In this document: piece by piece, positions 1 through 42,041 of the stretch | How the letters are laid out: every line of letters begins with the position of its first letter | Position numbering within the stretch: the stretch's first letter is position 1 | From: a virus | Taxonomy: Duplodnaviria > Caudoviricetes | Length of the DNA: 42,041 bases | IMG/VR virus record: IMGVR_UViG_3300017707_001954 | Span: 1-42,041 of that record | Strand: one strand, 5' to 3' | Program-made: the position numbers and the translations under genes | The notes under the pieces: model-generated | Database searches by the model: none | What the model was told of the DNA's origin: nothing | What the model saw: the letters and a program-made list of their open reading frames with translations, nothing else

Positions 1-1
1 C

Positions 2-82
2 GAACTGCACCCCCCGCGCCCCGCCCGCGAAATCGAACGAATCCCCCAGCCAGTCAACAAAACCACTCCCGCTGCACCATGA
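2..82 (+). CDS. Probable C-terminal end (ELHPPRPAREIERIPQPVNKTTPAAP*) of the ORF starting at 41495, across the circular junction
   Basis: Open frame from base 2 to TGA 80-82, which overlaps the ATG of 79..288 (ATGA coupling). It joins 41495..42041 in frame if 3n+1 bases (e.g. one base) are missing at the junction. Confidence 0.55.
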   Translation, partial: ELHPPRPAREIERIPQPVNKTTPAAP

Positions 83-288
83 GCCGCCCGAAAAAGCACC
101 CAAACGCCCGCAAGATGAATGTCACACTCAGCATCACGCCCATGCTGCTCACCATCGCCAAACTCGAAGCCTACAAAGAAGGCGTCAGCCTGTCCGAGAA
201 AGTCGAGCGCTTACTGGCCTTTTCCCTGGCACACAGCGACTCCCTGAAAATGCTAGGCTACACCCCATCGCTCCCGCCCCGTCAATAA
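79..288 (+). CDS. Small ribbon-helix-helix-like DNA-binding protein
   Basis: MSRPKK...KMNVTLSI strand followed by two helices (AKLEAYKEGVSLSEKVERLL), the RHH pattern. Confidence 0.6.
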   Translation: MSRPKKHPNARKMNVTLSITPMLLTIAKLEAYKEGVSLSEKVERLLAFSLAHSDSLKMLGYTPSLPPRQ

Positions 289-314
289 CGTCAACTAGGT
301 CAATCCCGTTAAAC

Positions 315-342
315 AAGCCGCCGGAGTGTCCAGCGGCTTTTT
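315..342 (+). terminator. Intrinsic terminator between the convergent RHH gene and integrase
   Basis: AAGCCGC-CGGA-GTG-TCCA-GCGGCTT hairpin followed by a T run, just after stop 288. Confidence 0.65.
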
Positions 343-440
343 CATGTTCACCCCTCCTCAAACCTGCGCAGGATCTCCGCATCACTCAGCGGCTCCAGCG
401 TCGCCCCATAGGTAGAGCGCACCAGCCCCTCATCCGCTCT

Positions 441-1862
441 CTATCGCCTTACCGCAGGCACCAACCGGTCTTCTCTCGAATACCGTTTGGCCATTGCCTC
501 GTCCACATGACCAAGGCCCACGGATACTGCCGCCACACCACCGAACCGCCGCAGAGCCTGAGCCTTACGGTGCCGCAGCAGATACGCCACTTGCGTGCCC
601 TGAACACCGCACTCCCGCAGCCACTCATTTAAACGTCGGTTGTGCAAATCCTTCATCTCCGTTGGATGCACGCAGCCAAACAAAGACGCATCCCTTCTCA
701 TCTCCACCAGCAATCTAACTGTTTCCGTTGAAACAGGTGTCACCACCTCATGCCCACCCTTCACCGCCGGAATGCACAACAGCGCCCCAAATTCTCCCAG
801 TTCCTCCACCGGCACACGCCACTCAGCCGCCATCTGCGCCCGCGCTGAAGCCAGCCCCACCGCATCCAGCAGCCGCAAGGCCTCACCACCGAGCGCGCGC
901 AGAGTGCCAGGCCGCACACCCGTCTCCTCACACACCCGGAAGAAAGCATAAAGCTGCTCATCCTCCACCCTCAAAGCAGGCAACCGCCGTTCAATCTCCG
1001 CCATCACCTCGGGCGGAATACTCTTGTGCCCCTTCGGCTTTGGCAGTTTAAACTTCGCACCCAAAAAGTCCCCCAGATCCGGCACACGCAACCCCTCCAG
1101 AATACGGTCCCGTGCATCCTCGCCAAAGATCGTATTCACATTCGTAAAGTAGCTGGTGATAGTCGTATTCCATTCTGCCACCGTCCGCAGATCCAGCGCT
1201 GGCAGTTCGCCCGCCGCTTTTAGCGCCCGAAGCTCCTCCCACGCACCCGCAGGAGCCTTCTTCCCAGCACCCAGTCCCAGCCATCCGCGACGCCCCGCCT
1301 CCTGGCGCATCTCCGCCCAATCCTTCTTCAGCCTTTTGGTCAGATCACTCCAGCCAAACGAGTCTAGCGAAAGCCCACGCGCCTGCCCAAGAATCACCCC
1401 GAGCGAATTGACCCGCGCCCGAGCATCTGCCGGTCCACGCTTCACATACAAAGCCAGCACCTCCTGCGGGGACGACCAAGTTTTCGGTGCCCGCATCTCC
1501 TCCAGTCGCGCAATCTCCCCACGTTGCAGCAGCACCGTCTGAGTCTCCAGCCAGCTCTCCGCCCACCCCGTCACCCGCTGCTGACACTCACAGCGCGGCC
1601 GAGTTACCACCGGATTCTCCACCTCCGCCATGCACCGATCACAAATTCGATACCGCACCAGCTTCGTCCCAGCCGTCACCGACCTCTGCGCCTGCCCTGG
1701 CATGGAAAACACCACCACCCAATTACGCTGATACTCCGGCACATTCGGGTCCTCCCACCCCTTCCGCACCACCTGCCCAGTCACTGGATGCACCCAAGCC
1801 TCCTTTGGCTGAAGCTGACGTTTGAGAGAGAAGGAACCAATGTAAGTGCCGCGTGATTTCAT
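441..1862 (-). CDS. int: Prophage tyrosine integrase (divergent)
   Basis: Catalytic motifs ETGVRPG (R), KGG (K), YLLRH (H-x-x-R equivalent), LGH and RY. Its start lies next to the tRNA-derived att core. Confidence 0.8.
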   Translation of the reverse strand: MKSRGTYIGSFSLKRQLQPKEAWVHPVTGQVVRKGWEDPNVPEYQRNWVVVFSMPGQAQRSVTAGTKLVRYRICDRCMAEVENPVVTRPRCECQQRVTGWAESWLETQTVLLQRGEIARLEEMRAPKTWSSPQEVLALYVKRGPADARARVNSLGVILGQARGLSLDSFGWSDLTKRLKKDWAEMRQEAGRRGWLGLGAGKKAPAGAWEELRALKAAGELPALDLRTVAEWNTTITSYFTNVNTIFGEDARDRILEGLRVPDLGDFLGAKFKLPKPKGHKSIPPEVMAEIERRLPALRVEDEQLYAFFRVCEETGVRPGTLRALGGEALRLLDAVGLASARAQMAAEWRVPVEELGEFGALLCIPAVKGGHEVVTPVSTETVRLLVEMRRDASLFGCVHPTEMKDLHNRRLNEWLRECGVQGTQVAYLLRHRKAQALRRFGGVAAVSVGLGHVDEAMAKRYSREDRLVPAVRR

Positions 1863-1864
1863 AA

Positions 1865-2160
1865 ACTACCATCATCACTACCTAAAACCTCGTCAGAATC
1901 AATCAGAATCCGTCAGAATTAAAATGCCACAAAATGCCCACGCACAAAAGACTTAAACACACCACCCATGCGCAGCAAACCCTTGTATTTGCGAGCCCGC
2001 AGCGCACACCGCCTTGATTCTCAAAGCCTCACCACCTTGGTTACCCCTCAAGGACTCGAACCTTGAACAACAGAGTCAGAAGCCTGTGCTTTGGGAAATG
2101 TGTCCCTGATAAATCAAGGGATGCAGGAGAAAATGCAACTCACTACCTGCTAGCACTACT
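1865..2160. promoter_or_regulatory. attP region with putative arm-type and accessory-factor repeats
   Basis: Paired ACTACY direct repeats on both sides of the core (1865-1883, 2141-2160). Three tandem 10-mers NNTCAGAATY at 1891-1920. AAAATGCC twice at 1921-1938. Inverted repeat CCCTGATAAATCAAGGG near 2104-2120. Confidence 0.55.
2038..2080 (-). other. att core: 3' half of tRNA-Gln(CUG), anticodon loop to CCA; not a full tRNA
   Basis: Minus strand reads TCTGACTCTGTTGTTCAAGGTTCGAGTCCTTGAGGGGTAACCA: CTG anticodon, T-arm CAAGG-TTCGAGT-CCTTG, CCA end. No matching D-arm or 5' acceptor strand upstream. Confidence 0.85.
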
Positions 2161-2461
2161 TGCCGGATTGCAGGGCAGCGCGGGCGGCTTCATAGAGCTC
2201 GCCGCCCATTTCTTGGCAGGGCATCCAGACGTTCACAAAGCCGGCACCGCCGGGCAGGGGCACTTGCTGCATCTGCCAGGTCTGGCCGGTGTAGGTGTCC
2301 AGCCGAATGAAGGTGGGCACGGGGCCGCCACCGTGATCCATCACGCCACTCACGATCTGAAAGCGTGGCTTGTCACTGTCCGGCTCGGGAGGCAGGCCGG
2401 GGTTGGCAAAGGTGGCAGTGATGGCACATAGGCAGGCCGTGAGAAGCAGGAGAGATTTCAT
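2156..2461 (-). CDS. Small exported protein (moron-like), last gene of the late operon
   Basis: Signal-peptide-like N-terminus MKSLLLLTACLCAITATFA. Start could alternatively be 2497. Confidence 0.6.
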   Translation of the reverse strand: MKSLLLLTACLCAITATFANPGLPPEPDSDKPRFQIVSGVMDHGGGPVPTFIRLDTYTGQTWQMQQVPLPGGAGFVNVWMPCQEMGGELYEAARAALQSGK

Positions 2462-2493
2462 AGGCTGGCACTTTACCACGGCTGTCAATGTCA

Positions 2494-5400
2494 TCACTTC
2501 ACCACCTTGGCCACAGCCTGCCGCTTGATAGCATCCGCTTTGCGGTTGATCACCCGTTGCACCGCCAGTCCGTCATGATTGCTCAATAGCTCGGCGGATT
2601 CAGGGCTGCTTAGCCAGGCTCGGTAGCCATCGCCCACAGCTTTCTGGTAGCGCCATTCAGTATCAGCACCCAGGGCTTCAATCGTTGTCCAGCCCTCTGC
2701 CCTCCATACCTTGCGGTTCGTCTCAGGTGACGGCAGGTTGAATCCGCGCCCAAGTAATTCCGCCATCCGCGCCTGCGCCGCCCCGCTTTCCGCATCGGTG
2801 TAGGCACGGCTCCACGGCTTGCGGTCCTGCTCGATGGGCAGGCCGAGGATATTGATCTCAGGCCGGCCACCGGCCACACGCTGCCGCAGCACCGGCACGT
2901 TGCGCAAGAACTCCTCCATCACCGTGGCAGGCTTGTAGCGGCGAGGGTCTGCCAGCGCATCCAGATCCTTCAGCAGTGTCGGGATAAAGCCACCCGCGAA
3001 GTTGATTGGCACCTTGCTCATCTTCTCAACAAAGGCCTCTTCTGGGTTTGTGCCAAACTTGCTCGCGCCCAGCAGATCCGCCAGACCACGCATCGCGCTC
3101 ACGTCCTTCACCTGGAAGGCACCCACCGAGGCAGCCGCCAGCAGATGCCCGGCAAGACCTTCCTGCGCCCACTTCTGCGGGCGGAAACGCTGCCGGTCCT
3201 GCATGTGTGCCACACCTGCCAGCAGGCCAGCCGTGGGCCATTGCTTGTAGCTCACGCGCTGCACCTTGTCAGCCGTGCGCTTCCAGAAGGTCAGCGGCTC
3301 AAAGCCTGCCGCCCGACGTTGCTTAATCTCTTCCGGCGTCAGGTCCGTCCATGGCCCTTCCAGGTGCCATCCCTCTTCTTCGTCATCCTTGCCGAGAAAC
3401 ATCGCCGCCACCGTCAGCCCGGCCATGAGGCCAAAGACATTCTTGCCCATGAGGAGCTGCCGCTGGCTGGCCGTCGCCTCCTTGCCCAGCACTGCCCGCG
3501 AAGCCAGCACCGTGCCCGGCACATAGCCCAGCATGTCATTGCCAAAGTTCGCCCCAAAGCGGATAAACTTCGCGCCCATCATCGAGCGCATCGCGCCGGA
3601 GAGGAACAGCATCAGACTGCGTGCATACTGACCCGCCGGTCCATCCGCGCCCTTCTCATCGGCATAGGCTTGCAGGCCACGCTCCAGCGAGCCCAGCCCC
3701 TGATTCACCGCCCGATAGATTGCGCCGAAGACACCCGTGGGGTCATTCTGATACGCTGCCTGATCTCCCATGAAATTGGCTTCCTTCAGTTCCTCGGGCC
3801 GCAGTTGCCCGTTCAGAATCTCCCGAGTCCGCGCCGCCACGGTCGCACGCTCCTGTGCCGTCGTAGGCATTGCCCCGCCGGTCACTTCACGCCGAGCCTG
3901 GGCCGCTGCTGCATCACGTTCTGCCTGGCTCGCCGCCACGGTCTTGTAGAGTTCAGGATGCAGCGCCCGTGCCACCACCTTCGCCCCTGCCGTCGTGGCC
4001 GAGTTGTTCAGGTGATCCGCCGCTGCCATCAGTCGGCCCGTCCAGATCATCACTGGGGCAAAGCCATACTTCTCCATCGCATTGCCATCACGCCACAGAG
4101 CTTCACCCAGAGGCACCGGGCGGAAGGTCGTCTCACCTTCCAGTGCCTTCTTCAGGTCATCGTTGAAGCGCTTCAGGTAGCTGTAATCCCCCTTTGCCAG
4201 AATCTGCATCGCCTCTGGGAAAGCCTGCTTTAAACCACGCCACCATTCCAGCATCGACACCACCGCCGCGGCTCGATTGCCGTTCTTGATTGCCAGCATC
4301 CCGCTTTGAATGAGCTGATTGCCAAAGCCGTTGGTCACCGACATGAAGGTATCGAACTGCGTCCGCATCCCGCTCAGCACCGCCGCCACCCAGTATTGAT
4401 TCAGCACCTCCGGCAGACCCGTGCCCGTGGATTTCTGGATGCCATCCAGCAGCTCAGCCAGCTTGCGACTCCGCAGCACGCCTTCAGGCATGGCATAGGC
4501 CTCCTCAGCCAGCTTGCGCAGAGACAAAGCCTGTCCCGTCGTGATTTGTTTCAGCCCATACTCGGGCGCCACAGTCTCCCGGAACATTTCCGAGTTCATC
4601 ATCCCCAGATTGATGAGCCGGATCAGCTTTGGCAGTGCTTTCACCACCTTCGCCTTGTCCGCCGCCGCCTTCTCACCGATGCCCACGCGCTCCAGCTCAC
4701 GCAGGAAAACCTTCCTCCGCTCCTGTTGCCAGGCCTTGTCGAGTTCATTGGTCAAAGCCAGCCGCTCATCCTTGGTCAGACCCTTCAGCCGTTCATCCAG
4801 CAAAAGCCGCCGATATATCTCACGTTGCCGTGCTTTTTGAGAGGCTGGCAGTTCCATAAAGATGTCTGCCCAGGTCATGTCTGGCGCGATCTTCTTCCGC
4901 AGATCATTCAGCATCTGCCGCAGCTTCTGCGAGCCCGTAGCCAGAATACCACGGCGCACATCACCCGCCTTGCGCTCCTCACGGAAGCGCACCATCGCCG
5001 CTTGGTCGATGCGTTCACGTTCAGCCGTGCGCCACAGCCGTGCAGCGATCTCCTCGCCTACGCGCAGTTTCGCCAGCCGATCACGGAAAGCCTCCCAGCC
5101 GATGTCATCTTTCACCTTGTCACGGAAGACCTTGTTGATGCTGTCACCGTCCGTGCTGCGGCTCAGATCCTTGCTGCCTTGGCGCAGACGTTCTTCCGTG
5201 CGGTAGATCAGACGGCTCGCCCGATTCTCCGCCACCTCGATCTGCCGCGCATCCTTCGTTGCCGCACGTTCAGCCTCGGCCATCAGGCGCAGAGTTTCAC
5301 GCGCCTCGATCTCCAGCCTTGACGCTTCCCAAAGCGTGCCCGCCAGCCCTTCCGGCACACCCAGCCCCACCATCTGTTGCACGAAGTCAGTCTCGGCCAT

Positions 5401-8400
5401 CGGAGCTTGCACATGCTTCCTATACAGAGCGCGCACAGGGTCCACCTTGCGAAGCCCATTGGCATCCATCAGCGGCGGATCGGCATACCTTTCAGAGAGT
5501 TGTTGCAAGATTCGATCAGCTGTGCGCTGGGCTTTGCTCAGCTTCTTCATAGCTGGTGCCATTTGCTTGCGCACCTGTTTCTTGGCATCCTTGAGCGCAG
5601 GCGTATCGCCATCCAGATCATCCGCCAGAGTGTCCCCAGCTTCATCACCCGCATCAGCCGCCGTGTCATTCACCTTGGCAGCCCCACCTTCAGCACCGCC
5701 TTCAAAGCGCTTATCCATCACCGCATCAGCGCGGTCGATCAGCATCCCCTCGGCGGCCAGGATCGGCGCATACGGCGTCAGTTCAGAACTCACCACCGAG
5801 CGCTGCCGCATATTCCGGCCCGCCTCCTGCGAGAGCCAGCCCTGCCACACCTTTGAGATCCGATGCCCCAGGCTGCGCGCCTGCATCTGCACCACCTCGC
5901 TGCCGGATTTCATCATCTCCGTTGTGCGCTGGATCAGCAGACCAGCCGCGTGCTGAGCCACGTCACCTGTCATACCTTCAGGCAAACGCCCGGACTCCAT
6001 CAGGGATACCGCTTCCGCCATCGGCAGGCTGTCGAGCCATGCTTCTGCGGATGCTTTAACATCGACATCTGCACGCACTTCATAAAGACGTTCCTGCTTT
6101 TCGGGTCGAGCAAAGCGTGATCGAGTTTCTTCCACACGATTCGGCCCAGTAACAAAACCTCCCTGCGCCAAACTCACTGGAGCATTCTTGGCAGCCGCAC
6201 CGAGCCGCACATTTTCAGCTGCGGTGGTCGGCAGTCGTTTAGTAGCGGCCTCCCAAAAATGCGCCAAGTAGTCGCGGATCTGCTCGCCAAAGCGCCGCAC
6301 CATCTCCGCACTCCACTGCACAAAGGTCTTGCCTGCTCGCAGCGCCGTGTTGGCGAGGTCAAAGAGGGCATCCACTCCGGCATCTGACATAAAGCCAGCC
6401 TCGAGATCACGGTCGATGACGAGATTCTTAAAGGTGGTGCGTTGCTCAAAAGCGGCATCCTTCTTCTCCTGGCTGCGCATCTTGTGCTCGGCTTTTCTGT
6501 CGGCCTTTTCCTGCTCTGCTAGGGCGGCGGGATTGGTGTCGAGCCTGGCCTGAATCACCCGCCGTTTCTGGATGGGTGTCAGTCCTTCCAGCTCGGCTTC
6601 GCGTCCGGTTTCGAGATAGCGGCCTGCTTTGGCATAGACCTCGGGCGTCCACTTGGCACGGGCGGTTTCGGGCAGTTCCTCGTTGAGACGTTGGAGCACA
6701 GCCACAGGCCCACCTTCAGCAGCAGCCGAAACGGCAGCTCCAGAACCCACATTGCCAGTCGGACGCGCATCCGGAGAGGTAGCACCTGAGTCAGTGGTGT
6801 AAACATCCCCCTGCTTTTGATACCCCGCAGGGATACCACGGCGCGGGATATTGCCACTGGCATCGAAACCAGCACCTTCGATCGGCACTTGCGCCCACTG
6901 CTCCAAAGCGGCTGCGTTGACAGGTCGCCCTTCTGCCACAGCCCGATCCACTGCCGCCATGCGCCCATCTTTAACACGCTGCGCATTGCGTCCGGTTCCT
7001 GCTTGTGCCGCACTGATGGCCGCTTCTGCCAACATTCCCTCACGCGGATCATTGGCTTCTCTTGCCGCCTCATAGCGTTGCCGGGCCGCTTGCACATCCA
7101 TGGCCACACCCAACTCCGCCGCTTGGGCCGGTGTCATCAGTTCCAGTGGCACAGGTTGGGCTGCCTCCGCCGCTGGCACAGGCTGGGACACAACTTGATC
7201 AATGAACCGTTCCGCGACGGTGAAAGCTCGCCCGCCTTGGGTTAGAGCGGGATACTTCCAGTTTTGTTCTTCGGCATTCCACACAGGCTCGCCCGTGATC
7301 TGAATAGCTCCCTCGCTGCGATACACGTCCGAAGCAATCTGGCTGCCCGGCGGCAAAGTGAATTTTGGAGCTGCGGCACCACGCGGCAGCTCGGCAGTGG
7401 GCACTGGCACAGGCTCGGACACGACTTGTCCAGACTCGGACACCGTTTGTCCTACCCCTGCCGGAGCACGGTCAGGCACGTTGCTCAGGATCGGTTGCCG
7501 CGACTGCGGCGCTAGAACTTGTAAGTCTGGCTTACCAGTTGCCGGTTCCAGATCCGCCACATCTGCCGCCGTCAAATCACCCAAATTCTCCGCCACGGGC
7601 GGGTCAGGCACAAACGTCCCTGCCGCGATGTCTCCCAGCGGGGTGATGGCCCTGCTATTGGAAGGCAGCACGGGCGCGGGGCGGGTAGGCGCGGGCGTAG
7701 ATCCAGCACCGGCAGCCAGTTGCAGCCCGGCGAACACGGTGCCACCGGCCGCACCGCCGAGAGCCTCCAGGGCGCGGCGTTGGGCAAAGCCCTGCATGTT
7801 TGGCAAAGGCTGGCCGGTGATAGTGAAGCCGGGTCGGTTGGGGTCTGCCACAAATTGACCTGCGGCAGCGGTGGCAGCCTCCTGCATGGTGCCTGCCAGC
7901 GGTTCTTCGATGGCTTCAGAAAGCACCGTTTTACCCGCCGCACGCAGGCCGGAGGTCAGAGCCTGAGAGGCACCGATACCGCCGAGCCGCTCGCTGAGCA
8001 TCTCGGCACCGGCAAAAGCCGCACCTGTGGCGAGCTGGCCGGCCGGGTTATCAATGCCCAAATCTCGGGCGGTCTGCACGCCTTCACCCGCACCTCGGAT
8101 GCCACCTGTCACCAGCGGCACCGTGGTCATGGCAGCACGGGTGCCTACCAGAGGCGCGGCTGCTCCCATGGTGGCCAGCATCCCCAAGCCCTGCTGAAGT
8201 CCGCTGCCGATGGTGCTGGCGATGGGATTCGTCGGGCTCACGGGGCGGAGTTCCTGCCCGGCTTCTTGGAGTCGATCCCCCACATCGGCCACGTCGGCGA
8301 AGAATCCGCCGCGCTCGGTGCCGGTCATCCGGGCCACGCCTTCAGCCGCTGCATCCAGCACCCGGCCACCGCTGGACATCAGCCCACCCACAAGGCCGGG

Positions 8401-8685
8401 GCCGACATTGCGCACCTGGTTCACCACCGTCATCGCGGGAGATTGGCGGGAAAGCTCGATGTCTGAGTCAGCGGGGCGATACCGCACGGCCATGGCCTGC
8501 GTGGTTTCATCAAAGGCCTTGCTCAGGGCTTCATCATCCCCGGCATTGGCCTTCAGCCAGTCGCGGGATTGAGCCAGTCCAGCGTCCACCATCTCTGCCC
8601 GCTGAAAGGCTGGCAGGGCGGCGAACTCGGGCGAATCGAAGACACTCGCCAGCTCATCCGGCGCGATCAGGTCAGGGGCAGCCAT
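2494..8685 (-). CDS. Large (2063 aa) internal virion/DNA-ejection protein
   Basis: Size, position after tail genes, Gly/Ala-rich hydrophobic N-terminal region and helical C-terminus are typical of podovirus ejection proteins. Confidence 0.65.
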   Translation of the reverse strand: MAAPDLIAPDELASVFDSPEFAALPAFQRAEMVDAGLAQSRDWLKANAGDDEALSKAFDETTQAMAVRYRPADSDIELSRQSPAMTVVNQVRNVGPGLVGGLMSSGGRVLDAAAEGVARMTGTERGGFFADVADVGDRLQEAGQELRPVSPTNPIASTIGSGLQQGLGMLATMGAAAPLVGTRAAMTTVPLVTGGIRGAGEGVQTARDLGIDNPAGQLATGAAFAGAEMLSERLGGIGASQALTSGLRAAGKTVLSEAIEEPLAGTMQEAATAAAGQFVADPNRPGFTITGQPLPNMQGFAQRRALEALGGAAGGTVFAGLQLAAGAGSTPAPTRPAPVLPSNSRAITPLGDIAAGTFVPDPPVAENLGDLTAADVADLEPATGKPDLQVLAPQSRQPILSNVPDRAPAGVGQTVSESGQVVSEPVPVPTAELPRGAAAPKFTLPPGSQIASDVYRSEGAIQITGEPVWNAEEQNWKYPALTQGGRAFTVAERFIDQVVSQPVPAAEAAQPVPLELMTPAQAAELGVAMDVQAARQRYEAAREANDPREGMLAEAAISAAQAGTGRNAQRVKDGRMAAVDRAVAEGRPVNAAALEQWAQVPIEGAGFDASGNIPRRGIPAGYQKQGDVYTTDSGATSPDARPTGNVGSGAAVSAAAEGGPVAVLQRLNEELPETARAKWTPEVYAKAGRYLETGREAELEGLTPIQKRRVIQARLDTNPAALAEQEKADRKAEHKMRSQEKKDAAFEQRTTFKNLVIDRDLEAGFMSDAGVDALFDLANTALRAGKTFVQWSAEMVRRFGEQIRDYLAHFWEAATKRLPTTAAENVRLGAAAKNAPVSLAQGGFVTGPNRVEETRSRFARPEKQERLYEVRADVDVKASAEAWLDSLPMAEAVSLMESGRLPEGMTGDVAQHAAGLLIQRTTEMMKSGSEVVQMQARSLGHRISKVWQGWLSQEAGRNMRQRSVVSSELTPYAPILAAEGMLIDRADAVMDKRFEGGAEGGAAKVNDTAADAGDEAGDTLADDLDGDTPALKDAKKQVRKQMAPAMKKLSKAQRTADRILQQLSERYADPPLMDANGLRKVDPVRALYRKHVQAPMAETDFVQQMVGLGVPEGLAGTLWEASRLEIEARETLRLMAEAERAATKDARQIEVAENRASRLIYRTEERLRQGSKDLSRSTDGDSINKVFRDKVKDDIGWEAFRDRLAKLRVGEEIAARLWRTAERERIDQAAMVRFREERKAGDVRRGILATGSQKLRQMLNDLRKKIAPDMTWADIFMELPASQKARQREIYRRLLLDERLKGLTKDERLALTNELDKAWQQERRKVFLRELERVGIGEKAAADKAKVVKALPKLIRLINLGMMNSEMFRETVAPEYGLKQITTGQALSLRKLAEEAYAMPEGVLRSRKLAELLDGIQKSTGTGLPEVLNQYWVAAVLSGMRTQFDTFMSVTNGFGNQLIQSGMLAIKNGNRAAAVVSMLEWWRGLKQAFPEAMQILAKGDYSYLKRFNDDLKKALEGETTFRPVPLGEALWRDGNAMEKYGFAPVMIWTGRLMAAADHLNNSATTAGAKVVARALHPELYKTVAASQAERDAAAAQARREVTGGAMPTTAQERATVAARTREILNGQLRPEELKEANFMGDQAAYQNDPTGVFGAIYRAVNQGLGSLERGLQAYADEKGADGPAGQYARSLMLFLSGAMRSMMGAKFIRFGANFGNDMLGYVPGTVLASRAVLGKEATASQRQLLMGKNVFGLMAGLTVAAMFLGKDDEEEGWHLEGPWTDLTPEEIKQRRAAGFEPLTFWKRTADKVQRVSYKQWPTAGLLAGVAHMQDRQRFRPQKWAQEGLAGHLLAAASVGAFQVKDVSAMRGLADLLGASKFGTNPEEAFVEKMSKVPINFAGGFIPTLLKDLDALADPRRYKPATVMEEFLRNVPVLRQRVAGGRPEINILGLPIEQDRKPWSRAYTDAESGAAQARMAELLGRGFNLPSPETNRKVWRAEGWTTIEALGADTEWRYQKAVGDGYRAWLSSPESAELLSNHDGLAVQRVINRKADAIKRQAVAKVVK

Positions 8686-8712
8686 GGGTAGGGAGAGGGG
8701 GAAAAGGTCAGA

Positions 8713-9786
8713 TCACAGAGCAGGCAGGCCGAGGCGCTTCCGCACCGCATTGATGCGGGCGGCAGGGTCCATGGTGGCAGCCACGGTGCCAGTCTGTTGG
8801 TTGTCCGGCACGCCGTCTTCGTTCGCGTCTTGGATGTAAACCTTGCGCGGCTTGCCCTGAGCATCGGGCTCATAGTAGTAGTCGCGCCCGGGATTGCCGT
8901 TTAGGTCGGCCTTGCCTTGATAAATCTTCGGCAGCTTCATCTCACCGGGAGCGCTGGCAGTCTTCATACCGGGCAGGTCCACCTGCGCATCCCCGACACG
9001 CATGGTTACGTTTCCACCCATGGCACGAGCGGCGGCGATGTCATCGGGCGTCATCTGCGGGGCGGCACGTTCAATCGGTAGGGTGCCCATGGCGCGGCCT
9101 CCGGCGAAGGGGATCACATAGCCCGTGCCCGGCACCTGCGTGGTCGTCACCTGCATGGCCTGCTCACGAGCGGTCTGCTCCTCGGTCTTCTTCATCTCCG
9201 TGGCAGCATCGGCAGCGCGGAAAGCATCCTGCTCGGCGAGGAAACTGGCATTGTTTTGGTCTGCCCAGAACGCATCATCGCGGCCCGGCATGATCGGGGC
9301 AGGCGCAGGGACGGCGGAGGTGGTGGCACCCGGCGTGCTGGCTGTGCCGAGCATCATCGGCGCAGGGGCCATCATGGTGCGGGCGGCAAAGTTTCGGTTG
9401 TTTCGACCTACCGCGTAGGCGTTCGGGCTGTTTGTGCCGACGCCTCGCGGGGCATAGCTCATGGGTCCTGCGCCGCCACGGGCAGAGAGCGGGCGCGGGT
9501 CCATGCCGCCGAGTGGGTTCACGTTGGCAGGAGCTGGGCGCAGAGCCGGTGCCAGCGGGGCAGGTGCGGGAGCACTGGCGGACACCATCGGCGCAGGCAT
9601 CCGCCCCAGAGCAGCCACACGATCAGAGGCCTGCGTGTTCAGAACGGGAGCCGCTGGACGCGCTTGGCGTGCCTGAGTCTCCACACCCTGAATGCTGGCA
9701 GGCAGACCCGTGCGCGGATTGGTGGGGAAGGCAGAGGCAAACGCACCCGGTTGGATGGCGGAGAAGGGCAGTTTCATGGCAGGCAT
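8713..9786 (-). CDS. Pro/Ala-rich putative ejection/internal virion protein
   Basis: 357 aa low-complexity ORF immediately upstream of the giant ejection protein. Confidence 0.5.
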   Translation of the reverse strand: MPAMKLPFSAIQPGAFASAFPTNPRTGLPASIQGVETQARQARPAAPVLNTQASDRVAALGRMPAPMVSASAPAPAPLAPALRPAPANVNPLGGMDPRPLSARGGAGPMSYAPRGVGTNSPNAYAVGRNNRNFAARTMMAPAPMMLGTASTPGATTSAVPAPAPIMPGRDDAFWADQNNASFLAEQDAFRAADAATEMKKTEEQTAREQAMQVTTTQVPGTGYVIPFAGGRAMGTLPIERAAPQMTPDDIAAARAMGGNVTMRVGDAQVDLPGMKTASAPGEMKLPKIYQGKADLNGNPGRDYYYEPDAQGKPRKVYIQDANEDGVPDNQQTGTVAATMDPAARINAVRKRLGLPAL

Positions 9787-9807
9787 GGCGGTCTGAAGGT
9801 AGCAGGT

Positions 9808-10422
9808 TTAACGAGTGACGCTAACAGGGAAAAGGGTGGTATATTCGTTCTCTGTGGCAGGCTCAAACTGGAAGCGCTCAGCAGCGGACGTGGGCAGGCG
9901 TAGGGCAAAGCTCCGGCGCGGCTGCGAAGGCACGGATTCAGTAAATTCACGCACGTTCAAAGTCAGGGGATATTTCCATGCGGCGAGCGCAATCAGCGCC
10001 TCCACATCCAGCCCGGCTTGCACGCGCTGCCAGTCTTCCACACCTCGGCTCATCAGCTCCAGCTCAAAGGTGCGGAGAAGGCCGGGCTCGTCCTCGCTGG
10101 AGGGTATGTTGAACATCTGCCCACGGCTGCCGCCGGTCACGGCTCCGGTGAGGCGGTTCACCGTCACCCATTCACTCCAGGGGCTCCAGTCCTCCGTGTC
10201 ACCGTTTAAGGTTCGGCGCAGGCGGGAGAAGATGATCATCGTGTAGGTCTGGGCTGTCAGCTCGGCAGGCTCGATCACCTGCGGGATGCCGTGCAGAGTC
10301 ACCTGCGTGCCCTGCACCTCCGTGTTGGCATCCACGGGCGTGAGGCTTAGCCGCTGTTTCCAGTCGGTTATGCGTGCCCGGCCGATTGCGAGCAGCTCGT
10401 CCACCTGTTCACGGGACATCAT
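9808..10422 (-). CDS. Hypothetical virion-module protein
   Basis: 204 aa ORF, coupled to the upstream ORF by an ATGA overlap. Confidence 0.6.
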   Translation of the reverse strand: MMSREQVDELLAIGRARITDWKQRLSLTPVDANTEVQGTQVTLHGIPQVIEPAELTAQTYTMIIFSRLRRTLNGDTEDWSPWSEWVTVNRLTGAVTGGSRGQMFNIPSSEDEPGLLRTFELELMSRGVEDWQRVQAGLDVEALIALAAWKYPLTLNVREFTESVPSQPRRSFALRLPTSAAERFQFEPATENEYTTLFPVSVTR

Positions 10423-10598
10423 GCCGCACCCCCTTCCTGCACGGCCACGCTTTGGCCGCTGGTGAGGGTGCGTTCATTGCCGGAGCTGAGCATCAGCTCA
10501 CGGCTGGCCTGCATCATCTCGGCATTCAAGATGCGCAGGATCTCATTGGCCTGGGCTTCAGCGCCCGCTTTGCCGTTCAAAAGGTCATCGGAGCTCAT
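10419..10598 (-). CDS. Hypothetical protein, 59 aa (MSSDDLLNGKAGAEAQANEILRIL...), not in the ORF track
   Basis: Fills the gap exactly, with ATGA overlaps at both ends. Confidence 0.65.
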   Translation of the reverse strand: MSSDDLLNGKAGAEAQANEILRILNAEMMQASRELMLSSGNERTLTSGQSVAVQEGGAA

Positions 10599-10804
10599 GC
10601 TTGCACCTCCTGGATGTAGGTGGTTCGCAGGCCATCTGTCACCGCCACCTTGCCACCGCCGCGAGGTTTCAGCCGCGACATAATCACGTCGATGTATTCG
10701 GGGATGAATTGACGCAAGGCCACATACTGCATGTCACTCCCGCGATCTCCGGCCATGGTGGCGGCGATCTCGTCGGGGCTTTGGCCTGGGGGGTCAGAGG
10801 TCAT
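10595..10804 (-). CDS. Hypothetical protein, 69 aa
   Basis: ATGA overlaps with both neighbours. Confidence 0.6.
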   Translation of the reverse strand: MTSDPPGQSPDEIAATMAGDRGSDMQYVALRQFIPEYIDVIMSRLKPRGGGKVAVTDGLRTTYIQEVQA

Positions 10805-13800
10805 GCGGGTTTGAAGATCATGGCGCGTTTCATCCAGCCGGTCACGATGAGATCATTGCCATCCCAGCAGACGCCAAGAGGATAGCGCATGTTTTGAGAG
10901 TTCGGGCTGCCGCCTGCCCACTCGCCCGCACTGCTGCTGATGCTGGCCTGTCCGAGCACGGCATCCATGCTTGCACCGCTGGCAGTAGGAAGTTCATAGA
11001 AAAGGGCCACGCGACTGTTTTGGTAGTCGCCCACGGCCACTTGGCCGAGATCATTGCAAGCTACGGAGCGTGGCGTTGAGCAGGTAGTAGCGGTGCTGCC
11101 GCTGCCGGTCACGCCAAAACCGCTTTGAAGTAGGACATGAGTAGCGCTGGCATTGTTTACCGTAGGGATGCTGGCAAAGACGCACACGCGGTTGTTGCTG
11201 CTATCTGCCACGAGCAGTTTGCCATCGGGCATTTCAGCCACGTCGTAAGGCTTGTTGAACTTATTAGCCGCGCTGCCAGTGGTGGCCACAGTAAATCCGG
11301 TCTGGCCGATCACGACATTAGCGGCAACACCGTTGGTTGTTGGCACACTATTCCATACGAGCACGCGGTTATTACCACTGTCGGCCACGATGAGCTTGCC
11401 GCTGCTCGTCACGCGGATGCCGTAGGGGGTATTGAGCTTGGCGGCCGTGAGTCCGCTGGAATAGGTGGTGAGGTTCGGTTGACCGATGACATTGGCCGGT
11501 GTGCTGCTGGCGCTGACAGGTGCGGCATAGCGGAGAATGCGGTGCGTGTTGACGCCACCGACTAAGAGGTCTTCACCACTCCATGCGACCGTTGACCAAC
11601 CATTCGAGACGCCGCCCGTAATATCGAGGAGGAGGAAATCAGCGGCAGCACCATTGGCGGTCGGCACACTGTTCCACACATAGACAGAGCCATCACTAAC
11701 ATTCACGATGGCCAGTTTGCCTGCGGGGGAGATCGCAGCGCCCCAGACGACATTGGACATCAGGCTGGATGTATTGGAAGCCACCTGATCATCAAAGTCC
11801 GCCTGCCCGAGCACCACGTTGGCGCTTTGGTAGGTGGTCAGGGCATCCGCCGGGGTGCCGGTGCCGCTGATGGTGATGTCGTAAGTCTGCTTGCTCACCG
11901 TGCTGGCGTTGTTCGTCAGTCGCAGGGTGCAGGTGCGGACACCGTAGCCGCTTGGGTTGAAGGTGACTTTGAAGGTCGTGGTGCCATCGGCAGCGATGCT
12001 GGCGGGCAGGCTGATGCCGCTCACAGTGAAGTCCGCACTGTTGCCGCCCGTGGTGGTGCATCCGGTCACGGAAAGGCTGCTGGTGCCGAGATTGCGGATC
12101 GTGAAGGTGCGCTCAATGGTGCCGCCCGATAGCAAGGCATTGCCGAAGTCAAGGCTCCCACCATCCGCGATAACGGTGGTGGCGGGATACTCCACCTGGA
12201 TGTCCGGCCCGGTGCCGCCGATGCCGTTCAGGGTGATATTTGTCGGGCTTTCGTCGCTGTCACTGCTGGTGATGGCCAGCGTGGTCGTGCGGGCTCCGGT
12301 GGCAGAAGGGTCAAAGGTGACAGTGAAGGTGGTGCTGGCTGCCGCGGCGAGGCTGGTGCTGCCGAGAGCGCTCACGGTGAAGTCACCCGCATTGCCACCC
12401 GACACTGCCGCAGCCAGACTGCTGAGCGTGCCTGCACCGCGATTGTAGATGGTAAAAGTTTTTATCCGCGTGTTGCTACCTGCGGCATCCACAGTGCCGA
12501 AGTCATAGCTGTGGCTGGTTTCCACCACCAGGCCGAGCGGGTCCTGAACCTCGATCTCGCCCACGGCCACACCAGTCCCGCTGAGGGTGATGGTGTAGGG
12601 ATCTTCGTCCAAGTCGGTGTTGATGATGGTCAGCGTGCTTGTCAAAGTGCCGCCAGCGGTGGGGATGAAGGTTACTTGCAGTGTCGTGCTGCCGCCTGCG
12701 GCCACGGTGCCATCCGGCGCGGTCGTGAGCTGCCAGTCACCGGCTCCCACGGCAGCGGCCACCGTCAAATTCCCCGTGCCGGTGTTCTCGATGGTGATCG
12801 TATAGGCTTGGCTGCTACCGGTGTCCACACTGCCAAAGGCGATGGTGCTGCCGGTGGCGTAGCTGGTGCCGCTGTATTTGACATTGATCTCCGGATCCGT
12901 GGCGGTGCCAGTGAGGGAGATCACGAGCGGGCTGGCCGGGTCATCGCTAGCCAAGCTGAGGCTTGCGGTGCGACTGCCAGAGCCCTGCGGGTTAAAGGTC
13001 AGGTCAAAGGTGGCGGTGCCGCCATTGGCTGCCACGGTGGTGGGCAGGGTGCCCACGATGAAATCCGTGTTGTGCGTGCCGCTGAGGGTGGCGGCGAGGT
13101 TGTTGAGGCTGAGCACGCCATTGTTCAGGATCGTCAGGGTCAGCGTGGTGCTGGCCTCCACGGCGGTGCTGGCAAAGGAGAGCGCGGAGCTGATGACGCT
13201 GCTGCCATTCTTCAGCACAAGCTCACTCTGCGGAGTCGCCATGAATTGCAGCGTGTTGCTGGTCAGGCCGGAGCGTTTGACCCGCGCCCAGTAGATCTGC
13301 CCACGGGTGAGGCCGGTCACGGTGTATTCCAGCGGGGCAGTGCTGTTCACCGCCTGATCCTTCAGCAGCAATCCACGGGTGAAGTCGGGAGAGGTGGCCA
13401 CATCCAGCGTGGTGCCACTGCCGGCCACATCCCAAGCCAGGTCCACGCTAGTGCTGCTCACGGGGGTATAGCTGAGGTTCAGCCCCGTGCTAGCACCTGC
13501 GCTGCTGGGGGCATCCAGCTCGATGATGGTGGTCATCCATCCGCCCATGTAGGGCCGGACATCCACATCAAGGATGATCGTGCCGGGCCAGACCTCGGGA
13601 TCGGTAGCGGGCTCGGTGAAGGTAAAGCCACCATCCGTAAACACGAGCTGCGGGTGCAGACATGCCTGCGTGCTGACTTGGAAACCTTCCGGCCCTTGGA
13701 AGTAAATGGAGCGCGGCAGCATCCGAGTCGGCTCGGGGATGTAGGGCTTGCTGCCACTGGTCGGCCATGAGGGGTTGCCGTCGTAGTCGGGCATCACGCG

Positions 13801-14661
13801 GGTCCACATCTCCGTCATGCGGCCTTTGCACGGGCCGTTGTAGCTGTCGGTTTTCCAAATCGGATAGGTGATGTAGCCACGGATGGCGGAGTAGATATTG
13901 CCCGCGTCCTCATAGATGGGCAGCACGAAGTAGCCGCTGAGCACGGGCGGCCAGTAGTGCCGCATGGGGCGCGGGATGATGCGGCTGGCCTTGCCATTCA
14001 CCGCTTGTCCGGCGATGCCGGGAGCCTTCCGCACGGTCCGCACGAGCCAGTCGGGATTGATGCCATCCACCTCGGCCATGCTGCCGCTGTCATCCGGCGC
14101 ACTGCCATGGGTGCCCGCAGGCACGAGCGTGCGGGTCACGGTGCGGATCTCGCCCGATTCGGAGTCGAGTGATTCCGACACGACACCCTCCCGGATGTCA
14201 CGCCAGATGCGGGTGATCACGATGTAAAGGCCATCCAACGGCTGCGGCAGGCGGTCCTGCCGCTGCTCGATGAAGGTCCACTCATAGGCACTGCTAAAGG
14301 TGGGCGGCGTCTCGCTCGGCGTCGTTTCACTCGGCACCCAGCCGGAGCGTTTCACGATGAAGGTCTGCCGAATCTGCGGGCCGTATTGGTCCGACAGCAC
14401 CTTGCTGAACTCGAAATTGTAATCTTCCTGGTCACTCCGCACCTTCGCATAGATGGGATACTGAAAGCCTTCCTCCGTGGGGTCAAAGCCCACGAGCTCA
14501 TAGTCTGGGAACTCACTGGCTGGAGCATACGCCTGCCCGATGGTCATGCGGGCGGCCACGTCATCACGCACCTTCTTCCCACGCAGGAGCAGGTCCTTCA
14601 GCGGCGAGTCAAAGCGGAGCGTGCGGTTGGGATCATCTCCCGTGAGATTCCAGGCGGCCAT
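10801..14661 (-). CDS. Tail/receptor-binding protein: phage N-terminal region, FN3, four Ig-like (ASH/choice-of-anchor-D type) repeats, C-terminal NHL beta-propeller
   Basis: FN3 motif YTVTGLTRGQIYWARV. Four repeats of F-G/A..T-I-x-N-x-G...L...F-x-P...T-x-x-L-x-I..D..P...L-x-G-x-G. NHL repeats LIVADSGNNRVLVW and LLVADSSNNRV with VLGQ spacers. Confidence 0.75.
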   Translation of the reverse strand: MAAWNLTGDDPNRTLRFDSPLKDLLLRGKKVRDDVAARMTIGQAYAPASEFPDYELVGFDPTEEGFQYPIYAKVRSDQEDYNFEFSKVLSDQYGPQIRQTFIVKRSGWVPSETTPSETPPTFSSAYEWTFIEQRQDRLPQPLDGLYIVITRIWRDIREGVVSESLDSESGEIRTVTRTLVPAGTHGSAPDDSGSMAEVDGINPDWLVRTVRKAPGIAGQAVNGKASRIIPRPMRHYWPPVLSGYFVLPIYEDAGNIYSAIRGYITYPIWKTDSYNGPCKGRMTEMWTRVMPDYDGNPSWPTSGSKPYIPEPTRMLPRSIYFQGPEGFQVSTQACLHPQLVFTDGGFTFTEPATDPEVWPGTIILDVDVRPYMGGWMTTIIELDAPSSAGASTGLNLSYTPVSSTSVDLAWDVAGSGTTLDVATSPDFTRGLLLKDQAVNSTAPLEYTVTGLTRGQIYWARVKRSGLTSNTLQFMATPQSELVLKNGSSVISSALSFASTAVEASTTLTLTILNNGVLSLNNLAATLSGTHNTDFIVGTLPTTVAANGGTATFDLTFNPQGSGSRTASLSLASDDPASPLVISLTGTATDPEINVKYSGTSYATGSTIAFGSVDTGSSQAYTITIENTGTGNLTVAAAVGAGDWQLTTAPDGTVAAGGSTTLQVTFIPTAGGTLTSTLTIINTDLDEDPYTITLSGTGVAVGEIEVQDPLGLVVETSHSYDFGTVDAAGSNTRIKTFTIYNRGAGTLSSLAAAVSGGNAGDFTVSALGSTSLAAAASTTFTVTFDPSATGARTTTLAITSSDSDESPTNITLNGIGGTGPDIQVEYPATTVIADGGSLDFGNALLSGGTIERTFTIRNLGTSSLSVTGCTTTGGNSADFTVSGISLPASIAADGTTTFKVTFNPSGYGVRTCTLRLTNNASTVSKQTYDITISGTGTPADALTTYQSANVVLGQADFDDQVASNTSSLMSNVVWGAAISPAGKLAIVNVSDGSVYVWNSVPTANGAAADFLLLDITGGVSNGWSTVAWSGEDLLVGGVNTHRILRYAAPVSASSTPANVIGQPNLTTYSSGLTAAKLNTPYGIRVTSSGKLIVADSGNNRVLVWNSVPTTNGVAANVVIGQTGFTVATTGSAANKFNKPYDVAEMPDGKLLVADSSNNRVCVFASIPTVNNASATHVLLQSGFGVTGSGSTATTCSTPRSVACNDLGQVAVGDYQNSRVALFYELPTASGASMDAVLGQASISSSAGEWAGGSPNSQNMRYPLGVCWDGNDLIVTGWMKRAMIFKPA

Positions 14662-14663
14662 AA

Positions 14664-15002
14664 TCAGGGGGCGTCTTCTAAGAGGGGTTCGAGGTCGGCG
14701 GGGTGGATGTCTTCCGGCATGGCCGGATCATCGGGTAGGCCGATGTGGCCGACACGGGCGGTCATGGCGGTGCTGAACTGCTGCCAAAGCTGCTGCATGG
14801 TGCTGCGTCCAAGCTGTTGACCTGCGGAGAAAATGGCACGCACGGCGAGGTCGATGCCTGCCTGCTCATCCGCCGGGATCGCCACAGCGATGTCGGCATG
14901 GCCTGAGGTGCGCAGGTGCCAGATCTCGAGATCACGGCGCCTCTTGTCTGAGCCGAGCCTGTCAAAGCCTGCTTGGGTGAGGAAGGTGGCAGCGGGGCTC
15001 AT
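14664..15002 (-). CDS. Hypothetical protein
   Basis: 112 aa ORF coupled to the lysozyme stop. Confidence 0.6.
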   Translation of the reverse strand: MSPAATFLTQAGFDRLGSDKRRRDLEIWHLRTSGHADIAVAIPADEQAGIDLAVRAIFSAGQQLGRSTMQQLWQQFSTAMTARVGHIGLPDDPAMPEDIHPADLEPLLEDAP

Positions 15003-15463
15003 GCAAATTCAAAAGCCAGTCGGCCCGTGTTGAAGAGGTATTGTTCCGCCTTGCGACGCCGCACCAGACCGGGCAGCACCTTGCCGCCGCCCTTCGTCCA
15101 TTTGAGGAACTCCAAAGCGGCCCCGCCTTTGTCCATCTGGTTGAGCTTTTTGAGCAGCGTGCTTTTCCCCAAAGCTCCGGTATTGAAGTGGAAGCTCACC
15201 AAGGCGTCAAACTGATGCTGCTCCAGTGGCACCTTCACCAGTCGGCGGACATCGGGCGCATACTTGGTGTTGAGGTCCTGGAAGAGCAGCAGGTCTGCTT
15301 CCTCCTGCGTGATCACGCGCCCCTTCTTCACGGTGCCGTCATTGTGCTTCAAGCCCGTGTGCCCGTAGCCGATGGTCCACACGCCCGCCGGGCAGAGGTA
15401 GGCCTTCAGGTAAAGACCTTCAAAATGCTTCACGAGTTGGACGCCGAGAGCGGAGATGTTCAT
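14999..15463 (-). CDS. Endolysin, GH24 (phage lysozyme family)
   Basis: FEGLYLKAYLCPAGVWTIGYGHT catalytic motif; QFDALVSF; LPGLVRRRKAE. Confidence 0.95.
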   Translation of the reverse strand: MNISALGVQLVKHFEGLYLKAYLCPAGVWTIGYGHTGLKHNDGTVKKGRVITQEEADLLLFQDLNTKYAPDVRRLVKVPLEQHQFDALVSFHFNTGALGKSTLLKKLNQMDKGGAALEFLKWTKGGGKVLPGLVRRRKAEQYLFNTGRLAFEFA

Positions 15464-15570
15464 TTAGAGCGGAAGGCAGCGATGAGGCACCAGATCATGA
15501 GCACGAGGGCGGCGAAGGACAGGCCAAGCGCCAGCCGGAAGGTGTCTTCACATGAGCAGGCAAGCAGCAT
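15460..15570 (-). CDS. 36 aa single-TM protein (holin/antiholin candidate), not in the ORF track
   Basis: MLLACSCEDTFRLALGLSFAALVLMIWCLIAAFRSK*; its stop overlaps the endolysin ATG. Confidence 0.55.
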   Translation of the reverse strand: MLLACSCEDTFRLALGLSFAALVLMIWCLIAAFRSK

Positions 15571-15588
15571 GAGGGTGGCGGGGTGAGG

Positions 15589-16119
15589 TTACTTGGTGCC
15601 GGTGATGGCAGGCAGCAGGGGAGTCGCGGGCGGCCCGCCGTCTCCCACCGGCTGGGCCGCCACGGCAGCAGCAGCACGGCGGGCCAGTATGTCCGCCAGC
15701 TTCGCCTGCTCATCTGCCAGCCGTTTGCGAGAGGTTTCCATGATGCGCTGGGCCACGAGCTTTTCCGCCGGGCTCCAGGTGCCGGTCGTCAGGCGCGGCT
15801 CGTAGATCAGCACGGCCAGGTCATAGGCCACGGTGGCGGCCTGAAGCGCGGACTGTGCCCGCTGGATCTCGGCATCTGTGCTGTCTTTGCTGGCACACTG
15901 GCAGAGCAGGCAGGTGAGCAGGAGCAGCGGCAGGTAAGGCGGCTGCCCACCTTTACGCGGGTCAGGCATCAGGACTCCGAGCAGGGCGATCAGCGCGGGG
16001 ATGACCCACTGCTTCCAGTCCGACACATCACCCCCGGCGGAGGTGAACTGCTGAATGGCGATGAGGGCGGCAAAAAGTCCGCCTGCGAGGGTGGTTTTCC
16101 AGTTTTTGATGGGATTCAT
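15589..16119 (-). CDS. Holin-like two-TM N-terminus fused to an internal lipobox-like segment and helical domain (spanin candidate)
   Basis: KNWKTTLAGGLFAALIA...WVIPALIALLGVL, then PLLLLTCLLCQC and a coiled-coil-like tail. ATG 16119 overlaps the upstream stop. Confidence 0.6.
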   Translation of the reverse strand: MNPIKNWKTTLAGGLFAALIAIQQFTSAGGDVSDWKQWVIPALIALLGVLMPDPRKGGQPPYLPLLLLTCLLCQCASKDSTDAEIQRAQSALQAATVAYDLAVLIYEPRLTTGTWSPAEKLVAQRIMETSRKRLADEQAKLADILARRAAAAVAAQPVGDGGPPATPLLPAITGTK

Positions 16120-16577
16120 GGCGTGGGTGTTTGGGGTTCGAGGTTCGGAATTTCTCCGCAACATTCGGAATCATTCGGCAAGATGCGGAAGTTCTTGGCG
16201 ATCACCCAGCTCTTGCCAGACTTCACCGGCATGGGCTCGATGCGGCCCTCAGAGATCCAGTCAATCACGGCGCGGTCGGTGACATTCATGCGCTTGGCGA
16301 TGTCTGCGGTAGTCACATAGTCGCGGGCGGTGGCAAGCTCTTCCAGCGGAGCTTCAGCCTTACCTACGTTGACGTTTTGGGAGACGCTGCCCTTGCTGCC
16401 GCGCTCCATCATGGTCATCTGCATCTGCAAGACAGCAATGTCTCGATCATGGCTCAGCACCGTCGTCACCATCCAGACGGCAAAGACGGGCATGAAGAAC
16501 AAGCTGATCTTGAAAATCCAGCTATGAACCGTGCCCAGTTTGATGACGGCGTTGGAGTCTTCTTCGACAATGCTCAT
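16116..16577 (-). CDS. Membrane-anchored protein with a C-terminal excisionase/MerR-like HTH
   Basis: TM segment WIFKISLFFMPVFAVWMVTTVL; HTH YVTTADIAKRMNVTDRAVIDWISEGRIE..K.GKSWVI. Confidence 0.7.
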   Translation of the reverse strand: MSIVEEDSNAVIKLGTVHSWIFKISLFFMPVFAVWMVTTVLSHDRDIAVLQMQMTMMERGSKGSVSQNVNVGKAEAPLEELATARDYVTTADIAKRMNVTDRAVIDWISEGRIEPMPVKSGKSWVIAKNFRILPNDSECCGEIPNLEPQTPTP

Positions 16578-17353
16578 GAATCAGAGGGGAAGGTGGAAAG
16601 GTCCACGGGGGTGAGTTGGTAGCCGCCGCCGAGGGTGGTCATGGCGGTGTTCACATCATCGCGGAAGGCTGCCACGCTGGTGCCGTAGCCGCCATTTTGT
16701 GCGCCGGTCCACATGGTGAGCAGCACGAGGTCGCCATTGATAAACCAAAAAGCGGGGTTGCCGGAGTCCCCGCCGACAAGGCCTTCATTGAAGTTCAGCC
16801 GTAGCGGGGAGGTAGGCACCTGCATGGCGCAATACTCGGTGCCCGTGTTTTGATAGGGCAGCGTGGCGAGATCGACCACAAGCAGCTTTTCCTCCTGGTC
16901 CGTAGCAGCGCAGGGAATTTGGAAGGGCTGGATATTGGCCGGCAGTTTGCTTTCAAAGCCAGCAGGCAGCACCTTGGCATAGCTGATGGTGCCCGGCACA
17001 TCCGAGTCCAGCACGCCGATTGTGATGTCTGGATAATAGTCTCCTGTGGTCGGCAGTGAAATGGTGCTGCTGAGGGTGCGAGTGACAACGGTGTTGCCGG
17101 TGGTCACAAACCGAATGGTGCTGCCATTGGCAGGCTTGTAATGTGTGGCGAACAGAACGTGCCGAGGTGACACCAAGATGCCTGCTTTTTGGAAAACTGA
17201 ATCGCTATTCCAGGGGCTGATGGCCGTGAGCGCCTGCACATGCACCGCCGCCCAGTGGTCCGTGTTTCGGACATAGGTGGGCGTGCTGTGATCTTGCGTG
17301 GTGAAGAGGCGCATGTTTGTGGAGGGAACTTGGTCTGCCAGCAGGCCGTCCAA
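16574..17353 (-). CDS. Trypsin-like serine protease domain (true start uncertain)
   Basis: Catalytic triad motifs GILVSPRHVLFATH (His), PDITIG (Asp), GGDSGNP (Ser). The frame is open upstream to about 17446 with no ATG. Confidence 0.8.
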   Translation of the reverse strand: MDGLLADQVPSTNMRLFTTQDHSTPTYVRNTDHWAAVHVQALTAISPWNSDSVFQKAGILVSPRHVLFATHYKPANGSTIRFVTTGNTVVTRTLSSTISLPTTGDYYPDITIGVLDSDVPGTISYAKVLPAGFESKLPANIQPFQIPCAATDQEEKLLVVDLATLPYQNTGTEYCAMQVPTSPLRLNFNEGLVGGDSGNPAFWFINGDLVLLTMWTGAQNGGYGTSVAAFRDDVNTAMTTLGGGYQLTPVDLSTFPSDS

Positions 17354-17426
17354 GTGGGAGATCAGTTCATTCTTTAGAGTGCCTTCATCGTCGGGGTGCG
17401 GTGGGGGTTCAGGCAGGGCTAGGTCG

Positions 17427-17873
17427 CTAAAGTAAGGGCATGACCATCAGATAAACTGAGATCACGCCCGCATTCGCAGAATTAGATGTTTGGTAAAGAT
17501 AAAGCGTCTGAGCCGTAGAGGGCACAATACTTGTGCTTGTCGCGGTGACTTGCACAACATTTGAAGTCGATGTTGGACCTGTAATTGTTCCTACAATCAG
17601 GCTTCCAGATCCTGATGCGGCATCTCGAACAGCGAACGATGCCCCAGCCAATGTGCCCGCTGCGCTTTCGGCAATGCAAACAGATGTTCCGCTAAAAGTA
17701 AAACGATACCGCGTGCACCAGCTTGGCAATGTCACTGTCGCCACATCCGCAGGCGTGCCTGTGGTCAGCACGGTGACGTTTTTGATGGCGAGCATGAACG
17801 GCTTGTTCACCTCATCCGCGTCGATGAGTTGCTGGACGCGGCCAGCGCTGATTCCTGGAGTGCGAAGTTTCAT
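17427..17873 (-). CDS. Ser/Thr-rich beta-sandwich-like probable virion protein
   Basis: 148 aa, located in the head/tail module; ends CCC TTA CTT TAG C. Confidence 0.6.
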   Translation of the reverse strand: MKLRTPGISAGRVQQLIDADEVNKPFMLAIKNVTVLTTGTPADVATVTLPSWCTRYRFTFSGTSVCIAESAAGTLAGASFAVRDAASGSGSLIVGTITGPTSTSNVVQVTATSTSIVPSTAQTLYLYQTSNSANAGVISVYLMVMPLL

Positions 17874-17899
17874 GCGGGGGTCAGTGTGAGGGGAAAAGG

Positions 17900-18217
17900 T
17901 TAGCTGACGGCACGCTTCCAGGCGATGTAGCGCGGGCTGCCGGTCATGGCGGCCACGCTCACGGGGCCGATGTAGTCATCAATGAGGATACTCGCGCCCG
18001 CGCCATCATCCGCCGCACCTCCGGCGGACAAAATCGTGTTGAGGCTGGTGGTGCTGGCAGACTCGCCCAGCTTCACCGCGAGGGCGGCATCATCCAGATT
18101 GTGGATGAATCCGACCTCTCCGGACGCAAGGGTGAACACGGTCCCGGCACTGGTGCCGATGGTGTAGTTGCTCGGCAAAGCGCCGGATTGAAGGCTGGCA
18201 GAACGGACGGCTTCCAT
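17900..18217 (-). CDS. Small virion (decoration-like) protein
   Basis: 105 aa, beta-rich composition, position after head genes. Confidence 0.5.
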   Translation of the reverse strand: MEAVRSASLQSGALPSNYTIGTSAGTVFTLASGEVGFIHNLDDAALAVKLGESASTTSLNTILSAGGAADDGAGASILIDDYIGPVSVAAMTGSPRYIAWKRAVS

Positions 18218-18224
18218 AGAGGTC

Positions 18225-18929
18225 TTAGGGTTTGGGGGATTCGCGGTTGCGCCGAAGCTCGGCGCGGTGGATTTCGAGGAGTTCCTCGCGGGCGGTGCTT
18301 TGCAGAGTCATGCCGGTTTGTGTCTGGCCCTGCTCCAGAAGCCAGGTGCCGTGCATGTGGCGGATGACGAACTCATGCAGCACCTCCAGCACGGGCATGA
18401 GCACCCATTTGCTGGCGGCGAGATCGGTGGAGAAGGTGCCGCTGGTATGGGCAACGATGCAGCGGTAGCATTCGAGGTTGCTGACGGTGCGGACATCTCC
18501 CACGACATAGGCCGTGGCAGTCACCCAGGCGGTGGTGTTGAACTTGGAGATGAGCGGGGTCCAGCTCACCCAGACGGTGGGCAGATCGGGGCTGACGCTG
18601 ATGCCGGTTTTGTCGGTGTAAAACTGCACGCTGGTGGCCAGTCGTGTTTCCCGTGGGTCCTGCGTGTAGATTTCGAGGTTGCGGGCATCTCCCAGCACGT
18701 CCCAGGAGATGAGGCCGCTGCTGGGGGTGATCTCTGCCCAGGTGCGGGCGTCTTCCCAAAAGCTGTTGCTCTGGAAAGGTAGCTCGTAGCCGATCTTGTA
18801 GCTGCGGTTGAAGAGCTGAAGGAACTCAGCTTTCAGGGTGGCATTGCTCCCGATCTCTGTGAGGTAGCGTGTGGCACGCACAGCATCCTCAAAGGCGGTG
18901 TTGAAAGGGATATGGGAGCGGACGGCCAT
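18225..18929 (-). CDS. Putative head-tail adaptor with an inserted CBM5/12-like module
   Basis: Position after the capsid gene; AWVTATAYVVGDV...YRCIVAHTSG...W chitin-binding-type motif. Confidence 0.6.
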   Translation of the reverse strand: MAVRSHIPFNTAFEDAVRATRYLTEIGSNATLKAEFLQLFNRSYKIGYELPFQSNSFWEDARTWAEITPSSGLISWDVLGDARNLEIYTQDPRETRLATSVQFYTDKTGISVSPDLPTVWVSWTPLISKFNTTAWVTATAYVVGDVRTVSNLECYRCIVAHTSGTFSTDLAASKWVLMPVLEVLHEFVIRHMHGTWLLEQGQTQTGMTLQSTAREELLEIHRAELRRNRESPKP

Positions 18930-18936
18930 GGAGGTG

Positions 18937-19437
18937 TCAGGCCACGAGGGCTTGCTGCCCCTCCTTGGCAGCGTGTTGCAGGCGCAGGCTGACCTGGGCG
19001 TGCTGCATGGCGCGGTGCATCCGGCCTTCTTTGGCAGCCTGCTCCAGGGAGGCGGTCCAGCCGCTGCGGATGTCTCCGGTGATGACTTTCTGCGGGGCGC
19101 AGTCGGGGTTCCGTTTGAGGAAGTCCCGCATCATCTCGGAGTCATCGAAGACTTCGCCACCTTTGCAGCCACGCATGCCGAGAGTGCTGCGGTGCAGTTG
19201 TTTGTAGGTGAGGGGTGCCATGTGGTAGGCGGGCATGAAGTCGAAGTCATTTTTGACGACGACAGGCCCGCGAGCGCGACGCAACTCAGCGGCACGCTTT
19301 TCCTGAAGAGCTGCGCGGTGATTGTCCGCTTCGAGCTTGGCTTTGTAAGCGGCGAAGATGGCACGGGCTTTGTGCAAGCCCACCCGTTTGGCGAGCTTTT
19401 CAAAGCTGAGCACGGGCGCTTTGTCAGGATTCCACAT
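18937..19437 (-). CDS. Hypothetical protein downstream of the capsid gene
   Basis: Start reassigned to MWNPDKAP (ATG 19437); contains DSEMMRDFLKRNPDC. Confidence 0.6.
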   Translation of the reverse strand: MWNPDKAPVLSFEKLAKRVGLHKARAIFAAYKAKLEADNHRAALQEKRAAELRRARGPVVVKNDFDFMPAYHMAPLTYKQLHRSTLGMRGCKGGEVFDDSEMMRDFLKRNPDCAPQKVITGDIRSGWTASLEQAAKEGRMHRAMQHAQVSLRLQHAAKEGQQALVA

Positions 19438-19554
19438 AACAAGAAAGGGAAAAGGGGCCGCCAAGGCAGGCAGAGGACTCCGGGGAAGGATGCGCCGATG
19501 TGGGTCACAACAACACAACAAAGGCCTTTCCCTCCGCCTGCCCGGCGGTGATGG

Positions 19555-20784
19555 TTAAGCGACGGCGGTATAGACCTTGCCGTGAACGGCGGGCATGGAG
19601 CAGAAGAGGCTGAAGAAGCCTTCGACATAGCCCTGAGTGCCGCTGCCATCCTGGGAGAGGTCCACTTCTTCGAGGCCATTCAGCAGCTCGTAGAAGTATT
19701 CCATTTCCAAGGCCAGCATGTGGTCCTGATCACCCAGCGTGAGGGTGGGTGTGCCGGTGGCGGTGGCGGCAGCCGACAGCACGATGCGGGTGCTGTTGGT
19801 GATGCTGGCGATGTAAGCGCCCGCAGGGATGCCTGTGCCGCCGATCTTCATGCCAGACTGGAGGCCTGCGGTGCTGGTCACGTCCAGCGCGGTGCTGGTG
19901 TTCGTGGTGGAGGCACCGGCCAGACTGCCGGCATTGCGCACGCCGTTGAGGTGCTCAGTCGGCACGACCATGAGACTGCCGAAGGCGGTCTTGTAGCCGG
20001 TGAGCATGGCGCTGATCTCGTGATCCGTGCTGTCCTGATTGAAGCGGCGGATGGGGGTGCTGGTGTTGCTGAGAGTGCCAGCATCAAAGAAGGTGGCCAG
20101 GTGATTGGCGAACTCCGTGGTGGTGAAGGCGGTGAGCTTGACGTTCTTGCGCTTGGCCTGGCGGCACTCCAGCAAGAGCGTGCGCATCTGCGTCTCGGTG
20201 AAGGCCGTGGCGGAAGCGACGCTGATGAGCTGCGAGGATGCAGGGCGGTAGTTGCTATCCACCTGGAAGGTGGAGCTGGTGCCCTGAGCGGAGCTTTCGA
20301 CATAGGCGGAACCGCCCATGGTGAGGTGCATGGAGCCAAGACGGCCTTCATTGTCGTAGGCGCTGGCGGTGTCCTTCGCCACCTGGGCGGAGAGGTAGGT
20401 GAGTTCCACGCCCTGCTTGTAGCGCTCAAGGGCGCGGAAGCGGGATTCACCGACTTCATTGGCGACGCCTGCGGTGTTTTCGACTTTCTCGACACGTTTC
20501 GAGACGCCGTAGTCTTCGCGCTTCTGCTGCACGCAGTTATAGATTTTGGCGCGATTGACGAAGTGGTTGGCAACGCTGCCACGAGTGACAGAATCACCTT
20601 CTTTGACGCCGCCGAGGCGTCCGGTGAGATGTTTGTCCGCCACTTTGGAATAGACGGAGTTTTCAGCGGCACCGCCGCTTTGGACGGTGGAGCTGAATAG
20701 GGTGTTCTCGTTGTCGAGAAGGGCGATTTCGTCGGCCAGATCTTCGTGGATGGCTGGGACGGTGGATGAAAGGGCTTGGGCCAT
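19555..20784 (-). CDS. Major capsid protein (DUF5309/SU10-like)
   Basis: N-terminus EDLADEIALLDNENTLFSS, N..Q...E...VS and YKTAFGSLMVVP; follows the scaffold gene. Confidence 0.85.
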   Translation of the reverse strand: MAQALSSTVPAIHEDLADEIALLDNENTLFSSTVQSGGAAENSVYSKVADKHLTGRLGGVKEGDSVTRGSVANHFVNRAKIYNCVQQKREDYGVSKRVEKVENTAGVANEVGESRFRALERYKQGVELTYLSAQVAKDTASAYDNEGRLGSMHLTMGGSAYVESSAQGTSSTFQVDSNYRPASSQLISVASATAFTETQMRTLLLECRQAKRKNVKLTAFTTTEFANHLATFFDAGTLSNTSTPIRRFNQDSTDHEISAMLTGYKTAFGSLMVVPTEHLNGVRNAGSLAGASTTNTSTALDVTSTAGLQSGMKIGGTGIPAGAYIASITNSTRIVLSAAATATGTPTLTLGDQDHMLALEMEYFYELLNGLEEVDLSQDGSGTQGYVEGFFSLFCSMPAVHGKVYTAVA

Positions 20785-20835
20785 GGTGTTTGGAAAATGG
20801 AGGTGTTAGAGTTCCACGCTGTGGGGCTGGAGAGG

Positions 20836-22053
20836 TCAGGCGCGGGCGGTGCTGCGCACGGGTCCGAGCTTGATGGCTTCCTTCAGGTATTTCTGACGCT
20901 CATCTTCAGTCTTTGCCGTCTTCGCCTTCTGCATGAGAAGGCTCTTGCGAGCTGCGATGTCAGAGCCGGAATCGGTCACGGGGGCCAGGCGTGGAGTGCT
21001 GGCGGGTGTCTCGACCGGCGGGGTCTTGCGTTGGGTGGAATCCTCTTTGGAGGATGGCGCTTTTGTCGCAGCGCCCGCTGCGTCCGGGAAAGTGATGACG
21101 GCACGGCGGCTTTGCAGCACGTCGTAGAGGGCGGCCTTGGCCACGAGTTCCTCTAGCCGTGTGGGCAGGCTGGCGTCTTTGAGATAGGTTTCGCGGGCTT
21201 CTTTGTAGCCCTTGGTGGCGGCGTGTCTCTCGGCGAGTTTACTGGCGGACTCACGCACCTGGGTGACTTTGGCGTCATGGGTGAACCATGATTGCGCGTC
21301 TTGGATGCGCTGCTGGTAAAGGGGCAGATCGGCGGGCCGCAGTTCGACCTCCTGCCCATTAGGCAGGGTGTGGGTGACGGCTTCATCTTCGCCACGGCGT
21401 CCGGCTTTGACTTCGCGCTGATGGTAGCTGAGCAGGGCGAGCGCTTCTTTGGCATTTTCACCCCAAGAGGCGACGGCGTGGGCATCTTTGAAATGCACGA
21501 AGGAGTTGCCCGCGAGCCCGACAGAACGCACGGCGGTTTCACCGTCCTGCTTTTCGATCTCGGCGAGTTTGGCTTCCAGCTCGGTGAGCTTGGTTTCCTT
21601 CTCCTGGAGCTTGGCCTCGGCCTCCTGCGCACGTTTGCGCACTTTGGCGGCTTCTTTGCTGGCTTCAGTGATGCGCTTGCGGGCCTTTTCATCGAGCTTG
21701 GCCAGATCGGCCTCACTCATTTCTTCAACGGCGGGATCTTCAGCTTGAGAGGCTGGGGCTTCATTGGAAGTGTCAAAGCGGATGCTTTCGGCTTCGACCT
21801 CGGCAGCGGCTGGAGTCTCTGGAGCGGGAGCGGATGCGGCAGCGGCGGGCTTGTCCGGTGTGGGAGTGGCTGCGGGAGCGGCAGCGGCTTTCTCCTTTTT
21901 GGCTTTCCGCTGAGCGCGGAAGGCCTTGGCCTGATCGGCACTGAGTCCACGAGCAATGTGCTCGGCGGTGGCATCCTGCGGCGTGATGATATTGACCGGA
22001 GCTTCAGCTTCGGCAGATGCGGCAGGCGTGACAGGATCGGACATGGAGCCCAC
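20836..22053 (-). CDS. Capsid scaffolding protein
   Basis: Ala/Glu/Lys-rich coiled coil, between portal and capsid. Confidence 0.7.
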   Translation of the reverse strand: MGSMSDPVTPAASAEAEAPVNIITPQDATAEHIARGLSADQAKAFRAQRKAKKEKAAAAPAATPTPDKPAAAASAPAPETPAAAEVEAESIRFDTSNEAPASQAEDPAVEEMSEADLAKLDEKARKRITEASKEAAKVRKRAQEAEAKLQEKETKLTELEAKLAEIEKQDGETAVRSVGLAGNSFVHFKDAHAVASWGENAKEALALLSYHQREVKAGRRGEDEAVTHTLPNGQEVELRPADLPLYQQRIQDAQSWFTHDAKVTQVRESASKLAERHAATKGYKEARETYLKDASLPTRLEELVAKAALYDVLQSRRAVITFPDAAGAATKAPSSKEDSTQRKTPPVETPASTPRLAPVTDSGSDIAARKSLLMQKAKTAKTEDERQKYLKEAIKLGPVRSTARA

Positions 22054-22129
22054 CCTACTCGCCTAACCTGCTACACCTCAAGCCTTGGGAATGATGCGGG
22101 ATGATGTGGGATGAAGTTTGACGCTTGGG

Positions 22130-22432
22130 CTAATTCACTGCCTCTGCCTGCTCCGCTGTGGCGGGAGCTGATTCCAGCCATGCGCGGGCGATTTGATAGA
22201 GATACAAGGCTCCACAAGCCTGCCCCTGATCGTGCGCTGTGGCTACGGCTTCAATGCCTGCCCGCTGCATGTCGAATGCTTTGCGCTCGATGAGATTGAA
22301 GAGCGCTTTCACCGCTGGGTCCTGGCGGTTTTCATAGACGTGCTTGCGCTCTTGAGCACGCTGCTCCGGGGTGAGGTGGAAGGTCTGCCCATAGAGCGGG
22401 GCGCAAAGGATGACGGGGGCGGATTCGGGCAT
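22130..22432 (-). CDS. Small protein between portal and scaffold
   Basis: ATG 22432 directly after the portal stop; 100 aa helical; typical slot in podovirus head modules. Confidence 0.6.
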   Translation of the reverse strand: MPESAPVILCAPLYGQTFHLTPEQRAQERKHVYENRQDPAVKALFNLIERKAFDMQRAGIEAVATAHDQGQACGALYLYQIARAWLESAPATAEQAEAVN

Positions 22433-22433
22433 G

Positions 22434-24731
22434 TCAAACGGTGGCAGAGGTGAGCATGGAAGGCTGCTGAAGCATCTGGGCGAGGCTGATGCCATCCGGC
22501 AGTTGCTGAAGAGTATCGAGGAGTTGCTCGGCAGCCGTGGCCTGAGCCAGCGGGTCCTCTGACAAGGTGCGGCCGATGCGGGCGTTTTCGCCACCGTGCT
22601 GCTTCTGGTTGTTCACGAGTCCGGCGAGGTAGCTGGTGAGCACGACGTGAATCTGCTGGCCGCCGATGATGGATTGCTGCCGCAGGGGGCTGCGGTTGAT
22701 TTCATCGGTGACGGCCTGCGCGAGCCCGCCGAAGTCCATGCCCTCGGTGACATCTGGAGCGCCGCCGCTGAAGATCTCGGCGAGGTGCATTCGGGCCATG
22801 TCGAGCGTTTGCCGCTGGGCGGTGTCGGCATCTTTGGGCAGGCACTGCGCGGCGAGTCCAGGATCGAGCATGTTGAAGCCTGCTTCGAGGATGGGCAGGG
22901 TGTTGATCTGGCCGCGATTGTCGAGCGGGACGATCATGTCCTTGATGAAGCCGAGGTGCTGGCGCGTCCATTCCACATCCAGACTTCTGACGTTGAACTT
23001 GGCCTGAATGTCATAACCGCCGCGCACTTCTTCGGCTGTGGCGGTGATGAGTTCATTGGTGCCGGTGATGCGGGCTCCTTGCAAAGGCGGCATGTATTGC
23101 TGGATGAGCTTGGCGGTGCGGGAAATGCACTGGCTCAGTGAAAGCATGAACCATTCGAGCTCGGCCTGTCCCATCATCATGGCCACACTGTCGGCCACGT
23201 TCTTGCTGGCGAAGCCAAAGAACTCGTTGACGCTCTCACGCAAGGTTCGCTCGATCTCGATGCTGCGGCCATCGGGTGGCGGGATCTGCAAGGCGGTGGG
23301 TGCTTTGCCACGAATGGAGGGCAGGAACACACCGGGAGCGGGGCGCAGGCCTTCCAGCTCGGGGTCACCCGTCCAGGTGGGAAAGGTGGTGAGGCTGGCG
23401 GCATCGGTGCGGCTATCCCACTGGGCTTTGACGGCCTGCTCCTTGGTCATAGTGATCTCGGGCACGCTGTGGCCATCCAGCAACAGGCGCTCGTCTGTGC
23501 TGAAGGTGAAGGGGACGAAGGGGTAAGAACCATCCCAGTCCATGCGCAGTTCGCGCTTGGCGACCTTGTCCTGAACATCGGCGTGCAGGATGGTGGCATA
23601 GGTGCCGGTGAGGCCATCTTCGGTGACGGCTCGGTCCCAAAGCTCGATGATCTGGTAGAGGTGATTTTGAGATTCACCATTGGCGCGGGCGGTCCAGTTG
23701 ACTCCGGCACCGCTGAGCGCCCAAGGGTGATTGCCCATGCTGTTGCTGAAGAGGTTGCTGCGGCCTTTGTGCTTTTTGAGCACTTCTTCAACCCAGGCTT
23801 TATCCCAGTCATGCAGGGCGGCCTGTTCACGAATCCACTGGGCGGAGCGCCAGCGGACTCGGCCCACCCAGCGGCAGGAGTCGAGATTGTCCTCCATGAG
23901 GGTTTCATAGGGGAAGAACACATCCACGAAGGGCTGCAAGGCCTCCCAGCATGGGGAGCTGCGTTTGACGTAAGCGGCGTGGACGGTGGCCTGATCGGCA
24001 CCTTTCCGCAGGGCATCGAGCGCACGTTTAACGGACGCTCTACCGATCTTGCGACGCTGGGCAGCACCGGGTAGGTTTTGCAAACAGAGGTCGATGATGC
24101 GGTCCTCATCGGCGGGGTCCATGGCGAGGGCCTCGAAGTCGATGTCTTCGATCAAGGTCATGTCCTGAGCTGCCACGGCGGCCTTCATTTGCAGCCACTC
24201 CGCCACCATGGGCACGGTGAGGGTGATGGGCTCCACGCCGCGCTCTTCCTTCCAGCCGACATACATCAGGCTGGCGCGGAAGCGGTCTGCATAGCTACCG
24301 GCCCGCAGGCCCTGCGTGACGAACTCGGTGCGCATGGGTCCGTTGAGGTAGTAGCGCAGCACCTGGCGCATAAGGCCGGCACGTTTAGCATCCGTGCTCT
24401 CCATCGGGGTGACGGTGAGGCTGCCGCTCATCAGCGCGGCGATGCGGGCGGCATTCCGCCGGTTCATCACGGTCTGGGTGAGATGCACCTCATGGTCTGC
24501 GGCACCGTTGAAGGGTTTGGCATCGGCGGTTTTGGTGTTGGCCTTTTTGCCGGTGCCGTTCTTGCCCTGCCACCAGCATTTGCGTGTCTGCTCGTTGGTG
24601 GCCATTTGCTTGAGAAACTGGCTGGCATCACGGCAGGCCGCGTCCATCTCATCGAGCGCGTCTTTGACCTGCCAGTCGGCAAGCGGTTTCTCCGGGTCAA
24701 TGACGGAGGGCAGTTCAGCGGGTTTTGACAT
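22434..24731 (-). CDS. Portal protein
   Basis: 765 aa, between terminase and scaffold/capsid; motifs VTPMESTD and YPFVPF; Gln-rich C-terminus as in P22-type portals. Confidence 0.8.
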   Translation of the reverse strand: MSKPAELPSVIDPEKPLADWQVKDALDEMDAACRDASQFLKQMATNEQTRKCWWQGKNGTGKKANTKTADAKPFNGAADHEVHLTQTVMNRRNAARIAALMSGSLTVTPMESTDAKRAGLMRQVLRYYLNGPMRTEFVTQGLRAGSYADRFRASLMYVGWKEERGVEPITLTVPMVAEWLQMKAAVAAQDMTLIEDIDFEALAMDPADEDRIIDLCLQNLPGAAQRRKIGRASVKRALDALRKGADQATVHAAYVKRSSPCWEALQPFVDVFFPYETLMEDNLDSCRWVGRVRWRSAQWIREQAALHDWDKAWVEEVLKKHKGRSNLFSNSMGNHPWALSGAGVNWTARANGESQNHLYQIIELWDRAVTEDGLTGTYATILHADVQDKVAKRELRMDWDGSYPFVPFTFSTDERLLLDGHSVPEITMTKEQAVKAQWDSRTDAASLTTFPTWTGDPELEGLRPAPGVFLPSIRGKAPTALQIPPPDGRSIEIERTLRESVNEFFGFASKNVADSVAMMMGQAELEWFMLSLSQCISRTAKLIQQYMPPLQGARITGTNELITATAEEVRGGYDIQAKFNVRSLDVEWTRQHLGFIKDMIVPLDNRGQINTLPILEAGFNMLDPGLAAQCLPKDADTAQRQTLDMARMHLAEIFSGGAPDVTEGMDFGGLAQAVTDEINRSPLRQQSIIGGQQIHVVLTSYLAGLVNNQKQHGGENARIGRTLSEDPLAQATAAEQLLDTLQQLPDGISLAQMLQQPSMLTSATV

Positions 24732-24978
24732 CAGGATGGCGGAGGTTCACAGTTTGTGAACCACATCCAGCGCACCCTTCCCCAAGAGCAGGGCCATGCT
24801 TCTGCAAGTCTGCGCAGAAGTCAAGCACGGCCTGCCGGAGCCAAAGACGGCGGGCGTGGAGGTGGTGCTGCACGGGCGGCGGTTGCTGATTTTGCAGCAG
24901 CGCCTCCGCCTCGCGCTTCCTCAGACCTGCTTGCATCATCAGGTCACGCACTTGAGAAAAGGTGATGAGGAGGGTCAT
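24715..24978 (-). CDS. Hypothetical protein, possible winged-HTH
   Basis: MTLLITFSQVRDLM...RRLWLRQAV; start reassigned to ATG 24978. Confidence 0.45.
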   Translation of the reverse strand: MTLLITFSQVRDLMMQAGLRKREAEALLQNQQPPPVQHHLHARRLWLRQAVLDFCADLQKHGPALGEGCAGCGSQTVNLRHPDVKTR

Positions 24979-24985
24979 GTGGGTT

Positions 24986-25207
24986 TTAAGGGAGCGCGGG
25001 CACTCCTGCCCGCTGAGTTGGTGCCTGTAATTTCTCGGGCCAAAACTCACCCGTGATCGTGCCCGAGACAAAAGCCCGTTCATCTCCGATACACTTCATC
25101 CATTCCATATCCTCTTCCCACTCTATAATTTCAGGATTTGCCTGTGGGTCGTAGCGATACCAGTAATAGCCGCTTTCTGTCGGTTGATTTGTAGTCCAGT
25201 GATCCAT
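24986..25207 (-). CDS. Small phage protein (WTTNQPTESGYYW motif)
   Basis: Common small-phage-protein motif; visibly more AT-rich than its flanks. Confidence 0.6.
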   Translation of the reverse strand: MDHWTTNQPTESGYYWYRYDPQANPEIIEWEEDMEWMKCIGDERAFVSGTITGEFWPEKLQAPTQRAGVPALP

Positions 25208-25216
25208 ATTTTGGAG

Positions 25217-25834
25217 TTACTTCATGATTGGAAACTTGGCCTGCCCGACGTGGCCGACGAAAACACGCTTGTCGATGAGCACGCGGCCGCCGAGCTCACG
25301 CCACTTGGCGCAGAAGGCGAAGTCTTCGCTGGTGCCGTCGTAGGAGGTGGGCCAGAAGCTGTGCATGTCGCCGAACTCGGTGTTTTTCATGAGGGTGACG
25401 TGCGGCTTCATCTTCTCGAAGACGGAGCGATGCACGCGCATGAAGCCGCGGGCGGTTTTAGCGACTTCCCACAAGATGCCTTCACAAAGCGCAGGGTTTT
25501 CCATGCCGGGCAGGGGAACCACAGGGGCCTCAAATTTGACGGTGCGCTTGCTGTAAAGGCCGAACACGAGCGGCTCGTCATGCTCCATGAGGTGGGCGAG
25601 GTCCTGGGGCTTGAACACGAGATCGGTGTCGATGACGATCATTTCGTCGCAGTCGCTTTGCAGGAACTGCTTGGTGGCTACGTCCATGGCATAGCCAGGG
25701 TAAGGCGTGGAGAGGTGGCAGAAGACGCTTTCGCCTTGGAGAGCGCCCATCATGCTCACCGCCCAGGCGGTGACAGAGAGGCCCATGCCGTTGTCGATGA
25801 TGGGATAGAAGATGGGTTTGTCGGTTGGATTCAT
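25217..25834 (-). CDS. GT-A fold glycosyltransferase-like protein
   Basis: DxD motif IDTDL; GFMRVHRSVF; SEDFAFC..W...GG.V..D.....GH.G. Confidence 0.75.
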   Translation of the reverse strand: MNPTDKPIFYPIIDNGMGLSVTAWAVSMMGALQGESVFCHLSTPYPGYAMDVATKQFLQSDCDEMIVIDTDLVFKPQDLAHLMEHDEPLVFGLYSKRTVKFEAPVVPLPGMENPALCEGILWEVAKTARGFMRVHRSVFEKMKPHVTLMKNTEFGDMHSFWPTSYDGTSEDFAFCAKWRELGGRVLIDKRVFVGHVGQAKFPIMK

Positions 25835-25861
25835 GGTCGTGGGCGTGTTTGGGGTGAGGGT

Positions 25862-26287
25862 TTAGATGCGGGTGCGTTTTGGCACGGGGCCGTCGTATTC
25901 AAAGATGCCTTCGATGTCGGTGGGGGTGGCTTCGATCCGCATCCCGCGCCGGAACTGGGAGGCAAAGACACGCGGGCCGGTGAGCCTGACGCTGACCATG
26001 GCGCCGCCATCCACGGGCTTGCAGCGCAGCACGCGGGGCATGACGCCTGCGGCTTGTGCCAGCATGGGTATTTTGGCCGGAGCAGATGGGGCGTTGTAAA
26101 CGCCGATCAGGCGCAGCACTTCGGCCTCGCCTTCTGGGGTAATGTGGTAGGCCTGGCCCTCTTTGACGTAGTGCTCCAGGCGTTTGAGATCGCCATTTTC
26201 GCGCCAGCGCTTGAAGCTCTCACGCGGGACATTGAGCCGGGCGGCCAGGATGGCTTCGGGGGTGTTGAGGAATGCGGTGGTATCCAT
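25862..26287 (-). CDS. N-terminal HTH protein downstream of terL
   Basis: EAILAARLNVPRESFKRWRE helix-turn-helix pattern. Confidence 0.55.
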   Translation of the reverse strand: MDTTAFLNTPEAILAARLNVPRESFKRWRENGDLKRLEHYVKEGQAYHITPEGEAEVLRLIGVYNAPSAPAKIPMLAQAAGVMPRVLRCKPVDGGAMVSVRLTGPRVFASQFRRGMRIEATPTDIEGIFEYDGPVPKRTRI

Positions 26288-26314
26288 GTTGTGTTGTTGG
26301 GTGGGGTGGTCGGC

Positions 26315-28318
26315 TCAGTAGCCAAATTCTTCATTTTTGCGGCGTTTGAAGCGCTGGGTGTCAATGTGGCGTGGGTTGGCGGAGAGGAGGATGCGGAGGG
26401 TGTCGATGGGGTCCTTCCAGGCGCTGCTGCTGCTGCCGGCCACGGCGTAGCCGGGATAGTTTTGCAGGGCTCCGATGAGGTTGGTGCAGTGCTTGGCAAT
26501 GCGGATTTTTGGCCCGCGCCCTTGCTGGGGGTCTATCTCCATGTCTCCGGTGGCGTTGTCGATGTGGGTGTTTTCGCGGTCCCACATGAGCATGGAGTTG
26601 ATATTCTGCTCGCCGCTGAGCACGTTGTCTGCGGCGGCAGTGCCTCCGGCTTGGCGGAAGTAGAGTTTGTTGTCCTCCATCCACTCGATGATGGTTTTGC
26701 TCTCTTCCTGGCCTTCCACGACAGTGGCGGTGGATCGACTGTCGGAGATGCGGCGATCATAGACATGCAGCCAGGTGTCTTCGATGAGGCCTTGCTTGCT
26801 TTCGAGCTTCTGCCATCCGGCGAGCTTTTCTTCGATGCGGCGGATTTCGGCGGCGCGGAAGGCGTAGCCGCAGGGCCATTGCTTTTGGGCGTTGCCTTTG
26901 ATGCCGAGGCCGTTTTTGCCGCCGGACTTGGCCCACTCGCAATCCTCGCCGGTATAAAGGGCGGCACCGGGGACGTTCACGACATCGTTGGTTTGCGGAT
27001 ATTCGTGGGCGATGAGGATGTCACCCGGCCCCATCTTGCCCCAGGCCTGCCCAAGCACGAAGGCCCAGAGCTGGAACCACGCACGGCCACCGCTGGCGTT
27101 TGGATCTTGCGACATCCACCACGTCCCAAACTCGGCAGGTGGCAGCCATTGCGGCACGGGGCGGACATGCACCTGAAGGTTGAAGTTGGGGAAGGGGCTG
27201 TCCGCGGTGCCTTCGGCGATGCCGTAGCATTTCCAAAGGATTTTGGAGCGAGGGCTTTTGAGTTCAGACTTTTTCATGCCCTCCCAGTTTCCGCCGAGGG
27301 GATTCTGCCAGGCGTAGATCCACATGAAGCGACGGGTGGGCACGGCGCAGTGAACGACGCAGGGCAGGCGCTCTCCCCCGATGATGGTGCCCTTGGCATC
27401 TCGGCGCGGCAGTAGCTCTGGGTCAGCCTCGATCTCCTTCATGGTGACGGCTTTGTCCATGAACCAGCGGACGGTTTCGGTGTAGCCGTCGCGGAAGGTG
27501 TAGGTGACGAACTGCACGGCGACCATGAGCCGCCCGATGAGGTCACGCGGGAACCACATTTCAGGGTCCGCTTCTTTCTGAGCGAGCAATTCCCGCCACT
27601 TGGGCATCATCTCATGCGTCCACTCGGCGGCGGTCAGCAGTCGGTTTTCTGTGGCTTCAAGCACGTTGACTGGCACGCACTCATCGCCCCAGGAGGTGCA
27701 GGGGCGGGGGCCTTCGAGCTTGCCGATGTCTTGCGCCCAGGTTTTAAACCTGCACACGGCACCGCTGGTCACGGCGCACTCGTTGTTGGTGAAACCTCCG
27801 GCGGCATCGTAACCCATTTTTTGGTTGGCCTGCTTTTTGAGGCGGCCTGTTTCGGTCTTGTATTCGTTGGGCTGCCAGAAGCGGATGGCGGCTTCCACCA
27901 CTTCGGCGCTTTTGTCATCGTCAATGCTGAAGGTCCAGAAGGTGCGCTGGTGCTCGGGCATGTCTGGGCGGCACTGCTCCATCGCTAGCGTGTAGAAGCG
28001 AGCCAGCGATTGGGTTTTGCCGGAGCCATTGGAGCCCCCGATGCCCATGGTGACGGGCACGCCGGGATTCTCCACCCGCAGGCGGCAGGTCTCCCAAAGG
28101 ATGTCATCCCAGGAGCGGAAGAACCACCCGTGGTTAAACGGGTCCTCTGCGGCTTCTTGGATGCGAGCTGCCCGCGCCGCCACGGCAGCCAGCGCATCCT
28201 CAGCCCCGAGCGCCATCAGCTCCTCCACCGTCAAGGGTGGCAGCATTCCATGCGGCCGCTGCTCTGCTTGCAGCAGCTCGAAGGCGAGGCGTATTTCGTC
28301 AGTCATGGGGTTATTCAA
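26315..28318 (-). CDS. terL: Terminase large subunit
   Basis: Walker A GGSNGSGKT, Walker B SWGDE, nuclease-domain SQDP and C-terminal KDPIDTLR. Confidence 0.85.
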   Translation of the reverse strand: MNNPMTDEIRLAFELLQAEQRPHGMLPPLTVEELMALGAEDALAAVAARAARIQEAAEDPFNHGWFFRSWDDILWETCRLRVENPGVPVTMGIGGSNGSGKTQSLARFYTLAMEQCRPDMPEHQRTFWTFSIDDDKSAEVVEAAIRFWQPNEYKTETGRLKKQANQKMGYDAAGGFTNNECAVTSGAVCRFKTWAQDIGKLEGPRPCTSWGDECVPVNVLEATENRLLTAAEWTHEMMPKWRELLAQKEADPEMWFPRDLIGRLMVAVQFVTYTFRDGYTETVRWFMDKAVTMKEIEADPELLPRRDAKGTIIGGERLPCVVHCAVPTRRFMWIYAWQNPLGGNWEGMKKSELKSPRSKILWKCYGIAEGTADSPFPNFNLQVHVRPVPQWLPPAEFGTWWMSQDPNASGGRAWFQLWAFVLGQAWGKMGPGDILIAHEYPQTNDVVNVPGAALYTGEDCEWAKSGGKNGLGIKGNAQKQWPCGYAFRAAEIRRIEEKLAGWQKLESKQGLIEDTWLHVYDRRISDSRSTATVVEGQEESKTIIEWMEDNKLYFRQAGGTAAADNVLSGEQNINSMLMWDRENTHIDNATGDMEIDPQQGRGPKIRIAKHCTNLIGALQNYPGYAVAGSSSSAWKDPIDTLRILLSANPRHIDTQRFKRRKNEEFGY

Positions 28319-28785
28319 AATGGGATGTCATCGCCTTCGACTCCGGCGGTGGTGGGGCCTTCGCCGAAGACTTCGCCCATGGTTTCGCGGCCGGTGGCGG
28401 TGCCGACGCCGGGAGGTGGGGAAGGTTCCCTCAAGCCTCCGCCAGCGGCTCCCCGAGATTCACCGCAGAAGTCCCAGTGCTCGACAACGGTGAGTGTTTT
28501 GGTTCGTGGCTTGCCGGTTTCTTTGTCAGTCCACTTTTCCTGAGCGAGTCGGCCTTCGATGAAGATGGGTTTGCCTTTGTGGAAGTGCTTGGCGATGACT
28601 TCGGCCTGCTTGTTCCATGCCCGCAGTTCGCCGTAATAGGTGTCCTCTTTGACGTTGTTGTTTTCATCCTTCCAACGGCGGTTCACGGCGATGGAGAAAT
28701 CCAGCACGGGGGTGCCTTTGGGGGTGTATTTGAGTTCGGGATCACGGGTAAGATTTCCCGCGAGCATGATTTTGTTCAGGTTCAT
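28315..28785 (-). CDS. ssb: Single-stranded DNA-binding protein
   Basis: MNLNKIMLAGNLTRDPELKYTP; acidic DDIPF tail. Confidence 0.97.
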   Translation of the reverse strand: MNLNKIMLAGNLTRDPELKYTPKGTPVLDFSIAVNRRWKDENNNVKEDTYYGELRAWNKQAEVIAKHFHKGKPIFIEGRLAQEKWTDKETGKPRTKTLTVVEHWDFCGESRGAAGGGLREPSPPPGVGTATGRETMGEVFGEGPTTAGVEGDDIPF

Positions 28786-28805
28786 GAGGTGTGTGGAGGT
28801 TTTGG

Positions 28806-30428
28806 TTAGTATCCGGGCAGGGTGACTTGGCGGAAATTGGGGTTGGTGGAGTAGAGTTTCAGGGTGCGACCGATGAAGCGTTGATAGTTTTTCCGGTAGC
28901 GGAGGCAGATCTCGTCAGTGGTGGCTCCCCAGCGGTTTTTGGTGATGATGGCACGGGCGTGCTCTTCGTAGTCCATGCGCTCGGGGGTGTATTCGGAGGG
29001 CAGGCCTTGGCCGTCGTGCCAGGCCTCGGGGAACTCGCGGCGGTAGCTGTCCACCATTTTGCACCAGTTGATCTGCCGATCTTCATCGAGTGCGTGCCAT
29101 TTATAGACTTCATCTGGGCGATGGATGAACATGATGTGTGTGGGGTATTCGCCGAGTTCGGAGGCTCCTCGAATGTCGCCGTTTCCAGGGGGGCGGTTGC
29201 GTGCTTGTTTTTCTCGGCCGGCTTTGTCGAGCTGGGCGCAGAGGATGATGAGCACCTTGAGGTTTCGGCGGAGGGAATGGAGGGTTTCCATGATCTCGAT
29301 CTGGCCGACGCGGGGATCGTTTTTGCCCTGCTTGGTGCTGGGTTTGAGCTGGCCGAAGTGGTCGAAGATGAAGCAGCGAACGCCGTGCTTGCGATGCAGC
29401 ATGGTGACTTTGGCGCGGAGTTCGTCGGCCTCCAGGATGCTGCTGTCATCCCAGAAGAGGGGGGCTTGTGCGACCTCTTTCACGGCATTGGCGATGCGGG
29501 CATCGTCTTCGCGTTTGCGGTGGCCGTTGCGGCTGACGGAGACATCGACCTTTGCCCGACCTAGCACGAGGCGATGCCCGAAGCCAGTGACGCCCATCTC
29601 CAAGGGGAACATGGCGGTGGGCACTCGCTGGTTGATGCCGATGTTTTCCAGCAGGGTGACGGCGGCGCCGGTCTTGCCCATGCCTGGGAAGCCGCCGAGC
29701 AGAAGGAAATCTCCCTCGCCATCGGGTGCTAGGCCATGAAAAGCGCGATCGACATCTGCCCAGCCGGTCTGAATGCCGATGATTTTGCCGCGATTTTGGC
29801 AGACTTGCTCAAAGGCATCGACCCAGCGGCCGGTCATTTCTTTGCTGTCGATGATGCTGGAGCCGCCGGTTTCGTTTTGGAAGTTGTCGAGCACTTTGAA
29901 GGTGCGGTCTTCACCACGAGCGAGCACTTTGCCGACATCTTCATCGACCTCTTCCCGGCCTACTTGCTGGGCGTCGTGGATGTTTTCAGCACTGGCTTGG
30001 ATGAGCTGGCGAAGCATCCATTTGTCCCGCACGATCTTGCGGTATTGGACATACAGGGCAGGGCTGGGGACGAAGGTGAATAGCTCAGTGAGTGCTGCGA
30101 CGCCGCCGACGCGGTCGAGTTTGCCCTGATCGCGCAGGGTGTTGGTCATGAGCTGGATGTCAACAGGGACGCCGGAGTCGTAGGACTTCAGCAAGACCTC
30201 AAAGAACTCGCGGTTGGCGGGGTGATAAAAGGCCTCGGGCGGGGTGATGAGCCGTGTCTCGGTGATGCGCTCATTGGGGTCTTGAACGAGGCAGGAGAGA
30301 AGGGATTTTTCAGCTTCGTCGGAGTAGGGCAAGGCCTTGTTGACGTTTGCCAGTAGCTCTTCGGCGGTAGGATCGCCTTTTTTGCGCGCAAATGGGCTGT
30401 ATTCGGTGAGTGCTGGGTCTGGTTCCAT
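28806..30428 (-). CDS. dnaB: DnaB-like replicative helicase
   Basis: LPYSDEAEKSLL N-domain; Walker A GFPGMGKT; IFDHFGQL; AQL; IRGASELGE; KNRWG. Start set to ATG 30428, which overlaps the upstream TGA. Confidence 0.93.
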   Translation of the reverse strand: MEPDPALTEYSPFARKKGDPTAEELLANVNKALPYSDEAEKSLLSCLVQDPNERITETRLITPPEAFYHPANREFFEVLLKSYDSGVPVDIQLMTNTLRDQGKLDRVGGVAALTELFTFVPSPALYVQYRKIVRDKWMLRQLIQASAENIHDAQQVGREEVDEDVGKVLARGEDRTFKVLDNFQNETGGSSIIDSKEMTGRWVDAFEQVCQNRGKIIGIQTGWADVDRAFHGLAPDGEGDFLLLGGFPGMGKTGAAVTLLENIGINQRVPTAMFPLEMGVTGFGHRLVLGRAKVDVSVSRNGHRKREDDARIANAVKEVAQAPLFWDDSSILEADELRAKVTMLHRKHGVRCFIFDHFGQLKPSTKQGKNDPRVGQIEIMETLHSLRRNLKVLIILCAQLDKAGREKQARNRPPGNGDIRGASELGEYPTHIMFIHRPDEVYKWHALDEDRQINWCKMVDSYRREFPEAWHDGQGLPSEYTPERMDYEEHARAIITKNRWGATTDEICLRYRKNYQRFIGRTLKLYSTNPNFRQVTLPGY

Positions 30429-31330
30429 CACGCGGCCCCCCTTTCTTTTTCGCACCAAGCCCGGATGTCAGCCTGCTCGGCGATGCCAAGCAGTGCCCAC
30501 GGGCCGGGAATGTGGCCGTAAAGCTCGTGGCAGGCCTGCTCAAACTGAGGCGGGCAGGGGTTTTCAATGGCTGGCGGCCCGCCCCCTTCTTTTTTTTCGG
30601 GGTCAAACGCAGGTCTTTGAAACGAGGGGGTTGTGTGGATCTTGTCCGTGAAGAGGCCTGCCCAGTTACTGGACATGGAGGCTTGGACGCTGGCTGCGAC
30701 GGCTGAGGGTGGGAAAGCCTGCTGCTGGGAGATCAAGGCCTGCCATCCGCTGAGGGTGTAGCCTTCCCGACGTTCCTGCTTGTAGGTGAACCAGCGTGTG
30801 AGGGGCTCGATGTAGCCGGTGGGAATATCTTCAGGAAAGAGTGGCTCTGTCAGCTTGCCTGACTTCCCCCGCTGGCGGGGGTTAGGGGGATTGGATATGG
30901 ATATTGGATGAGGATTACGGAGTGCGCGCACGCGAGGCATACCGTCTGCATTGCGTGCGGTGTCCGTTTGCTGTGCATCCGTTATGCGTTCGCTATGCGT
31001 CTGCATTGCGTTCGCATTCCAGCGGGTGAGTGATGCTTGCTTGGCTTTGCCGGATTTTTCATGAGCTTTCATGAGCTCTTGCTCGATCCTTTTTTGTGTC
31101 CAGCCGTGGTCGGTGAGGGTGAAGAACTCCTGAATGACGCTGGAGACGGCCTGCTGCTCGGGCTTGGTGAAGGCTCCGCAGATGCGGTGGAGGATGTTTT
31201 CGTCCTTGGGCAGGGCTCGCTCGGTGGCGTAGCAGTAGTCCATGAGCACGGTGTAAGCGCCATGCTCTAGGAGTGTGAGGTGTTTGGTGTCCTTGGCGTA
31301 GTCGCCGAGGTGGCGTGAGTAGGTGTGCAT
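30428..31330 (-). CDS. DUF1376/YdaU-type phage replication initiator
   Basis: YSRHLGDYAKDTKHLTLLEHGAYTVLMD...WTQKRIEQEL; directly upstream of the helicase. Confidence 0.85.
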   Translation of the reverse strand: MHTYSRHLGDYAKDTKHLTLLEHGAYTVLMDYCYATERALPKDENILHRICGAFTKPEQQAVSSVIQEFFTLTDHGWTQKRIEQELMKAHEKSGKAKQASLTRWNANAMQTHSERITDAQQTDTARNADGMPRVRALRNPHPISISNPPNPRQRGKSGKLTEPLFPEDIPTGYIEPLTRWFTYKQERREGYTLSGWQALISQQQAFPPSAVAASVQASMSSNWAGLFTDKIHTTPSFQRPAFDPEKKEGGGPPAIENPCPPQFEQACHELYGHIPGPWALLGIAEQADIRAWCEKERGAA

Positions 31331-31337
31331 GGCTGGG

Positions 31338-31676
31338 TTAAAGGGTATCAGCCGCCTCGTTGTTGCCCTGGGGCATCACATCGCCCGTAGAAGTCCCAGG
31401 TGAGGCGGCTGTCTGCGGCAACAGAGCCGGAGAGTGGGTGCCGCGAGCGATACCTTGGGCGATCTGCTCGGCGGCCATGAGGGTGGTTTGCTGAAGCACG
31501 AGCTGGACGGCTTCCTGCAAGATCTGGAGGCCAAGGGGGGCGGCTTTTTTTCCGCTGACGAAATGCACATGCTGGTCGCTGCGGCGCTCTATCTTCAGCA
31601 TGGGCCACATGAGGCCTTCGCCGCGGACTTCATAGACAAGAACGCCGATTTCTGAGGGGAGTTGGGTGTTGGACAT
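31338..31676 (-). CDS. Hypothetical protein
   Basis: Start reassigned to MSNTQLPSE (ATG 31676) to avoid overlap. Confidence 0.55.
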   Translation of the reverse strand: MSNTQLPSEIGVLVYEVRGEGLMWPMLKIERRSDQHVHFVSGKKAAPLGLQILQEAVQLVLQQTTLMAAEQIAQGIARGTHSPALLPQTAASPGTSTGDVMPQGNNEAADTL

Positions 31677-31686
31677 GGGGGATGGG

Positions 31687-31914
31687 TTAGCTGTGGTTGC
31701 GAATGAGTTGACGCTTGGCTCGTGGCGGGGTGGGGGCATGAGCGGCGTATTGCTCGGCGGTGAGCTCGGTGACGGTCTCGATGCGGCAGCAGTCGGCGTG
31801 GCCGCGTGCTTTTTGCCGGACGGCGCCGTCGGAGTCCTCGCGCCAGTATTTGATGATCGGCCGGCCGCTGAAGTCGCGGAAGGTGACACGGTAGAATCGA
31901 CGCTTCTCAGCCAT
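31687..31914 (-). CDS. Hypothetical protein
   Basis: 75 aa; GGAGG upstream; tiles with neighbours. Confidence 0.6.
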   Translation of the reverse strand: MAEKRRFYRVTFRDFSGRPIIKYWREDSDGAVRQKARGHADCCRIETVTELTAEQYAAHAPTPPRAKRQLIRNHS

Positions 31915-32191
31915 CGGTGCGTCCCTCCTTTTTTTGTTTGGCGCGGATGGACTGGGCGGCTTGTGTCAAACGGCACGCCATCTCGCCGCACTGATCCCAC
32001 AAGGCGTTTGGCTGGGAGAGCCAAGCATCGACCTCCAGAAGCAGAGATTCATAGCGCTCCAGATCCTCAGCGAACTGATAAAGGGGCCGCTGCCAAGCGG
32101 ACGGGACAAATCCCGCTTCACCGGGGCAGCCAGTTTCCTGACAATCCGCCGAGGAGGGGAGACGACATTGAGGGCAAACGAGTTTACTCAT
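31907..32191 (-). CDS. Hypothetical protein with an N-terminal Cys cluster
   Basis: MSKLVCPQC...C....C; start reassigned to ATG 32191. Confidence 0.55.
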   Translation of the reverse strand: MSKLVCPQCRLPSSADCQETGCPGEAGFVPSAWQRPLYQFAEDLERYESLLLEVDAWLSQPNALWDQCGEMACRLTQAAQSIRAKQKKEGRTDG

Positions 32192-32670
32192 GGGATTCGG
32201 TTTTTCAGTTCGGGCCCGCTCAGCGGCGTGTGTGGCTGGGGCCGCCCTTTTTTTTAGAGGGGCAGAAATCAGGGGGAAGCAGGCGCTCAAGACCTGCGGC
32301 AATGGGAACAAATTTTCACCGCACCGATGGATAGGATAGGATCGGGCACGAGCAGCGTCCGGACCCCCTCCCCCCCTGGTCAAACCAAGCTCGCCGAGCC
32401 CATCCGCCAGCGTGCATTCATGGTAGTGATGGATACAACCGTTGAAAATCAACGCATTAAAAGCACGAAACAACAGATTGATAATCCTTTGCCCGCCAAT
32501 CGTGCCCCGATTCCAGCTCGATCCAGCCCAGCCGCCGCATTGCCCACATTCTCCGCGCCCCTGAATCCATTCCAGGCCACCGCCCAGCAGGGAGCAGAGA
32601 CAATGGAAGCCCAAACTGCTCCACAGAAACGCAGCAGTCACAGAGCGCCGCTCAGATGAAACAGCAGACT

Positions 32671-32973
32671 TCACCGCTTGGAACCCTCCCCGCTAAAAAA
32701 AGAAAACGCCCCAGACTCCCGGTGCTCCAGACGCAGCGGCAGCTCATCCAGCGCCCACTCAGGCACACGCACACGGCGGCCCAACCTCTTAGTCGGCAAC
32801 AGCGGCAGCTCATCCAGCGCACACAGCTTGTAAGTCCAGTCAAAAACCGTCTTTTCCGGCACGCTCAGCCTTCTCGCCACCTCCTGCACCGTCAGCAGCA
32901 CCACAGGCCCCGCAGGCCTGCCCACACGGCGAGCCCCAGCCCTCACAGACGAAACACCTTCAGAGTCAGTCAT
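32671..32973 (-). CDS. Excisionase/Cro-like HTH_17 protein
   Basis: LLTVQEVARRLSVPEKTVFDW...RLGRRVRVP. Confidence 0.75.
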   Translation of the reverse strand: MTDSEGVSSVRAGARRVGRPAGPVVLLTVQEVARRLSVPEKTVFDWTYKLCALDELPLLPTKRLGRRVRVPEWALDELPLRLEHRESGAFSFFSGEGSKR

Positions 32974-33007
32974 AAGCGAAAAAAGAAAAAAGGGGCAAAA
33001 TCATCCA

Positions 33008-33256
33008 TCACGCCGCCAGCACCGCCGGAGCCACACAGCGGCACCGCTCAGCCTCACACAGCGCCCGGTAATCATTCCAGGCCGCCCGAGTCATCACCCA
33101 GCACGCACCGCCCTGGCCGCGTGCGCCGATGGGCAAGCGCCCATCCGGCAACGGCCAGCCAGCCACCGCTTCAAAGCCAGCCGCAAAAAAAAGAGCCTCA
33201 GCGCTCAGCTCATCCAGCCCAGCAGGGGCAGAAAAAAAAGGAGCAGGCACACTCAC
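33008..33256 (-). CDS. Hypothetical protein
   Basis: 82 aa; ATGA overlap with the upstream ORF. Confidence 0.5.
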   Translation of the reverse strand: MSVPAPFFSAPAGLDELSAEALFFAAGFEAVAGWPLPDGRLPIGARGQGGACWVMTRAAWNDYRALCEAERCRCVAPAVLAA

Positions 33257-33456
33257 AGCGCACCCCCCTCCGCAGAATCCACAGGAGCAGCAGCAGCAGC
33301 AGGAGCCAAAGCAGCCAGCCGCCGCTCACGATCCGCAGCCAGCCGCTTCTCCCACTTCAGCACCACCGCCGCCACATCGGCAGAGGGATTCAGCCGCCGA
33401 GTCTGCTGGCAGGTAGCCACCAGCACGTCAAGAACAGTCAATTCAGGGTCAGTCAT
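33253..33456 (-). CDS. Hypothetical protein, first gene of the leftward operon
   Basis: 67 aa; ends with GAGGGGG in front of the next start. Confidence 0.55.
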   Translation of the reverse strand: MTDPELTVLDVLVATCQQTRRLNPSADVAAVVLKWEKRLAADRERRLAALAPAAAAAPVDSAEGGAL

Positions 33457-33620
33457 ACAGAGCTAATTTGAAATCAGGCCAGAATTGCATGGATTAACCC
33501 ATCGCGCAACCTCGACTTGCAAACAAATTTATCTTGAAATAATACTTGCGCCGCAAGAATTAGCGCGTAATCTATCCCCGCCGCTATCACCGGCCCAAAC
33601 ATCAACACCGAATCCACATC
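33457..33620. promoter_or_regulatory. Divergent promoter region
   Basis: AT-rich gap between divergent operons; TTGCGC-16 bp-TAATCT at ~33547-33574; palindrome CTTGCGCCGCAAG. Confidence 0.55.
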
Positions 33621-34238
33621 ATGAGCACCGCCCTCACCATCCGCCCGCAGTCCGCCAAACGCCCCGACCGCAAAACCCGCAAAGAAGCCACCCCAGAGCA
33701 AAAAGAAGCCGCAGCCGCACGCCGTGCCGGCATCAAGCAGCTCTGCGCCATCGTCAAAGCCCTGCCCGTAGAAAAGCGCGTCCTCCTCGCCGCCTCCTAC
33801 GGCATCCGCAGCGCAGAGGGCCGCGAGCTCTCCCCCTTCAATCAATGCCTCCTCGTTCATCAAAACTCATCCGTTTCCATCGTGGGCGGCTTCCAGCAGT
33901 GGAAGAAACTCGGCCGCAGTGTCAAGAAAGGCGAGCGCTCCCTCGCCATCTGGGTCCCCTGCGGCAAGCAGGCCGAAAGCGCCAATGACGCCGCCGCGAA
34001 TCCCGACACCGACAACGACAAATTCTTCATCCTCGGCAGCGTCTTCGACATCACCCAGACAGAGACCGACGAGGAAAAAGCCGCCCGCGTAGCCGGTGAG
34101 ACCCTCGCCCTCCCAGCCCCAGCGCTCGCCCTGCCCTATCGCGCCGACGCCTTCGACATCGAAGCCGAGCCCATCACCGACGAGCCCGAGCCCGAGCCCG
34201 CCGCCAGCATCCAAGACGAATTCACCCTCTGCGACTAA
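33621..34238 (+). CDS. ArdC N-terminal-like (DUF1738) ssDNA-binding/anti-restriction protein
   Basis: SPFNQCLL...GFQQWKKLGRSVKKGERSLAIWVP...VFDITQT. Confidence 0.8.
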   Translation: MSTALTIRPQSAKRPDRKTRKEATPEQKEAAAARRAGIKQLCAIVKALPVEKRVLLAASYGIRSAEGRELSPFNQCLLVHQNSSVSIVGGFQQWKKLGRSVKKGERSLAIWVPCGKQAESANDAAANPDTDNDKFFILGSVFDITQTETDEEKAARVAGETLALPAPALALPYRADAFDIEAEPITDEPEPEPAASIQDEFTLCD

Positions 34239-34304
34239 ACCACCCCACCCAGCGCGGGCGGTTCCACCCCTCCCGCCTCTTCACTCTTTCCCTCCTTCCC
34301 TCTC

Positions 34305-34634
34305 ATGAACAAATCTGAAGAACTCGCCGCCTTTCACGCATTCCGCCGCAGCATGCCGCCGGCCAGCTATCTGCGCCCATGGCTCGACAGCATCGCCGAT
34401 GAAATAGAATCCAGTTTGACCAGCGATTATTTCCCGTGCGCCTCCATTCACGAAGCGCAAAAGCAGGCCGCCGCCATCCTCCAGGATGCACGAGCCCACG
34501 CCGCAGAAGTGACGCAGACAGCCAAAGACCAGGCCGCCAAAGAAACCGCCGCCGCATCCAAAGACATCAATGACGCCATGCGCCGCGCCTTGTCAGCCGT
34601 CGCCGCCGCTGAACGTGCCCTTTCCAATTACTAA
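34305..34634 (+). CDS. Hypothetical helical protein
   Basis: 109 aa with codon usage like neighbouring phage genes. Confidence 0.6.
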   Translation: MNKSEELAAFHAFRRSMPPASYLRPWLDSIADEIESSLTSDYFPCASIHEAQKQAAAILQDARAHAAEVTQTAKDQAAKETAAASKDINDAMRRALSAVAAAERALSNY

Positions 34635-34653
34635 CCCATTCCCCTTCCCCATC

Positions 34654-35625
34654 ATGAGCACCATGCAATTCCTCCGCCACAAAGTCACCGGCATCAAATA
34701 CATACGCCTCGCCAGCGGCTCCATGATCCCCGTTTCCGACCTCCCGCGCCTCGCCGGCAATGACGCCGACCTGCGCAGCATCGAGATCAAGTGCGAAACG
34801 TGCCACACCTGGCACCCCTGCCACGCCATGCACACGCACCCCACCGGCCTCCAGTGCCGCGCCTGCATCGCCACCGCAGCCGCCGCCGCCAGCCCAGAGA
34901 GCGAGCACGCCGCCGCCATGCGCAAAGCCGCCGCCCTCCTACGCCTCGCCCAGTCAGACAACCCGCACGAAGCCGCCCTCGCCGCCTCCCGCGCTCAAGA
35001 AATCATCGACCGCTACAAACTCAACCTTGCCGCCCTCGATAGCGCCCCCAGCGAGGAACCCGCCGAAGAAATCCGCAACTTCAAAGACGATCCCCTCGAC
35101 ACCGGCGGCCTGTGGAAAGCCCTCCTGGCTCAAGCCGTCGCCAACGTCAACCAATGCAAAGTTTACACCTCCGGCGGCAATGTCCACATCATCGGCCGCC
35201 CGTCTGACGTGGCTATTGTCCGCCCCTTCCACGCCTACCTCGCCGGAGAGATCGAGCGCCTAGCCTCCCGCCACTGCCGCGGCAACTCCCGCACCTATTG
35301 GAACAACTTCCGACTTGGAGCCGTGGAAACCATCAAGCAGCGCCTCCAGGCCTCCCTCGCCTCCACCGTCGAAACAGTAAAGGCCGAAGCCCTCGCCGCC
35401 GGTAACAGCGCCGCCCTCGTCACCGTCACAAACTCGCTGGCCATCATCGAAAAGCGCAAACAAGAAGTCGAAGCCTGGGCACGGCAAAACATGAACCTTC
35501 GCAGCCGCACCGCCCGCAGCAGCTACAACAACGCCGGCCGCGAAGCAGGCCGCGCCGCCGGCCATAGCGTCAACCTCCACCGCTCCGCCGGAGCCCTCAA
35601 CAGCACCCGCCGCGCCCTCGCCTAG
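34654..35625 (+). CDS. DUF2786-containing protein with an N-terminal Cys/His cluster
   Basis: KAAALLRLAQSDNPHEAALAASRAQEIIDRYKL; WNNFRLGAV; AGREAGRAAG. Confidence 0.8.
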   Translation: MSTMQFLRHKVTGIKYIRLASGSMIPVSDLPRLAGNDADLRSIEIKCETCHTWHPCHAMHTHPTGLQCRACIATAAAAASPESEHAAAMRKAAALLRLAQSDNPHEAALAASRAQEIIDRYKLNLAALDSAPSEEPAEEIRNFKDDPLDTGGLWKALLAQAVANVNQCKVYTSGGNVHIIGRPSDVAIVRPFHAYLAGEIERLASRHCRGNSRTYWNNFRLGAVETIKQRLQASLASTVETVKAEALAAGNSAALVTVTNSLAIIEKRKQEVEAWARQNMNLRSRTARSSYNNAGREAGRAAGHSVNLHRSAGALNSTRRALA

Positions 35626-35627
35626 CC

Positions 35628-36224
35628 ATGCACTCCCCAGAAATCACCGCCGACTTCCTCCACCGCCTCGCCCTCCTCCTGGATGGCGAGGCGGTCACCC
35701 GTCCCGGCTGCAGTGACGAGCGCCTCCCCGTCATCCGCCTGCATTCACCCCGCGTCCTGCTCTCCATCTCAAATTCATGGGACGCCCGCCCCAAGTGGCG
35801 CGCCTCCGTCATGGACTGGGAAGGAAAGCACATCCACGGCAGCCCCAGCGCCAACTTCACCAGCACCCGCCCCATCGAAGAAATTGCCGCCGATCTCCGC
35901 CGCCGCGTCCTAGATCCCGCCCGCGCCAAGCTCATCCAGCACGCCACCAGCGCCGCCGCCGCCGCCCAAAAGCACCAGCAGGCCGCCCACCGCCTCGCCG
36001 AGCTAGAAACCATCCTCGGCCCCACAAAGCCCTATCACAACGGATACGCCAACCTTCCCGGTTTCCGCATCCCACACGAGCACCACCTGCAAGACCGTGA
36101 CGGCCCCTGGCCATCCTTCCAAGCAGAAATCACCCTTCACAGCTTTGCCGCCCTCAAAATGATCGCCGCCATCATCGCCGAAGATCACCGCTTGAACAAT
36201 CAAGCGCGTGAATGCAGTGAATAA
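35628..36224 (+). CDS. Hypothetical protein
   Basis: 198 aa, starts 2 nt after the previous stop. Confidence 0.6.
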   Translation: MHSPEITADFLHRLALLLDGEAVTRPGCSDERLPVIRLHSPRVLLSISNSWDARPKWRASVMDWEGKHIHGSPSANFTSTRPIEEIAADLRRRVLDPARAKLIQHATSAAAAAQKHQQAAHRLAELETILGPTKPYHNGYANLPGFRIPHEHHLQDRDGPWPSFQAEITLHSFAALKMIAAIIAEDHRLNNQARECSE

Positions 36225-36294
36225 CAGCCCCCCCAAACAAAAGCGCCCGGCGGGCTATCACCTCCGCCGGGCCATGCACCGAATCCATCAGCCC

Positions 36295-36537
36295 ATGAGC
36301 CAGCCACAGCCAGCCACCCCCAGCATCCCCCAGCTCACCGCCGCCGGCAAGCCCAGAAAACGCGCCCCCGGCGCCGGAGCCCCCAAAAAGCACCGTCAGC
36401 ATCACCTCTCCCGAGTTGATGCCACCACCCTCCACACACTCCAAGCCCTCGCCACCGCCTGGCACTGCACCTTAGCAGATGCCATCGCCCGCGCCGCCAT
36501 CCAAGCCCACAAAACCCTCAAAAAGCCGCCAGCATAG
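36295..36537 (+). CDS. RHH/CopG-like DNA-binding protein
   Basis: RKRAPGAGAPKK...RVDATTLHTLQALATAWHCTLADAIARA. Confidence 0.55.
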   Translation: MSQPQPATPSIPQLTAAGKPRKRAPGAGAPKKHRQHHLSRVDATTLHTLQALATAWHCTLADAIARAAIQAHKTLKKPPA

Positions 36538-36649
36538 CCACAGCCCCCCATATCACCCTTCCCCACCGAAAACCACCCCCAAAACCGCCGCACCCCGGCG
36601 GTTTTCTCATATCCACACCCCAGCCAAACCCGCCTACCAACAAATAAAA

Positions 36650-36665
36650 CTTGATTTCAATCAAG
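36650..36665 (+). promoter_or_regulatory. Palindromic operator overlapping a probable -35 box upstream of the repressor-like gene
   Basis: CTTGAT-TTCA-ATCAAG, with TTGATT as -35 in an AT-rich gap. Confidence 0.5.
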
Positions 36666-36690
36666 ACTAACTTTACACATCCACCACCCC

Positions 36691-37134
36691 ATGAGCTACC
36701 TCGCCGTCCAAGTCACCGAATACCTTCGCACCTGCCCACATTCCGCCCGGGAGATCGAAGAGCGCGCCAAACTGCCCCGCATGACCCTCGGCACCATCCA
36801 GCGTGACGGCCATCCCCGGCCCGACCGCTTCGGCCAGCTCCTGAAAGCCGTCGATGACCACACTGCCCGCCAATGGCTCGAAGCCTACCTGCTCGACGAC
36901 TGCCCCGAAGCCTGGCTTCCCCGCGTCAAAATCCTCATCGAAGGCCTGCAACATATACAGACCACAGACACCAGCCACCTCGCCGAGCCCCACAAATCCT
37001 ACGGCCCCCCAGCCGACCCCATCGCCGCCACCGCCCGCGCCCTCCACCGCCTCCAGTCTGCCATGGCCAAAGACCGCGAGCTCAGCACCTGGTTCCTCCA
37101 AACCGTCACCCTCATCCTCGGCCCCGAAGAATGA
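36691..37134 (+). CDS. XRE/CI-like HTH repressor candidate
   Basis: SAREIEERAKLPRMTLGTIQRDGHPRPDRFGQLLKAV; its stop overlaps the distal boundary of the cassette array. Confidence 0.6.
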   Translation: MSYLAVQVTEYLRTCPHSAREIEERAKLPRMTLGTIQRDGHPRPDRFGQLLKAVDDHTARQWLEAYLLDDCPEAWLPRVKILIEGLQHIQTTDTSHLAEPHKSYGPPADPIAATARALHRLQSAMAKDRELSTWFLQTVTLILGPEE

Positions 37135-37232
37135 ACGATCAAACTGTGCCGACCGAGGGCGGCGATAAAAAGCTATGAAATCACAAACGACGACACCGCC
37201 GACCGAAGGTTGGCACCAGTGGCTGGTTCGGC
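37130..37232 (-). repeat. attC of cassette 6 (distal)
   Basis: Minus strand: R'' GCCGAAC, 5 nt, L'' ACTGGTGC (extra G) ... L' GCACAGT, 6 nt, R' GTTCATT. Confidence 0.85.
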
Positions 37233-37462
37233 TTTGGAAGGCCGTGACGCATTCGCACACATGGCAGAGGATCAATGATGCCTCAATCATGGATGTAAAT
37301 GACACATATCCGCCAACTCATATCGACTACATCAGCCCGAAACGCTGGTGTCCTGAATGCGGGCGGATGGAATGGTATGTAGGGCCTGAAGTCTGCGGCG
37401 GAGATCGAGCACGATGGGTGCCGTTCTCGCCATGGACTGACGATGATGAGCCGAACCGCTAG
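37175..37462 (+). CDS. Cassette 6 ORF, hypothetical with H-x-H...CPEC metal-binding motif
   Basis: Starts in its own attC loop; ends EPNR* inside the next attC. Confidence 0.65.
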   Translation: MKSQTTTPPTEGWHQWLVRLWKAVTHSHTWQRINDASIMDVNDTYPPTHIDYISPKRWCPECGRMEWYVGPEVCGGDRARWVPFSPWTDDDEPNR

Positions 37463-37543
37463 GGCTATGCCGCCCGCAACTGAATCGGACCATGGAAAGT
37501 AACAGCACAGCTATTGAAGGTCGTCATCAGCCCCTTGTTCGGC
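37450..37543 (-). repeat. attC of cassette 5
   Basis: Minus strand: GCCGAAC-AAGGG-GCTGATGA ... GCATAGC-CCTAGCG-GTTCGGC. Confidence 0.8.
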
Positions 37544-37845
37544 CTCTTCGGGCGAAGGACATGGCCGCATTCTTCAACGCCGACCCAACACCGGAAACGC
37601 TGGTCAAGATCGCCTGCGCCATGGACGCCGAGACATCGGAAATCCTCAAATCAAGGGGTATCCAGAAAGACGCCTCGTTCTTATCGCTCCTGAAAGAGCA
37701 GGACAACAAGTGGCAGGCTTTCGCCCGTCGCTGCCCAGACGTGAACCCGATGGCATTCCGGCTAGTCATGCAAAAACTCCACCCAACCACTGCGGCCTTT
37801 GCTTGGCCGAACGACAGAATCCACCCACATGATGGGCGTAAATAG
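37492..37845 (+). CDS. Cassette 5 ORF, hypothetical
   Basis: Starts in the attC loop; ends WPNDRIHPHDGRK* inside the next attC. Confidence 0.7.
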   Translation: MESNSTAIEGRHQPLVRPLRAKDMAAFFNADPTPETLVKIACAMDAETSEILKSRGIQKDASFLSLLKEQDNKWQAFARRCPDVNPMAFRLVMQKLHPTTAAFAWPNDRIHPHDGRK

Positions 37846-37905
37846 ACATCCGCTTTCACGCAAGACACTGCCGCCCATCATGTTGGGTGCGATGCCTTGT
37901 TCAGC
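37806..37905 (-). repeat. attC of cassette 4
   Basis: Minus strand: GCTGAAC-AAGGC-ATCGCACC-CAACATGATGGGCG ... CGCCCATCATGTG-GGTGGAT-TCTGTC-GTTCGGC; two extrahelical bases. Confidence 0.9.
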
Positions 37906-38026
37906 TTTGACCGCAGCAGAGGACGCTCTGCCGATGGCCTCTGGGCCGGAACTGCGGGCAGGAGTGGCAGACGTAAACCCACCCCGCTACCTCTCGGCGT
38001 AACAACAGCGGAGGAAACTTTCGACC

Positions 38027-38275
38027 ATGAACAACATACACTGCATCCCAGTCGGAAACGGCGAGCCAATACATGAATGTCACACGCTCTGCTGGTGCCA
38101 TCCGGTGAAGGACACCGAATCCGTAAATCTCTATGCCCACAACGCGAAAGACTGCCGCGAGAAGTGGGAGCGCCAAGGACTCGAAATGCCATCTGAGTCC
38201 TTGTGGGTGACTGTGGAAGAGAAGCTGAACGAATCAAGTGATGGCGCGGCGGGCTGCGGCCCGAACTCGCCTTGA
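38027..38275 (+). CDS. Cassette 4 ORF, Cys/His-rich small protein
   Basis: GGAGG upstream; H-x-x-P...H....CWCHP...H motif; stop inside the next attC. Confidence 0.7.
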   Translation: MNNIHCIPVGNGEPIHECHTLCWCHPVKDTESVNLYAHNAKDCREKWERQGLEMPSESLWVTVEEKLNESSDGAAGCGPNSP

Positions 38276-38312
38276 GAGCTTATCGCCGTCGGCCATCCAC
38301 GTCTTGTTCGTG
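38224..38312 (-). repeat. attC of cassette 3
   Basis: Minus strand: CACGAAC-AAGAC-GTGGATGG-CCGACGGCG ... CGCCGCG-CCATCAC-TTGATTC-GTTCAGC. Confidence 0.85.
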
Positions 38313-38344
38313 GGCGGCGGACTGGCACGAAAGACACCGAAACC

Positions 38345-38581
38345 ATGATCACAATCCCCGAATCTTACATGCTGCTGAACTGCGGAAAGTGCGGTCACGA
38401 GGCTGACTTCTTCGACTTCTGTCGCACGCCGATCACCGGCGAACTTCCTAGCGGAACCCACCAATGCCCTAAGTGCCGGAAGGCATGGAAAATGGAAAAG
38501 TATGAGGAAGGCCAATGGCTCGCCACTGGCCAATACATCCCACCAGGCCGCCGTGCTGTCTCAATCCCCACCATCCTCTAA
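38345..38581 (+). CDS. Cassette 3 ORF a, zinc-ribbon protein
   Basis: CGKC ... CPKC. Confidence 0.7.
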   Translation: MITIPESYMLLNCGKCGHEADFFDFCRTPITGELPSGTHQCPKCRKAWKMEKYEEGQWLATGQYIPPGRRAVSIPTIL

Positions 38582-38583
38582 TC

Positions 38584-38880
38584 ATGTCCGATCTACCTGA
38601 AACACTCTGGGGGCCGCTGTGGCGGCACATGCACAACGAGCACGGCCTGATCCTGCTCGATGACGAATGCAACCAAATCGCGCAAGCCGCCGATGAAGCA
38701 AGGATGGCCGCTGGAACGCCAGTGGCAATGATCCTGATCAACGCGCTGCGGAGCCTGAGCAAAAAGGAGCTGGTGACGCTGGGCAAGGCAATCGCGGATC
38801 GCTGCGGACACAGGCTCGAACCAGCAATTTGTCCCACGAACGCCGCTGGTGAGGCGACGGCGAGCGATACGCGCCGATGA
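38584..38880 (+). CDS. Cassette 3 ORF b, hypothetical
   Basis: ATG 2 nt after the previous stop (MSDLPETLWGPLW); ends PTNAAGEATASDTRR* inside the next attC. Confidence 0.65.
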   Translation: MSDLPETLWGPLWRHMHNEHGLILLDDECNQIAQAADEARMAAGTPVAMILINALRSLSKKELVTLGKAIADRCGHRLEPAICPTNAAGEATASDTRR

Positions 38881-38927
38881 CATGATAGACCAACTTCGAG
38901 CCGTTGCCTCCAGCAGCATGGTTCAGC
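38835..38927 (-). repeat. attC of cassette 2
   Basis: Minus strand: GCTGAAC-CATGCT-GCTGGAGG-CAACGGC ... GCCGTCG-CCTCACC-AGCGGC-GTTCGTG. Confidence 0.85.
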
Positions 38928-38945
38928 CCGAAACCTCCCACGACT

Positions 38946-39215
38946 ATGACCATACAGAGCCTCACGCAAGATCACGAAGCCGCCGCCAAAGCACTCATGG
39001 ACGGCATCAAAGAGCTGATACCTGTCGGCACAAAACTGCGAATCCTCATGCGGGGGCGCGGTGGCAAAACCATTGACGCTGAAGTCATCTCCCACGGCCA
39101 CGCATGGAGCATCAAGTATCCTCACGAGGTGCATGTGAAGAATCTCAAAACAGGCAAGACTCGCACGATAGATGTCCATCCCGAGTTCGGACACCGCTAC
39201 GAGGTCATTGGCTGA
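38946..39215 (+). CDS. Cassette 2 ORF, small SH3-like beta protein (hypothetical)
   Basis: MTIQSLTQD...PVGTKLRI...VHVKNLKTGKTRTI; TGA lies inside the GCTGAAC core. Confidence 0.65.
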   Translation: MTIQSLTQDHEAAAKALMDGIKELIPVGTKLRILMRGRGGKTIDAEVISHGHAWSIKYPHEVHVKNLKTGKTRTIDVHPEFGHRYEVIG

Positions 39216-39272
39216 ACGCTTGAGATCAGCCACTGAGCCTAAGCGAAGTTGGACTGCATCTCATTGTTCTCT
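39211..39272 (-). repeat. attC of cassette 1 (62 bp, minimal size)
   Basis: Minus strand: AGAGAAC-AAT-GAGATGCAGTCCAACT ... AGTGGCTGATCTC-AAGC-GTTCAGC. Confidence 0.85.
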
Positions 39273-39302
39273 GACGTTGGTAAAAAATCTCCAAATAAGG
39301 AC

Positions 39303-39331
39303 TTGCACAATGTAGCTTAATGCTACATAAT
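39303..39331 (+). promoter_or_regulatory. Cassette-internal sigma70 promoter with an overlapping palindromic operator
   Basis: TTGCAC-17 bp-CATAAT; ATGTAGC-TTAAT-GCTACAT (39310-39328); GGGGA then ATG 39340. Confidence 0.75.
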
Positions 39332-39339
39332 GGGGACAT

Positions 39340-39567
39340 ATGAAACCACCATTACTACAAATCAAAATCGGGAGTCAGGCACGCATCACAGCCATTAGTC
39401 TTCAACATGCCCGAGCAATTTGGGAGCAGTATCGCGCCGACAAAGATCTTGGCGCAAGCAATGCACCCAAAGTTCTTCTCTATCTGGATGGAGTGAAGAT
39501 CGGACACATGAGCTACAATGGCCGTATCTGGGACTTGGACAATGTAGAAATGGAGGCAGCAGCGTGA
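39340..39567 (+). CDS. Cassette 1 ORF a, hypothetical (HMSYNGRIW motif)
   Basis: Own promoter and RBS; coupled to the next gene by a GTGA overlap. Confidence 0.75.
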   Translation: MKPPLLQIKIGSQARITAISLQHARAIWEQYRADKDLGASNAPKVLLYLDGVKIGHMSYNGRIWDLDNVEMEAAA

Positions 39568-40235
39568 GAGTCCTTATCGGCTATGAATCATCAGGCATGA
39601 CTCGCGAAGCCTTTAGGCGGCGCGGGCATGATGCGTGGTCGTGCGATATACAGCCCGCTGACGATAACTCTTCGTATCACTATCAATGTGACATTCGCGA
39701 TGTCGTCCACATGGGGTGGGACCTAGCCATCTTCCACCCATCATGCACTTACCTTACGTGTTCCGCAGAGTGGGCTTATGGTGACGGTCCATATCACATG
39801 AACCTAAAGATAGGAACGCTTGTGGGCAAAGCCAGACGGCAAGCCCGCGAAGCGGCGATAGCCGAAGTAAAATGGCTGTGGGCGCTGCCGATTGAGCGCA
39901 TAGTGATCGAAAACCCAAAAGGCGCTTTATCAACGCGATGGAGGAAGCCGACACAAATAATTCAGCCTCACGAGTATGGTGACGACGCCAGCAAAGAAAC
40001 GCACATCTGGAGCCGGGGATGCTCTCTTATGACCCCGACGTTGCATGTAGCTCCTCGCATCGTGGAGCATCCAAAAGGATCAGGAAAACTGGTCAAGCGC
40101 TGGGCCAATCAAACCGACTCAGGACAGAATAAACTTACGCCATCACAAACCCGATGGAAAGAGCGAAGCAAGACCTATCCCGGTATTGCTGAAGCCCTCG
40201 CATCGCAACTTCTCCAAGATTTTCGCCTCGTATGA
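39564..40235 (+). CDS. Cassette 1 ORF b, short phage-type C5-cytosine DNA methyltransferase-like protein
   Basis: MRVLIGYESSG (motif I variant), AWSCD, FHPSCT (PC-motif variant), IENP. GTG start after GGAGG. Confidence 0.75.
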   Translation: MRVLIGYESSGMTREAFRRRGHDAWSCDIQPADDNSSYHYQCDIRDVVHMGWDLAIFHPSCTYLTCSAEWAYGDGPYHMNLKIGTLVGKARRQAREAAIAEVKWLWALPIERIVIENPKGALSTRWRKPTQIIQPHEYGDDASKETHIWSRGCSLMTPTLHVAPRIVEHPKGSGKLVKRWANQTDSGQNKLTPSQTRWKERSKTYPGIAEALASQLLQDFRLV

Positions 40236-40447
40236 CGCCAGATCAATACAAAGCCACCCGTGAGCGCCTCGGCACACAAGCCGAGGTCGCTCTCATGCTC
40301 GGCGTGAATCGCGTGACTGTCGCGAAGCGGGAGAACGGCACCATGACCATCACAAACGAGGCAGTCCTAGCGATTCAGTCGCTCCGAAGGCCGAGACGTA
40401 AACGCAAGTCAGAGAACACTGATTATCCCGACCAGCTTTCCAGATAG
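40232..40447 (+). CDS. Cassette 1 ORF c, XRE HTH protein whose C-terminus crosses attI
   Basis: MTPDQYKATRERLGTQAEVALMLGVNRVTVAKRENG. Confidence 0.85.
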   Translation: MTPDQYKATRERLGTQAEVALMLGVNRVTVAKRENGTMTITNEAVLAIQSLRRPRRKRKSENTDYPDQLSR

Positions 40448-40450
40448 CCA
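40411..40450 (-). other. attI site (core GTTCTCT on the minus strand; crossover between 40416 and 40417)
   Basis: GTCAGAGAAC (40408-40417) is the exact reverse complement of GTTCTCTGAC (39266-39275) of the first attC. No attC hairpin follows, and it lies ~60 bp upstream of intI. Confidence 0.8.
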
Positions 40451-40475
40451 CCCCAAAACCAGAAACACCACCGCC

Positions 40476-41498
40476 ATGACACTCCCCGAAATGGTTGAAC
40501 AAGTCCGCATCGTCTGCCGAATGCGCCGACTTTCCCGGCACACCGAGGATTGTTACAGCGGCTGGATCACACGCTTTGCCGCGCACGTCCGCACCTGTCC
40601 GGAACTCAGCCGCGACGAGCGCGTGCGCACCTACCTCGAAAAGCTCGCCCCGCGCACCTCCGCAAGCACCCAAAACCAAGCCCTGAACGCCATCGTCTTC
40701 CTGTATCGCGATGTCATCAAAGAACCCTTGGGTGACCTTGGCAAATGGGCACGGGCCAAACGCCCCGCCCGCCTGCCCACCTGGCTATCACCGCAGGAAA
40801 TGCAGCGCCTGCTTGATCAAATGCCGCCCGGCACCCGCATGATGGCCGAACTCGCTTATGGCTCGGGCCTGCGCGTGGCCGAGCTGCTCGCCCTCCGCAT
40901 CAAAGACATCGACCTTGATGCCCATCTCGTCACCGTCAGAGGCGGCAAGGGTGACAAAGACCGCATCACCGTCCTACCCCGCAGCCTCATGCATCGGCTT
41001 CACGCCCATCTCAACCGCATCCGCGTCCTCTATGATGGCGACCGCGCCGCCAGCGCCCCGCCCATCTACCTCCCCGATGGCCTCGAGCGCAAGTTTCCCA
41101 ATGCCGGCCGCGAGTGGGCATGGTTTTGGCTATGGCCAGCCGCCAGCCACAGCACCGATCCCCGCACCGGCATCCACCGCCGCCATCACGTCCACGAAGA
41201 CACGCTCGGCAAAGCCCTCAAACTTGCCACCCGCAAAGCCGGACTGCACAAACGAGTCACCGCCCACACCCTCCGGCACAGCTTTGCCACCAATCTCCTC
41301 GCCAGTGGTGCCAGCATCACCCAAGTGCAGGAACTCCTCGGCCATAACAGCGTCGAAACCACCCAGGTCTATCTTCACTGCGTCCCCCAGTTCGCCGCCA
41401 CCATCACCAGCCCGCTTGATGCTCTGCCAGCAGCGTCAAACATCCTTCCCTTTCACGTCCCATCCTCACAGTCCCAGCCCCTTGCCCGCACCGCATGA
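40476..41498 (+). CDS. intI: Integron integrase (IntI family)
   Basis: SASTQNQALNAIVFLYR, YGSGLRVAE, GGKGDKDR, HTLRHSFAT, LLGH..V.TT.VY, plus the integron-specific insertion IYLPDGLERKFPNAGREWAWFWLWP...DPRTG..RRHH. Confidence 0.95.
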   Translation: MTLPEMVEQVRIVCRMRRLSRHTEDCYSGWITRFAAHVRTCPELSRDERVRTYLEKLAPRTSASTQNQALNAIVFLYRDVIKEPLGDLGKWARAKRPARLPTWLSPQEMQRLLDQMPPGTRMMAELAYGSGLRVAELLALRIKDIDLDAHLVTVRGGKGDKDRITVLPRSLMHRLHAHLNRIRVLYDGDRAASAPPIYLPDGLERKFPNAGREWAWFWLWPAASHSTDPRTGIHRRHHVHEDTLGKALKLATRKAGLHKRVTAHTLRHSFATNLLASGASITQVQELLGHNSVETTQVYLHCVPQFAATITSPLDALPAASNILPFHVPSSQSQPLARTA

Positions 41499-42041
41499 GC
41501 ACCACCCCAGCCACCATCATCACCCCGCTTGGCCTTGAAGTGCCCACACCGCCCGCCCATGAGTGGCGCGAGCACACAACCGAGCGCTGGCGCGACCGTG
41601 ACCCCGAGAGCCACGCATTCGCCCTCCACCTCGTCCGCCAGCTCGGCATCACTAATAAAACCCAAATCACCGAGCTAGTCGATCAGCACCGCGCCGCCCG
41701 CCAGCTCCCCGGCATCTCCCGCAACAGCATCATCGCCCTCTTCAACGACACCACCGAGTTCAAGCCCGGCGAAATAGACGAAATCATCCGCCGCCGCTCC
41801 AGTCTCCTCACCGCCGACACCCTCGACAAAATCGAAACCCTTCTCGACAAAGCCAAAGCCGCCAAAGACCTCGGCGCCGCCGCCATGGCCCTCACCGCCG
41901 TTTACAACGTCAAACAAATCTCCAGCGGCGGCGCCACAAGGATCAGCGGCCAAACCAGCGACAGCCAAAAAGCCCGCACCTTCGACGAACTTCGCGCCCG
42001 CGCTCGCGCCCTACTCAGCACCCCCCAGCCGCCCGAACTTC
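41495..42041 (+). CDS. Partial ORF (182+ aa, runs off the end), possible terminase small subunit-like protein
   Basis: ATGA-coupled to the intI stop, with no stop before the window end. The helical AKDLGAAAMALTAVYNVKQISSGGATRI segment resembles TerS-type proteins. Confidence 0.5.
   Translation, partial: MSTTPATIITPLGLEVPTPPAHEWREHTTERWRDRDPESHAFALHLVRQLGITNKTQITELVDQHRAARQLPGISRNSIIALFNDTTEFKPGEIDEIIRRRSSLLTADTLDKIETLLDKAKAAKDLGAAAMALTAVYNVKQISSGGATRISGQTSDSQKARTFDELRARARALLSTPQPPEL

Follow-up and report, generated by a model that had tools for sequence, protein, structure and literature searches.

The locus described here raises the question of whether a temperate phage owns and operates a complete integron, or carries one that belongs to its host. 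The window (the whole stretch of DNA analysed, 42,041 nt) corresponds to a circular phage genome of 42 kb, both ends of which are joined in a second assembly (L001, 99.9% identical). It carries genes of a tailed phage (a capsid match to SU10_MCP, terminase look-alikes at 0.98, an endolysin, SSB and DnaB; the terminase was not recognised in a sequence search of the PDB), and the phage is likely a temperate one from freshwater. The preliminary description claimed a separate integrase for lysogeny, and a divergent tyrosine integrase likely to serve this role (441-1862, minus strand) matched phrog_1 weakly (E 9e-6) and no Pfam family. The likely attP core (2038-2081, minus strand) is identical at 44/44 nt to the 3' end of tRNA-Gln(CTG). 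By BLAST, this 44-nt core was found exactly in 4/145 genomes from the family of a Verrucomicrobiaceae MAG; a 46-nt pattern with one mismatch occurred in 0/401 genomes, and this phage was not itself encountered as a prophage. With the capsid protein, the matches were short and weak and confined to one of two genomes. Because the tRNA matches were sought within one order only, the host assignment rests also on two loci discussed below (L084 and L205), and these sequence data point to Verrucomicrobiaceae as the likely host.

The gene at 40476-41498 (plus strand) encodes an intact integron integrase, IntI, of 340 amino acids. Its score against the TIGR02249 profile was 344.1 bits for a cut-off of 265; the XerC and XerD profiles gave 141.5 and 139 bits, far under their cut-offs of 335.15 and 329.6, and an XerC/XerD identity was thus rejected. 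The top PDB match was IntI4 (2A3V, E 3e-65, residues 9-316), and the IntI-specific insertion (LPDGLERK...WFWLWP...RRHH) lies inside the span aligned to this structure. These results bear out the earlier claim of an intact IntI with its integron-specific insertion and decide the choice between IntI and XerC/D in favour of IntI. Residues R133, K158, H264, R267, H290 and Y299, which we take to be the catalytic ones, were unchanged in 10/10 aligned relatives. The dN/dS ratio of intI was 0.08-0.13 in 4/6 pairs, the remaining two being saturated, which points to a lineage under purifying selection. The proportion of C at third codon positions was 0.57 in intI, 0.51-0.68 in backbone genes and 0.23-0.46 in cassette genes.

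Upstream of intI, a simple attI site (40411-40428, minus strand) comprises an R core GTT, with the crossover at 40416/40417, and a likely L box (40422-40428). The crossover lies 59 bp before the intI start, close to the earlier estimate of about 60 bp, and this proximity excludes a CALIN. In relatives the attI motif before intI is conserved, and variation sets in to the left of the crossover. Six AAC...GTT hairpins constitute attC sites, all on the minus strand: 39211-39272 (cassette 1, 62 bp), 38835-38927 (cassette 2, 93 bp, with related sites in L006), 38224-38312 (cassette 3, 89 bp, of a site family also present in L221 and L222), 37806-37905 (cassette 4, 100 bp), 37450-37543 (cassette 5, 94 bp, the weakest fold) and 37130-37232 (cassette 6, 103 bp). 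Their unpaired extra bases are on the 3' arm of the plus strand, which makes plus the bottom strand of attC, the array thus running on the minus strand and away from intI; this direction was read from the extrahelical bases and the position of attI, R''/R' complementarity being uninformative in that respect. The sites were scored with a pattern grammar of our own (strict, variant and relaxed) and not with the IntegronFinder covariance model. Four of the six sites fit the strict grammar, whereas of 1000 shuffles 964 gave no site, 35 gave one and a single shuffle gave two; with the site of cassette 1, which fits a variant of it, 5/6 pass some strict grammar, and the site of cassette 2 passes the relaxed grammar only, as all six do. 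The R'' 7-mer was fully complementary to the 7-mer at the opposite cassette end in 6/6 cassettes, and the boundaries obtained from this complementarity coincide with the six proposed previously. The lengths, pairing and shuffle control likewise uphold the description of six attC-type palindromes of 62-103 bp with R''-L''-L'-R' pairing and extrahelical bases. Other searches were uninformative: a loose hairpin score did not discriminate (5 sites versus at most 5 in 100 shuffles), an energy-ranked hairpin scan did not separate the attC sites from background, folding energies did not consistently favour the bottom strand, and a comparison of 36500-42041 with Rfam was negative. The short direct repeats seen here were chance-like.

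Cassette 1 (39217-40416; all six cassettes are on the minus strand and all their ORFs on the plus strand) adjoins attI and is therefore likely the newest. It contains three ORFs (39340-39567, 39564-40235 and 40232-40447), of which the second is DNA methyltransferase-like (phrog_757, E 3e-50) and the third encodes an HTH protein (HTH_3) and extends across the attI crossover. It also has a putative promoter of its own, a sigma-70-like stretch (39304-39331, plus strand) that faces intI and includes a 6-5-6 palindrome (39311-39327), likely an operator. This stretch is conserved in relatives; the scan for the sigma-70-like pattern gave 1 match versus 1.5 in shuffles, no better than chance. Cassette 2 (38841-39216) has an 89-aa ORF (38946-39215) whose stop codon lies in the next core; cassette 3 (38230-38840) has two ORFs, of 78 aa with two CxxC motifs (38345-38581) and of 98 aa (38584-38880); cassette 4 (37812-38229) has one of 82 aa (38027-38275, phrog_2864); cassette 5 (37456-37811) has one of 117 aa (37492-37845) that starts in its own attC and ends in the next; and cassette 6 (37136-37455) has a candidate ORF of 95 aa (37175-37462) with no family and an ambiguous coding-score polarity. 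No family was assigned to six of these nine ORFs, the methyltransferase-like one being the sole pointer to counter-defence. The cassette 5, cassette 6 and repressor proteins, used as queries, returned the near-identical contig and one weak match only, and two exact look-ups had no match, the cassette 2 query having begun one codon late.

The array is preceded by an XRE-type HTH gene (36691-37134, plus strand), likely the phage repressor, whose stop codon overlaps the distal attC core, as also seen in L002 and L035. Its protein had no match in Pfam, PHROG or NCBIfam, and its atlas look-alikes carry HTH_3/HTH_31, which is a lead. On the other side, intI overlaps at an ATGA (41495-41498) with a phage gene that is likely the terminase small subunit (41495-42041, plus strand); this gene crosses the genome join, encodes 206 aa in L001, lies near terL in L003, L008, L012 and L024, and its protein had no family match. 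The ATGA coupling reported earlier is thus present here, but the overlap is missing in most relatives and a conserved translational coupling was discarded. GC skew was -0.09 to +0.02 in the array versus -0.30 to -0.41 in the flanks, which agrees with the previous remark that the array lacks the strong C-skew of the phage DNA around it. The absence of a surrounding transposon was also confirmed, as no transposase was matched among the 44 ORFs of the window and no terminal inverted repeats were found flanking the module; given in addition that IntI is only 41% identical to IntI1, a mobile integron (classes 1-5) was rejected. A crude scan of 36400-42041 for a Pc found no consensus promoter on the minus strand; a Pc reading away from intI would not serve inverted genes. 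A Verrucomicrobia LexA motif had no exact match in the window and none within two mismatches upstream of intI, and the approximate matches seen in relatives are either weak or fall partly on cores.

The most distinctive trait of the module, missed in the preliminary description, is the polarity of its cassettes: their genes are carried by the bottom strand of attC and read towards intI with the phage operon. According to a coding score trained on bacterial ORFs, 5/6 cassettes of the window were inverted and one was ambiguous; among attI-anchored cassettes of related phages, 38/52 were inverted, 0/52 canonical and 14/52 ambiguous, and a canonical layout was rejected. Distant IMG/VR IntI loci, viral by record, gave 66 inverted, 7 canonical and 13 ambiguous cases (n=86), Verrucomicrobia genome arrays 4, 17 and 3 (n=24, two of the four inverted ones being in prophage L205), and other bacteria 1, 26 and 5 (n=32). 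Family matches were found for 16/78 inverted-strand versus 1/64 canonical-strand ORFs and, in a second comparison, for 15/119 versus 0/25. A plain ORF-length test was noisy and gave a far less distinct picture, with 14 inverted and 6 canonical cases and 8 ties. A first orientation test that favoured the canonical layout had cut segments before stop codons; both tests were replaced by the coding score and the family matches.

Phages that are almost identical differ by gains, losses or swaps of entire cassettes, with the cuts precisely at the crossover between G and TT. Among read runs (4 of 24 listed ones examined), X4 contained a phage about 98% identical to this one in which a different piece of 279 nt takes the place of cassette 6 (joint 37135-37454) and cassette 4 is joined directly to attI (joint 38230-40415, depth 9.6), cassettes 1-3 being missing. 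L004, L005 and L006, at 99.5-99.6% identity, represent a single phage whose three arrays differ, every junction lying between AA and C; L024/L025/L026 and L043/L044 likewise differ in their arrays. L002 matches the window to 37126 and resumes at 40414, and L003 and L006 have in common a 1011-bp two-cassette block at 99.8%, their intI regions being 79% alike. The related phages predicted to share the repressor-array-intI synteny with different cassettes were found (L002, IntI 92%; L021-L023, 76%; L035-L036, 48%), and no plus-strand terminator was detected between repressor-like gene and array in these or in this phage. Elsewhere the module occupies several positions, the array lying among replication and packaging genes in L008, L012, L019, L020 and L024-L026 and standing without an adjacent intI in L019 and L027-L029. 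It is on this natural variation that the term functional, as applied to this integron, would rest; these variants attest to the action of an IntI without telling which IntI it was.

With its intact IntI, attI and six attC-bounded cassettes in one phage genome, the locus is best read as a phage-resident integron whose own IntI probably inserts and excises cassettes via the folded bottom strand. Following known integron chemistry, IntI would recombine the folded attC bottom strand with attI, so that new cassettes would land beside intI, and attC x attC events would take out older ones. Given the position of the genes on the bottom strand of attC, their expression would depend on rightward phage transcription through repressor, array and intI, or on promoters inside the cassettes, and a divergent Pc would play no part. 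A promoterless cassette would in that case lie the closer to the promoter the older it is, which turns round the gradient of bacterial integrons.

Could the array be shuffled in trans by a chromosomal IntI of the host, the phage IntI being kept for, e.g., multimer resolution at attI? An IntI match was present in 60/145 host-family genomes, inverted arrays without an adjacent intI exist in relatives, and phage attC sites are substrates of the foreign IntI1 (Qi et al., PMC9892861). We nevertheless consider this unlikely, as the phage IntI retains the whole insertion and invariant residues under purifying selection, the attI motif lies directly upstream of intI in most close relatives, the gains mapping to that site, and many of the host matches contain an internal stop. 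Far less probable is the passive carriage of a host chromosomal integron piece picked up by faulty excision, although such an origin is documented for published phage-borne integrons (PMC9892861) and the array composition is unlike that of the backbone. Among the best 120 of 206 protein clusters, identity to IntI was 63-96% and no contig exceeded 44,219 nt, whereas in GTDB (18 of 64 parts, best 80 of 501 matches) only L084 was more than 51% identical, its IntI lying in a prophage-like stretch, and among the matches listed from the 145 family genomes none besides L084 was above 53%. IntI sequences thus place it in a phage/prophage clade and, with chromosomal IntI at or below about 53% outside prophage-like stretches in the GTDB parts and family genomes scanned, a host-derived integron of the Qi 2023 type was rejected. 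The intI codons resemble those of the backbone, chromosomal arrays are mostly canonical whereas phage arrays are inverted, and the module, whose position varies among related phages, lies a long way from the likely attP; passive pickup is largely refuted by this clade, codon, polarity and position evidence. The domestication of an integron by the phage, proposed earlier, is supported by the same clade, dN/dS and third codon positions. An assembly chimera of phage and host DNA can practically be dismissed: the window is a metagenomic contig without terminal repeat and none of the listed contigs alone covers all of 34000-42041, but L001 has the same arrangement with its ends joined, the synteny is kept in divergent relatives and, in X1, an 18,426-nt contig covering 34000-40386 overlaps another covering 40357-42041 (depths 76 and 89), with no linkage break.

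As to its purpose, the device is likely a swappable counter-defence and accessory locus, since phages of likely Verrucomicrobiaceae hosts share a pool of small accessory genes that includes methyltransferases and anti-defence-like genes. Relatives' cassettes carry genes for DNA methyltransferases, Acb2/Tad1-like, Tad2-like and Mom-like proteins and RNA ligase, most of their ORFs having no family assignment. That the cassettes are instead lysogenic-conversion genes, protecting or benefiting the host cell and not serving phage growth, would fit the position of the array behind the repressor-like gene with no plus-strand terminator between them in this phage and its syntenic relatives, the match of one relative's cassette to SspD and, according to two preprints, the anti-phage defence encoded by bacterial integron cassettes (bioRxiv 2024.07.02.601686, 2024.07.02.601719). 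We hold this to be improbable, slightly more so than shuffling by a host IntI, given that PADLOC matched 0/9 cassette proteins of the window, that the recognised cargo consists of the orphan methyltransferases and other proteins listed above, and that several relatives carry the array among replication and packaging genes.

The chances are about even that phages run an integron world of their own, with several domesticated IntI lineages, a flipped cassette pool drawn from ordinary phage genes and counter-defence shuffled between phages, mirroring bacterial defence cassettes. If so, genes with and without attC in related phages would represent cassette birth or decay in progress; one cargo gene found in both states (76-83% identity) offers material for tracing the origin of cassettes. 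Integrons are usually regarded as bacterial devices; a phage-specific IntI lineage of more than 100 sequence clusters with a flipped layout suggests that phage mosaicism can also arise site-specifically and without homology. Cassette genes without a family would be candidates for anti-defence proteins, in a set that is enriched and has exact boundaries, and the IntI/attI/attC set is small enough for standard E. coli assays.

The module resembles chromosomal and mobile integrons in its IntI insertion, its attI just upstream of intI, its attC top strand opposite intI and its chained R''/R' complementarity (Cury 2016, PMC4889954; Loot 2017, PMC5371416). It differs from them in that the cassette genes are on the attC bottom strand, co-directional with intI, that no Pc, LexA box or transposon was found, and that the attC sites are diverse, many cores being GTTC. 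With the inverted integron-integrase group (Treponema; PMC4889954), it shares cassette genes and intI that point the same way; in the present module, however, intI runs against attC and it is within the cassettes that the genes are turned round, and membership was rejected because the attC top strand is minus and intI plus. A Treponema-like layout was seen in phage Rctr41k and in L048/L049. CALINs in phages (PMC9892861) also hold attC-bounded small accessory genes in phage genomes but are without IntI, whereas a bona fide IntI and attI are present here. No paper on a phage-specific, inverted IntI lineage was found in the literature. The view of the preliminary description that integrons are known mainly from chromosomes, plasmids and transposons has to be amended, since complete ones in temperate phages are already published: a screen of 10,705 phage genomes yielded three, in Vibrio Va_90-11-286_p16, E. 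coli P1 L-II and Shewanella M16-3 (Qi et al. 2023, PMC9892861). These are a host integron fragment, a class 1 mosaic or an integron whose IntI is 95% like a chromosomal one (PMC9892861); in M16-3, which we checked, the IntI is host-like, the genes point away from intI and a LexA box is present. They have in common with the present phage an intI, attI and attC array inside a temperate phage, as well as methyltransferase cassettes within their set (PMC9892861), but the present phage stands apart in its phage/prophage-specific IntI clade, its inverted genes and the variation of arrays among near-identical phages.

The 340-residue IntI of the window (40476-41498, + strand) passed the integron-integrase cut-off and failed those for XerC/D, retained the invariant residues and aligned end to end with IntI4, including over the integron-specific insertion that the preliminary description had noted. 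The six attC-type hairpins of 62-103 bp that it had proposed as cassette boundaries between 37136 and 40416 were recovered. Four of them satisfied a strict attC grammar, which returned no site in 964 of 1000 shuffles; a fifth passed a variant of this grammar and the sixth a relaxed version only, and loose hairpin scores and folding energies, used alone, did not discriminate attC sites. Flanking 7-mers were complementary in 6/6 cassettes, as expected if each cassette was once a circle. The extrahelical bases are found on the + strand in the 3' arm, which makes + the attC bottom strand. No hairpin partner exists for the stretch at 40411-40428, whose conservation in relatives is confined to the right of the crossover; it was thus identified as attI. 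The contrast in GC skew between the array and the flanking phage DNA, the ATGA overlap of intI with the next phage gene and the absence of a transposon around the array were also confirmed. Judged from the sequences of its IntI, attI and attC sites, this is a genuine complete integron.

While these parts of the array were borne out, the inverted polarity of its genes had been missed. The cassette genes lie on the attC bottom strand and point towards intI, several of them starting inside their own attC and stopping in or past the next core. When polarity was called by a coding score trained on bacterial ORFs, 5/6 window cassettes were inverted, as were 38 of the 52 attI-anchored cassettes of related phages (none canonical) and 66/86 in distant viral lineages (7 canonical). 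In Verrucomicrobia genome arrays (n=24), 17 were canonical, 4 inverted, two of these in a prophage, and 3 without call; the figures for other bacteria (n=32) were 26, 1 and 5, respectively. A length-only ORF test gave a weaker signal than the coding score. Family matches pointed the same way: they were found for 16/78 inverted-strand ORFs versus 1/64 canonical-strand ORFs in a first set, and for 15/119 versus 0/25 in a second, in which canonical ORFs entered only at a score of at least 3.

Arrays placed on the other side of intI were also observed. In phage Rctr41k (L230, KX853513.1, 4680-10100), which Table 1 of Qi et al. 2023 (PMC9892861) does not include among its complete integrons, a gene resembling IntI and annotated as xerD precedes, on its own strand, several attC-like sites and genes for methyltransferases. 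There and in the loci L048/L049 the array is downstream of intI and its genes are mostly canonical, hence again in the operon direction. We infer that the constraint on cassettes is co-orientation with phage transcription.

A chimeric assembly of phage and host DNA was rejected, as contigs span the region and the gene order recurs in divergent relatives. In the metagenome run X1, possibly the sample of origin, 34000-40386 lies on a single contig of 18,426 nt, and the contig that overlaps it extends across intI (depths of 76 and 89). The order of repressor-like gene (36691-37134, + strand), array, intI and terS-like gene (likely terminase small subunit, 41495-42041) recurs in the related loci L002, L021-L023 and L035-L036, whose IntIs are respectively 92%, 76% and 48% identical to that of the window. 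It should be noted that the terS-like gene and the likely large terminase gene (26315-28318, Atlas look-alikes at 0.98) belong here to opposite operons but are adjacent in L003, L008, L012 and L024.

A protein-cluster search with the window IntI gave 206 clusters (E <= 1e-90). The top 120 of them are 63-96% identical to it and include no contig above 44,219 nt. In GTDB (18 of 64 parts, best 80 of 501 matches), identity above 51% was found only in L084, a Verrucomicrobiaceae MAG locus in which the IntI relative and its array sit within prophage-like sequence linked to chromosomal genes. Among GenBank phage records, 9/50,697 had an IntI-like match, all below 45% identity. In the IntI trees, the window falls in a clade of viral contigs and L084 (support 0.947; SH-aLRT 92 in a second tree); a wider clade (SH-aLRT 99) takes in two further genome rows, one of them on a contig with tail genes and both with a primase-like gene after IntI. 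The remaining viral IntIs form clades of their own, which tentatively suggests that viruses acquired IntI repeatedly. Counted by hand, at least two strict attC sites were present upstream of intI in 42/83 viral loci; redundant contigs are included, and many of the other loci end too near intI. The intI dN/dS was 0.08-0.13 in unsaturated comparisons, and intI codons resemble those of the phage backbone, unlike those of the cassettes. On these sequence traits, the window IntI is a phage resident. Long-branch IntIs directly followed by a primase-like gene were seen at L171, L172 and L205, in two genomes; the L205 contig carries tail genes and an inverted array. In genomes of the likely host family, many IntI matches are interrupted by an internal stop codon, frequently just one TGA.

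The virus record (42,041 nt), which the window covers in full, encodes a capsid protein matching SU10_MCP, an endolysin, SSB and DnaB. Contig L001, a 99.9% match, runs from the window's end into its start, and the genome must thus be either circular or permuted. The two runs that matched the window best are freshwater metagenomes. A very divergent tyrosine integrase gene (441-1862, no Pfam match) adjoins 44 nt (2038-2081), just upstream of it, identical to the 3' end of tRNA-Gln(CTG) in 4/145 genomes of the family of one Verrucomicrobiaceae MAG, and this stretch is likely the attP core. Together with the L084 relative, the integrase beside the tRNA identity makes a temperate life style and a Verrucomicrobiaceae host likely. 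Third codon positions of this integrase gene are G-rich; the C skew that extends from ~33000 across the genome join to 2500 thus depends on the strand rather than on the direction in which genes are read. The 1286-aa product of 10801-14661, which combines three Ig-like domains (HYDIN/ASH-type) with NHL repeats, is probably a virion fibre. The operon upstream of the array (33621-35625) includes an ArdC-like anti-restriction gene and a DUF2786/DUF7168 gene. Before the repressor-like gene, at 36587-36690, a terminator-like hairpin precedes a palindrome (~36650-36665) that is possibly its operator.

Arrays of close relatives differ by whole cassettes. In a ~98% identical phage from run X4, another 279 nt replaces cassette 6 (37136-37455), cassette 5 (37456-37811) is unchanged and cassette 4 (37812-38229) is joined straight to attI. 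A single phage, represented by L004, L005 and L006, shows three arrays: the cassette beside attI in L004 is the fourth in L005 and L006, its left neighbour is different in all three, and all junctions fall between AA and C. L024-L026 and L043/L044 differ in the same way. Read from these arrays, the integron is shuffled in nature in this phage lineage. Cassettes are also shared between phages whose IntIs differ: L003 and L006 have 1011 bp in common at 99.8%, the attC and first gene of cassette 3 (38230-38840) recur in L221 and L222, and at L222:6108-7080 an integrase of only 32% identity goes with a similar attI motif and a relative of cassette 3. In 5/7 other viral loci (L220, L223-L226; 76-83% identity), cassette 3's first gene has no detectable upstream attC, and its occurrence as an ordinary phage gene bears on cassette birth or decay. 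Comparison of cassette 1 (39217-40416) with L004:104-619, L008:5435-6212 and runs X1-X3 revealed that its outer parts (attC, the palindrome-bearing promoter and the terminal HTH) are conserved around a middle that varies without attC boundaries, implying a second exchange route inside the cassette. L019:1100-1620 and L027:570-1680 each contain a second attC cluster that is distant from intI and oppositely oriented; the one in L019 comes after the repressor-like gene.

Besides one methyltransferase-like and one HTH gene, the window cassettes carry genes for small proteins without assigned function; PADLOC matched no cassette protein of the window. Cassettes of related and distant phages carry C5, N6/N4, Dam and D12 methyltransferases, Acb2/Tad1-like proteins (L006, L035), a Tad2-like and a Mom-like protein, an RNA ligase, a PAPS-reductase/SspD-like protein and HTH regulators; most of their ORFs matched no family in family searches. 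These families are known, or labelled in Pfam, as helping phages to counter host defences. In one C5 methyltransferase cassette (L020:3341-4201), an overlapping second frame (3633-4160) also matches a methyltransferase family.

We consider it likely that a phage-resident integron moves cassettes with its own IntI. From integron biology, IntI would recombine the folded bottom strand of an attC either with attI or with another attC. The layout suggests that cassettes would be expressed by transcription running on from the repressor-like gene and from cassette-borne promoters, for which the match is weak; the stop codon of the repressor-like gene supplies the distal attC core in the window and likewise in L002 and L035. 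More speculatively, replication co-directional with transcription would make the attC bottom strand the lagging-strand template, a placement favouring recombination (PMC5371416).

Defence genes as integron cassettes are the subject of two preprints. Passages of PMC8876359, PMC8618304, PMC11370490 and PMC13492144 mention no phage-specific IntI lineage, and no report of such a lineage or of inverted phage arrays was found in the open-access literature. Qi et al. 2023 list 3 complete integrons and 17 CALINs (attC clusters without nearby intI) in 10,705 phages, and the supplement of that study might hold inverted ORFs in some CALINs (PMC9892861). The usual layout and an inverted-integrase group were described by Cury et al. 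2016 (PMC4889954). By its IntI, attI and attC, the window integron is a member of the integron family that its flipped cassette genes set outside the canonical layout. In M16-3, a complete phage integron of Qi et al., genes point away from intI and a LexA box is present, whereas the window genes point towards intI.

Follow-up and report, generated by a model that had tools for sequence, protein, structure and literature searches.

The window, i.e., the whole analyzed stretch of DNA (42,041 nt, an IMG/VR virus record), represents a 42-kb freshwater phage genome carrying an integron with all its components present, namely, an integrase (IntI), an attI site, and six cassettes. Phage-type genes on the record encode an endolysin, SSB, DnaB, a second tyrosine recombinase, and a terminase-like protein. 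The features of the region are as follows (window coordinates).

36691–37134, plus strand: ORF for an HTH, repressor-like protein (147 aa), a fixed phage gene left of the array
37130–37232, plus strand: attC of cassette 6, crossover between 37135 and 37136; includes the start codon (37175) of its gene
37136–37455: cassette 6 (320 bp), gene 37175–37462 (plus), stop inside the next attC
37450–37543, plus strand: attC of cassette 5 (hairpin template/finder)
37456–37811: cassette 5 (356 bp), gene 37492–37845 (plus), stop inside the next attC
37806–37905, plus strand: attC of cassette 4 (hairpin template/finder, folding)
37812–38229: cassette 4 (418 bp), gene 38027–38275 (plus), phrog_2864
38224–38312, plus strand: attC of cassette 3 (hairpin template/finder)
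38230–38840: cassette 3 (611 bp), genes 38345–38581 (weak zinc-ribbon match) and 38584–38880 (stop in the next attC), both plus
38835–38927, plus strand: attC of cassette 2 (hairpin template/finder)
38841–39216: cassette 2 (376 bp), gene 38946–39215 (plus)
39211–39272, plus strand: attC of cassette 1, short, 62 nt (hairpin template/finder)
39217–40416: cassette 1 (1200 bp), with a stretch resembling a promoter, which includes an inverted repeat (39310–39328), and three genes: a 75-aa gene (39340–39567), a DNA methyltransferase (39564–40235; phrog_757, E 2.7e-50), and an HTH gene (40232–40447) with its stop inside attI
40411–40450, minus strand: attI, crossover between G and TT at 40417 and 40416 of the minus strand
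40476–41498, plus strand: IntI (340 aa, TIGR02249), intact, on the strand of the cassette genes
41495–42041, plus strand: ORF for a likely small terminase subunit, running over the record end

Residues R133, H264, R267, H290, and Y299 of IntI, which we take to be the catalytic ones, are invariant (10 of 10). The enzyme matches TIGR02249 with 344 bits (cut-off 265) and aligns end to end, IntI-specific insertion included, with IntI4 (PDB 2a3v, E 3e-65). The intI gene starts 59 bp past attI, i.e., the array has the neighbouring intI that a CALIN lacks. The stop codon of intI overlaps the start of the terminase-subunit gene (ATGA). In the related locus L028, the homologue of the latter is flanked by intI and by a homologue of the terminase-like gene, and the array lies between ssb and intI-terS-terL, one strand being used throughout. 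In two other related loci (L002 and L020), the ends are joined. As for the 147-aa HTH protein, a Pfam search gave no match, and its ESM Atlas neighbours (0.94) with HTH_3/HTH_31 serve as a lead only. The TGA stop of its gene is part of the outermost core box, and a homologue in locus L021 terminates at the same box.

attC sites, core boxes and array polarity

The attC sites were located with a finder whose score draws on hairpin structure and on the sequence of the arms; it ignores bases outside AAC/GTT and uses our own template rather than IntegronFinder. It recovers all six sites of the window, which were included in the training alignment of its profile. The first hairpin version had missed or mis-bounded two of the six and the first template had missed two; the later version served for the clade catalogue. 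A covariance model without base pairs found five of the six, all from its training set, and its use was therefore limited to spotting further arrays. Generic repeat finding missed the array, attC sites not being sequence repeats, and free folding could not distinguish the two strands of the sites. In each of the six hairpins, R and L boxes are separated by an unpaired spacer, and the arm opposite AAC contains a bulged base; C is the first base to bulge.

When a circular cassette integrates, IntI joins its attC, as a folded bottom strand, to attI, and this joining separates the two core boxes to opposite ends of the cassette. The initial annotation had pointed to the resulting pairing, in which the GTT box of each attC is complementary to the box at the far end of the same cassette. 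At the coordinates it gave, all six pairs are exact reverse complements; box by box, the run is 10 nt at 39266, 8 nt at 38921, 9 nt at 38306, 9 nt at 37899, 8 nt at 37537, and 8 nt at 37226. Boxes within one hairpin mostly do not match, as it had also noted (4-nt match in five of six; 7 nt at hairpin 37450–37543). Among the 5040 assignments of seven AAC ends to six GTT boxes, four give six matches of at least 7 nt, and the summed run of 52 is reached solely by the real assignment. Across 19 related loci, a cross-cassette run of at least 7 nt occurs in 62 of 69 cassettes (duplicates included) and a within-hairpin run of that length in 3 of 69, whereas 10,000 shuffles averaged 5.2 and never exceeded 15. 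The six box pairs are thus beyond chance. Box pairing by itself is a textbook mark of integron cassettes and was already known; complementarity extending 9–11 nt is described for most cassettes (Bouvier 2009, PMC2727003).

The same annotation derived the polarity of the array from this pairing. The minus strand is indeed the top strand, but the pairing, being symmetric, does not fix this, since a plus-strand array with a crossover between G and TT would pair equally. The polarity follows instead from the bulged base, the array ends, and the variant breakpoints. The bulged base lies on the plus-strand GTT arm, and the bottom-strand template fits the plus strand better, at six of six sites. The leftmost hairpin is complete, and the rightmost AAC (40415–40417) has no hairpin; in 13 aligned loci its right side is conserved and its left side variable. 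The proposed location of attI thus holds, with the joint at 40416/40417 in a hairpin-free site flanked by conserved sequence. As intI points away from the array and the plus strand is the bottom strand, the site geometry is canonical.

Natural variants agree with a crossover between AA and C. In 13 pairs of shared cassettes, identity is lost 0–3 bases from AAC at 18 of 26 ends; the remaining eight have the same neighbour in both copies. The shared cassettes carry their hairpin on the left, identical cassettes are found at different ranks, and arrays vary between phages at the same platform. Further variants were read from assembled contigs of several runs, with short sides of 24–31 nt (19 plus 7 shared in X6). 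In run X4, cassette 6 is swapped at 37135/37454 for 279 other letters, and a bridge 38230–40415 (depth 4.8; flanks 16–18) represents an exact loss of cassettes 1–3. A second 38230–40415 bridge in this run has a depth of 9.6, its intervening content not being readable from the contigs; two forms coexist at attI within one run. Run X5 shows the same exact 38230/40415 joint, and cassette 5 is precisely absent in one short contig of X6. Runs X3 and X7 gave no joint bearing on cassette boundaries, X1 may be the run from which the window derives, and runs X8–X24, whose shares are small, do not enter this evidence. Indel boundaries away from the position between GAA and C had been named in advance as evidence against cassette integration; variants and shared cassettes break at AAC, so this check was passed, and the reading of the units as genuine integron cassettes is supported.

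A joint at 39331/40245 lies away from any core box; it represents variation inside cassette 1 and is not counted against the model. Exact IMG/VR searches with the two excision products predicted by the initial annotation, namely, the junction of the cassette-1 circle and that of the empty array, returned no matches. The same search with attI and the upstream HTH gene returned a twin contig alone.

Orientation and reading frame of the cassette genes

The unusual part of the locus, overlooked in the initial annotation, is the antisense, frame-locked cargo. The cassette genes of the window lie on the strand of intI, i.e., the bottom strand, antisense to the cassette, and not on the canonical top strand. 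A search of the literature for an antisense, frame-locked cassette layout found no description of one.

The orientation was assessed by frame, composition, and homology, since a longest-ORF strand test proved uninformative (43 plus versus 32 minus, ties scored minus). PHROGs matches among 56 clade cassettes fall on the intI strand in 14 and on the opposite strand in one; for 62 of the 93 cassettes of other viral contigs, the respective numbers are 21 and 0. A single composition-based pipeline called 133 of 149 viral cassettes antisense (47/56 of the clade and 86/93 of other viral contigs), whereas for cellular genomes and metagenome contigs the identical pipeline favoured the canonical strand, in 47 of 56 and 24 of 30 cassettes, respectively. 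It disagrees in 9 of the 56 clade cassettes, and a minus majority is seen at 2 of the 19 clade loci. The cellular loci were canonical in 21 of 21 cases.

The crossover AAC serves as an in-frame Asn codon in five of the six window cassettes and in 56 of 64 non-redundant cassettes across related phages; the other two frames are open in 17 and 15, and no frame is open at the junction in six. Reading on in the AAC frame, a stop is met inside attC in 62/64 cassettes, versus 33 and 25 for the other frames. This stop is ATGA in 25/64, and 21 of these open a gene into the cassette. An in-frame stop also precedes intI at 21 of 21 attI sites examined, and attI provides the stop for the first cassette. 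Within the window, the stop of the last gene is supplied by the next attC or attI in five of six cassettes, cassette 2 alone having its own (TGA inside the core box). One protein should therefore have different tails in different arrays. Accordingly, 12 of 14 homologues of the cassette-4 protein retain the Asn and then diverge into unrelated tails, one of them attI-type; among cassette-5 homologues, the Asn is absent in two of five.

Stops of this kind are also found within attC in 37 of 56 cellular cassettes and in the canonical array of M16-3; this part of the pattern may therefore be a by-product of the attC sequence reused by the phage. The ATGA overlaps are enriched in the clade (21/56, versus 5/56 and 0/30 in the control sets).

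Expression, origin and relation to known integrons

The site layout is the usual one and the cargo genes are turned round; they are therefore likely to be transcribed together with the phage genes, starting at the array end distant from intI and proceeding toward it. We hold this reading to be probable, the co-transcription itself and the activity of IntI being inferred. A promoter and terminator scan, which performed at chance level (3 found versus 2.4 expected), gave no sigma-70 match on the minus strand of 32000–42041, where a Pc driving the array from near attI would lie.

Under the proposed mechanism, the phage's own IntI would insert cassettes and remain active. Cassettes would be retained if their genes run in the direction in which the phage is transcribed, because the array appears to sit inside a phage transcription unit. 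The attC could act as a translational connector, its left arm terminating the preceding gene in the AAC frame, and its loop in many cases providing the start of its own gene via the ATGA overlap. Any cassette order would then be readable, with changes restricted to a tail of 2–24 residues. A newly inserted cassette would occupy the final position of the transcript, beside intI, which is the reverse of a Pc gradient. The cargo likely serves counter-defence, as DNA methyltransferases are the commonest named cargo genes; 42 of 56 cassettes have no PHROGs match, so this reading rests on seven methyltransferases among the matches.

Other explanations differ in which part of this arrangement they change. 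An inverted-integrase integron of the Treponema type would have plus as its top strand, genes in normal sense, a crossover between G and TT, and intI alone flipped. The symmetric box pairing would suit it equally well, genes and intI do lie on one strand, and such integrons are described (PMC4889954); nevertheless, the bulge and template data at all six sites point the other way, as do the hairpin-free rightmost unit, at whose AAC the attI-like conserved sequence begins, and the breaks at AAC in run variants and in shared cassettes with a left hairpin. In the window, the top strand is minus and intI plus; the variant boundaries refute the inverted-integrase layout, and its probability is close to nil. 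It is also very improbable that a piece of a host chromosomal integron was picked up as a passenger without phage-specific logic, as in Qi et al. 2023, where the phage integrons described are captured host pieces (PMC9892861). The nearest chromosomal IntIs belong to Verrucomicrobia and the C bulge is common to both, which would suit a passenger; yet the IntI clade (identity of at least 61%, then a gap down to at most 51%) was found in viral contigs, in a single short contig from a metagenome, and in a MAG contig that carries phage-type genes, the genome scan covering 18 of 64 parts of the collection. The different arrays at one platform and the phage-like, antisense cargo, set against canonical cellular loci and the canonical published M16-3, likewise argue against it. 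A cultured member was sought in 50,697 phage records and none was found (nine IntI matches at E ≤ 1e-40, best 44% identity); virus Rctr41k has an IntI-like gene, and attC was absent by our own template.

Greater weight, although still on the unlikely side, is given to real antisense cassettes that are moved by a host IntI or are relics, with the frame rule no more than a filter that purges insertions losing a stop or disrupting the operon, and the connector unselected. The commonness of in-frame attC stops in canonical arrays and the lack of excision products in IMG/VR would be consistent with this. In addition, an antisense gene in a Verrucomicrobia chromosomal array is 48% like one from a phage cassette; phage and chromosomal pools may therefore mix. 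Arguing the other way are an IntI intact and conserved across the clade, the coexistence of two attI forms in one run, the enriched ATGA overlaps, and identical cassettes at different ranks.

In phage-borne integrons of several IntI lineages, the antisense direction thus prevails, accompanied by the frame rule at the crossover. Should the expression model be correct, phages would possess a gene-shuffling platform for small accessory and anti-restriction genes, and variable C-terminal tails on small phage proteins would be explained. A broader proposal, put forward tentatively and with the balance somewhat against it, is that phages run their own integrons: several domesticated IntI lineages would carry inverted, frame-locked cassettes as plug-in libraries of genes within phage operons, rich in anti-restriction methyltransferases. 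Such cassettes, which have their start in attC and lack a stop, would arise when IntI cuts a phage gene at an in-frame AAC close to its 3' end, rather than by attC being added behind a finished message. Phage-run integrons would then mirror bacterial anti-phage cassette banks. How integron cassettes are made is, to our knowledge, an open question, and cassettes without their own stop codon constrain models of their formation.

With classical integrons as described for class 1 and the Vibrio superintegron (PMC5027507, PMC2727003, PMC8876359), the locus shares the IntI family, the divergent intI/array geometry, the hairpin bulge opposite AAC, the crossover between AA and C, and 8–10 nt of cross-cassette complementarity. 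Unlike in these descriptions, the phage genes are antisense, attC stands ahead of the gene and often holds its start, the crossover falls inside coding sequence, and the first bulged base is C, where G is usual. Near the phage intI, no match to two LexA-type motifs known to us was found, and these may not be the motif of the host. Antisense gene orientation has been described as preventing Pc expression (PMC5027507).

The integrons and CALINs that Qi et al. 2023 (PMC9892861) described from phages likewise combine integron parts with DNA methyltransferase cargo. The three complete integrons described there are a Vibrio chromosomal capture, class 1 integrons in P1, and the inactive Shewanella prophage M16-3, whereas here a phage-resident clade carries variable antisense cargo (a comparison of gene direction confined to the complete integrons). 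All 14 genes that separate the repressor from intI in M16-3 use the canonical strand, and the annotation includes a LexA box. A frame running across the crossover, with the stop taken from incoming DNA and coupling to the next gene, is described for ORF-11 of attI1 and short ORFs in attC (PMC8876359); ORF-11 is a short top-strand leader peptide, while here the cargo gene itself, on the bottom strand, is read through most junctions. Synthetic attC sites within coding sequence (Nivina 2020, PMC7439510) can encode peptide and recombine; those were engineered in the laboratory, and here the arrangement is natural and systematic. Finally, the Treponema integrons as described (PMC4889954) also have intI on the strand of the cargo genes, but there intI is flipped relative to attC, whereas in the phage intI and attC are regular and the genes are flipped.

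Core-box pairing, array polarity and cassette boundaries

According to the initial annotation, the GTT core box at the right end of each attC site is complementary to the AAC box at the far end of the same cassette, and in five of six hairpins the two boxes of the same hairpin do not match. Both observations were borne out: the six pairs lie at the coordinates proposed for them and form exact complementary runs of 8–10 nt (6/6), and the match within hairpins is 4 nt in 5/6 and 7 nt in the remaining one. Among 5040 possible box assignments in the window, the real one alone reaches the summed run of 52. In 19 loci with 69 cassettes, the cross-cassette pairing was found in 62/69 cassettes vs. 3/69 within hairpins (shuffle control: mean 5.2, maximum 15 in 10,000). 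Two of the seven misses, in the related loci L031 and L040, look like intervals hiding an undetected attC, and in L031 such a site did turn up in a separate search. Complementarity of 9–11 nt across most cassettes is known for integrons from the accessible text of PMC2727003. The annotation is correct as written, and the cross-cassette pairing it describes is ordinary integron anatomy.

It was also proposed that the pairing fixes the polarity of the array. The minus-strand polarity itself stands, but the pairing cannot serve as its proof, because it is symmetric. The polarity is decided by the hairpin bulge, the hairpin-less right end, the ends of shared cassettes and the variants in sequencing runs: the top strand is the minus strand. 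In all six window hairpins, a bulged C is located on the GTT-carrying plus-strand arm; a bulged base marks the attC bottom strand (PMC5027507, accessible text). The structure template fits better on the plus than on the minus strand at 6/6 window attC sites; the overall figure of 64/64 is biased, since those sites had been picked using the plus template. At the rightmost AAC, where attI lies, there is no hairpin, and the sequence that follows is conserved across 13 aligned loci.

As for indel boundaries away from AAC, named earlier as what would be contrary evidence, both shared cassettes and run variants break at AAC. In 13 pairs of shared cassettes, identity is lost 0–3 bases from AAC at 18/26 ends, and the other eight have the same neighbour on both sides of the comparison. 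The same cassette can occupy different ranks; one that comes first in L005, for example, is fourth in L023. In addition, the array of L097, a Verrucomicrobiaceae MAG contig, contains an identical 636-bp cassette twice, first and fifth (7227–7862, 9276–9911), as expected for re-insertion at attI.

Assembled contigs of seven public sequencing runs were compared with the window, in which cassettes are numbered from 1, adjoining attI, to 6. In run X4, 37136–37453 is swapped for 279 other letters, and 130 other letters replace 37814–37953, a stretch comprising the cassette-4 attC and leader. Contigs of X4 end at 38230 and restart at 40415; the gap, with flanks at depth 16–18, is spanned by one bridge with exact loss of cassettes 1–3 (depth 4.8) and by another (depth 9.6) whose intervening content is not known. 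Run X5 contains the same exact loss joint, and run X6 one contig without exactly cassette 5. Because of their short sides (19–31 nt) and contig origin, these joints show presence, not rates.

Cargo strand and reading frame

Since the top strand is minus, all cargo genes that can be recognised run antisense to their cassettes. Among the IntI relatives of the window (the clade), PHROGs matches were found on the intI strand in 14/56 cassettes vs. 1/56 on the other strand, the latter overlapping a plus-strand methyltransferase. DNA methyltransferases account for 7/14 of the intI-strand matches; further clade matches are HTH regulators, an RNA ligase, a PAPS-reductase-like protein and a primase domain.

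A frame was considered open when, counted back from the junction, it ran for at least 120 nt or through the entire body. The frame reading AAC as a codon is open in 56/64 non-redundant cassettes, the other two frames in 17 and 15; no frame is open at the junction in 6/64. In the window, the AAC frame is open in cassettes 1, 3, 4, 5 and 6; in cassette 2, as in the HTH gene upstream of the array, a TGA stop lies inside the core box. A stop in the AAC frame is present in 62/64 attC sites, compared with 33 and 25 sites for the remaining frames; ATGA accounts for 25 of these 62, and 21 of the 25 open a gene into the cassette. An in-frame stop precedes intI in all attI sites (21/21). The stop codon of open-ended cassette genes comes from the neighbour, the next attC or attI, so that a single gene ends differently in different arrays. 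In an independent protein search, Asn is retained in 12/14 homologues of the cassette-4 protein, with divergence immediately beyond it; one homologue ends with an attI-type tail. For cassette 5, 3/5 homologues keep Asn and then diverge, and 2/5 have no Asn.

All groups were analyzed with the same pipeline, using the structure template and the pairing rule, with strand called from amino-acid composition. Scans covered 18/64 parts of the genome collection and 3/64 of the metagenome collection.

Table. Cassettes in the clade and control groups
Group; loci with cassettes; antisense calls; AAC frame open; ATGA count
Clade; 19/22; 47/56; 49/56; 21
Other viral; 27/52; 86/93; 64/93; 17
Cellular genomes; 21/79; 9/56; 16/56; 5
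Metagenome contigs; 9/79; 6/30; 10/30; 0

Counted over loci, which are not independent, antisense calls prevail in 42/46 clade and viral loci (two ties, two against) vs. 0/21 cellular genomes. Counting against the frame-locked reading, an in-frame attC stop is also found in 37/56 cellular-genome cassettes, so that this feature is partly older than the phage use. In the 62 longer of the 93 other viral cassettes, PHROGs matches are on the intI strand in 21/62 and on the other strand in 0/62. Terminase, capsid or tail genes were identified in 7/27 other viral loci (62 of 100 long ORFs tested); viral assignment of the remaining loci is that of IMG/VR.

In a midpoint-rooted FastTree of 131 IntIs, which shows grouping rather than monophyly, the clade that holds the window IntI has 28 members (support 0.985), namely viral contigs plus L097 and L177. 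The clade adjoins two chromosomal Verrucomicrobia IntIs (0.951), one with a canonical array. Other viral IntIs bearing antisense arrays are placed elsewhere, a pattern suggestive of several origins but no proof of them.

Some separate observations concern other arrays. In a Verrucomicrobiae MAG, a canonical chromosomal array begins with a cassette (L109 9385–9711) whose antisense gene is 48% like that of a phage cassette (L040 c2); phage and host arrays may thus exchange cassettes. In L234 (1893–2927), an array that is otherwise canonical and apparently cellular includes four short cassettes scored as antisense, which may be gene-less. Related phages also contain attC clusters apart from intI, most of which lie on the strand opposite to it:
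L029 57–1214 and 13582–14063
L036 134–490
L037 581–1671

Phage setting and proposed expression of the array

The window spans an entire IMG/VR virus record of 42,041 bases. The gene at 40476–41498 scores 344 bits vs. the integron-integrase cut-off of 265 and aligns over its full length with IntI4. The window also encodes an endolysin, SSB, DnaB, a terminase-like protein (ESM Atlas 0.98) and the following:
33621–34238, plus strand: ArdC anti-restriction N-terminal-domain gene, upstream of the array on the same strand
441–1862, minus strand: second, divergent tyrosine recombinase (phrog_1, E 8.9e-6)

The latter probably serves as the integrase of the phage itself, suggesting a temperate lifestyle. 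The two window ends are joined in a twin contig (L020 8516–8586); within its first ten bases (1–10; other end 42032–42041), the window departs from the joined sequence at two positions, through either an error at a read end or a scar of an attachment site. The best-matching public runs are freshwater metagenomes, among which X1 may be where the window comes from. In the parts of the genome collection scanned, the closest match to the IntI is L097 (74% identity), which carries phage-type genes and an array of the same kind; judging by this match, the host is probably a verrucomicrobium.

The window order is HTH gene, array, intI and terS-like gene, the last two sharing an ATGA overlap. In L028, the order on one strand is dnaB, ssb, array, intI, terS, terL, and the ssb stop makes up the last core box. 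In the window, a long distance separates the terminase-like large gene (26315–28318, minus) from the terS-like gene (41495–42041, plus), and their strands are opposite; since in L028 they are adjacent, directly after intI, the intI–terS block has moved or been inverted.

In integrons generally, recombination takes place between the attC bottom strand and attI. Beyond the parts, boundaries, gene strand and frame rule, which are directly observed, we infer from gene order that the array would sit inside a phage transcription unit. Co-oriented, translation-coupled cargo would leave the operon readable whatever the cassette order, and new cassettes would land last in it. A promoter ahead of the HTH gene is suggested by two features, although the promoter scan is at chance level:
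36587–36602: hairpin with T run
36650–36665: inverted repeat

Within cassette 1 lies a further promoter-like stretch, which includes an inverted repeat (39310–39328), is also conserved in L005 and L026 and could drive intI when the cassette is in first position. This cassette represents a family in which the attC end and the HTH gene are fixed, the promoter-like stretch recurs and the middle varies:
window 39217–40416
L005 104–619
L026 5435–6212

The middle, a methyltransferase in the window and other genes in L005 and L026, changes at sites other than core boxes. Cassette 1 looks like a self-regulated unit.

Comparison with known integrons

The system belongs to integrons by its integrase, attI, attC and unit mobility, but its array departs from the canonical integron expression layout. 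Qi et al. 2023 reported 3 complete integrons among 10,705 phages (PMC9892861); their M16-3 array is canonical, unlike that of the window. The accessible text of that paper does not mention antisense cargo, and gene direction in its CALIN figures may bear on novelty. No description of an antisense frame-locked layout was found in a literature search lying mostly outside subscription journals, including the accessible parts of PMC13366799, PMC13323075 and bioRxiv 10.64898/2026.09.14.751636. What the box pairing leads to is an integron resident in a phage, whose cassettes are inverted and frame-locked and which varies naturally at attI. ORF-11 across attI1 and short ORFs within attC (PMC8876359) are precedents in part, as are synthetic coding attC sites (PMC7439510), as far as the accessible text of both sources goes.

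What the first reader, a model, noticed from the sequence alone, without database searches (positions are those of the whole stretch)
37131..40447. attC and attI sites double as coding sequence: fixed-frame read-through with swappable C-termini
Seen: five of six terminal cassette ORFs cross the crossover with the core AAC as an in-frame Asn (EP-N-R*, WP-N-DRIHPHDGRK*, KL-N-ESSDGAAGCGPNSP*, PT-N-AAGEATASDTRR*, SE-N-TDYPDQLSR*). The sixth, and the upstream repressor gene, stop at the TGA of TGAAC. All six attC sites and attI supply a stop in that AAC frame within 16 codons, including N-DQTVPTEGGDKKL* and N-A*. ORFs 37175 and 37492 start in the attC loop and read out through L-V-R. Inference: a modular grammar in which any cassette order still gives terminated proteins, and shuffling changes their C-terminal tails.
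Basis: partly seen in the sequence, partly recalled or inferred. Interest (0 to 1): 0.8.

Follow-up and report, generated by a model that had tools for sequence, protein, structure and literature searches.

The report
Fixed reading frame across integron junctions
This lake phage carries a gene-swapping array whose genes run through the swap points in one fixed reading frame, so reshuffling changes each protein's tail without fusing neighbours and likely hands the ribosome on to the next gene whatever the order.

Summary
The window is a phage with a true integron integrase (TIGR02249 above cut-off), attI and six attC cassettes. Their genes point toward intI, opposite to bacterial cassettes, so gene ends cross the crossover. 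The scan had already noted this reversed layout on other DNA; none of the listed notes mention a frame rule.

In related arrays, 84 of 89 read-through cassette families read the core AAC as Asn (codon usage predicts 47-50). That frame never runs into the next gene (0 of 159; other frames 26 and 19). Homologues are conserved up to this Asn, then carry unrelated tails.

- The frame-A stop often overlaps the next start (ATGA; 26 vs 8 and 6).
- Genes that stop early often hand over to a mini-ORF in the same frame, as at 37131-37178.
- Canonical bacterial cassettes also favour this frame.

Corrections: L-V-R is not a rule (25/25/22), and the tails look dispensable.

Best reading: a selected convention that prevents fusions and likely couples translation across attC hairpins, with tail swapping as a by-product. 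Translation itself is untested.

The parts
36691..37134 (+). Backbone gene upstream of the array, HTH/repressor-like (147 aa); its TGA overlaps the core (ATGAAC)
   Evidence: No Pfam, PHROGs or NCBIfam hit. Atlas feature hits 0.94-0.95, some to HTH_3 clusters including a Verrucomicrobiota one (a lead only)
37131..37178 (+). Predicted relay mini-ORF MNDQTVPTEGGDKKL: starts on the upstream gene's stop (ATGA), crosses the crossover in frame A and ends on the start of ORF 37175 (ATGA)
   Evidence: Sequence; translation untested
37134..37228 (-). attC1 (AAC to GTT; top strand is the - strand)
37175..37462 (+). Cassette 1 gene (95 aa): starts in the attC1 loop and ends EP-N-R in attC2
   Evidence: cassette 1 = 37136-37455
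37454..37539 (-). attC2
37492..37845 (+). Cassette 2 gene (117 aa): starts in the attC2 loop; its tail comes from attC3
   Evidence: Homologues share the body to AFAWP, then differ; cassette 2 = 37456-37811
37810..37901 (-). attC3
38027..38275 (+). Cassette 3 gene (82 aa); its tail comes from attC4
   Evidence: 14 homologues: 12 continue N plus differing tails, 2 end just before N; cassette 3 = 37812-38229
38228..38308 (-). attC4
38345..38880 (+). Cassette 4 genes: 38345-38581 (Cys-rich, 78 aa) and 38584-38880 (98 aa, tail from attC5)
   Evidence: no family hits; cassette 4 = 38230-38840
38839..38923 (-). attC5
38946..39215 (+). Cassette 5 gene (89 aa); stops at the TGA of TGAAC
   Evidence: cassette 5 = 38841-39216
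39215..39268 (-). attC6 (short)
39304..40447 (+). Cassette 6 contents: promoter-like site 39304-39331, ORF 39340-39567, DNA methyltransferase 39564-40235, HTH gene 40232-40447 whose tail comes from attI
   Evidence: phrog_757; HTH_3; cassette 6 = 39217-40416
40415..40447 (-). attI (core AAC at 40415 on +), conserved in relatives 3' of the core only
40476..41498 (+). Integron integrase IntI (340 aa)
   Evidence: TIGR02249 344 bits, cut-off 265

Best explanation
This is a phage integron whose cassette genes face the integrase and cross the recombination point in one fixed frame (core AAC read as Asn), a convention likely kept by selection because it prevents fusions and would pass ribosomes across each attC hairpin to the next gene in any cassette order. 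Shown: the layout, the crossover position, the frame bias, the absence of frame-A fusions, the stop/start overlaps, and natural rearrangements at the cores. Inferred: a transcript from the upstream phage gene runs through the array toward intI. A ribosome then reaches AAC in frame A, either by read-through of the gene (99 of 168 called junctions) or through a short relay ORF that starts on the gene's stop. It translates the left arm of the incoming attC, opens the hairpin, and stops there, often on the next start codon, where it would reinitiate. A gene may instead simply stop at the TAA of TAAC (30 of 168). The swapped tails are mostly tolerated by-products.
For: Frame: 84 A, 1 B, 4 C of 89 families; the context-matched codon null expects 47-50 A, and the maximum in 200,000 draws is 65-70. 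It holds in separate groups: 47:0:0, 16:0:1 and 36:1:3. Stops: first stop inside attC in frame A 151, B 101, C 83 of 172 reversed sites; 41, 47, 45 of 88 canonical sites on the same, there non-coding, strand (Fisher p 3e-12 for A, 0.43 for B). Fusions: 0, 26, 19 of 159. Coupling: of 76 genes starting inside their attC, the first stop lies within -11..+10 nt of the start in 46 (A), 16 (B), 14 (C). Open-path NTGA overlaps number 26, 8, 6 (p 4e-5), or 23, 5, 6 with one site per attC cluster. Relay: among 33 gene stops 2-15 nt before AAC, 21 are in frame C (p 4e-4), 20 of these are TGA (p 1e-4 against 56% usage) and 18 have a frame-A start; all 6 frame-B stops have one too. Genes starting inside attC have an SD-like motif less often (15 of 76) than those starting outside (43 of 83). 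The first 10 codons in frame A are lower in Arg and higher in Asp/Glu than the same frame of canonical sites (9.4 vs 17%; 12.4 vs 7.1%). Precedent: ORF-11 in attI1 and short ORFs in attC couple translation (PMC8876359, passages and section 3.2).
Against: No translation or transcript data. An ATG-A start makes a TGA by itself, so the ATGA excess also fits termination-only selection. Among genes starting inside attC, those without a nearby frame-A stop have SD motifs less often (2 of 30) than the coupled ones (13 of 46), which is opposite to the simple prediction. TAA-stop cassettes show no clear relay excess (12 of 34 vs 7.9 expected). In the window only attC1 shows an exact overlap with the main downstream gene; at attC2, 4, 5 and 6 the next start is 32-119 nt after the stop. 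The frame-A stop at attI is not placed on the intI start. Canonical cassettes, where start and stop travel together and need no convention, also favour frame A, so modularity is not the only cause. Deleting attC changed downstream expression in only a minority of 10 class 1 cassettes (PMC11511950, passages). Gene and attC calls come from my own scripts, and related phages share cassettes.
Confidence: 0.6

Rival explanations
1. Termination only: the frame is fixed just to avoid fusions and long junk tails. The ATGA overlaps are a cheap way to supply the stop, and no ribosome hand-over matters.
For: 0 of 159 frame-A fusions. 38 of 172 sites stop at the second codon after AAC, before the stem is crossed. 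Most window sites lack an exact overlap. The SD comparison among genes starting inside attC does not follow the coupling prediction.
Against: It does not explain relay starts behind genes that have already stopped (frame-A start in 17 of 29, against 1 and 3 in the other frames). It does not explain the same relay pattern in canonical cassettes (16 of 28 vs 3 and 1).
Confidence: 0.2
2. Tails are functional: cassette order sets each protein's C-terminus and so tunes its stability or activity.
For: Tail swapping is real: the HTH gene has four different tails in four arrays, and the 38027 family has many. Last residues are skewed to A, D, K and R (17, 15, 11, 10 of 99; no null tested).
Against: Tails share no sequence or length (2-86 codons). 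They are hydrophilic (15% hydrophobic against 31% in gene bodies). Two of 14 homologues of 38027 end before the Asn, and two of 6 homologues of 37492 carry short non-Asn ends.
Confidence: 0.1
3. Relic of cassette birth or descent: new cassettes are built on old attC templates or cut at Asn codons, so frame A is inherited without present selection.
For: AAC is most often in frame in genes (2394 vs 1688 and 1001). A shared attC-plus-start module carries different gene bodies. Canonical sites have a frame-A stop at codon 2 more often than the other frames (14, 4, 3 of 88).
Against: Codon usage predicts only 47-50 of 89. The frame at the other arm (GTT) is random. Among families with G before AAC none reads in frame B (41 read in frame A). 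The bias recurs in separate integrase clades.
Confidence: 0.08
4. Artefact of my gene or site calling.
For: Home-made Markov caller and attC finder; 6 of 174 junctions uncalled; several of the few B/C calls sit at mis-chained boundaries.
Against: The same caller returns canonical orientation for bacterial loci and a random frame at GTT. Database proteins called by others show the same N-plus-tail pattern. Contig breakpoints fall on the cores.
Confidence: 0.02

Closest known systems
ORF-11 / ORF-18 of class 1 integron attI1 (Hanau-Bercot et al., as reviewed in PMC8876359; passages read)
   Same: A short ORF spans the crossover, takes its in-phase stop from the incoming cassette, and couples translation to the next gene; the peptide itself hardly matters.
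   Different: ORF-11 is a dedicated platform ORF acting at the first position only. Here the cassette genes themselves, or relay ORFs, cross every attC and attI junction in one shared frame.
Short ORFs within attC that relieve the hairpin block (Jacquier et al. 2009, seen only through PMC8876359 section 3.2 and a passage of PMC8191803; original not held)
   Same: Translation through attC followed by termination-reinitiation at the next cassette.
   Different: In canonical cassettes start, attC and stop belong to one cassette. Here the track is chimeric, made at recombination. I found no report of a fixed AAC frame in the papers and passages seen.
Canonical integrons (class 1 mobile and sedentary chromosomal)
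   Same: IntI, attI next to intI, attC hairpins with an extra base on the R'' side, cores complementary within each cassette.
   Different: Genes lie on the opposite strand and face intI (45 of 51 viral loci; 0 of 12 metagenome loci). Read-through at the core is common (104 of 168 vs 10 of 98).
Phage-borne integrons and CALINs (Qi et al. 2023, PMC9892861; passages read)
   Same: Integron parts in phage genomes; phage attC sites shown there to recombine with IntI1.
   Different: The passages seen describe typical or divergent orientation and nothing on frame or read-through.
Synthetic attC sites embedded in coding sequence (Nivina et al. 2020, PMC7439510; passages) and the gcuF1-blaOXA-28 fusion (PMC3375312; passages)
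   Same: attC can be translated and still recombine.
   Different: These are engineered sites or a single natural fusion. Here fusions are avoided array-wide.

Membership tests
Integron | Integron-type tyrosine recombinase IntI | tested here: met
   TIGR02249 344 bits, cut-off 265
Integron | attI next to the 5' end of intI, variable on the cassette side only | tested here: met
   Relatives conserved 3' of AAC and divergent 5' of it
Integron | attC hairpins with AAC/GTT cores, unpaired spacer and an extrahelical base on the R'' side | tested here: met
   5 of 6 found at score >=10 with no other hit at that score in 42 kb on either strand; the sixth at a lower score with core match. Own detector, not IntegronFinder.
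Integron | Cassettes move as units at the cores | tested here: met
   Core complementarity 6 of 6; the same cassettes with other neighbours; contig joints and loose ends at the cores
Integron | IntI-catalysed recombination shown by experiment | not testable with these tools
   Needs a recombination assay
Canonical (Pc-driven) integron layout | Cassette genes on the top strand, read away from intI | tested here: not met
   All window cassette genes are on the intI strand, facing intI
ORF-11-type translational coupling | An ORF spans the crossover and gets an in-phase stop from the incoming unit | tested here: met
ORF-11-type translational coupling | Stop close to the next start | tested here: inconclusive
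   46 of 76 genes starting inside attC, 13 of 83 starting outside; 1 exact case in the window
ORF-11-type translational coupling | Translation of the spanning ORF raises downstream expression | not testable with these tools
   Needs reporters or ribosome profiling

The most novel reading that the evidence does not exclude
Integron recombination sites carry a hidden, shared reading-frame code, and phages use it actively. Each shuffle both re-couples translation along the operon and gives each accessory protein a position-dependent C-terminal tag that tunes its stability or activity, a natural version of attC-in-protein shuffling so far only engineered.
Probability: 0.12. Interest if true: 0.88.

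Novelty: new variant of a known kind. Interest (0 to 1): 0.72.

Why it matters
It shows how a shuffled gene array can stay a working operon. One reading frame is reserved at every recombination core, so any order yields separate proteins and likely coupled translation. The rule is strong, recurs in separate phage integrase clades, and appears in weaker form in ordinary bacterial cassettes, which suggests an overlooked constraint on attC sites in general. It gives simple tests (frame-shift the entry, remove the relay start), bears on the open question of how cassettes arise, and warns annotators that these C-termini and N-termini are site-derived. It could also guide order-independent synthetic cassette design.

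Tried and rejected
1. L-V-R as a rule: rejected, GTT frame 25/25/22 of 72. Site length and GTT-to-AAC length show no 3n preference.
2. Codon usage as the cause of frame A: rejected.
3. Crossover at the GTT end on + (canonical polarity): rejected by core complementarity and breakpoints.
4. Coupling of the attI tail to the intI start: not seen; offsets are mostly 19-129 nt, 5 nt in three loci.
5. Relay starts before TAA-in-core stops: no clear excess (12 of 34 vs 7.9).
6. The permutation result for ATGA (26 vs 2.5) is not used, because an ATG-A start makes the stop by itself. The upstream-window null for relays (19 of 26 vs 4.4) overstates for the same reason.
7. Expression: no RNA holder listed, so nothing either way.
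8. The generic repeat finder did not show the attC sites.
9. Promoter scan: 2 sites found against 2.4 expected, so the 39304 site is only a lead.
10. mRNA folding: start windows are not uniformly buried (unpaired probability 0.28-0.84).
11. The tree is the quick one; the careful search did not finish. The label needs at least 3 changes among starred branches; a single origin was not formally tested.
12. Literature: searches listed no paper on reversed phage cassettes or a fixed AAC frame. Subscription journals are mostly missing, Jacquier 2009 is not held, and no supplements were read.
13. No structure or complex prediction was run.
Full report
Context. The window is a phage: SU10-type capsid protein, DnaB helicase, SSB and lysozyme. 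ORF 40476-41498 is an integron integrase (TIGR02249, 344 bits against a cut-off of 265). Its closest relative among the GTDB loci returned (a scan that covered 18 of 64 parts) is 74% identical and lies in a Verrucomicrobiaceae MAG (L226), so the host is likely a verrucomicrobium. The best-matching sequencing runs are freshwater metagenomes.

Anatomy. Six attC hairpins and an attI lie upstream of intI. The extra base sits on the right arm. Each cassette's bases after GTT complement those before the next AAC (6 of 6, runs of 5-7 bases), and related attI sites diverge just before AAC. The top strand is therefore the - strand, the crossover is AA|C on +, and all genes are antisense to the canonical layout. 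Natural variants agree. In run X4 one contig has cassette 1 replaced between 37135 and 37454. Joints from 38226-38230 to 40414-40415 in X4 and X5 drop cassettes 4-6; their short sides are 24-31 bases, so they are weak. Loose ends fall at 37457, 37812, 38227, 39214 and 40417.

Wider set. I fetched 305 loci. Chains of attC sites were found in 87 sources (the window plus loci of the first set) and in 31 GTDB loci, using my own detector and a Markov gene caller trained on long ORFs of these loci. Among non-redundant loci with a whole cassette, 45 of 51 viral ones were reversed, 5 mixed and 1 canonical. Of 12 metagenome loci, 11 were canonical and 1 mixed. Of 16 GTDB loci, 12 were canonical, 2 mixed and 2 reversed: L226, and weak L286, which I left out of later counts. 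Earlier scan notes report this reversed layout in other genomes.

Frame rule. At 174 unique reversed junctions the last gene reads through in frame A (AAC = Asn) 99 times, in frame B once and in frame C 4 times. It stops at TAA in the core 30 times, at TGA twice and upstream 32 times; 6 were uncalled. By family, in the set before L226 was added, the read-through split is 84:1:4 of 89. A null from the frame of the same 4-6-mers in 328 long genes expects 47-50 in frame A, with a maximum of 65-70 in 200,000 draws. The bias holds in the window's clade (47:0:0) and in two distant groups (16:0:1; 36:1:3). On a quick tree the reversed loci fall in more than one clade, and one small clade uses TAA stops instead. 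The sites match this: the first stop lies inside attC in frame A for 151 of 172 sites (B 101, C 83), against 41, 47 and 45 of 88 canonical sites on the same strand. Frame A never continues into the cassette's own first gene (0 of 159; B 26, C 19). The limit of 16 codons is not strict (78 of 99), and L-V-R is not a rule.

Tails. The same cassette carries different tails in different arrays: the HTH gene in the window, L004, L006 and L011, and pairs L003/L006, L025/L026, L051/L052 and L062/L063. The 14 homologues of ORF 38027 align to VEEK-x; 12 go on with N and differing tails and 2 stop before N. Homologues of ORF 37492 behave alike, and two distant ones have short non-N ends. Tails are hydrophilic and low in aromatics. 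I read them as tolerated, not as the aim.

Mechanism. About half of the cassettes (76 of 159) start their gene inside their own attC. In these the frame-A stop is within -11..+10 nt of that start in 46 cases (B 16, C 14), and open-path NTGA overlaps number 26, 8 and 6. Genes that stop just before the core tend to do so as NTGA in frame C, which places a start in frame A (21 of 33 in frame C, 20 of them TGA, 18 with a start); all 6 frame-B cases have a frame-A start too. The window has a clean case: the upstream gene's stop overlaps ATG 37131, and this 15-codon ORF ends on the ATG of 37175. Counting read-through and relays, 133 of 168 called junctions have a frame-A track; some relay starts in that count will be chance. 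I infer a transcript from the upstream phage gene toward intI, ribosomes opening each hairpin's left arm, and reinitiation at the next gene. Against this: ATGA also serves termination alone, the SD comparison among inside starts runs the wrong way (2 of 30 vs 13 of 46), TAA-stop cassettes show no clear relay excess, most window junctions have no exact overlap, and no expression data exist.

Canonical control. In 98 canonical cassettes, read on their coding strand into their own attC, read-through is rare (8 A, 2 B). Near-core stops again give frame-A restarts (16 of 28, against 3 and 1), and frame A stops inside the site most often (73, 50, 46). The Asn frame is thus a wider attC property. What is special in phages is that the track crosses the crossover and is usually the gene itself (104 of 168 vs 10 of 98). 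Why frame A was chosen is not settled. TAAC closes frame B, NTGA overlap from frame C leads to frame A, and AAC is commonest in frame; these are inferences.

Known comparisons. It works like ORF-11 of attI1 and like short ORFs in attC (PMC8876359: passages and section 3.2; PMC8191803: one passage; the primary papers were not seen). It is a member of the integrons by integrase, sites and mobility, but fails the canonical layout. PMC11511950 (passages) found untranslated stretches before attC lower downstream expression, while deleting attC mattered in a minority of cassettes. PMC9892861, PMC7439510, PMC3375312 and PMC8618304 were seen as passages only. Nine searches listed nothing on reversed phage cassettes or a fixed frame; the library lacks most subscription journals, and no supplements were read.

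Verdict. Real, general and statistically strong; a new variant of a known kind. Fusion avoidance is shown in sequence, coupling is likely, and functional tails are unlikely.

Noticed in passing
L019 (14270 region and 60-2100 region) and L027 (580-1700 region): These phages carry further reversed arrays away from intI: one with a second attI copy about 4.6 kb downstream of the intI start, and one on the other strand behind the HTH-like gene. Their genes also end N plus tail. One integrase may serve several arrays. Not included in the counts.
   Followed up: partly
window 37134-37255 vs L019:14007-14300: A gene in L019 shares only the first ~26 residues (the attC-encoded part) with cassette 1 and has a different body. 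attC plus start codon looks like a reusable front module, a clue to how cassettes are made.
   Followed up: partly
window 37813-37954: In runs X4 and X5 this stretch (attC3 and leader) is replaced by about 130 other bases while gene 38027 is kept: an attC swapped independently of its gene.
   Followed up: no
leftmost junctions: window 37134, L035, L011, L027, L003, L016: Arrays begin exactly at the stop codon (TGAAC or TAAC) of different backbone genes, HTH-like in some phages and apparently SSB-like in others. The integron module may have entered at gene ends more than once.
   Followed up: partly
window 37829-38002 (+): A possible 57-codon ORF starting in the attC3 stem and overlapping the cassette 2 tail; it may be a leader or spurious.
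   Followed up: no
window 39297-40245: Variants of cassette 6 in runs X2, X3 and X5 lack the methyltransferase region but keep attC6, the promoter-like site (fully in X2 and X3) and the HTH gene; L004, L006 and L011 have shorter HTH cassettes too.
   Followed up: partly
window 36650-36665: A perfect 7-bp inverted repeat in the AT-rich stretch before the HTH-like gene, a possible operator (seen).
   Followed up: no
window 33621-34238 (+), 441-1862 (-), 10801-14661 (-): An ArdC-like anti-restriction gene, a second divergent tyrosine-integrase-like gene, and a 1286-aa protein with ASH/Ig-like and NHL domains.
   Followed up: no
canonical loci such as L131, L238, L297: Bacterial cassettes often have an NTGA-overlap mini-ORF reading N-K-x-L through their own attC in frame A; worth a survey of its own.
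   Followed up: partly
P0003-P0005 vs window 37492: The L-V-R at R'' aligns with L-S-R or L-T-R in more distant homologues, as if the core had been written onto the gene's own N-terminus.
   Followed up: no

What the first reader, a model, noticed from the sequence alone, without database searches (positions are those of the whole stretch)
37136..40447. All cassette genes are inverted relative to attC polarity and point toward intI
Seen: attC polarity (extra base in L'', spacer lengths, core pairing) runs on the minus strand away from intI, as in normal integrons. Yet all nine credible ORFs are on the plus strand, with the attC at their 5' end. Known: canonical cassettes are read from a Pc promoter near attI with attC at the 3' end, and inverted ORFs are the minority. 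Inference: the array is read from the phage early/repressor side (e.g. the promoter near 36650), so the oldest cassette is promoter-proximal. These cassettes would be silent in a host integron and host cassettes silent here, which suggests a phage-specific cassette pool.
Basis: partly seen in the sequence, partly recalled or inferred. Interest (0 to 1): 0.85.

Follow-up and report, generated by a model that had tools for sequence, protein, structure and literature searches.

The report
Phage integron read backwards
A freshwater temperate phage carries its own integron gene-shuffling system whose swappable genes all face the opposite way to those of bacterial integrons, a layout shared by 53 of 58 phage-type integrons checked, likely because the phage's own early transcripts read them; this would give phages a cassette pool that hosts largely cannot express.

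Summary
Confirmed, and general. This ~42 kb temperate phage (host likely Verrucomicrobiaceae) has a true integron integrase, a conserved attI and six attC sites in standard polarity. All nine cassette genes lie on the attC bottom strand and point at intI. Natural variants break at the predicted AAC crossovers, so the polarity holds without the hairpin argument. Across phage-type IntI loci, 89 of 100 cassettes face intI (3 canonical, 8 unclear). In bacterial chromosomes 54 of 87 are canonical (8 inverted, 25 unclear). One genome carries both types. New feature: genes often run through the crossover, reading its AAC as Asn in 39 of 40 cases, so the neighbouring site supplies the C-terminal tail and stop. 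The array ends a co-directional early operon: after the repressor-like gene here, after replication genes in some relatives. Expression from upstream, and mutual silence with host cassettes, are inferred; no RNA data. Against full isolation: one attC family is shared with hosts, cassette A has its own promoter-like site, and phages TJE1 and M16-3 are canonical. Eight literature searches found no description. This scan noted similar inverted arrays on other DNA, mostly without IntI.

The parts
36587..36612 (+). terminator-like hairpin with T run, closing the upstream early genes
   Evidence: consensus match only; such hits were as frequent in shuffles; similar hairpin in L002
36640..36680 (+). 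promoter-like site: A-rich tract, TTGATT, 17 nt, TACACA, overlapping a short palindrome; likely start of the transcript that enters the array
   Evidence: similar motif in 8 of 9 upstream regions listed (3 are the window's own phage; absent in L026); not called by the sigma-70 scan; function untested
36691..37134 (+). 147 aa HTH repressor-like gene; its stop overlaps the last attC core
   Evidence: 24 homologs; HTH look-alikes in the protein atlas; no Pfam, PHROG or PDB hit; divergent from the array operon in L058
37130..37232 (-). attC1
   Evidence: variant breakpoint at 37135
37136..37455 (.). cassette F (320 nt): attC1 plus gene 37175-37462 (+, 95 aa, starts in the attC loop)
   Evidence: 100% over 320 nt as first cassette of L024, whose IntI is 80% identical
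37450..37543 (-). attC2
   Evidence: breakpoints 37449, 37454, 37457
37456..37811 (.). cassette E (356 nt): gene 37492-37845 (+, 117 aa, starts in the attC loop)
   Evidence: absent in a contig joining 37449 to 37806 (only 19 letters on the short side)
37806..37905 (-). attC3
   Evidence: breakpoints 37812, 37813
37812..38229 (.). cassette D (418 nt): gene 38027-38275 (+, 82 aa, phrog_2864)
   Evidence: homologs in inverted arrays of two Verrucomicrobiales genomes
38224..38312 (-). attC4
   Evidence: joints 38226/38230 to 40414/40415
38230..38840 (.). cassette C (611 nt): genes 38345-38581 (78 aa, CxxC pairs) and 38584-38880 (98 aa), both +
   Evidence: 351 nt variant starting at 38227
38835..38927 (-). 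attC5, same sequence family as Verrucomicrobiaceae chromosomal attCs
38841..39216 (.). cassette B (376 nt): gene 38946-39215 (+, 89 aa), stop inside the core
   Evidence: a contig matches 38838-39218 with foreign flanks on both sides
39211..39272 (-). attC6
   Evidence: breakpoints 39214, 39218
39217..40416 (.). cassette A (1200 nt): own promoter-like site 39304-39331 with a palindrome, then 39340-39567 (75 aa), 39564-40235 (DNA methyltransferase, phrog_757), 40232-40447 (XRE HTH, runs through attI)
   Evidence: the middle is replaced in variants
40411..40450 (-). attI; crossover inferred between 40416 and 40417
   Evidence: conservation among 18 aligned loci starts at the AAC and runs toward intI; breakpoints 40414-40417
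40476..41498 (+). intI, integron integrase, 340 aa
   Evidence: TIGR02249 344 bits against cut-off 265; aligns to VchIntIA 2A3V over residues 9-316 including the integron insertion; R133, K158, H264, R267, H290, Y299 invariant in 20 of 20

Best explanation
This is a phage-native integron: an intact IntI, its attI and six attC cassettes sit in the standard geometry, every cargo gene lies on the attC bottom strand facing intI, and the array is likely transcribed from the phage operon upstream rather than from a Pc at attI. Steps. (1) Shown: platform and polarity are standard, and cassettes are gained, lost and moved between phages as units bounded by the bottom-strand AAC. (2) Inferred: the phage's own IntI does much of this. 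(3) Shown: array and intI lie at the downstream end of co-directional genes, and only about 30-60 nt separate the crossover from the intI start. Inferred: one early or lysogenic transcript (here from about 36650, through the repressor-like gene) reads cassettes and then intI, helped by promoter-bearing cassettes such as A. (4) Shown: the attC is part of the coding layout. Genes that cross the junction read AAC as Asn and end in the next site, and about half have an in-frame ATG in their own attC. Inferred: this packs the array into a translationally coupled operon that survives any reordering. (5) Inferred: with standard strand choice, promoterless host cassettes would enter antisense and stay silent, and the reverse in hosts, which keeps a separate phage pool.
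For: Polarity by hairpin geometry and core chain. Independent polarity from natural variants breaking at the left-hand AAC of each site and from protein families conserved up to the Asn with variable tails: 14 of 15, 6 of 6, 10 of 10, 13 of 15. Orientation of chain-validated cassettes: phage-type 61 toward, 1 canonical, 7 unclear in 37 loci; bacterial 54 canonical, 8 toward, 25 unclear in 25 loci. A second viral set found with a bacterial IntI profile: 28 toward, 2 canonical, 1 unclear in 21 loci. PHROG hits for the longest ORF per strand: 24 of 80 toward against 1 of 80 canonical, leaving aside the 18 cassettes of L121 and L100, which gave 0 and 4. One Verrucomicrobiaceae genome has 5 of 5 inverted in a prophage-like element and 2 of 2 canonical in its chromosomal integron. 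Frame lock 33 of 34 (p 2e-13) and 6 of 6; 20 of 21 counting once per locus. Upstream genes mostly co-directional in the 32 maps. Inverted arrays fall in several IntI clades.
Against: No transcript, start-site or recombination data. The 36650 site is a weak consensus match and was not called by the scan. Cassette A has its own promoter-like site, so read-through is not needed for it or perhaps for intI. The bottom-strand folding advantage is weak in phage attCs (47 of 69, mean -0.8 kcal/mol, against 82 of 102, -2.9 in bacteria). Early stops in the AAC frame are partly intrinsic to attC: 62 of 69 in phage but also 75 of 102 in bacteria. Some swaps are not at crossovers (37813-37954 and about 39330-40245 replaced), which points to homologous recombination too. 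attC5 is shared with hosts. TJE1 and M16-3 arrays are canonical, and a chromosomal integron (L214) has 2 inverted cassettes.
Confidence: 0.75

Rival explanations
1. Same architecture, but each cassette is expressed from its own internal promoter, as known for the minority of inverted bacterial cassettes; upstream read-through is unimportant.
For: Cassette A has a conserved promoter-like site with a palindrome. Cassette D has about 120 nt between attC and its start. attC hairpins could hinder read-through (recalled from Jacquier 2009; only the reference line was seen).
Against: The scan found no promoter-like site in cassettes F-B. Starts lie in or just after the attC. Self-promoted cassettes could face either way, yet 89 of 92 callable ones face intI.
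Confidence: 0.1
2. The phage IntI is largely a passenger; the array is reshuffled by host IntI and by homologous recombination between similar attCs.
For: Inverted arrays occur with no intI in the fetched stretch (L268). attC families are shared with hosts. Some swaps are off-crossover. 51 of 145 genomes in the likely host family carry an IntI.
Against: IntI is intact with invariant catalytic residues, always beside a conserved attI, and near-identical IntIs carry different first cassettes.
Confidence: 0.08
3. A captured host integron in which a few inverted cassettes happened to be kept.
For: Captured host integrons exist in phages (PMC9892861; M16-3; L121, L100). Chromosomal arrays hold some inverted cassettes (8 of 62 callable).
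Against: The IntI clade of 38 rows is all viral or metagenomic. Family chromosomal IntIs are only 40-48% identical and mostly canonical. Cargo is phage-like (8 methyltransferases, 4 PAPS reductases among 24 hits). Coding across the crossover is nearly absent in canonical cassettes (60 of 62 stop before or in R'').
Confidence: 0.04
4. The polarity is misread: this IntI uses the other strand, so the genes are canonical and only intI is flipped.
For: The folding-energy bias is weak; the top strand is more stable for 2 of the 6 window sites.
Against: Variants break at the left-hand AAC of each site and protein conservation ends at that Asn. The same scan gives the expected polarity on bacterial controls. 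W216, P229 and H237 align with VchIntIA W219, P232 and H240 (their role in reading extrahelical bases is recalled).
Confidence: 0.03

Closest known systems
Canonical integrons (class 1; sedentary chromosomal integrons)
   Same: IntI with the integron insertion, attI just upstream of intI, attC with extra base in L'' and polarity running away from intI, crossover at the bottom-strand AAC (PMC5027507, passages seen).
   Different: Cargo genes on the attC bottom strand facing intI; no Pc found; coding sequence spans the crossover in a fixed frame; start codons often inside the attC; carried by a phage in an early operon.
Phage-borne integrons and CALINs of Qi et al. 2023 (PMC9892861)
   Same: attC arrays in phage genomes, often with DNA methyltransferases; phage attCs were recombined by IntI1 with bottom-strand preference.
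   Different: Their 3 complete integrons in 10,705 genomes are host-type captures. TJE1 and M16-3 are canonical in my scan. The main text does not describe arrays with genes inverted to attC (parts 1-4 of 7 and supplement part 1 read).
Inverted-integrase integrons (Treponema type; PMC4889954)
   Same: intI and cargo genes end up on the same strand.
   Different: [quoted passage not shown] Here intI and attC are on opposite strands as usual, and it is the genes that are inverted.
Inverted own-promoter cassettes in bacterial arrays
   Same: Cassette A fits: promoter-like site, palindrome, HTH gene.
   Different: In bacteria these are exceptions (8 of 62 callable); here inversion is the rule and most cassettes show no promoter.

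Membership tests
Integron (canonical) | Tyrosine recombinase with the integron-specific insertion | tested here: met
   TIGR02249 344 > 265; full alignment to 2A3V, E 3e-65; catalytic residues invariant
Integron (canonical) | attI next to the 5' end of intI | tested here: met
   conserved block from AAC to the intI start, variable upstream; breakpoints 40414-40417
Integron (canonical) | attC with R''/R', L''/L', extrahelical base, and matching core chain | tested here: met
   6 of 6 sites
Integron (canonical) | Cassettes move as units bounded by the R' crossover | tested here: met
   natural variants and shared cassettes; the enzyme responsible is not shown
Integron (canonical) | Pc promoter at attI driving the array | tested here: inconclusive
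   no minus-strand promoter-like site in 33400-42041; the -10-like hexamer in attI varies at its second base; a consensus scan cannot exclude one, but it would be antisense to all genes
Integron (canonical) | Cargo genes co-oriented with the attC top strand | tested here: not met
   0 of 9 in the window; 3 of 100 in phage-type loci
Integron (canonical) | IntI recombines folded bottom-strand attC with attI | not testable with these tools
   needs a recombination assay
Inverted-integrase (Treponema-type) integron | intI in the same orientation as attC | tested here: not met
   intI plus, attC top strand minus
CALIN | No integron integrase nearby | tested here: not met
   intact intI 59 nt from the crossover

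The most novel reading that the evidence does not exclude
Temperate phages run a second, mirror-reading cassette economy on the integron machinery. Several IntI lineages were recruited to the ends of phage early operons. Reading the attC bottom strand acts as a firewall that silences captured host cassettes, many of which encode anti-phage defence, while a frame-locked junction lets recombination also swap C-terminal tails, so that reordering changes the proteins themselves and not only their dose.
Probability: 0.35. Interest if true: 0.92.

Novelty: new variant of a known kind. Interest (0 to 1): 0.8.

Why it matters
Integrons are treated as bacterial devices whose strand selectivity exists to put promoterless genes under Pc, and complete integrons in phages as rare captures. 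Here the same enzyme and sites serve phages with the reading direction reversed, in at least 53 loci across several IntI clades. It offers a site-specific mechanism for the mosaic small-gene regions of temperate phages and for the spread of orphan methyltransferases among them. It also means that cassette surveys mix two pools that a simple strand test separates. The predictions (strand choice, transcript direction, mutual silence, swapped tails) can be tested with standard E. coli assays.

Tried and rejected
Wrong-strand insertion of ordinary cassettes: rejected, since that flips attC and gene together (PMC5027507 passage) while here attC keeps its normal direction. Pc inside attI: no support. 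LexA boxes: four recalled patterns gave no exact match near intI. Rfam: 0 hits in 33400-42041. PADLOC: 0 of 9 cassette proteins. Array DNA against 50,697 GenBank phages: no match; IntI protein matched 9 records, all under 45%. Rctr41k has no attC call upstream of its integrase. PH101 (first 48 of 132 kb) and MW202573 (first 30 of 35 kb) gave no array in my scan, so they were not scored. Cassette E family: not found in 301 Verrucomicrobiales genomes. HTH 36691: no PDB relative. Sequencing runs: no RNA holder listed, so expression was not examined; only DNA contigs were laid. Longest-ORF length alone separates strands poorly (57 against 41 of 98). Earlier notes on this genome: none; the by-sequence look-up returned one unrelated note.
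Full report
Setting. The window is a virus record of 42,041 bases rated complete; a second assembly runs from the window's end into sequence nearly identical to its start, so the genome is circular or terminally redundant. It encodes an integrase (441-1862), lysozyme, an SU10-type capsid protein, SSB, DnaB and an ArdC-like protein. The best DNA holders are freshwater metagenomes. The host is inferred to be Verrucomicrobiaceae: a genome of that family (G001, record title) holds an IntI 73% identical to this one inside a prophage-like element next to host metabolic genes.

The observation. My attC scan asks for xAAC, a 4-6 nt spacer, an 8 nt L'' with one extra base, a 7 nt L', a 5-8 nt spacer and GTTx. 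In the whole window it found 6 sites, all minus, all in 37130-39272; 100 resamples gave under 0.1 per strand. The R'' of each site matches the core that ends its cassette, in a chain ending at 40411-40417. Sequence from that AAC to the intI start is conserved among 18 aligned loci, while what precedes it varies, which defines attI. IntI passes TIGR02249 (344 against 265) and aligns with VchIntIA. The nine plus-strand genes are supported by family hits (3 of 10 plus ORFs, 0 of 10 minus), exact presence in public gene calls (8 of 10 looked up) and, for gene F, a 55% homolog and 7 synonymous among 9 coding differences.

Polarity tested without the hairpin. Eight of 24 listed runs were laid, all DNA contigs. 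One 2,798 nt contig follows the backbone to 37135, carries 279 foreign letters, rejoins at 37454 and ends its match at 38230. Contigs in two runs join 38226-38230 to 40414-40415, skipping cassettes C, B and A (24-31 letters on the short side, so individually weak). Another matches 38838-39218, cassette B, with foreign flanks on both sides. Loose ends fall at 37812, 38227, 38230, 39214, 39218 and 40417. These are the left-hand AAC of each site, the R' of the minus polarity. Ends at 37540 and 38313 belong to short matches covering only an attC arm, read as similar attCs with other cargo. Two replacements (37813-37954; about 39330-40245) are not bounded by crossovers on both sides and suggest homologous exchange. 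Cassette F, last in this array, is 100% identical over 320 nt to the first cassette of L024, whose IntI is 80% identical. L021, with a 99.7% identical IntI, has a different array.

Generality. I fetched IntI loci from viral contigs, metagenome contigs, bacterial genomes and 20 of the 60 family matches, chosen for upstream room. Coding strand per cassette came from a codon model trained on long ORFs. A first pass gave 84 toward, 15 canonical and 10 unclear for viral and metagenome loci, and 7, 58, 25 for bacteria. Keeping only cassettes whose R'' matches the next core at 6 of 7: phage-type 61 toward, 1 canonical, 7 unclear (37 loci; 34 mostly toward, none mostly canonical); bacteria 8, 54, 25 (25 loci; 3 and 18). 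Two viral records whose ids point to isolate genomes (L121, L100; 3 toward, 11 canonical, 1 unclear) were set apart after I had seen them, as likely captured host integrons. To check that split I searched viral contigs again with an alignment of 16 bacterial IntIs, fixed the split by id prefix beforehand and skipped 32 cassettes already counted: metagenome-derived records gave 28 toward, 2 canonical, 1 unclear, 19 of 21 loci. Together: 89 of 100 cassettes and 53 of 58 loci. A model-free check agrees: PHROG hits for the longest ORF on each strand were 24 of 80 toward against 1 of 80 canonical (that one antisense to a methyltransferase); the 18 cassettes of L121 and L100 gave 0 and 4; 6 cassettes lacking an ORF on one strand were skipped. 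Among the 24 hits are 8 DNA methyltransferases and 4 PAPS reductases. In G001 the prophage-like array is 5 of 5 toward and the chromosomal one 2 of 2 canonical. Both searches keep the best 80 of about 500 hits, so this is a sample, not a census. On a quick tree of 121 IntIs (rows under 270 aa or with a stop in the matched stretch left out) inverted arrays fall in at least four places, two nested among chromosomal IntIs; monophyly was not formally tested.

attC as part of the coding layout. Of 58 inverted cassettes with a scored gene, the last gene ends beyond the crossover in 34, at the core in 10 and before it in 14. In 33 of the 34 the AAC is read as Asn (expected share 0.38; p 2e-13), 20 of 21 counting once per locus and 6 of 6 in the second set. 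Public relatives of four window proteins are conserved up to that Asn and then carry unrelated tails (14 of 15, 6 of 6, 10 of 10, 13 of 15). In that frame a stop lies inside the attC in 62 of 69 phage sites, against 34 and 32 in the other frames; bacterial sites show 75 of 102, so part of this is intrinsic to attC sequence. An in-frame ATG lies inside the cassette's own attC in 27 of 58; 37 of 69 such ATGs share the cargo frame (p 4e-4). Canonical cassettes differ: 60 of 62 stop before or in R''.

Expression. Not measured. In the 32 maps the genes just upstream of the array mostly point toward intI (L088 is an exception). The context varies: behind the HTH repressor-like gene (window, L051, L028, L059, L074) or behind larger genes read from their size and position as the replication module (L058, L061, L062, L070, L053, L055, L095), or on the far side of the switch from the repressor (L212). 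The crossover lies about 30-60 nt from the intI start in close relatives, little room for two promoters. In the window a terminator-like hairpin (36587) precedes an A-rich TTGA motif seen in most relatives with this gene. Cassette A has its own promoter-like site with a palindrome, conserved in L004, L006 and L008, and A-type cassettes are often first, where they could drive intI.

Against a sealed pool. attC5 is 74-83% like attCs of three Verrucomicrobiaceae chromosomal integrons, so cross-recombination is likely possible. TJE1 and M16-3 are canonical. L214, beside cobalamin genes, has inverted cassettes including a methyltransferase. In favour: the cassette D family was found in 2 of 301 Verrucomicrobiales genomes, both times inverted to its attC, once among phage-like genes.

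Literature. Eight searches found no description of phage integrons with inverted cargo; the library lacks most subscription journals. Seen: PMC9892861 parts 1-4 of 7 and supplement part 1 of 2 (its annotation file on Dryad was not seen and may show orientations); passages of PMC5027507, PMC4889954, PMC8946536, PMC11551772, PMC13323075, 10.1101/2022.09.11.507474, 10.64898/2026.03.17.712381 and 10.64898/2026.09.14.751636; listing and abstract start only for 10.1101/2024.07.02.601686 and 10.1101/2024.07.02.601719, which report anti-phage systems in bacterial cassettes. The firewall idea rests on those abstracts and on inference. Earlier notes of this scan describe inverted attC arrays in eight other genomes, by their titles mostly without IntI or with Xer-like enzymes; my reading was fixed before that look-up and I did not check their loci.

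Verdict. A real, active-looking integron variant native to phages. Architecture about 0.97; expression from the upstream phage transcript about 0.75; functional separation from host pools about 0.65. New variant of a known kind, interest 0.8.

Noticed in passing
window 39217-40416; L004, L006, L008: Cassette A is a promoter - variable middle - HTH module. The promoter-like site overlaps a palindrome, and the middle (here a 75 aa gene and a methyltransferase) is replaced by 268 or 517 other letters in variants.
   Followed up: partly
L212 914-1412 and 2954-3461 (G001:C15): The same two-gene cassette occurs twice in one prophage-like array, as does most of a neighbouring one; a sign of IntI activity.
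   Followed up: no
window 37906-38026: About 120 nt between attC3 and the start of gene D; its first part is swapped together with the attC in variants. No Rfam hit. Possible regulatory leader.
   Followed up: partly
window 36640-36693; L059, L074, L027, L058: The -10-like hexamer ends only 5-11 nt before the ATG of the HTH gene, as for a leaderless repressor message (the lambda cI parallel is recalled).
   Followed up: no
window 41495-42041 and across the join: A 206 aa gene follows intI on the same strand; in L068 its homolog precedes a gene with a P-loop, suggesting a small terminase subunit.
   Followed up: no
window 10801-14661: A 1,286 aa gene with ASH/HYDIN-like Ig domains and NHL repeats, possibly a tail or surface protein.
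   Followed up: no
L149, L160, L161, L206: Bacterial loci with attC arrays downstream of intI on the same strand, the inverted-integrase type.
   Followed up: no
L062 and L063, 7.2-8.3 kb upstream of intI; L031 downstream of intI: Second attC clusters away from attI; in L062 they are on the opposite strand within a leftward gene run, suggesting more than one array per phage.
   Followed up: no
L214 (G004:C108): Chromosomal integron beside cobalamin genes whose two visible cassettes, one a D12 adenine methyltransferase, face intI.
   Followed up: partly
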